Of a DNA stretch of 28,069 nt, positions 1 through 28,069 are shown one piece after another; positions within the stretch are counted from its first letter, which is position 1, and each line of letters starts with the position of its first letter. This stretch comes from an uncultured bacterium (lineage in GTDB: Bacteria; Lernaellota; Lernaellaia; Lernaellales; Lernaellaceae). A program made the translations under genes and the position numbers. The stretch lies in contig CAZHPN010000067.1 in the NCBI GenBank assembly GCA_964534375.1, positions 1 to 28,069 of the forward strand. The letters run 5' to 3'. The notes beneath the pieces are model-generated. The model saw only the letters and a list, made by a program, of their open reading frames with translations, did no database searches and was not told the DNA's origin.

Positions 1-45
1 CAGGCCGGCGGCGATCAGGTCGGTGAGGAACGCGGCGGGGCTCAT
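1..45 (-). CDS. ABC transporter permease, second subunit (5' fragment, runs off the window)
   Basis: ATG at 45-43 overlaps the TGA stop of the upstream permease (ATGA coupling). Reads MSPAAFLTDLIAAGL. BMP-type nucleoside ABC operons normally have two permeases in this position. Only 15 codons are visible. Confidence 0.65.
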   Translation of the reverse strand, partial: MSPAAFLTDLIAAGL

Positions 46-1139
46 GGTTGCGCCTCCGGCGCAGGCGCGGCGCGGCGAATCACGACGCGATACCGACGGA
101 ACGCCTCGAACGCGATCACCGTCAACAGCAGCGCGCCTTGCAGCAGCAGCGCCACGCCCAGGCTGCCGACCTCCTTGCCGCCGACGAGGATGCCGCCGAA
201 GACGAACGCCAGCGCGACGGTCGCCCACGGGTTCAGCCGCGCGAGCCAGGCGACGGCGATCGCGGTGAAGCCGAAGCCCGGCGAGAAGCGCTCCTGCAGG
301 CGATGCGCCACGCCGGCCGCTTCGACCGCGCCGGCGAGCCCCGCCGCGACGCCGGAAAGCGCCATCGCCAGCATGGTGTGAAAGGCCACGTTGATGCCCG
401 CCGCCGCGGCGGCGCGCGGGTTGTCGCCCATCGCCGTCCAGGCCATGCCCCAGCGGCTGCGCTGCATCAGCACGGCCAGCGCCGCGGCGACGACGAGCGC
501 GAGCGGCAACCCGGCGTGGATGGTCAAGCCGGCCAGTTGCGGCCACACGCCGGCGAAATCGGCCAGCCGCGGCAGGTGGGCGCCGGGCGGGAACAGCGGC
601 GTTAACTGAAAGCCGCGGTCCGTCCACGGCGAATAAATCCAGTACAAATTCCACTGCGCGGCGACGTACACGAGCATCAGCGACGTGAGGATTTCCGACA
701 CGCCAAACCGAACTTTCAGCGCGCCCGGAATCAGGCCCCACAAGCCGCCGAGCGCGCCGCCCGCGAGCATCATCAACGGCAGCTTGAGCCACGGCGACAA
801 ATCGGCCGGCGTCCAGAACGAGGCCACGCCCGTCGCGGCCCACGCCCCGAGCAGCAGTTGCCCTTCGGCGCCGACGTTCCAGAGCCCCGCGCGAAACGCC
901 AGCGCGCAGCCGACGCCGCAGAGAATCAGCGGCGCCGTTTTGACCGCCGTGTCGGAGAGCGCGTACGCCCCGCCGAAAAACGCCGCGCGAAAAATCGCCC
1001 GGTATGCCGCCAGCGGCGGCAGACCCGCGGCGGCCATGACCACGCCGCCCGCGAGCGCCGCGGCGGCCACGGCCAGCGCGACGATCAACGCATCGGCGGC
1101 CGGCGGCAGTTTCTGGCGATGGACGATCTCAATGCGCAC
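42..1139 (-). CDS. ABC transporter permease, nucleoside/simple-sugar type (BPD_transp_2-like)
   Basis: Highly hydrophobic, with motifs AFRAGLWNVGAEGQ, GVSEILTSLML, GDNPRAAAAAGIN and GFGFTAIAVAWLARLNP. Start reassigned to GTG at 1139, which has GGAGG just upstream and overlaps the ATPase stop. Confidence 0.92.
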   Translation of the reverse strand: MRIEIVHRQKLPPAADALIVALAVAAAALAGGVVMAAAGLPPLAAYRAIFRAAFFGGAYALSDTAVKTAPLILCGVGCALAFRAGLWNVGAEGQLLLGAWAATGVASFWTPADLSPWLKLPLMMLAGGALGGLWGLIPGALKVRFGVSEILTSLMLVYVAAQWNLYWIYSPWTDRGFQLTPLFPPGAHLPRLADFAGVWPQLAGLTIHAGLPLALVVAAALAVLMQRSRWGMAWTAMGDNPRAAAAAGINVAFHTMLAMALSGVAAGLAGAVEAAGVAHRLQERFSPGFGFTAIAVAWLARLNPWATVALAFVFGGILVGGKEVGSLGVALLLQGALLLTVIAFEAFRRYRVVIRRAAPAPEAQP

Positions 1140-2661
1140 GCGCCGGCCCTCCCAACATCGCCATGCCGATGACCGCGCGGTCCGGAAACGGCCGCGAAAA
1201 TTCCGCAACGAGGCGGCCGCGCGCCATCACCGCGATGCGGTCGGCGACTTCGAAAATCTCATCCAAATCGTAGGAAATCAGCAGCACGGCGACGCCGGCG
1301 TTGCGGCGCGCCAGCAGCGCGGCGCGGACCGCCGCGACGGCCCCGATGTCCAGCCCGCGGGTCGGCTGCGCGGCGAGCAGCAGTTTTTCGCCGGCGGCGA
1401 TTTCGCGCGCGAGAATCGCCCGCTGCACGTTGCCGCCGGACAGAAAACGGACCGGCGCGCCGAGATCCTGGCGGCCGATCTTCCACGCCGCCGCGCGGTC
1501 CGCCGCGCGGCAGCGCAGCCGTTCGCCGTCCGGAAAAAACGACGCGCCCGGGCCGAAACTCGCCAGGTTGAGGTTTTCCGCCAGCGACAGATTCGGGCAG
1601 ACGCCGCAGCCCAGGCGGTCTTCCGGCACGAAGCCGACGCCGGCGCAGCGGATGCGCCACGGCGGCCAGTCGCTCGCGTCCTCGCCGCCGATCAGGCGCC
1701 GCCCGGACGCCAATGGCCGCAGCCCGACGATTGTCTCCGCCAGTTCGCGCTGGCCGTTGCCGGCGACGCCCGCGATCGCGACGATCTCGCCGGCGCGAAC
1801 CGCGAGCTTCACGTCGCGCAACGCCGCGCCCGCGCCGGCCGGCTCGGCGGCGACGCCGGCCAGTTCCAGAACGACGGCGCCGGGCGCGCGCGCGGCCCGT
1901 TCCGCGGCCGCCGGCTCGGCCTGGCCGACCATCCAACCGACGATTTCCTCGCGGCAGCATTGCGTCAGCGGCACGTCCGTCGCGACGGCGCGGCCGCACG
2001 ACAAGACGGTGACGCGCTCGGCGCAGGCCTCCACCTCGTCGAGCTTGTGGGTGATGAACACGATCGCGCGCCCCCGCTTCGCGAGCGCTTGGAGCAGCGC
2101 AAAAAGCTCATCGGCCTCGCCGGGGGTCAGCGCCGCGGTCGGCTCGTCGAGGATCAGCACGCGCGCGTCGTTGGCCAGCAGCCGCAGCAGCTCCAGGCGC
2201 TGCTGCTCGCCGATCGACAGGCGTTCGACCAGCGCGTCGGGGTCGAGCCGGATGCCGGTGCGTTCGCCCAGCTCGCGAATTTTCTCGCCGATGCGGCGGC
2301 GGTCGAAGAAAAACGGCGCGTCGGGGTCCGCCAGCGCCATGTTCTGCGCCACGGTGCAACTCGGGATCTGCGCGAAGTGCTGGTGGACCATGCCGACGCC
2401 GGCGCGGATGGCGTCGCGCGGCGAACGGAAGCGCACCGGCCGATCGAAGAGGCGGATTTCGCCGGCATCGGGCTTATAAACGCCGGCCAGAACGTTCATC
2501 AAGGTGGACTTGCCGGCGCCGTTCTCGCCGACCAGCGCGTGGATTTCGCCGGGCCGGATCGTGAAGTCGATTCGGTCGTTGGCGGCGACGCCGTCGAAAC
2601 GTTTGACGATGCCGGTCATTTGCACGGCCGGCTGCGGCGCAACTTGATCCGGTGGGCGCAT
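1129..2661 (-). CDS. ABC transporter ATP-binding protein with two ATPase domains (nucleoside/sugar type)
   Basis: Walker A GENGAGKST, LSIGEQQR, ILDEPT and FITHKL. The degenerate second domain has GVAGNGQRELA, LSGGNVQR and QPTRGLD. Start set at ATG 2661 (or GTG 2667) because the longer ORF overlaps the BMP gene. Confidence 0.95.
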   Translation of the reverse strand: MRPPDQVAPQPAVQMTGIVKRFDGVAANDRIDFTIRPGEIHALVGENGAGKSTLMNVLAGVYKPDAGEIRLFDRPVRFRSPRDAIRAGVGMVHQHFAQIPSCTVAQNMALADPDAPFFFDRRRIGEKIRELGERTGIRLDPDALVERLSIGEQQRLELLRLLANDARVLILDEPTAALTPGEADELFALLQALAKRGRAIVFITHKLDEVEACAERVTVLSCGRAVATDVPLTQCCREEIVGWMVGQAEPAAAERAARAPGAVVLELAGVAAEPAGAGAALRDVKLAVRAGEIVAIAGVAGNGQRELAETIVGLRPLASGRRLIGGEDASDWPPWRIRCAGVGFVPEDRLGCGVCPNLSLAENLNLASFGPGASFFPDGERLRCRAADRAAAWKIGRQDLGAPVRFLSGGNVQRAILAREIAAGEKLLLAAQPTRGLDIGAVAAVRAALLARRNAGVAVLLISYDLDEIFEVADRIAVMARGRLVAEFSRPFPDRAVIGMAMLGGPARAH

Positions 2662-2678
2662 GTCCACGGCGGCGCGGC

Positions 2679-3938
2679 TTACTTGGGGATTTCGCCGATG
2701 ACGCCGTCCACGAAGATGGGCATGCACGCGGCGCAATCGGGGCGGCCCGCCACGCCCTTGACGCCTTCGAGATCTTCCTGGGTCAACGACTTGCCCGCCG
2801 GCACGATCTCCACGCCTTTATTGCTCTTGAGCGGCCCTTTGAAGATGTCGAAGCGCGTCAGCTTGCCCTCTTTCATCGCCGTCAGCCGCTCTTTGACGAT
2901 CGCCGCGGTCGCCGCGGGCACGCCCGGCGCCGGCCGCTGGTTTTCCATGAAGCCCAGCAGGCCGAGGGCGTTGTCTTTCAGGCTCGGATAGTCGTCGCTC
3001 GGTTTCCACGTGCCGGCCTTGATCGCCTTGACGATCCGCACGTAGCTGGCGCCCCAATTCCAGTAGGGCACGGTCAGGCAGTGCGCCGGGTCGCCGTTGC
3101 AGGCGTTGTCGGAATTGTAGCCGGTCGACCACTTGCCGGCTTTGCCCGCGGCGACGATCGGCCCGCTGGTGTCGTTGCCGGTCATCACGACGTCGGCGCC
3201 GGCGCCGAGCAGCGATTCCGCGGCTTCCTTTTCTTTCACCGGGTCGAACCAGGAATTGACCCACCGCACTTCCAGCGCGCAGTTCGGGCAGGCGGCTTTC
3301 ATGCCGAGCGCGGAGGCGTCGATCAGGCGCACAACCTCGGGAATGGGCATCGGGGCGACGTAGCCGAGGCGCTCTTTGCCGTCGGCCTTGGCGCGGGCGC
3401 CGGCGATCATGCCGGCGAGGTATTTCATGTCCTCCATCGCGCCGAACAGATTGCCGAAATTCGTGGCGTTTTTCTTGAAGCCGGAGATGTGCAGGAATTT
3501 GACCGCCGGGAATTCCTTGGCGACTTCCTCGCAGGCGTCCATGAACCCGAAGCTGGCGGCGACGATCAGGTCGAACTTTTTCCGCGCCAGCGAGCGGATG
3601 ACCTGCTCGGCCTCGGCGCCCTCGGCCACCGACTCGACGTACGCCGTCGCCACGTCCGGCATTTCCTTTTCGAGATATTTGCGGCCCTGGTCGTGCGCGT
3701 AGGTCCAGCCGCCGTCGCCGACCGGACCGACATAGACGAACGCCGCGTTGAACTTGCCGGCGACCGGCTCGGGAATTTTGTACTTGGCCGCCGGCGCGGC
3801 CGCGGGCGGCGCCAGACGGACGATTTCCGGCCGGACGAGGGCGACGCCGGGCTTTGCCGGCGGGGCGGTTCGTTCGCATGCTGCGAGGAAAAGTACGCAC
3901 AACATCAACGCCGCCGTCGCGATCTTTCTTGCCGCCAT
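2679..3938 (-). CDS. BMP family ABC transporter substrate-binding lipoprotein (Med/PnrA-like, probably purine/nucleoside)
   Basis: Lipobox LAAC, motifs FVYVGPVGDGGWTYAHDQGR, SFGFMD, YLAGMIAG and WVNSWFDPVKE. GGGAGG RBS. First gene of the ABC operon. Confidence 0.92.
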   Translation of the reverse strand: MAARKIATAALMLCVLFLAACERTAPPAKPGVALVRPEIVRLAPPAAAPAAKYKIPEPVAGKFNAAFVYVGPVGDGGWTYAHDQGRKYLEKEMPDVATAYVESVAEGAEAEQVIRSLARKKFDLIVAASFGFMDACEEVAKEFPAVKFLHISGFKKNATNFGNLFGAMEDMKYLAGMIAGARAKADGKERLGYVAPMPIPEVVRLIDASALGMKAACPNCALEVRWVNSWFDPVKEKEAAESLLGAGADVVMTGNDTSGPIVAAGKAGKWSTGYNSDNACNGDPAHCLTVPYWNWGASYVRIVKAIKAGTWKPSDDYPSLKDNALGLLGFMENQRPAPGVPAATAAIVKERLTAMKEGKLTRFDIFKGPLKSNKGVEIVPAGKSLTQEDLEGVKGVAGRPDCAACMPIFVDGVIGEIPK

Positions 3939-4026
3939 CGCCGTCGCCTCCCGTCGGTTGTTTGTTTTTCCGCGTCCGCGGGTATGGGAATTGAGCGGGT
4001 TATTTTTATCACAATCGCGGCGCGGC

Positions 4027-4068
4027 GGAAAGCGGAAACGCGCAGCGCCGCCGGGCGGCGTCGCGCGT
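4027..4068 (-). terminator. possible intrinsic terminator after the giant TPR gene
   Basis: Minus strand reads CGCGCGACGCCGC-CCG-GCGGCGCTGCGCG, a GC hairpin, followed by TTTCCGCTTT. The U tract is weak. Confidence 0.35.
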
Positions 4069-7000
4069 CAGTTCGCGGTCAGCACGTCTTTGGCGTGGGC
4101 GATCTTGTCGGGTTCGTCGCGAAAAACCTTCTGCACCGCGGCAAATGCCGCTGCCGCTTTTCCCGAATCGCCTGCGGCTTTGTGGGCCGCGATCAAGATG
4201 CAATACCCTTCGTAGAGGCGCCCGCGGTCGTCAAAGTCTTTCAACGCCGTCTCCAGCAGCGCCGCCGCCCGCGCGGGTTGTTTCAGGCGTTGCAGAAAAT
4301 CCGCGTGGCGCAGGTCGATGACGTCGCGCTCGCCGCCCTTGTTCGGCCACTGGGCGCGCAGCCGGGCGACGATTTTTTCGACCTCATCGCCGCGGTTTTG
4401 TTCGGCGAGCATGGCGGCGTACGACAAGCCGCCGTTCAGCGTCCAGTTCGACGGAGGCTCGTCGAGCAAGGCGGAGAAGGTGGCGGCGGCTTTGGCGAAA
4501 TCGCCCCGATCGCGATAGGTATTGCCGAGCTCGAGACGGGCGCATTGGCCGCCGTCGCCGTGCGGGTCGCGCGCCGCGGCGTCGATGAACAACGGCTGCG
4601 CCTTGTCCGGCAATCCTTGGCCGACGTATCGTTGCCCGAGCCAGACTTGCAGCCCGACAATGGACTTCGGGTCGCCGCCGACGTTTTTCACGGCGGCGCG
4701 GTAGGTGGCGTCCATGGCGGCCAGATCGTCCTGCGCCAGCTCGAATTGCAACAAGAGAACGTACCCTTGGACTCGTTGCGCCGGGGTTGTCAATTGCGGA
4801 AATTCCGGATTGAGCAGCGCGATCGCCGCCGGGAATTTCTTCTCCGTGGCCAATAACTGCGCCCGACGGAACACGACATCGACGTGGTCGGCGGAACCGC
4901 GCGGAACGCGGGACAGCAGTCCGGCATAAATCGCGTCGGCCTCGGCGAATTGCTTGTCCGCGATCAACATGTCGGCCAACTGGTCGCCGGCGGCCACGGC
5001 GTGGGACGCGAGGCGATTGTCCGACAACGTTTCCCGCAGCAATTTCTGCGCCGCCGCGCGGTCGCCGTGGTCGCGCAAGGCCGCGGCCAATCCCAACGCG
5101 GCGTCGCCGGCGAATTTTGCCGCATGCGTAGCGAGGATCTCGCGGAAGACGACCGCGCCTTTCTCGAATTGGCCGTGGCCGACGTAAAGATTCGCGAGGG
5201 AAAGTTTCAACGACCAGAACCGGTCGGGGTCGCTGGCGAGCCCCTCGGTCGCCTGCTTGAATGCCGCTTCCGCGCCTTTAACGTCGCCCGCGTCGACGCA
5301 AAGCTCCATGAGCGAGACCGCGGCGTCGGCCTGCCGCTGGGCGTCGGGCAGCAGCGGCAGCGCCTGACGCACCGCCGCGAGCGCTTCGCTGTTCCGCCCT
5401 TGTTGCCGGTCCACCGACGCCCGCTTAAGGAGCGTTGCAGCCCGCAGATCCGGTTGAGCGCCGAAGCGCCTGAGCATCGCCGTCAGTTGACCGTCCGCTT
5501 CGCGAAATTTCTTCTGTTCGACGAGAATGTCGACGACGGTCGCGGCAAGATCATACGCGCGTTTCGCGTCGCGCTCGCCGTCGGCCAACTCACGATACGC
5601 CTGTTCCGCCTTCCCGAGTTCGCCCTTGCGGCGCTGCCAGGACGCCAGTTCGCGCTTCGCTCGCGCCGCCGCGTCGGTTCGCGGGAATTTGGCGACGACG
5701 GCGGCGTATAGCGCCGCCGCCCGGTCGTCGAGGCCCTTGTCGGCATAGATCTTCGCCAGGTCGACTTGCGCCTGCGCAAGAGCGGCCGGATCGCCGCGCA
5801 GGCTTTGCGCGGCATTCTGGAAGACGGCCTCCGCCGACTTAACGTCGCCGGCGGCGACGTACAACTCGCTCAACCGCAGGCTGGTTTCCACGAACTTTTC
5901 CGATGTGCGAAGCGCCGGCAATTCGGCGCGCAGCAGCGCCATCTGGGCGGCGGGCTGGCCGGCGCGCTCGAGCGCATTGGCTTCACGCAGGACGATTTCG
6001 CTGCGGCGCGACGCGTCGTTGGACCACTTGCCGCGCAGGAACTCGTACACTTTTTGCGCCTCGCCAAAGGATTGTTGATCCTCTAGCACGTCGGCCAGCG
6101 TCAGGCCGGCCCGCAGGCCGATCTCCGGATCGTTGGCCTGCGCCAGCGCCTCGCGCAACAACGCCGCGGCCTGGGCCAGGTCGCCGCCGCTCCGCAGGCG
6201 ATCCGCCAAATCCAACCGCGCCTGCGCCGCCGCGCCCGCATTGGGATAGCGCGCGACGATTTCGCGGAAGGCCGCGTTCGCCTTTTCCATTTGTCCCTGG
6301 GCGACGTAGAGATCCGCCATCATCGTGTCCGCGCGGATTTGCGCGTCGACGTCGCGGGCGAACTCGCTGCGCATTCCTCGTCGCGTCTGATCGGCGGCGC
6401 CGAAGTTCCCGGCCGCCAGTTGCAGTTCCAGCAATTTGAACGTCGCCTCCAGCCGCTTTTCAGGCACGACGATTTTGGGAATTTCGGCGACGACCAGGGC
6501 GATCGCGGCGTCGAATTGCCGTCGCTGCCGCAGCAGCGCGGCCCGCCGGAAAACGAGGTCCGTCCGCTCCGTCGGCCGCAAGGCCGGCCGTTTTGCCAAA
6601 TCGGCGTACACCGACGCCGCTTGCTCGAAGGCCTGTTCGCCGATCAGGATGTCCGCCAGCGCAAAGCCCGCGTCCAGCGCATGGCCCGCCGGATCGGGCT
6701 CGGCGAGAAGCTGCTGGAATTGGGCTTTGGCGCCCGCGTCGTCGCCTCGTTCCCGCAGCGCGCCGGCGAGGCTCCACCGGGCATCGGCCACGACCCTAGC
6801 GTCCGGGTGCTTGGCGATGATATCCCGGAGGAGGGCGGCGCCTTTCTCAAATTGCTCGTGGCGCACGCAGGTCTCGGCGAGCGACAACTTGATTTGCCGC
6901 ACGCGGCCGGGATCGTCCGCGGACGCCCGCACCGCCTCGTCAAATGCGTTTTCCGCACCTTTGATGTCGCCGCGGGACCCGTAGACCTCAATCAGCGCCA

Positions 7001-10000
7001 CGCTCGCTTCCGCGCGTTTTCCGGGGTCGTCGAGCAGCGGCAGCGCTTGCCGCAAATCCGCGATCGCCTCGTCGTACCGATTTTGCTGACGGTGCAGATC
7101 CCCGCGGTACATGAGAATCGCCGCGCGCGGCGCGGGGCGATCACCCCACTTTTTCAACATCGCCGCCAGTTGCCGGTCCGCCTCCGCGTACTTCTTCTGC
7201 TCGGCCAGGATCTCGACGACCGCCGTCGTCGCTTGCATGGCCTGCGTCTCATCGCGCGCGGATTCAAACAATTCGCGATAGGCCCGTTCGGCTTTCGCGG
7301 CGTCGCCGCGGCGACGATACGACGCCGCCAATTCGCTTCTCGCCCGCGCTGCGGCGTCAGTCCGCGGGCGCTGAGCGATCACCTCCGCGTAAATCGCCAT
7401 CGCCCTGTCTTCGAGATTGTTCTCGGCGTAGATTTTCGCCAGATCGACTTGCGCGCTCGCGAGGGACGCCGCATCGCCGTGCAAAGCCTGGGCGACATTC
7501 AGGAAAACCGCCTCGGCCGACTTGATTTCGCCGGCGACCACGTAAAGCCCGATCAGCCGCATGCTGAGTTCGACGAACTTGCCCGTGTCGCGGATCGCGG
7601 GCAATTCCGCGCGCAGCAACGCCGTCTCCGCCGCGGGATCGCCCGCCCGCCGCAACAGTTCGGCTTGGCGCAGGGCGATCTCCGCCCGTCGCGCCGGGTC
7701 GGCCGACCATTTCTGGCGGAGCAACGCAAAAACCTTCTGCGCTTCGCCATACGAGTTCTGCTCTTCCAGGATGTCCGCGAGCATCGTCCCGGCACGGACG
7801 GCTTCGTCGGCATCGTCGGCGACGGCGAGCGCCTCGCGCAACAGCTTTTCCGCCTGGACAAGGTCGCCGCTCTTTCGAAGCCGTTCCGCGAGTTTCACCC
7901 GTGCTTTCGTCGCCGCGGTGGAACGGGGGAACTCCGCGATGATTTCCCGGCTCAGCGAGTCCGCTTTATCGGCCTGTCCCTGGGCGGCGTAAAAATCAGC
8001 CACCATTGCGTTCGCCCGGAGCAACGCATCGATGTCTTTCGGAAATTCGGCGCGTATTCCGCGCCGGGTCTGGTCCGCAGCGGCGACGTCGCCGCCTGCC
8101 AGATGGAGATCCAGCAGCTTGAACATCGCCTCCATTCGATGTTGCGGGTCCGCAATATTCGGCAACTCGCGGACGATCACGGCGATCGCGGAGTCGTATT
8201 GTTGCTGCTGTTTCAACAACTCCGCGCGCCGAAAGACAATCTCGGCCCTATCCGCCGGCCGCAGCGCTGCCCGGTTCTCCAACTCTGCAAGTACGGCGTC
8301 GGCTTGATCGAATTGCCGTTCGCCGGCCAGGATTTCCGCCAGGCTGACGCCGGCCTCGACGGCGTGGCCGGCCGGGTCGCCGGCGGCAAGCAGTCCGTGC
8401 AATTGCTCGACGGCTTCGGCGGTTTCGCCTCGCGTTCGCCAAATTCCCGCCAACCGCCACCGCGCCTCGGAAACCGCCTTTTCGTCCGGGCATTTTTCGA
8501 CGATCTCCCGATACAAGGCCACGCCTTTTTCGGCTTGGTCGTGGCCGAGGCATGCTTCCGCGAGCGACTGTTTCATCTGCCACACGCGCCGCGGATCCGT
8601 GACCGAGGTTTCGATCGCTTCCCGGAAGGCGACCTCCGCGCCGTTAATGTCGCCGCGAAGCGCGCAGAGATCCATGAGCGCCACGCTCGCTTCCGCCCTT
8701 TTTTCCGGTTCGTCGAACGACGGCAGGGCTTGCCGCAAAATCGCGATCGCGTCGACGATGCGGTTTTGGCGGCGAAGCAAATCGACGCGCAGCATGACGA
8801 GCGCCGCTTTTTGGTCGGGACGACCGGTCCACTTCCGGCGCATCTCCTCCAGCAGCTTATCGGCTTCCGTGTATTTTTCCTGTTCGAGCAAGATTTCCAA
8901 GACTTTGGCCGCGGCCTGAAAAGCCTTTGCCGCGTCGGGCTGGCATTCGGCCAATTGGCGATAGGTCTTCTCGGCGCTGGCCAAATCGCCGCGTCGCCGG
9001 TGCAAATCGCCGAGCCCGTCGCGGGCCTCCAGCGCCGCGTCCGTGTGCGGATATCGGGCGATGATCTCGCCGAATGTTTTTGCCGCCCGATCGAGCAAGT
9101 CGTGGCCGGCAAAGAGTCGGCCGAGGCTGAGCCTCGCTTTCGCCAATTGCTCGGGAAAGCCTTTGAAGGGCGTCCCCGCCAATTGCACGACCTGTTCCGC
9201 CTGGTCGACATCGCCGGCGGCCGAATAAATGTCGAGCAATAGCGACAACGCCTCGCCCGCACTGACGACATCGCGGAACGACGGCAACTCCGTGCGGAGC
9301 AAGGCGGCGGCGGCGTCCGGACTCCCCGCGCGACGCAACAGCCGCGACCTGGCGAGAACGAGTTCTTCCCGGCGTCTTTCGTCGGCCGACCATTTGCGGT
9401 TCAGATCCTCGAGAACGGCGCGCGCCTCGGCAAACGAATTCTGTTCCGCCAACGTGTCCGCGAGCGACAAACCCGCCCGGTACGTCCGGTCCGGATCGAA
9501 GGGATCGCTCCGAAGTTCGCCGTAGTACAGGGCTGCTTTGGGCAGGTCGCCGGTTTTGCGATAAAGTTCCGCCAATTCCCATTTGGCGTCCGCGCCGACG
9601 GACGTTTCGGGGTGATCCGCCAGAATCTGCCGATAAATCGCCTCGGCTTTTTCGGCGAATCCCTGGTTCGCGTAGCCACGCGCCATCGACCGGTCCGCGT
9701 GCAAACGAGCCGCCGCATCCTGCTCGGGATCCTCGTAAATGCTCCGGCGAACTTGCTCCGCCGCGGTCGTATTTCCCGCCGCTACGAGGAGGTCCAGCGA
9801 GGCCAGGGCGGCATAGCTCCGGTCCTCGCGGTCCTCGAATTGCGGGGCTGCTTCTCGCAGCAGAACGAGCGCCTCATCCCCTCTTCCGGATTCTTCCAGC
9901 GCGGCGACCCGTCGTTTGAGAATTTCCGTACGTTGCGAACCCGAGGGCCAGCGCTTTTCCATGCCCACGAGCAGGGCCACGGCCTCGTCGATCTTTCCTT

Positions 10001-12275
10001 GCGTCCGCAGGGCGTCGGCCAGCATCAATCCTGCTGCATAGGCCTCCGCCGGATTTCCCTTCTCGTACTTTTCCCGATCGGCCCGCGCGGCCTTGTCCCG
10101 GGCGTCCGCCAATTCGCGATAAATTCGCGCCGCCTTCTCCGTCGCGCCCGAGCGGCTGTACAAATCGGCCAGATCGGCCATGGCGGAACCGACGACATCC
10201 GGCCGCGATGAATGCGCGATGAGTTCTCGCAAGATCGACGCCGCCGGATCCGTCATGCCTTTCGCAATGTAGATCCGGCTCATCGCGCGTTTGGCGTCGA
10301 CGAGGCGGTCGCGATCGCGGCGGAAGGTTGCGATCATGTCGACATAGAGCGCCTCGGCGGCCGGTAGATCGCCGTCGCCCGCATAGGTCGTCAGCAACAG
10401 CATGTCGGCCTCAAAACGCGACCGGGCGTCCTTGATGTCGCGAACCTTCGCCTGCAACAGCGCCAGCGCTTTTTGGGTTTGGCCCGTCTCGAACAAGAGC
10501 CGAACGTGCGCGAGAATCAATTGGCCGCGCTTCTCGTCGGTCGTCGCCCGCTGCGCCATTTCCGCGAACAGCGCCTCGGCTTCCGGGATCTTGCCTTGTT
10601 CCCGATACAGTTCGGCCAGAGTTGCTCCCGCGTCGACCGACTGCGGCGCCTTGTCGTATTTATCGTAGACGGCGCGGTATTCGCGTTCCGCCGCCGCCCA
10701 ATCGCCTCGACGCCGAAATGCCTCGGCGACCGCCGTGGCGGCCATCGCCTGCGTCGAGACGGCATTGGACGACGAATCGTAGGCGTCCAGACGGGCCAAC
10801 GTTTCGACCGCCTCGTCGAGCCGGTCGAACTGGCAAAGCAAGCGAATCGCTTCCAGCAGCGCCCGGTTGCCGGTGGGAAGATCGAAGCGAAATTTCTCGA
10901 AGACGGTCCGATATTTGGCCAGCGCTTCCTCGTCGCGCCCGTCTTTCTTCAGCAGTTCGGCGAGACCGAACTCCGCTTTCGCCTCCGTCTCGGGGTTGCC
11001 GGCGTCGGCCTCGCGCAGTCGTTGGTACGCCGCGCGCGCCTTTTCCGAGTCGCCCCATTGCTCGTAAATGCCCGCGATCATTTCCAACGCTTGGGCGGAT
11101 TCGCGATCGCCGTCAAAGGCGGCGGCAATTTCCTGCAGCATCGCCAGCGCCGTCTGCCGCTGGCCCCGCTGTGCGTAGTGGGACGCGATCGACAGCTTGG
11201 CTTCGCCGATCCGATCGCGATCACCGGCGTATTTTTCGATGATGACGCGCTCCAACGCGACGGCGCGTTCCAGTTCGCCCCGTTCGTAGAGCTTCTGCGC
11301 CCGCCCGTGCAGGACTTCGTATGACCAGTGATACGGATCGGCAAAAAACCGATAGGCGGAGACAAACACGGCGACCAGAATCGCCGCGACGGCGATTTTC
11401 ACCGCCAGGCTGCGCCAAAGCAACCGCAGAAAACGGCGGAACAAAAACAGATCGATCAGCGCGCCGCGTTCCTGCATGGCGCGGAGATCTTTTTCCAGAA
11501 TTCCGTACACGCCTTTAAACAACGCCTTGTCAAGATTGGCGCCGTCAAAGGCGACGGCCTGGTGTTGCGACCGGTTGAACAGGGCTTCCGCGAGATCGGC
11601 GCCGGCGAAGTTCACGTTTTTCAGAATCGCGCCGAAAAACCTCGCGGCCGGCAGACTCGCTCGCGAAAAATCTGCGGCCTTGATTTCGGCAAACGAAAAA
11701 TCCGCGGCGGGCGCCGACATTTCCGCGGCCCTGACGCGTTCGAAGCGGCACTCGCGAAACGCCGACTCGCGGAGTTCGGCGCCGCTCAGATCGACGTCGA
11801 CGGCGATCGTTTCGCCCGCATCGGTCCCCGTCAGGTTCGCGCGAATCAACTTGGTCCGTTCCAGCCGCGCCGCGCGCAGCACGGCGTACGAGATATCGGC
11901 GCCGCTCAAATCGGCGTCCCGGAAAACAGCCTTGTCGAAGATCGCCTCGCCCGCTTTGACGTCGACGAGCTTGGCGCCCGTGAAATCGGCCTGGTTAACT
12001 TTGGCGCGACGCAGATCGGCGCCCGACAAGTCCGCGCCCGTGAAATCCGCTTCGCGCAGATCGGCGCCGGCGAGGTCGGCGCCGGCAAGGTCGGCGTCGC
12101 GCAAGACGGCCTTGCGCAGGTTGATGCCCGCCGCGGCTATTTTCCGCAGCTTCGCCGCCCTGAGATCGGCTTTGGACAGCTTCAAACCGGCGAGGCTTTG
12201 CCCTGCGAGTCGGCCCGTCTGCGCCTCGGCGATCACGTCCTTTGGTGTGAGACCGTCTCCCATGTTTTTCTCCAC
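4068..12275 (-). CDS. giant (2735 aa) membrane-anchored protein: N-terminal pentapeptide repeats, one TM helix, about 65 TPR-like repeats
   Basis: A(D/N)LxG/A pentapeptides at about aa 23-255, hydrophobic IAVAAILVAVFVSAY, then about 2400 aa of LA..Y...G....A...Y helical hairpins. Start is GTG 12275 (GAGGAAGG upstream) or ATG 12263 (GGAG upstream). Confidence 0.92.
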   Translation of the reverse strand: MEKNMGDGLTPKDVIAEAQTGRLAGQSLAGLKLSKADLRAAKLRKIAAAGINLRKAVLRDADLAGADLAGADLREADFTGADLSGADLRRAKVNQADFTGAKLVDVKAGEAIFDKAVFRDADLSGADISYAVLRAARLERTKLIRANLTGTDAGETIAVDVDLSGAELRESAFRECRFERVRAAEMSAPAADFSFAEIKAADFSRASLPAARFFGAILKNVNFAGADLAEALFNRSQHQAVAFDGANLDKALFKGVYGILEKDLRAMQERGALIDLFLFRRFLRLLWRSLAVKIAVAAILVAVFVSAYRFFADPYHWSYEVLHGRAQKLYERGELERAVALERVIIEKYAGDRDRIGEAKLSIASHYAQRGQRQTALAMLQEIAAAFDGDRESAQALEMIAGIYEQWGDSEKARAAYQRLREADAGNPETEAKAEFGLAELLKKDGRDEEALAKYRTVFEKFRFDLPTGNRALLEAIRLLCQFDRLDEAVETLARLDAYDSSSNAVSTQAMAATAVAEAFRRRGDWAAAEREYRAVYDKYDKAPQSVDAGATLAELYREQGKIPEAEALFAEMAQRATTDEKRGQLILAHVRLLFETGQTQKALALLQAKVRDIKDARSRFEADMLLLTTYAGDGDLPAAEALYVDMIATFRRDRDRLVDAKRAMSRIYIAKGMTDPAASILRELIAHSSRPDVVGSAMADLADLYSRSGATEKAARIYRELADARDKAARADREKYEKGNPAEAYAAGLMLADALRTQGKIDEAVALLVGMEKRWPSGSQRTEILKRRVAALEESGRGDEALVLLREAAPQFEDREDRSYAALASLDLLVAAGNTTAAEQVRRSIYEDPEQDAAARLHADRSMARGYANQGFAEKAEAIYRQILADHPETSVGADAKWELAELYRKTGDLPKAALYYGELRSDPFDPDRTYRAGLSLADTLAEQNSFAEARAVLEDLNRKWSADERRREELVLARSRLLRRAGSPDAAAALLRTELPSFRDVVSAGEALSLLLDIYSAAGDVDQAEQVVQLAGTPFKGFPEQLAKARLSLGRLFAGHDLLDRAAKTFGEIIARYPHTDAALEARDGLGDLHRRRGDLASAEKTYRQLAECQPDAAKAFQAAAKVLEILLEQEKYTEADKLLEEMRRKWTGRPDQKAALVMLRVDLLRRQNRIVDAIAILRQALPSFDEPEKRAEASVALMDLCALRGDINGAEVAFREAIETSVTDPRRVWQMKQSLAEACLGHDQAEKGVALYREIVEKCPDEKAVSEARWRLAGIWRTRGETAEAVEQLHGLLAAGDPAGHAVEAGVSLAEILAGERQFDQADAVLAELENRAALRPADRAEIVFRRAELLKQQQQYDSAIAVIVRELPNIADPQHRMEAMFKLLDLHLAGGDVAAADQTRRGIRAEFPKDIDALLRANAMVADFYAAQGQADKADSLSREIIAEFPRSTAATKARVKLAERLRKSGDLVQAEKLLREALAVADDADEAVRAGTMLADILEEQNSYGEAQKVFALLRQKWSADPARRAEIALRQAELLRRAGDPAAETALLRAELPAIRDTGKFVELSMRLIGLYVVAGEIKSAEAVFLNVAQALHGDAASLASAQVDLAKIYAENNLEDRAMAIYAEVIAQRPRTDAAARARSELAASYRRRGDAAKAERAYRELFESARDETQAMQATTAVVEILAEQKKYAEADRQLAAMLKKWGDRPAPRAAILMYRGDLHRQQNRYDEAIADLRQALPLLDDPGKRAEASVALIEVYGSRGDIKGAENAFDEAVRASADDPGRVRQIKLSLAETCVRHEQFEKGAALLRDIIAKHPDARVVADARWSLAGALRERGDDAGAKAQFQQLLAEPDPAGHALDAGFALADILIGEQAFEQAASVYADLAKRPALRPTERTDLVFRRAALLRQRRQFDAAIALVVAEIPKIVVPEKRLEATFKLLELQLAAGNFGAADQTRRGMRSEFARDVDAQIRADTMMADLYVAQGQMEKANAAFREIVARYPNAGAAAQARLDLADRLRSGGDLAQAAALLREALAQANDPEIGLRAGLTLADVLEDQQSFGEAQKVYEFLRGKWSNDASRRSEIVLREANALERAGQPAAQMALLRAELPALRTSEKFVETSLRLSELYVAAGDVKSAEAVFQNAAQSLRGDPAALAQAQVDLAKIYADKGLDDRAAALYAAVVAKFPRTDAAARAKRELASWQRRKGELGKAEQAYRELADGERDAKRAYDLAATVVDILVEQKKFREADGQLTAMLRRFGAQPDLRAATLLKRASVDRQQGRNSEALAAVRQALPLLPDAQRQADAAVSLMELCVDAGDVKGAEAAFKQATEGLASDPDRFWSLKLSLANLYVGHGQFEKGAVVFREILATHAAKFAGDAALGLAAALRDHGDRAAAQKLLRETLSDNRLASHAVAAGDQLADMLIADKQFAEADAIYAGLLSRVPRGSADHVDVVFRRAQLLATEKKFPAAIALLNPEFPQLTTPAQRVQGYVLLLQFELAQDDLAAMDATYRAAVKNVGGDPKSIVGLQVWLGQRYVGQGLPDKAQPLFIDAAARDPHGDGGQCARLELGNTYRDRGDFAKAAATFSALLDEPPSNWTLNGGLSYAAMLAEQNRGDEVEKIVARLRAQWPNKGGERDVIDLRHADFLQRLKQPARAAALLETALKDFDDRGRLYEGYCILIAAHKAAGDSGKAAAAFAAVQKVFRDEPDKIAHAKDVLTAN
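4251..10454 (-). repeat. intragenic tandem 561-bp (187-aa) modules grouped into 1683-bp (561-aa) supermodules
   Basis: The equivalent codon of the L-L-R-x-E/A-L-P motif lies at 10452, 9855, 9294, 8733, 8172, 7611, 7050, 6489, 5928, 5367, 4809 and 4251. Spacings are 597, eight times 561, 558 and 558. Confidence 0.9.
11510..12209 (-). repeat. pentapeptide repeat domain (about 45 units)
   Basis: e.g. ADLAGADLAGADLREADFTGADLSGADLRRAKVNQADFTG. Confidence 0.9.
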
Positions 12276-12337
12276 TACGCCTTCCTCAGGGAACTCGCCC
12301 GCGGCGACGATGCCGGCGCGGAATCCGGCGGCGCTTG

Positions 12338-12366
12338 ATTATTGAATACGCGGGGTTCCGCGTCAA
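12338..12366 (-). promoter_or_regulatory. putative sigma70-type promoter of the giant gene
   Basis: TTGACG-N17-AATAAT on the minus strand, in the 134-bp intergenic gap, about 60 bp upstream of the start. Confidence 0.5.
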
Positions 12367-12409
12367 CGCACGTCCGAAAAAGTCGACCCGGCCGCGCTTT
12401 CCGCTCGCG

Positions 12410-14431
12410 TCACTTCAGAAGGTCCAGCGCATACTCGCGCCGGCGCGGATCGATCGTTCGCAACGTTACGCCGCGGCGGGCCAGTCGGTCGCGCAGCGGC
12501 GGCAGAACATCCGCTTCGCCGTAATAACGAAAGCGATGGCGTTCCGTGATCAACCACTGGGCATAGCCTTCCGCCAGGCCGGCGACAAGATCGCGTCGTC
12601 CGCTTTCGAGGAACTCAGCCGACAGTTCGTCGCCCGGCGGCGCCGTCCATGACGCCACGATGCCGTCGGCCTCGCGCGGCGTCGGCAACACGATCTGGTC
12701 ACCGTAGAAAATTCCCGCGCCCCGCAGCATCGCCCGCCGGAACGCCGCGTCGTCAAGCTGGCGAAAAACGGCGCGAAGATGCCGGACCAGGGCGTCGTGC
12801 GCGCAGATCGCATCCCGCGCTCGCTGCGTCTCCGTTCGTTTCTCGTTTTCGAGATACTGCATGACCGCGCCGGAGGCCGCTTCCCCGGCGGCTTCGGCGT
12901 CCACTTGCGCCAGCCTTTCTCGCCAGGCGGCCGGCAGCGCCTCGCGCGGCCCGGCGCCGGGCGCCTCGTCCGGCTCGGGGCAGGCCCGCGGCTCGATTTC
13001 CGGCTCGAGCTTGCGCCCGAGTCCGAAGGCGATAAACGGCCGCTCCTGCGGCCGCGCGGGCGGCTGTTGCAAAAGCAAAGTCAGAACCTTTTCGGGTTCG
13101 AGCCAGCGGCCGACCGAGACCCAGCCGTCGTCCCGCCACCGTCGCGGCAGGCGGGCGATCGAGCGCGCGGCAGCGTCGATGTCGCCGTCCCAACCGAGAT
13201 GCAAGCGGTTGACGATGACCTGATAATCCTCGCCGCGAAATCCCACGAGCGTCCGCCAATTCTGGGAAAACGCGACGAGGTCGCCGGGGAAGATCGCCGC
13301 GAAATTGACGAAGCCGGCGATCAGAAACGGCGCCGCGACCGCCCATTTCAGAAAACTCGGCGCGCGCCCGAGCAGAAAACAGGCGAAGGCCGTCAAGATC
13401 GGGAAAATCGGCAGGAAATACCGCGAATAGAAACCGCCGTGCGCCGTCGCGAAGGCCGCGATCCAAAACACCAAAAACAGAGCCAGCAAGCGGCTGAGCC
13501 GGTCCGCCGCCGTCGTCGGACAGTGAAAAAATCCCGTCGCGACCACATCGAAATTTGCCAGGATCAATCCGCCGATCGCCGCAACGAAAAAAATCAGCGA
13601 TAAATGAGGCAGCCACGCAATGTCATAGCCGGCCAGCCGCGGCAATTCGCCGCCGAGATCGATCAACCGCCGCCAGAACTCCGGCGACGCGCCGCCCCCG
13701 ACGGGCGGCCGCGGGCCCGCGCGCAGCAGGACGTACGGAGAAAAAGCGAGCGCAAAACACGCCGCGCCCGGCCAAATCGCGCGCGCCAGGCCGCGCCAGC
13801 GCCATTTCCACACGGTCATCACGCCGGCCGCCGCGCAGACCGGCAGATTTTGCAGGCAGAAAAACGAGGCGAAGCCCGCGAGCAGGCCGAAGCCCGCCAC
13901 GGCTTTCCGGCTGGGCAGGTCGTTGCTCTGGCGCTGAAACAGATATAGCAGCAGGCCGCCGTAGAAAATGCTGTCCAGATGGTTGGCCTTGAAGACGGAT
14001 GCGTTTTCGCCAAATAACGGCGGCGGCAAGAGGCAGAACAAGAAGAACAACACCGCGGGCGCAAATCCCCACGCCTGGCGCAACAGCAGCGTCCAAAGGC
14101 CGACGCCGGCGCTGAGAAAAAGAAAGCCTAGCAATTTGATCCATAACGCGTGGGAACCCGCCGCCCAGTAAATCGGCGACAGGAGCAGTCCGTACACCAC
14201 GGGGCCGTAGCTCTCGCCGTAGGTGTAAAGGCGCGGCGACGTCGCGAACCCGTCGACGATTCCCGCCGCCAGCAAGCCGTCGCCGACTTCCTCATAGTCC
14301 TGCGAAACGCAAAACGACAACCGGTAGGCAAACGCGACGACCCACAGCGCGGCCAGCACGATCCACAGGATCGTCTCCCACCGCCGGTTGTCTTCCCAAG
14401 TTTGCGTCGCGGCTGCCATGCCGGCGATCAT
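12410..14431 (-). CDS. polytopic membrane protein, probable GT-C fold glycosyltransferase (ArnT/PMT-like) with a C-terminal soluble domain
   Basis: About 10-11 hydrophobic segments in the first 390 aa, acidic QDYEE after TM1, YGPVVY, GLLAGFASFF and RYFLPIFP. Family assignment is by pattern only. Alternative start ATG 14419. Confidence 0.7.
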   Translation of the reverse strand: MIAGMAAATQTWEDNRRWETILWIVLAALWVVAFAYRLSFCVSQDYEEVGDGLLAAGIVDGFATSPRLYTYGESYGPVVYGLLLSPIYWAAGSHALWIKLLGFLFLSAGVGLWTLLLRQAWGFAPAVLFFLFCLLPPPLFGENASVFKANHLDSIFYGGLLLYLFQRQSNDLPSRKAVAGFGLLAGFASFFCLQNLPVCAAAGVMTVWKWRWRGLARAIWPGAACFALAFSPYVLLRAGPRPPVGGGASPEFWRRLIDLGGELPRLAGYDIAWLPHLSLIFFVAAIGGLILANFDVVATGFFHCPTTAADRLSRLLALFLVFWIAAFATAHGGFYSRYFLPIFPILTAFACFLLGRAPSFLKWAVAAPFLIAGFVNFAAIFPGDLVAFSQNWRTLVGFRGEDYQVIVNRLHLGWDGDIDAAARSIARLPRRWRDDGWVSVGRWLEPEKVLTLLLQQPPARPQERPFIAFGLGRKLEPEIEPRACPEPDEAPGAGPREALPAAWRERLAQVDAEAAGEAASGAVMQYLENEKRTETQRARDAICAHDALVRHLRAVFRQLDDAAFRRAMLRGAGIFYGDQIVLPTPREADGIVASWTAPPGDELSAEFLESGRRDLVAGLAEGYAQWLITERHRFRYYGEADVLPPLRDRLARRGVTLRTIDPRRREYALDLLK

Positions 14432-14532
14432 AGAAAAATGCCCGCGAAAAGGAAAGGAATGTCCCCCGCGTCACGCACGATAAGCGGCGCGCCGGAGCGT
14501 CGGCGTTCGGCCGGTTGAATTTGGCGCCGGTG

Positions 14533-15789
14533 TTACGCCAGTTTGTATTCCATCACGGCCAGCGCCAGTTTTTCGGCGTAGTCGATCGAGAACATCAGCT
14601 TTTCGTAGTCGAGGTTCGCCGGCGTGTCCGTGCGCTGGTGATAATGCAGCGGACTGCCGATCACCGGGTCGATCGCGGCCAGGCAGACGCCTTCCCAGCC
14701 GTGGGCCATGAACGCCGAAACGTCGGACCCGCCCACCGGCACGTCGAAGCCGGTGACCTCGGCGAAGCGCGGCTCGGAGGCGGTGACTTCCTCGCAAACG
14801 CCCCGCAGCCAGTGCGGCATCGGCGTGCGGATGACCTCGCCCTCGCCGGCCAGATATCGCAGTTCGCCGTTGGTCAGGCCGTCCATCCCGAGGATGACCG
14901 TTTTCGATTTGTCCCATACGCCTTCACGCGCGCGAGCCAGCGCATCGGCGCCGCCCAGACTGGCTTCTTCGCAACCCGTGACGACGAACACCAACTCGAC
15001 GTTGTCGGGTTTTCGCGGCGCGAGCCGTTGAATCATGATCGGCAGTGAGGCCACGCCGCTGAGGTCGTCGTTGGCGCCGGGCACGATTTCATTGCGCAGC
15101 ACCATCTCCAAATTCATGACGAAGGCCAGGAAACCGGGCAGCGTCAGCAGGAATTCGAGCGGCCGCAACGGCAGCGCCAGCGGCCCGATCGCGCAGCGAA
15201 TCAGATCGATGCCGGCGAGCGCAAACTGCGTCCGCGTGGCCAGCGCCAGCCCGCGTTTAATAAAGCCGAGCCCCGGGGGCGCCTCGCCCGAAAAATTCTT
15301 GACGACTTTCGGGTTGAAGAGCAAGCCGGTGAACGCGGCGTCGGCGTGCGCCAGAAACACCAAGCGCAGATCGGGCTCGCCCTTCGCCGGAATCGTCGCC
15401 ACCAGATTCTGCGACGCTTTGAACGGCAACAGGCGGCGCAGGAAATAGCCGCGGCGCGTCGATTCGGCCAGATACGACGAACCGGCCGTCAGATGCAGCG
15501 CCAGCCCGGCCAGCGGCGCGACGCCGGACACGATCGAGCCGAGCGTGCCCAGGCCGAAATGGAGCGCGAGGTTCGCGTATAAGTTGTCATTGAACCAGAA
15601 GGCCTCCTCGTGCGCAGTCAGGCCGAGTTTCGCGAATTCCTCTTTCATGAGCAATTGCGCGCGATGCTCGTCGTCGCTCGTCGGCCGGCGCACCGGGCAC
15701 GTATCGACGATCCGTTCGATCAATTCCTGGACATATTGGCGTTCGGCGCGAATTCGCCGTTGCGGGCGCGTTTTGGCGGCTGCTTCCAT
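14533..15789 (-). CDS. M28 family zinc metallopeptidase
   Basis: Metal and catalytic motifs AHAD, GANDDLSG, GCEE, MDG, GSDVSAF and YHQRTDT. AAGGAG RBS. Confidence 0.88.
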   Translation of the reverse strand: MEAAAKTRPQRRIRAERQYVQELIERIVDTCPVRRPTSDDEHRAQLLMKEEFAKLGLTAHEEAFWFNDNLYANLALHFGLGTLGSIVSGVAPLAGLALHLTAGSSYLAESTRRGYFLRRLLPFKASQNLVATIPAKGEPDLRLVFLAHADAAFTGLLFNPKVVKNFSGEAPPGLGFIKRGLALATRTQFALAGIDLIRCAIGPLALPLRPLEFLLTLPGFLAFVMNLEMVLRNEIVPGANDDLSGVASLPIMIQRLAPRKPDNVELVFVVTGCEEASLGGADALARAREGVWDKSKTVILGMDGLTNGELRYLAGEGEVIRTPMPHWLRGVCEEVTASEPRFAEVTGFDVPVGGSDVSAFMAHGWEGVCLAAIDPVIGSPLHYHQRTDTPANLDYEKLMFSIDYAEKLALAVMEYKLA

Positions 15790-15867
15790 TTCGAACTCCT
15801 TCGGTTAACGGTCCCGGGAATTTCGCCCGAACGCGCCGGTTCTGTCAAGGAAAATCGCCGCGCCGCG

Positions 15868-16542
15868 TCAAATGACCCGCCCCCTCGCCGCCGCCGGTCG
15901 CGGCCGTTCGCCGCGCGCCCGCAACGCCCCGTAAACCCCGAACAGGAAGCCGCCGATATGGGCATACCAGGCCACGCCCGGCGTGTTGGGGTTGGCATAG
16001 AGCGACGACAGCACCTGCGTCCCGAACCACACCCCCAGATACAACCAAGCCGGCAGCACAACCGTCTGAATGATAATGACGAAAAAGAACAGGGCCTTCA
16101 CCTTGGCCTTCGGGAAAAAAATAAGATACGCGCCCAGCACCGCGGAAATCGCGCCCGAGGCCCCGACCAGCGGCGTCAGCGAATGCGGCGAGGCGACGAC
16201 CTGGGACAATCCGGATACGGCGGCGCCTGCCAGATAAAAGAATAGATAGCGCAAGTGCCCCAGACGATCTTCGACGTTGTCGCCGAAGATCCACAAAAAG
16301 AGCATGTTGAAGCCGATGTGCGCCAGACCGCCGTGCAAGAACGCGCTGGTGAACAGCGTCGCGACCGGCCAAAGGCCGCGGCCGGCCAGCACCGCCGCGA
16401 CCTGCCGCGGCACGGCGGCAAAGGCGAGACCGCCGTGCGGATCCGTGTTTTGCCACAAGAAGGCAGCGATGTTCGTCGCGATCAGCGCGAGGGTCACGAC
16501 GGGAAACGTGCTGGTCGGTTCGAGGTCTTTGTAGGGTATCAT
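15868..16542 (-). CDS. rhomboid family intramembrane serine protease
   Basis: FTSAFLHGG, HIGFNMLFLWIFGDNVED, catalytic GASG and AHIGG. Confidence 0.95.
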   Translation of the reverse strand: MIPYKDLEPTSTFPVVTLALIATNIAAFLWQNTDPHGGLAFAAVPRQVAAVLAGRGLWPVATLFTSAFLHGGLAHIGFNMLFLWIFGDNVEDRLGHLRYLFFYLAGAAVSGLSQVVASPHSLTPLVGASGAISAVLGAYLIFFPKAKVKALFFFVIIIQTVVLPAWLYLGVWFGTQVLSSLYANPNTPGVAWYAHIGGFLFGVYGALRARGERPRPAAARGRVI

Positions 16543-16588
16543 CGCTCGGTCCGCCCCGGGGAACGAACGGCCGCTCCGCGCGCCGGCA

Positions 16589-17158
16589 TCAAAAAACCCC
16601 GCGATCGTGCAGCAATTTCAACCCAATCGCGATCAACGTCGCCCCGCCGCCGATCTCGGCCCAACCGCCGAGCCGCCATTTGGCGCCGAGCAGGCCGCCG
16701 GTCCGCATGCCGACGAGCGCAAGGCCGGCGGCGACGACGCCGATCGCGGCGGAAGGCCCCCAGGCTTTCACGTGCATCATCGAAAAGCTGATGCCGACGG
16801 CGAGCGCGTCGAGGCTGGTCGCGACGCTGAGCATCACCAGCGCCGCGCCCTTCGTCGGATCGGCGCGGACCATTCCCGGCCGGCCGGCCTTGCGCGCTTC
16901 GACGATCATCCGGCCGCCGACCAGGACCAGCAAGCCGAACGCCAGCCAGTGCGCGTAACTGGCGATCAGCGACTCGCACGCCCGCCCGGCGGTCCAGCCG
17001 AGCAGGGTCATCAACGACTGAAATAGGCCGAAGTGCCACGCCAGTCGCAGCGCGCGGCGCCACTCGCGGTTCGGTGCAGCGGCGGCGCCGGCGAACGCCA
17101 CGGTGAAAGCGTCGAGGGCCAACGCGAACGCGATCGCCAAAACGGTCCAGTTGTTCAT
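16589..17158 (-). CDS. mntP: manganese efflux pump MntP family protein
   Basis: Duplicated ALALDAF and ATSLDALAVG motifs, FGLFQSLM, GGATLIAIG, 189 aa with about 6 TM segments. Confidence 0.9.
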   Translation of the reverse strand: MNNWTVLAIAFALALDAFTVAFAGAAAAPNREWRRALRLAWHFGLFQSLMTLLGWTAGRACESLIASYAHWLAFGLLVLVGGRMIVEARKAGRPGMVRADPTKGAALVMLSVATSLDALAVGISFSMMHVKAWGPSAAIGVVAAGLALVGMRTGGLLGAKWRLGGWAEIGGGATLIAIGLKLLHDRGVF

Positions 17159-17306
17159 CGGCGCCTTTTCCGGTCGTTGCGACGGTCACTTCTTTTTCCA
17201 CATCCAGGTAAAAAGATAAACCCTGTGCGCGGGGATACTCCCGAAATCGAGCGCGGGCCGTTATACTCCGCCCATCATGCAATCGCCGAAACCAAAAGGA
17301 TCGACC

Positions 17307-19316
17307 GTGCGCGAGATGACGGCGAGCCTCGTCGAAGCCGCGTTGGCGCCGCGAAACGAGCGCGTGCGGGAAATTTGCCTGTGGGTCTTGCTGGGCGCGC
17401 TGGGCCTGTTCGTTTACGCCGCGCGCTTCTTCTGCACCGCCTGGGATTTCGTCGCGGAGCAACCGGGCGCCGGTCAGGCCGGCACGGCGCTGCTCGACGG
17501 CCTGGCGGCGCCGATCTGGTATTACCAAAATGCGACGGCCACCTGCTCGGTTTTCTTCGGCATGCTGCTTTATCCGTTTTACGCCGTTTTCGGTTCCTCG
17601 TTTCTCGTGCTGAAGCTCGTCAGCGCGGCGATGGTTGTCGGCGGCGCGGTTTTCTGGACGCTCGCGCTGCGGCGCGCGTGGGGCCTGACGGCCGCGGCGA
17701 TTTTTTTCCTGTGCCTGGTTTTTCCGCCGCCGTTTCTGGATTGGCATTTTCACCAATCATGGGGCGGGCGTAGCGAAAGCCTGCTGTTTTCGGGGCTCCT
17801 CGTCTATCTGTTCGTGCGGCTGGGCGACGCGCCGCCGAGCTTTCTCGCTTCGCTGATCCTCGGCCTGATCGCCGGATTTGCCTCGTTTTTCTGTTTCGAA
17901 AATTTGGCCGTCGCGGCGGCGCTGGCGCTGGCCACGATCTGGCGGTGGGGACGCGCCGGGCTTCACCGTCTGCTCTGGCCGGCGGCGTTCGGCTTCGCGG
18001 GCACAATGTCGCTGACGTTCTTCGCCGTGGCTTTGCCGCCCGCCGTCGCCGACCCCACGCAATACGCGCGCGCCGGGCTGGCCGCCGCCGTCTGGCGCGG
18101 CTGGCTCGATTTGTTCGGCCGGTGGCTGCCGACGTTCGCCGGATATCGCGGCGCCGCGGGCCGCTGGCTGTCAGCGGGCTGGAGCGCGCTCGCCGCGCCC
18201 GGCCTGCTCGTCGCCGCGTGGTGCGGCGTTCGCGAACAAGCGCGCCCGTCGGCGAAAAGCGCGCTGGCCGTGTTCGCGGTCGGCCATGTGTTCTGTTTCG
18301 CGGCGGCCTACGGCTTGTCGCCGCAGAAAATTCCGCTGCGGTCGGTCAACGGGCCGTTTTTCGAAATGCGATATCTCTACACGCTCGCGCCGACCCTGCT
18401 CGCCTTGAGCGCGTTCTTTCTGATGCGCCTGCGCGGCGGCTGGAAATGGCTGCTGCTCCTGCCGTTCCTCGCCGGCGGTTTCGCCAACGTCCGCACGGGC
18501 GGCGCCTTCACGCTGCGCGACTTCACGGGGGGCGCGGCGGCGATAGACGCACGGCGCGGCGATAACTATTACGTCTGGATTCGCAGCGGTTTGTCGGACA
18601 GTTGGCGCGACACGCCGCACGCGCTGGCCTCCGTCGCGAAGCTGCCGCGGCGCTGGCGCGCCGTCGGGCGCCGCCAACTCGGGCGGTGGCTGCGGCCGCT
18701 TTCGGGTTTGGAATTGCTCAGCGACAACCGCCAGTTGTCGCCCGACGCGCGGCGGGAGATCGCGATCGGCGTGGGATCGCGTCTGGTCGACGATCTCGCG
18801 AAACATGCCCGGCAAGTCGGCCTCGTCGCGGAACCGGCGAACGTTTTCACCTTGCTGCGAAAGTTGGATCGCGACAGCGCCACCGGGATCGCGATCGGGC
18901 TGGGCCTGGTCATGGCCGCCGCGCCGGAGCCCGCCAACAACGAATTCTTCGCGGGTTTCGTCCCGTTTGTGTGTTCCGCCTTGCGCCAATTGAACGACCG
19001 CGAGTGCCGGCTCGCCGCCGTGTACGGCGATGGCGCGCGGCGTTTGGCAGCGATTCCCCCGACGGATCCGAGCGCGATCGCGCAAACGATCTCGCGCTGC
19101 GGACTGGCGGCGGCGGGCGTCGGCCCCGCGGAGGCGCTGGCGGCGTTTCGGCAGGGATACGCGGAAACGCTCGCGTTCGAACTCGCCTCGACGTACCGCC
19201 GCGTCGGCATCGCCGGCGATCTCGAACCGGAATTGCGCGAGGCCTTCGCGCGCATGGGGATCAGCCTGCGGCCGACGGACAAAACGCACGATTACGATCT
19301 GGAGATCCTGCCGTAA
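17307..19316 (+). CDS. polytopic membrane protein, paralog of 12410..14431 (probable GT-C fold)
   Basis: Colinear similarity to the minus-strand copy (WTLxLRxAWG, PPP, GLxAGFASFFCxxNL, RY, LPRRWR..GRWL.P). Start is GTG 17307 behind AAGGA. ATG 17277 and 17316 are alternatives. Confidence 0.7.
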   Translation: MREMTASLVEAALAPRNERVREICLWVLLGALGLFVYAARFFCTAWDFVAEQPGAGQAGTALLDGLAAPIWYYQNATATCSVFFGMLLYPFYAVFGSSFLVLKLVSAAMVVGGAVFWTLALRRAWGLTAAAIFFLCLVFPPPFLDWHFHQSWGGRSESLLFSGLLVYLFVRLGDAPPSFLASLILGLIAGFASFFCFENLAVAAALALATIWRWGRAGLHRLLWPAAFGFAGTMSLTFFAVALPPAVADPTQYARAGLAAAVWRGWLDLFGRWLPTFAGYRGAAGRWLSAGWSALAAPGLLVAAWCGVREQARPSAKSALAVFAVGHVFCFAAAYGLSPQKIPLRSVNGPFFEMRYLYTLAPTLLALSAFFLMRLRGGWKWLLLLPFLAGGFANVRTGGAFTLRDFTGGAAAIDARRGDNYYVWIRSGLSDSWRDTPHALASVAKLPRRWRAVGRRQLGRWLRPLSGLELLSDNRQLSPDARREIAIGVGSRLVDDLAKHARQVGLVAEPANVFTLLRKLDRDSATGIAIGLGLVMAAAPEPANNEFFAGFVPFVCSALRQLNDRECRLAAVYGDGARRLAAIPPTDPSAIAQTISRCGLAAAGVGPAEALAAFRQGYAETLAFELASTYRRVGIAGDLEPELREAFARMGISLRPTDKTHDYDLEILP

Positions 19317-19376
19317 ACGACGCAAATTTGCGCCCGGCCGCATGTCGCTTTATCTTCCGGTAAAGGAAGGTCAAGT

Positions 19377-20537
19377 TTGCGTCGCAGTTTTCCTTTTTTG
19401 TTGTTGGTCTTTGTCGCGAATGGTGTCGTTGCGGCGCCGGCGTTCGCCAAGATCATCGCCGGTCCGGGCGTCGTGCTGGCCGGGCCCGGGCGCATGGCCA
19501 TCGTCTGGCAGGCGGACGACCGACGGGGCGAGGTCTTTTGGGGCGCCGATCCGAAAACTCTCTCGCGGACCGTCGACGTTTCGGCCGACGAGCACGACAT
19601 TTTCCGCGCCATTCTGGCCGGCCTCCAGCCGCGGACGAAATATTATTACCGCGTGAAATCGGGCCGCGCGTTCGACGTTCCCGGCAGCTTTGTGTCGCCC
19701 GGCGGGCCGGACGACTCGTTTGTGTTCGTCGCCTACGGCGACAGTCGCGCGCGGCCGCGCAAACACGCCAAGGTCGCCGCCGCGATGCTGCGGGAGGACC
19801 CGGCGCTCGTGCTGCACACGGGCGACCAGGTCAACATCAGCCTGACCGTCTTTTGGCGGGAGTTTTTCGAATCGGCCGGGCCGTTGCTGCACCGCGCGCC
19901 GGTGCTGCCGACGAAAGGCAATCACGAGTCGCTGGCCACCCCGGCGCTCGAACGGCCGTATTTCGATTGGTTTTTTCACGAGCCGGAGCGCGCGCCGGAG
20001 TGGGCCTCGCGCCGCGTCGTCCGCTACGACGGGGTTTGCTTCATTGTGCTCGACACGACGCAGCCGTGCGACGCCGGCACGCCGCAATACGCCTGGCTGC
20101 AGGCGCAGTTGGCGCTGGCCGCGACGGCGCCGGACGTGAAGTTCCGCATCGTCGAGTCGCATTTTCCGCCGTATTCGATCAGCACGCATCGCAACTCGGC
20201 CGACGTGCTGCGGTATCGCAAGGCGGCGGCGCCGCTGTTCACGGCGTACGGCGTCGATCTCGTGCTGTCGGGCCACGACCACAATTACCAGCGCGCGGTC
20301 ATCGACGGCGTGACCTATGTGGTGCTCGGCGGCGGCGGCGCGAATCTCGACCGCGGCTTCAAGCCGCAGCCGTGGACGAAGGCGTTCCGGTCCGCCTTGA
20401 GCTACTTGCGCGTCGATGTTTCGCCGACGCAATTGCGCGCCGTCGCCAAAGAACCGGACGGCGTCGTGTTCGACCGCTTCACGATCGACGCCAGAAATAA
20501 CGGTCGCGGCGCGGCGCCGGCGCCGCACGCCAACTGA
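19377..20537 (+). CDS. secreted metallophosphoesterase, purple-acid-phosphatase-like (FN3-like N-domain plus calcineurin-like domain), copy 1
   Basis: Signal peptide ending AFA, LAGLQPRTKYYYRV, GDSR, HTGD, GNHE, H.PPYS and SGHDHNY. TTG start behind AAGGAAGG. Confidence 0.9.
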   Translation: MRRSFPFLLLVFVANGVVAAPAFAKIIAGPGVVLAGPGRMAIVWQADDRRGEVFWGADPKTLSRTVDVSADEHDIFRAILAGLQPRTKYYYRVKSGRAFDVPGSFVSPGGPDDSFVFVAYGDSRARPRKHAKVAAAMLREDPALVLHTGDQVNISLTVFWREFFESAGPLLHRAPVLPTKGNHESLATPALERPYFDWFFHEPERAPEWASRRVVRYDGVCFIVLDTTQPCDAGTPQYAWLQAQLALAATAPDVKFRIVESHFPPYSISTHRNSADVLRYRKAAAPLFTAYGVDLVLSGHDHNYQRAVIDGVTYVVLGGGGANLDRGFKPQPWTKAFRSALSYLRVDVSPTQLRAVAKEPDGVVFDRFTIDARNNGRGAAPAPHAN

Positions 20538-20549
20538 CAAGGGGTTTGC

Positions 20550-21689
20550 ATGCGTCGAATTCTGTTGCTGAGCGTCGTGTTGGCGGCGACGCTTTGGGGG
20601 GCTGCCGTTTCGCCCGCGGCCAAGCTGGCCGCGGGGCCGTGGGCGGTTCCCGCGGACGATCATAGCGTGGCGATCGCCTGGGAGGCCGGCGAAAAAACCG
20701 GCGAAGTGCAATGGGGCACGGAACCGGCCCATCTCGATCGCGTCGCCCCCGCGTCGGCCTTCGCCGAGCACTTTTTTCGCGCCGTGCTCCGCAATCTCGC
20801 CCCGGGCGCGAAAATCTACTACCGCGTGAAGGCCGGCGACACGCTCGACGCGCCCGCCGAATTCGCCGCGCCCGGCGGCCCCGGCGATTCGTTCGTGTTC
20901 GCCGGGTACGGCGACAGCCGGTCGAACCCGGATCGGCACGCCAAGGTGATCGCCGCCCTGCTCCGCGAAGACCCGGTCCTGGTCGTGCACACCGGCGACT
21001 TTGTCTTGGCCAGCCGGCCGCTGCTGTGGCGGGAATATTTCGCCACGGCGGATCCGCTGCTGCGCCGTTCCCTCTTGCTGCCAAGCAAAGGGAATCACGA
21101 GGCCTTCGGCGCGCTGGGCGGCGGCGACCCCGATTTCAATACGTTGTTCCAGATTCCCGGCCTGCCGCCGGAGAATACGTCGCGCCGCGTCGTCCAATAC
21201 AACGGCGTGCGGTTCATCGTCTTGGACACGACCCTGCCGTGCGACGCGGACACGCCGCAATACACGTGGCTGAAAGAACAATTGGCGGCGGCCGCCTCGG
21301 CGCCGGATGTCAAGTTTCTCGTGGCGACGGAGCATTACGCGCCGTATTCGATCAGCACCCACGGCAAGGACGCGAACGTCCTGCGTTTCCGCGCCGCGGC
21401 GGCGCCGTTGTTCAAGGCGTACGGCGTCGATCTGGTGCTTTCGGGGCACGATCACAATTACCAGCACGCGCTCGTCGACGGCGTGCATTATCTCGTCCTC
21501 GGCGGCGGAGGCGCACCGGCTTATTCGGATTTCGATCGCCAGCCGTGGACCGTGTGCTATCGCGACTCCTTGAATTACGTGCGCGTCGAGGCGTCGCCGG
21601 CGCACTTGCACCTGACGGCCAAAGACCCCGACGGGAACATTATCGACCAGTTCCTGATCGAAGCGCGCGAACGCCGCGCAACGCCGTAG
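20550..21689 (+). CDS. secreted metallophosphoesterase, purple-acid-phosphatase-like, copy 2
   Basis: Signal peptide, LRNLAPGAKIYYRV, GDSR, HTGD, GNHE and SGHDHNY. Starts 12 bp after copy 1 and is clearly paralogous. Confidence 0.9.
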   Translation: MRRILLLSVVLAATLWGAAVSPAAKLAAGPWAVPADDHSVAIAWEAGEKTGEVQWGTEPAHLDRVAPASAFAEHFFRAVLRNLAPGAKIYYRVKAGDTLDAPAEFAAPGGPGDSFVFAGYGDSRSNPDRHAKVIAALLREDPVLVVHTGDFVLASRPLLWREYFATADPLLRRSLLLPSKGNHEAFGALGGGDPDFNTLFQIPGLPPENTSRRVVQYNGVRFIVLDTTLPCDADTPQYTWLKEQLAAAASAPDVKFLVATEHYAPYSISTHGKDANVLRFRAAAAPLFKAYGVDLVLSGHDHNYQHALVDGVHYLVLGGGGAPAYSDFDRQPWTVCYRDSLNYVRVEASPAHLHLTAKDPDGNIIDQFLIEARERRATP

Positions 21690-21702
21690 GCGGCGCCGGT
21701 TT

Positions 21703-21731
21703 TTGCTTTTCCGGCGCGCGGTGTTTATTTT
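21703..21731 (+). promoter_or_regulatory. possible sigma70-type promoter of alkB
   Basis: TTGCTT-N17-TATTTT. It overlaps a GCGCCGG/CCGGCGC hairpin (21693-21717) that could instead terminate the phosphoesterase transcript. Confidence 0.35.
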
Positions 21732-21774
21732 TTGTCAACGTTAACCGGACCGGTCTCAACCTACAGGAAACGCC

Positions 21775-22848
21775 ATGCAAACCCTGCCTTTCTATCTGAT
21801 CTATCTCGCTCCGCTGTCGATTCTGCTTGGCTATCGAATGGGCGGCGGGTGGAACTTCCTGACCGCGCTGGTCGTTTTTGTGAACGTGCCGCTCATCGAC
21901 TGGCTGGTCGGCGCGGATACGCGGAACCCGACCCAGGCGGAAGAAGACGCCATCGCCGACTCGTTTTGGTACAAGCTTCCGACCTGGTTGGCGGCGCCGA
22001 CGCAAGTCGCGATCATGATCTGGGGGGCCTTCGTCGTGACGCATCGGCCGCTGACGCCGGTCGAACTGGCCGGCCTGGTCAGCAGCATCGGTCTCATGGG
22101 CGGCGCGATGGGCATCAACGTCGCGCACGAACTGGTGCATCGCCAGAACGGTTGGGAGAATTTTCTCGGCAAGTCGATGCTCTGGTCGGTGTCTTATCTG
22201 CATTGGGCGATCGAGCACGTGGCCGGCCATCACCGCACGGTCGCGACGCCGGACGACCCGGCGACGGCGCTCTTCGGGCAATCGTTTTACCGTTTCTGGC
22301 CGCGAACCGTTTTCGGCGGCATGCGCAGCTCGTGGGGCATCGAAAAAGCGCGGCTGGAATACAAGAAGGCCGGGCTGTGGAGCCCGTCCAACCGCATCCT
22401 GCGGTACGCGGTTCTCACGGCCGCGCTCGTCGTCGGTTTGATCTGGTTCTGGGGCTGGTGGACCCTGCCCTATTTCATCGTGCAAAGCATTATCGCCAGT
22501 TGGCTGCTCGAGGTCGTCAATTACCTAGAACACTATGGCCTGCTGCGCCGGCGCCAACCCGACGGCTCGTACGAACGCGTCGAACCGCGGCACGCCTGGA
22601 ACAACAGCAACCTGATCACCAATCTGTTTTTGTTCAATCTGCAACGGCATTCCGATCATCACCACAAGCCGGCGCGCCGTTATCAGATTCTGCGCCACGT
22701 GGAAGAAGCGCCGCAGTTGCCGCTCGGCTACGCCGGCATGCTGCTGCTGGCGATGGTTCCGCCGCTATGGTTCCGCGTCATGGATCCGCGCGTGCCCGAG
22801 GAGATGAAAGAGATCTACCGGCAACAGGTCGCCGGCTCGCCCGTTTGA
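21775..22848 (+). CDS. alkB: alkane 1-monooxygenase (membrane di-iron hydroxylase, AlkB family)
   Basis: All four AlkB histidine motifs: HELVH, EHVAGHH, NYLEHYGL and LQRHSDHH. Also VATPDDPATA and APQLPLGY. Confidence 0.9.
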   Translation: MQTLPFYLIYLAPLSILLGYRMGGGWNFLTALVVFVNVPLIDWLVGADTRNPTQAEEDAIADSFWYKLPTWLAAPTQVAIMIWGAFVVTHRPLTPVELAGLVSSIGLMGGAMGINVAHELVHRQNGWENFLGKSMLWSVSYLHWAIEHVAGHHRTVATPDDPATALFGQSFYRFWPRTVFGGMRSSWGIEKARLEYKKAGLWSPSNRILRYAVLTAALVVGLIWFWGWWTLPYFIVQSIIASWLLEVVNYLEHYGLLRRRQPDGSYERVEPRHAWNNSNLITNLFLFNLQRHSDHHHKPARRYQILRHVEEAPQLPLGYAGMLLLAMVPPLWFRVMDPRVPEEMKEIYRQQVAGSPV

Positions 22849-22877
22849 TAATCCGCCGGGGGCCGCCGCCGTGGCCG

Positions 22878-23939
22878 TCAGCCGCCGTAGTGCAGAATCG
22901 CGCCGGGCACGCCGACCGCGAACACGTTCGCAGCCGAACTGCCCCAAACGCCGAACAGATTGTCGTTCGGAAAATTCGCCATCGGCGACCACGTGGAACC
23001 ATCGGAATGCCAGATTAAGCCGACATCCGTGGCTTCGTCCCATCCCACCACGAAAATGTCCGAGGCCGAGCTTCCCCAAACGCCCCACAAAACCGGCGTC
23101 GTCTCGTTGGTGACCGCCGACCACGACGAACCGTCGTATTGCAGAATCACGCCCGCCATGGTTGTGCCGTTGGCCCCCGCCGCGAACACGTTCGAAGCGG
23201 AACTTCCCCAAACGCCGTACAAACTCGCCGTCGTGCCGCTCGCCATCGACGACCACGAGGAACCGTCATAGTGCAATATGACGCCCGTGGTCGGCACGTT
23301 TTCGGATCCGACGACGAAAACGTCCGAGGCGGAGGTTCCCCAAACGCCGTACAACCCCGCCGTTGTGCCGCTCGTCATCGTTGTCCACGACGACGCGTCA
23401 TAGTGGAAAATGGCGCCGCTGTTTCCCACGGCGAACACGTCCGAGCCGGAGCTTCCCCAAACGCCGTACAGTCCGGTTGTCGTCCCGCTCGTCATCGGCG
23501 ACCATGAGGCGCCGTCGTAGTGCAGAGTCACGCCGCCAATTGCGTCGCCGCCCGCGTCTTGTAGCACGCCTACGGCGAAGACGTCCGACGCGGCGTCGCC
23601 CCAAACGGCCGACAGCGTCGCCGTTGTCCCGCTCGTCATCGGCGACCACGACGAGCCGTCGAATTGCAAAATTGCGCCGGCGCTGCCCACGACGAGCACG
23701 TTCGTGGCGGAGGATCCCCACGCAAACAGCAGCATCGCGTTCGTGCCGCTCGACATCGCGGTCCACGAATCATCGTCATTATCGTCGTCGGCCGGCGACG
23801 TGTCGTCGTCGGCCGGCGAGGCGTCGTCATCGGGCGCCCGGGCGACGCCAACGGCCGCGCTGTTGGCGCTGCATCCCGTCAGGAAAGCGAGACCCAAGCC
23901 CAGCAACGCCGCAAGCGTCAAGAAATGACTGCTTTTCAT
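22878..23939 (-). CDS. lipoprotein with Asp-rich linker and seven W-G-S-S-type repeats (predicted 7-bladed beta-propeller)
   Basis: Start reassigned to ATG 23939 (GGGGAG RBS). MKSSHFLTLAALLGLGLAFLTG-C lipobox, DDDASPADDDTSPADDDNDDD linker, seven copies of SWxxMxSGTTxxLxGVWGSSASxVFxVG..G.ILHYDG. Confidence 0.88.
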   Translation of the reverse strand: MKSSHFLTLAALLGLGLAFLTGCSANSAAVGVARAPDDDASPADDDTSPADDDNDDDSWTAMSSGTNAMLLFAWGSSATNVLVVGSAGAILQFDGSSWSPMTSGTTATLSAVWGDAASDVFAVGVLQDAGGDAIGGVTLHYDGASWSPMTSGTTTGLYGVWGSSGSDVFAVGNSGAIFHYDASSWTTMTSGTTAGLYGVWGTSASDVFVVGSENVPTTGVILHYDGSSWSSMASGTTASLYGVWGSSASNVFAAGANGTTMAGVILQYDGSSWSAVTNETTPVLWGVWGSSASDIFVVGWDEATDVGLIWHSDGSTWSPMANFPNDNLFGVWGSSAANVFAVGVPGAILHYGG

Positions 23940-24125
23940 CGTCGTCTCCCCGCATCGATTCGGATATTGTTGTAGTTTCCACTGTACCTGCTGTCGGAAA
24001 GTGGGTGGCTTGGATAAGTAATATCTAACCCATCCGGCGAAGGCAAGGCCGGCCCGCGCTCGCGGCGTGACCGGTTCAACCGACGCGTTTCGCCGATGCG
24101 CCCGCACGTGCGGCTGCTGACCGAG

Positions 24126-24139
24126 TGAACGAGCATTCA
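24126..24139. promoter_or_regulatory. operator-like palindrome between the lipoprotein gene and the acyl-CoA synthetase
   Basis: TGAACG-AG-CATTCA, a 6-2-6 inverted repeat with one mismatch, in a divergent intergenic region. Confidence 0.4.
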
Positions 24140-24265
24140 TTGATGCCAGAATGACCGATATTGGATTGTTCAACTCAATTTTGTCCCATCTTGACTTATT
24201 CGCGGATATGGGAAGAATCGGGCGCGCGAAGAACGATGCAACTTTCTCAAGTTCAGGAGCCTCCG

Positions 24266-25978
24266 ATGACCGCACGACTTGCCAGCTACGACCACGGCTC
24301 AAGTGAATTTCCGCTCGTCTACACAACGGTCGGCGAGCTTTTCGACGCGACGGCGGAGAAATTCCCCGACACGGAATGCGTCGTTTCGGTCCACCAGGGC
24401 GCGCGCTTCACGTACCGCGAATTCCGCGAGATCACCGACAACTTGGCGAAGGGATTGCTGTCGCTCGGCGTCAGACGGGGCGATCGCGTCGGCGTGTGGT
24501 CGATCAACCGCTGGGAATGGATCGCCGTCCAGTTTGCGACGGCCAAGATCGGGGCCGTGCTGCTGAACGTCAATCCGGCCTACCGGACGCACGAGCTGCA
24601 ATACGTGCTGCAGCAATCCGGCGCGGCGACGATGATTCTCATGGACGCGTTCAAGTCGTCCGCCTACAAGAAGATGTTGTGCGAAATCTGCCCGGAGATT
24701 CCGCTCTCGCAGCCCGGCGATTTGCACGCGGCGAATTTGCCCGAGCTGCGCAACGTCGTGCTGATGGACGGCGCCGAACCGGGGACGTTCGGGCTTGCCG
24801 CGCTGATCGAAGCCGGGCGGCAGCGGCCCGACGACGAGTTGCGCGCGATCACCAGCGGCCTCGACCCGGATGACGAAATCAACATTCAATACACCTCGGG
24901 CACAACCGGCTTTCCCAAGGGCGTGACGCTCACGCATTTCAACGTCGGCAACAACGGCCGCCATATCGGCGACGTGATGCGGCTGACCGAACGCGACCGC
25001 ATGTGCGTGCCGGTGCCGTTTTATCACTGTTTCGGCATGGTGCTGTCGATTCTGGCGTGCGTCACTCACGGCGCGACGGTTGTCATTCCCGCGCCGGTGT
25101 TCGATCCCGAGGCGAACCTGCGCACGGTGGCCGCGGAGAAATGCACGGCGCTGCAAGGCGTGCCGACGATGTTCATCGCCGCGCTCAACTTGCCCACCAT
25201 CGCGAATTACGATCTGCACACGCTGCGCACGGGCATCATGGCCGGCGCGCCCTGCCCGATCGACACGATGCGCGAGGTCATTTCCAAGATGGGCATGACG
25301 GAATTCGTCATCGCCTTCGGGCAAACCGAATCGTCGCCGGTGACCACGATGACGCGCATCGAAGACGACCTCGAACACCGCGTCGCCACCGTCGGCCGCG
25401 TCATGCCGATGCAGGAAATCAAAGTGATCGACCCGGTGAGCGGCGAAACCGTGCCGCGCGGCGCGCAAGGCGAAATTTGCTTCCGCGGCTACAACGTCAT
25501 GCGGCGCTATTACAAAAACCCCGAGGCGACGGCCGAGACGATCGACGCCGCACGCTGGCTGCACAGCGGCGACCTCGGCGTGATGAACCCCGACGGCTAT
25601 CTCAAAATCACCGGCCGGCTCAAGGAAATGGTCATCCGCGGCGGCGAAAACCTCTATCCGCGCGAGATCGAAGAATTCCTGCGGCGGCATCCGCGCGTCA
25701 TGGACGTCTATGTGATCGGCGTGCCCGATGCGAAATACGGCGAAGAATTGATGGCCTGGGTCCTGCCGAAAAACGGCGACGAACTGACCGCCGAGCAACT
25801 TCGCGAATTCGCCAAGGGCAAGATCACGCATCACAAGATTCCGCGCTATTTCAAGTTCGTCAAGACCGCCGCCGACTTTCCGATGACGGTCACCGGCAAG
25901 ATTCAGAAGTTCAAGATGCGCGAGATCGCCGTCGCGGAACTCGGCCTCGAAGCGGCGGCGAAGATCAAAACCGCGTAA
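24266..25978 (+). CDS. AMP-binding acyl-CoA synthetase (fatty-acyl-CoA ligase-like)
   Basis: QYTSGTTGFPKG, FGQTESSP, SGDLG, GRLKEMVIRGGEN and TVTGKIQK. Start reassigned to ATG 24266 behind AGGAG. Confidence 0.95.
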   Translation: MTARLASYDHGSSEFPLVYTTVGELFDATAEKFPDTECVVSVHQGARFTYREFREITDNLAKGLLSLGVRRGDRVGVWSINRWEWIAVQFATAKIGAVLLNVNPAYRTHELQYVLQQSGAATMILMDAFKSSAYKKMLCEICPEIPLSQPGDLHAANLPELRNVVLMDGAEPGTFGLAALIEAGRQRPDDELRAITSGLDPDDEINIQYTSGTTGFPKGVTLTHFNVGNNGRHIGDVMRLTERDRMCVPVPFYHCFGMVLSILACVTHGATVVIPAPVFDPEANLRTVAAEKCTALQGVPTMFIAALNLPTIANYDLHTLRTGIMAGAPCPIDTMREVISKMGMTEFVIAFGQTESSPVTTMTRIEDDLEHRVATVGRVMPMQEIKVIDPVSGETVPRGAQGEICFRGYNVMRRYYKNPEATAETIDAARWLHSGDLGVMNPDGYLKITGRLKEMVIRGGENLYPREIEEFLRRHPRVMDVYVIGVPDAKYGEELMAWVLPKNGDELTAEQLREFAKGKITHHKIPRYFKFVKTAADFPMTVTGKIQKFKMREIAVAELGLEAAAKIKTA

Positions 25979-26324
25979 CGAAACGCGTCCGTCGGACGAA
26001 TTCGCAGCTATCCGCAGCTCTGCCGTCTTGATTTCTGCTGTCCGACGCGCCGGCCGATCTTTTGGCTCGCCGTTCGTGGGGCTGCCGTCCAGATCGGCGA
26101 TTCTCAAGAAGGCGCGTTTATCGAGAATCGCGGGGGACTTGACACCGAATAGCGACCGCAAGAAAATACTTGACAAGCAACACTGATGATTGGCAAACAG
26201 ATCGAGTTGCGGCATTATTGGCGGGGCGGAGGATCCGGCGGGGGATCGTGCGCCACTGGCCAAAAGGCCCCAACGAGAACGCGGCGTTTGACGATGAGGT
26301 GCGGGGCGGGGTCGCGTCCGTTCC

Positions 26325-26353
26325 TTGACAGGTCAGGCGGGCCTTCTTAGGTT
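26325..26353 (+). promoter_or_regulatory. putative sigma70-type promoter of the S53 peptidase gene
   Basis: TTGACA-N17-TAGGTT, 100 bp upstream of the start codon. Confidence 0.55.
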
Positions 26354-26354
26354 T

Positions 26355-26373
26355 CACCTTAGAAAATAAGGTG
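26355..26373. promoter_or_regulatory. perfect palindrome over the predicted transcription start (operator-like)
   Basis: CACCTTA-GAAAA-TAAGGTG, immediately after the -10 element. Confidence 0.45.
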
Positions 26374-26453
26374 CGGCGTTTTCGCGGATTTCGATGGGAA
26401 ATATTGGCGCAATCGCAGCCAGCGGATCGATTGCGAAGAACGGAGGCTGACTC

Positions 26454-27743
26454 ATGAAATTGGGATATTTTATTGTTGCGGCGATGTTCGTAGCGGCGTT
26501 GGCCCTCGGCTGCGGCGCCGACTCGTCGTCCGGATCGGGCGAAGCGGCCAACGACGCGGCCGACGCGCAGTCGATCGCCCGCTTGGAAATGAGCGTGGCG
26601 CCCTACTGGGAGCCGACCGTCAGCGAGTTGCACGAAGCGGTGTGTCAGCCCGCGGCCCCCGGCGAGGCGCGGTGTCACGCCCACGTGATTGTGGATGAAT
26701 CCGGCAGCCCGAAGGCGACGGTTTCGACGCCCTCCGGCTACGGTCCGACGCAGTTGCGCGGCGCCTACGGCCTGACGGGCTCCGCGACCGGCGTGCCGAT
26801 CATCGCGCTCGTCGACGCGTATGACGACCCGAACGCTTTTGCCGATTTGAACACGTACAGCACGACATACGGTCTGCCGACGTTGGCGACCTGCCCGGCC
26901 TCGCCGTGGCCGCCGACCGCGCCGTGCTTTCGCAAGGTGAACGAGAGCGGCGGCTCGACCCCGCCGCGCGCGAATTCCGGCTGGTCGCTGGAAATTTCGC
27001 TCGACGTGCAAGTCGCGCACGCAATGTGTCAGAATTGCGTCATTCTGTTGGTGGAAGCCAATTCCGCGAACTATTCGGACTTGATGGCCGGCGTCGACCG
27101 CGCGCGGTTGCTGGGCGCGACCGCCATCTCCAATTCGTACGGCGGCAGCGAGTCGTCCGGCGAAACCTCCTACGACAGCCATTTCAACTATCCGGGCATC
27201 GCGTTCACCGTCAGCACCGGCGACAACGGCTACGGCGTCGAATATCCGTCGTCGTCGCCGTACGTGACAGCCGTCGGCGGCACGACCCTGACCCTGTCCG
27301 GCACGACGTACGTCAGCGAGGCCGCCTGGGTCGACGGCGGCAGCGGCTGCAGCAAATATGAACCGCAACCCAGTTTCCAGACCGCGCTGAAGTTGGCGGG
27401 CTGCTCCAAGCGCATGGTGGCGGATGTCGCGGCCGACGCCGACCCAAACACCGGCGCCGCCATCTACGACAGTTACGGCTACAATGGCCAAAAGGGCTGG
27501 TTCCAGGTCGGCGGCACATCGCTGGCCTCGCCGCTGGTGGCAGCCGTTTACGCCCTCGCCGGCGTCCCCGCCACGGCCAAGGCCAATACGCTGCCATACT
27601 CTCTGGGAAATTACTCGACGACGTTGCACGACGTGACCACCGGCGACAACGGCACGTGCAGCCCTGCGTACCTCTGCACCGCGGAGGCCGGCTACGACGG
27701 CCCGACCGGGTTGGGCTCGCCGAAGGGACTCGGCGCGTTTTAG
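26454..27743 (+). CDS. S53 (sedolisin/kumamolisin-like) serine peptidase, predicted lipoprotein
   Basis: EISLD (catalytic E/D), STGDNG (oxyanion Asp), GGTSLASP (catalytic Ser), YDGPTGLGSP Ca-site region. Lipobox ALGC and GGAGG RBS. Confidence 0.9.
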   Translation: MKLGYFIVAAMFVAALALGCGADSSSGSGEAANDAADAQSIARLEMSVAPYWEPTVSELHEAVCQPAAPGEARCHAHVIVDESGSPKATVSTPSGYGPTQLRGAYGLTGSATGVPIIALVDAYDDPNAFADLNTYSTTYGLPTLATCPASPWPPTAPCFRKVNESGGSTPPRANSGWSLEISLDVQVAHAMCQNCVILLVEANSANYSDLMAGVDRARLLGATAISNSYGGSESSGETSYDSHFNYPGIAFTVSTGDNGYGVEYPSSSPYVTAVGGTTLTLSGTTYVSEAAWVDGGSGCSKYEPQPSFQTALKLAGCSKRMVADVAADADPNTGAAIYDSYGYNGQKGWFQVGGTSLASPLVAAVYALAGVPATAKANTLPYSLGNYSTTLHDVTTGDNGTCSPAYLCTAEAGYDGPTGLGSPKGLGAF

Positions 27744-27763
27744 ATTTCGCCTCACCTATTCAG

Positions 27764-27794
27764 AAAAGGGCCGCCTGGGAGCGGCCCTTTCTTT
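27764..27794. terminator. intrinsic terminator, probably bidirectional
   Basis: AAAGGGCCGC-CTGGGA-GCGGCCCTTT followed by CTTT, about 20 bp after the S53 stop, with an A tract on the left side. Confidence 0.8.
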
Positions 27795-28015
27795 CGCCCC
27801 GCCTCCGCGACTTTCGGCCGCTGATCGAGGCGCCAGCCATTTCCAACCAACCAATAGGCGCCAGCCACTTCGGGAACGGGATTCTTGCACGAAGGTAGCC
27901 AGGACAGAAATCCCAGCACGAAAACCGCGTTACGCCGCAAGTGCATCCAAAACAATACCAAAAACGGCGTAGCTGTACCTTTGCGGGGGTTTTGCGCCTC
28001 GGTTGATCCCCATGA

Positions 28016-28066
28016 GTGTTCGATGGTGTTCGAAAATCGAACACGCGTGTTCGAAAATCGAACACG
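28016..28066. repeat. two identical 20-bp direct repeats, each an 8-3-8 palindrome, plus one half-site
   Basis: GTGTTCGAAAATCGAACACG at 28026-28045 and 28047-28066 (21-bp period), with an extra GTGTTCGA at 28016-28023. Confidence 0.85.
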
Positions 28067-28069
28067 GAC

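Follow-up and report, generated by a model that had tools for sequence, protein, structure and literature searches.

What does a bacterial cell do with a protein of 2,731 residues that runs from a pentapeptide-repeat beta-helix, across the membrane, into a tetratricopeptide-like (TPR-like) solenoid? We addressed this question for one gene in a 28,069-nucleotide stretch of DNA (the window) from an uncultured Lernaellota bacterium.

Gene boundaries and integrity

4068..12275, (-) strand: coding sequence, a single intact ORF of 2,735 codons from GTG plus stop
12263, (-) strand: alternative ATG start, four codons past the GTG and preceded by GGAG; product 2,731 aa
12338..12366, (-) strand: sigma-70-like promoter candidate, TTGACG-17-AATAAT, lying 63 nt 5' of the GTG

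The gene for the giant protein is real. A public collection holds an identical 2,731-aa protein (P0002) with the ATG start on a 61.6-kb contig. DNA contigs from runs X2 and X3, two other samples, tile the gene with 0 differences, so the misassembly that the first-pass annotation had flagged as a risk at the domain junction can be set aside and the fusion is genuine. These independent wetland contigs cover 30/30 depth bins, and a single contig (10834-11463) joins the beta-helix, the transmembrane helix and the TPR region. That annotation had also given the gene a candidate promoter of its own. The site is present, with 10/12 matches, and is the sole one within 3800-12700, but its count (1 observed) is at the level of shuffled sequence (mean 0.9 sites per 8.9 kb), leaving only position to favor it as a candidate. 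A contig from an RNA library (run X5, 12150-12311) stops between the candidate and the start codon, which is a weak hint in its favor.

Domain architecture

11505..12197, (-) strand: pentapeptide-repeat right-handed quadrilateral beta-helix, aa ~27-257, 46-47 units, predicted cytoplasmic
4071..11318, (-) strand: TPR-like alpha-solenoid, ~65 helix pairs, ~2,415 aa, predicted periplasmic
8193..9875, (-) strand: super-repeat copy A, aa 801-1361, three modules
6510..8192, (-) strand: super-repeat copy B, aa 1362-1922
4827..6509, (-) strand: super-repeat copy C, aa 1923-2483

The domain order is pentapeptide beta-helix, basic juxtamembrane helix, one transmembrane helix and TPR-like solenoid; Pfam, NCBIfam, hydropathy and AlphaFold2 all bear out the three-part layout first read from the sequence. 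Pfam assigns Pentapeptide (PF00805, 107 bits in 6 stretches over aa ~20-260) and PF13599 (66 bits) to the beta-helix and many TPR families, among them TPR_14, TPR_19 and TPR_16, from aa ~320 to the C-terminus. All families among the best 25 of 26 Pfam matches listed are pentapeptide or helical-repeat models, and NCBIfam agrees (best 25 of 33 matches listed), in keeping with the reported absence of a catalytic domain.

AlphaFold2 model 1 (aa 5-480, pLDDT 91.5) places a strand every 5 residues over model residues 23-253 at pLDDT 95-98, which amounts to 46-47 pentapeptide units where about 45 had been counted; a cap helix, an amphipathic helix, a 23-residue transmembrane helix and helix pairs follow. 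The top Foldseek matches are HetL (3du1), Np275/276 (2j8k), QnrB1 and MfpA. HetL, Np275/276, Qnr and MfpA have the beta-helix fold in common with the giant protein (E 1e-12 to 1e-6) but are soluble proteins of 180-240 aa, whereas the helix described here is membrane-tethered, has a net charge of 0 (+3 to -13 among relatives) and lies under all NCBIfam family cut-offs.

The solenoid comprises a ~107-aa lead-in, 12 full modules of 187 aa (aa 427-2670, with 5 helix pairs each by module alignment; 13 modules in the overall count) and a 65-aa C-terminal cap; self-comparison gives offsets of 187, 374 and 561. In AlphaFold2 model 2, which covers one super-repeat (aa 1362-1922, pLDDT 91.3), 30 helices per 561 aa correspond to 37.4 aa per pair and hence to ~65 repeats over ~2,415 aa, matching the original estimate of about 65 repeats of 37-38 aa. 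Foldseek relates the super-repeat to generic long TPR superhelices. Copy A aligns with copy B ungapped and in register at 47% amino acid and 58% nucleotide identity, and copy C with copy B at 49% and 60%. Judged from their amino acid identities, the 561-aa super-repeats are old. Their divergence, a dN/dS of ~0.35-0.45 and a longest exact nucleotide match of 20 between copies indicate selection and rule out assembly collapse.

Membrane segment and topology

11412..11495, (-) strand: beta-helix C-terminal cap and basic amphipathic juxtamembrane helix (RGALIDLFLFRRFLRLLWR; alignment A2, AlphaFold2)
11340..11411, (-) strand: single transmembrane helix, aa 289-312 (Kyte-Doolittle; AlphaFold2 helix 286-308 in model numbering)
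11319..11339, (-) strand: predicted periplasm-side motif D/N-P-x-x-W-S-Y straight after the transmembrane helix; P and W invariant in 15/15 (A2)

Kyte-Doolittle analysis in 19-aa windows yields only one strong peak (2.41; aa 289-308, nt ~11352-11411), where a single transmembrane helix had been proposed at about 11345-11400, and the family members examined have a comparable peak at the equivalent position. By inspection the N-terminus has no hydrophobic stretch and therefore no evident signal peptide, as initially noted. FRRFLRLLWRS immediately precedes the hydrophobic helix. Nowhere on the predicted cytoplasmic side is the family better conserved than at 11412..11495: in alignment A2 (15 sequences), G267 is invariant and F273, R276, R277 and R280 are conserved at >=90%, with AlphaFold2 helices at 257-265 and 274-284. 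On the other side, the D/N-P-x-x-W-S-Y motif was employed as the family search pattern. The 15 residues before the helix carry 3-8 K/R and 0-1 D/E in 22/22 family members, and net charge over 25 residues is higher on the N-side in 21/22; under the positive-inside rule, we infer a cytoplasmic beta-helix and a periplasmic solenoid, the orientation suggested at the outset. The genome encodes BamA (664 bits, above cut-off), which implies an outer membrane and periplasm. The best explanation of these sequence features is that the host is a diderm Lernaellota bacterium and the giant protein a bitopic inner-membrane protein.

A small family and its longest member

A literature search found no characterized protein sharing the pentapeptide-TM-TPR architecture, as the first-pass annotation had supposed, and the excerpted text of the PRP review PMC8145042 mentions TPR 0 times. 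The architecture is nevertheless not the one-off it had seemed. The window's own genome (G000) holds 7 paralogs, and 9/16 genomes of the same family or class contain an open frame of 1,692-2,120 aa with a matching N-terminal region. Pentapeptide and TPR families occur together in at least 19 proteins among 120 database matches listed, under generic names only. Uncharacterized Lernaellota (FEN-1099) proteins, such as P0076 of Candidatus Lernaella stagnicola, a 2,091-aa 'tetratricopeptide repeat protein' (its N-terminus is identical to that of the G001 relative), match the giant protein in domain order, juxtamembrane motifs (RGAxVDxFLxRR..., NPxNWSY) and TPR type. The giant copy is 640-1,190 aa longer than these relatives, owing to two extra 561-aa units. 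In a quick tree it falls within a clade of six paralogs (C67, C1, C139, C85, C55 and C87; SH-aLRT 100) that is confined to the window's genome among those searched, and it is the longest of this lineage-specific group. The C1 paralog is collinear with it but for the two extra units, and on this sequence comparison the giant copy grew by retaining two extra three-module units. Within this small and hitherto unstudied family, no other member is as long.

Genomic context

12410..14431, (-) strand: P0122, upstream neighbor, 673 aa; N-terminal half with 8 hydrophobic segments, C-terminal half soluble
14533..15789, (-) strand: M28 peptidase (Pfam PF04389), same strand, second gene upstream of the giant gene

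We surveyed 8 ortholog loci with 6 kb per side, scanning the 93/197 ORFs of >=130 aa that passed a GC3 filter. A GT2 glycosyltransferase is present at 7/8 loci, and a co-directional GT2-AsnB-like-GT2 set lies directly upstream at 5/8; the AsnB-like gene is missing at three loci of the window's own family (G001, G003 and G005). At G015, the sole locus scanned with NCBIfam, ArnC-type polyprenyl-phosphate sugar transferases are the best-scoring models for the first GT2; for the amidotransferase, the XrtA/PEP-CTERM amidotransferase model gives 413 bits, under its cut-off. Other neighbors include a GDSL/SGNH protein directly downstream (3/8), a 9-TM protein of ~610 aa (family X, 4/8) with a weak GT-C (AftB) match (E 1.9e-7), and acyltransferase-3 (2/8). 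These gene neighborhoods point to envelope glycan assembly.

The window copy lies outside a glycan cluster, unlike its Lernaellota (FEN-1099) relatives, its GT-C-like neighbor excepted. This neighbor, P0122, matches no Pfam or NCBIfam model, but its ESM Atlas features match, at a score of 0.99, a cluster in which 49% of the proteins carry PMT_2, and its structure has TM 0.51-0.55 to PMT_2/ArnT/TMEM260-like clusters; P0122 probably adopts a GT-C (PMT_2/ArnT-like) fold. BLASTP and hhalign (probability 0.6%) detected no relationship between P0122 and family X, and the GT-C assignment of both families is weak or indirect. P0122-family genes abut the giant gene and its sister paralog on C1, or 2/7 paralogs only, and with 36 paralogous ORFs of this family in the genome some adjacency is expected by chance. 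Paralog C139 has a PMT_2 gene 1.4 kb upstream. The M28 peptidase is 63% identical to M28 genes of G013 and G015, where these adjoin a GT-C-like gene at the orthologous TPR locus; the M28-TPR linkage is absent in 4/4 other same-family genomes checked. Downstream of the giant gene lies a Bmp/PnrA-type ABC transporter, and comparison of the 7 paralogs revealed no further common neighborhood.

A putative scaffold for envelope glycan assembly

We tentatively propose, at a probability of roughly 0.45, that the giant protein is anchored in the inner membrane and acts in the periplasm as a scaffold for the assembly of envelope glycans or glycoconjugates. The solenoid would serve for docking and not for catalysis; kept at the outer face of the inner membrane, it may organize enzymes and/or substrates of a pathway using polyprenyl-phosphate-linked sugars and GT-C-type transferases. 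The conserved motifs that flank the membrane on its two sides would likely contact a membrane partner, and the beta-helix may serve as a rigid cytoplasmic handle.

Several known systems resemble parts of this arrangement. BcsC, PelB, PgaA, AlgK and PrsT (PEP-CTERM system) have a long periplasmic TPR solenoid, as predicted here, and like the family have glycosyltransferases and polysaccharide-modifying enzymes encoded alongside; the periplasmic location of the BcsC TPRs is given in an excerpt of PMC11379886, and PrsT is the second-best NCBIfam model for the giant protein (211 versus a cut-off of 312). In these exopolysaccharide proteins a beta-barrel or a lipid provides the anchor, to or in the outer membrane, and there is no cytoplasmic domain, whereas the giant protein has an inner-membrane signal-anchor helix and a predicted cytoplasmic beta-helix. 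TMTC1-4, placed in the GT-C/PMT clan in an excerpt of PMC7801869, and bacterial PMT_2-TPR proteins fuse a GT-C transferase using polyprenyl-phosphate sugars to lumenal or periplasmic TPRs. They likewise pair a GT-C-type membrane enzyme with non-cytoplasmic TPRs, but here separate genes encode the putative GT-C-like protein and the TPR protein, and the TPR array is several-fold longer. Anabaena HglK is a pentapeptide-repeat membrane protein required to localize heterocyst envelope glycolipids (PMC8145042, in excerpt). The giant protein resembles it in being a membrane-bound pentapeptide-repeat protein; the genetic tie to envelope glycolipid deposition is that of HglK. HglK has several transmembrane helices and C-terminal repeats and is not known to carry TPRs, in contrast to the one helix plus TPR found here.

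Alternative readings

The solenoid could instead belong to a general periplasmic organizer unrelated to glycans, akin to CpoB/YbgF, LpoA or flagellar PflB, although we consider this rather unlikely. Such a scaffold would coordinate peptidoglycan, outer-membrane or other envelope machines. The top NCBIfam model is the C-terminal TPR domain of the periplasmic envelope coordinator CpoB/YbgF (TIGR02795, 278 bits, 10 stretches), which best resembles the TPR units; Foldseek rank 10 is a Campylobacter flagellar motor periplasmic scaffold (9hmf_K), and paralog neighborhoods are heterogeneous. However, the TIGR02795 score adds up the individual repeats, TM-scores from Foldseek are low and generic (0.3-0.5), and glycosyltransferases are the recurrent neighbors, with no tol-pal, PBP or flagellar genes adjoining the giant gene or the 8 ortholog loci. 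CpoB itself is a ~260-aa protein with a signal peptide and coiled coil, encoded in the tol-pal operon, none of which is seen for the giant protein.

Alternatively, the solenoid might bind a ligand or sense the envelope and signal through the single helix to the beta-helix. In such a sensor the beta-helix would sequester or free a cytoplasmic target, e.g. a topoisomerase or regulator. The most conserved residues do flank the membrane on both sides, as for a coupling element, and Qnr, MfpA and HetL work by protein binding (PMC8145042, in excerpt). Against this stand the absence of HAMP, kinase, cyclase and anti-sigma modules in Pfam and NCBIfam and of any regulator gene among conserved neighbors, making a sensor unlikely. 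The neutral beta-helix, variable in charge among relatives, and Qnr/MfpA scores far below cut-off count against it too; the net charge of 0 and these scores also leave a DNA-mimic role for the beta-helix unsupported.

A trans-envelope rod or molecular ruler spanning the periplasm and setting a distance, also entertained at first, fits poorly and is improbable. AlphaFold2 renders a long, regular, rigid-looking solenoid anchored at one end. TPR superhelices have ~8 repeats per turn and a 6-7 nm pitch; if these typical values hold, 65 repeats would extend ~50-58 nm, which exceeds usual periplasm widths. Solenoids of ~650, 1,300, 1,430 and 2,420 aa (~17, 35, 38 and 65 repeats) coexist in one cell, so a fixed length is unlikely and no single periplasmic width fits all. 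The C-terminus also lacks an outer-membrane anchor, lipobox or beta-barrel.

Still less probable is an inverted or non-membrane topology. LapB is a membrane-anchored TPR protein on the cytoplasmic side, and TPR similarity therefore cannot separate the two compartments; LapB models match the solenoid partially (130 bits), and Sec translocation of 2,400 aa would be demanding. Yet the LapB score is far under its cut-off of 363, the N-in charge bias holds in 21-22/22 members, and an N-terminal domain of 285 aa is unlikely to be exported if no signal peptide precedes it; a 20-23-residue helix with the hydropathy given above and an aromatic belt argues for a true membrane segment. Finally, a misassembled fusion or spurious ORF in GC-rich DNA has nothing specific in its favor beyond the general risks of metagenome bins and repeats and is negligible, given the same fusion in 7 paralogs and at least 9 other genomes, junction-crossing contigs without differences from two other samples, copies with at most 20 identical bases in a row and two confident AlphaFold2 models.

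On the scaffold reading, which we favor, this family probably helps to build or decorate the sugars of the cell envelope.

Architecture of the giant protein

The giant gene and the neighbours considered here are arranged in the window as follows.

42-3938 (-): downstream operon separated from the giant gene by 130 nt, encoding a Bmp/PnrA-type substrate-binding protein, an ABC ATPase and a permease
4068-12275 (-): giant pentapeptide-TPR gene
12366-12338: promoter-like site
12410-14431 (-): P0122, a GT-C-like membrane protein
17277-19316 (+): second member of the P0122 family
19377-20537 (+) and 20550-21689 (+): two tandem paralogous purple-acid-phosphatase-like metallophosphoesterases
21775-22848: fatty-acid desaturase, after the tandem pair

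The giant ORF comprises 2,735 open codons starting at a GTG, and an alternative ATG, preceded by GGAG and lying four codons past the GTG, gives the 2,731-aa form found in a public protein collection (P0002, from a 61.6-kb contig). Pentapeptide models match residues ~20-260, and a dozen TPR-type models extend from ~320 to the C-terminal end; the 25 of 26 Pfam families listed for the protein are pentapeptide or helical-repeat models only, in agreement with NCBIfam (25 of 33 families listed). The Pentapeptide repeat superfamily is delimited by an uninterrupted run of eight or more A(D/N)LXX-type repeats above the Pfam gathering threshold; for PF00805 that threshold is 20.2 bits, and the giant protein reaches 107.1 bits over six stretches, which places it in the superfamily. 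An AlphaFold2 model of residues 5-480, built on 15 family sequences (pLDDT 91.5), shows strands recurring at five-residue intervals between model residues 23 and 253, giving 46-47 pentapeptides in ~11.7 coils, close to the roughly 45 counted in the first-pass annotation. With a pLDDT of 95-98 and Foldseek matches to HetL, Np275/276, QnrB1 and MfpA, this domain is predicted to form the right-handed quadrilateral beta-helix of the superfamily. Next in the model come a cap helix and an amphipathic helix, then a TM helix of 23 residues and, after it, helix pairs; the only strongly hydrophobic window of the protein (residues 289-308, Kyte-Doolittle 2.41) follows the basic stretch FRRFLRLLWRS, which bears out the single TM helix proposed earlier. 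A two-copy homodimer prediction for residues 1-345 on the family alignment scored 0.00 against a mark of 0.42, in a run without controls.

The C-terminal region qualifies as a TPR/TPR-like alpha-solenoid, that is, repeated antiparallel helix pairs of ~34-40 aa above Pfam thresholds (TPR_14 185 bits, TPR_19 175.5, TPR_16 147.3). AlphaFold2 folds residues 1362-1922 into 30 helices in 561 aa (pLDDT 91.3), or 37.4 aa per pair, and extrapolation from this spacing gives ~65 helix pairs for the whole solenoid, the number first estimated from the sequence alone. Self-comparison by windowed BLAST reveals offsets of 187, 374 and 561 aa: the base module is 187 aa, or five helix pairs, with 12 clean alignments across residues 427-2670, and a 65-aa C-terminal cap ends the solenoid after the modules. 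Neighbouring modules are ~30% identical, and a three-module unit of 561 aa occurs three times (residues 801-2483). An alignment of the super-repeat used in the analysis is staggered, with 1,190 columns. Compared in register, adjacent copies have 47-49% amino acid and 58-60% nucleotide identity, the longest exact nucleotide run common to copies is 20 nt, and dN/dS is ~0.35-0.45 with dS saturated. We therefore regard the copies as old and maintained by selection, and short reads would not mix them up. Against PDB sequences, the sole match to the super-repeat is a designed protein (E 2.5e-4).

Integrity and possible expression of the gene

Parts of the giant gene are present in ten sequencing runs. 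DNA contigs from two other wetland samples (X2 and X3) cover 30 of 30 bins with zero differences, and one X2 contig (10834-11463) spans the beta-helix, the TM helix and the first TPRs, which answers the concern that the two domains were joined by misassembly. Contigs identical to the gene are also found in two RNA libraries (12 of 30 bins in X5 and 9 of 30 in X6, without a silent control stretch), including pieces over the TM region and one that extends 36 nt upstream of the GTG. The candidate promoter proposed earlier exists as a site with 10 of 12 matches, although a site of this quality is statistically expected in such a region by chance.

Within the region 3900-12450, some contigs join distant positions: 6183 to 4092 in X2 and X3, with 11 extra letters, as well as 5944 to 11131 and 5002 to 6906 (X6), with all three net skips being multiples of 3. 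None of the three passes the joint criteria for a join, and the listed pieces rest on 18-base matches; we therefore consider that these contigs probably represent paralogs, relatives or other organisms rather than deletion alleles.

Predicted membrane topology

In the 22 family members compared, the TM helix is preceded by 15 residues with 3-8 K/R and 0-1 D/E and followed by 15 residues with 0-4 K/R and 1-4 D/E, and over 25 residues the net charge is higher on the N-terminal side in 21 of the 22. This charge bias, together with the lack of a signal peptide, suggests a cytoplasmic beta-helix with the solenoid outside, consistent with the orientation the first-pass annotation drew from the positive-inside rule; since the genome encodes BamA (664 bits), 'outside' would be the periplasm. 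A cytoplasmic location for the TPR part conflicts with the same charge bias.

A small Lernaellota family with seven copies in one genome

Among the 120 matches listed for the first 420 residues, 19 combine pentapeptide with TPR families; their sources name them no more specifically than 'tetratricopeptide repeat protein' or 'pentapeptide repeat-containing protein', and one comes from Candidatus Lernaella stagnicola. Database relatives have in common RGAxVDxFLxRR ahead of the TM helix and NPxxWSY behind it, and K250, G254, G267, P310 and W313 are invariant in all 15 aligned sequences. We accordingly define a Lernaellota pentapeptide-TM-TPR family by a ~240-aa beta-helix, an RGAxVDxFLxRR juxtamembrane helix, one TM helix, NPxxWSY and a TPR array, every element of which is present in the giant protein by alignment, charge pattern and tree. 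A second class has ~1,350 aa of pentapeptide repeats ahead of the helix, one member being labelled Myxococcota. The family is small, as the 101-aa membrane-proximal segment recovers, out of 1.84 billion, just 20 representatives at E <= 1e-3; a motif-based search with a narrow alignment returned five loci, all from uncultured MAGs (one FEN-1099), and no new taxa.

The genome of the window (6.3 Mb, 381 contigs) encodes seven family copies.

Family copies in the genome of the window, by contig
C67: 2,731 aa, the giant gene
C1: ~1,605 aa
C139: ~1,600 aa
C85: ~1,600 aa
C55: 907 aa in database
C87: at least 917 aa, cut by contig end
C159: ~1,760 aa

In a quick maximum-likelihood tree, all but the C159 copy form one clade (SH-aLRT 100), and C159 groups with proteins of ~2,090 aa from Ca. 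Lernaella and its kin. The C1 paralog is collinear with the giant protein, which has two additional 561-aa units. The C87 paralog (L005) carries a Q/R-rich, low-complexity, heptad-like insert in mid-solenoid, with ~70 aa of RRLRLAQQQRRDAEAIQL-type units. In the C55 paralog (L006/L008, G000:C55:3267-4262), the pentapeptide part is spread over two frames, 3267-3521 and 3519-4262, suggesting a frameshift or sequencing error, and the database form begins later. Beyond this genome, 9 of 16 same-family or same-class genomes encode a 1,692-2,120-aa open frame with a matching N-terminal region, and several additionally hold a ~1,000-aa form.

The available portion of the phylum-naming paper equates Lernaellota with FEN-1099 and makes no mention of pentapeptide or TPR proteins (PMC9324843); the Ca. 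Lernaella match and the MAG titled FEN-1099 agree with Lernaellota. The terms 'TPR' and 'tetratricopeptide' have zero occurrences in a 2021 PRP review, and our literature searches found no paper describing the pentapeptide-TM-TPR architecture, in keeping with its having gone unrecognised at first pass. This is a real, ordinary-looking and unstudied gene family of unusual architecture.

Comparison with characterised systems

Qnr and MfpA are small soluble proteins with an anionic DNA-like surface, whereas the giant protein's beta-helix is a membrane-tethered domain of a 2,735-aa polypeptide with a net charge of 0 over residues 5-265 (38 K+R, 38 D+E; -13 to +3 in relatives). It scores 58 against a cut-off of 240 on the Qnr equivalog model of NCBIfam and 36.3 against 360 on that of MfpA, and scores, size, tether and charge lend no support to a DNA-mimic assignment.

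Among TPR proteins, the CpoB/YbgF model (TIGR02795) reaches 278 bits against a cut-off of 90.1, which is passed only because repeats are summed, over ten stretches of a 119-position TPR model. CpoB/YbgF itself belongs to the tol-pal operon and is exported, with a length of ~260 aa and a coiled coil at its N-terminus, whereas the giant protein has 2,735 aa, no signal peptide and an N-terminal beta-helix, and its gene lies between one for a GT-C-like protein and those of an ABC transporter. Scores fall below cut-off for PrsT, the XrtA/PEP-CTERM TPR lipoprotein (TIGR02917; 210.6 against 312.2), and for LapB/YciM (129.6 against 363). LapB/YciM carries a C-terminal rubredoxin-type zinc finger; the ten cysteines of the giant protein are scattered, the last three (residues 2326, 2578 and 2692) more than 100 residues apart, with no C-terminal cluster. 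BcsC/PelB/PgaA-type proteins have a C-terminal outer-membrane beta-barrel or lipid anchor, whereas the giant protein ends in a TPR cap conserved among paralogs and shows no outer-membrane anchor among the models listed, which are pentapeptide and helical-repeat families only. TMTC/PMT_2-TPR enzymes combine a GT-C domain and TPRs in one polypeptide; no GT-C family is found in the giant protein by Pfam or NCBIfam, and the GT-C-like protein is encoded by a separate neighbouring gene. As functional analogues, the TPR scaffolds that polysaccharide systems have in the periplasm and the TPR portions of TMTC/PMT_2 enzymes come closest; the giant protein differs from both in its inner-membrane anchor, predicted cytoplasmic beta-helix and separately encoded GT-C-like partner.

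Gene neighbourhoods

No neighbourhood is common to the seven paralogs (58 ORFs scanned). Unlike these, eight long-ortholog loci in relatives do have a common neighbourhood (197 ORFs of 130 aa or longer, of which the 93 passing a GC3 filter were scanned).

Gene families at the eight long-ortholog loci
GT2: 7 of 8
Family Z, membrane family: 6 of 8
GT2-AsnB-like-GT2: 5 of 8, directly upstream, same strand
Family X, ~610-aa 9-TM: 4 of 8, weak match to the GT-C enzyme AftB (E 1.9e-7)
GDSL/SGNH protein: 3 of 8, directly downstream
Family Y, membrane family: 3 of 8
Acyltransferase-3: 2 of 8
M28 peptidase: 2 of 8

At the one locus scanned with NCBIfam (genome G015), the best-scoring models for the first GT2 are those of ArnC-type polyprenyl-phosphate sugar transferases, and the amidotransferase, at 413 bits, stays under the cut-off of the XrtA/PEP-CTERM amidotransferase model. 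Family Z proteins are 600-685 aa long with a hydrophobic segment at both ends and no Pfam match (L036-L051; G001, G003, G005, G009, G013, G015), and family Y proteins are 551-557 aa, 9-TM, with a faint STT3 match.

Directly upstream of the giant gene, P0122 is a 673-aa protein with eight hydrophobic segments and no Pfam match, which in a protein atlas adjoins PMT_2/ArnT/TMEM260-like GT-C clusters (features 0.99; structure TM 0.51-0.55). Its family counts 36 ORFs in this genome against 0-2 in relatives, and one copy also abuts the C1 sister paralog. Members are ~700 aa long, with 8-9 hydrophobic segments, a ~270-aa soluble C-terminal half and no Pfam or NCBIfam match; besides the two in the window they occur on C17, C32, C75, C3 and other contigs, including tandem arrays of 3-4 copies. 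BLASTP finds no similarity between P0122 and the PMT_2 gene of C139, hhalign gives a probability of 0.6% for a match between the P0122 family and family X, and the P0122 profile has no PDB match below E 0.36. No GT-C-TPR fusion occurs among the 36 ORFs, the longer open frames being stop-to-stop artefacts or tandem copies. The M28 gene two upstream of the giant gene is 63% identical to those at the G013 and G015 ortholog loci; in four of four other same-family genomes M28 is unlinked to a TPR gene. On the downstream side, no terminator-like site lies between the giant gene and the ABC transporter operon. Taken together, the ortholog neighbours, P0122 and the M28 results suggest a scaffold that acts in the periplasm, within a pathway using lipid-linked sugars, with the link thin for the giant paralog itself.

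Possible functions and significance

Other roles can be weighed against a scaffold. A transmembrane sensor would relay a periplasmic signal to the beta-helix, but the protein is without any output module, and the helix charge varies among relatives from +3 to -13, with 0 here. The molecular ruler suggested at first pass, or a spanning rod, does not fit the range of ~17 to 65 repeats among paralogs of one cell. A defence role finds no support in PADLOC, with no match for any of four proteins (the giant protein and three neighbours).

The scaffold reading has a more specific and rather unlikely version, to which we would give about one chance in seven: that pentapeptide-TM-TPR proteins select the substrates, as detached subunits, for a periplasmic glycosylation system of a 'split TMTC-like' kind. 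An ArnC-like GT2 would make polyprenyl-phosphate sugars in Lernaellota, GT-C-like transferases (the 36-copy P0122 family) would dock on membrane-anchored TPR scaffolds of differing length, and the scaffolds would offer the lineage's many tethered, exported envelope proteins for glycosylation. If true, seven scaffolds and 36 transferases would together glycosylate proteins in a combinatorial way, on a scale undescribed in bacteria.

The building and export of diderm envelope polymers depend centrally on membrane-anchored TPR scaffolds, which to our knowledge hang from the outer membrane without a cytoplasmic part. The pentapeptide-TM-TPR family would reverse this anchor and add a rigid cytoplasmic beta-helix. 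Its four-fold length variation in one cell, by clean module duplication, offers a natural series relating scaffold length to function, and one of the many pentapeptide-repeat proteins of unstudied role would be tied to a concrete, testable pathway. If the link to the expanded GT-C-like family holds, it would indicate an extensive envelope glycosylation system in a phylum known only from metagenomes.
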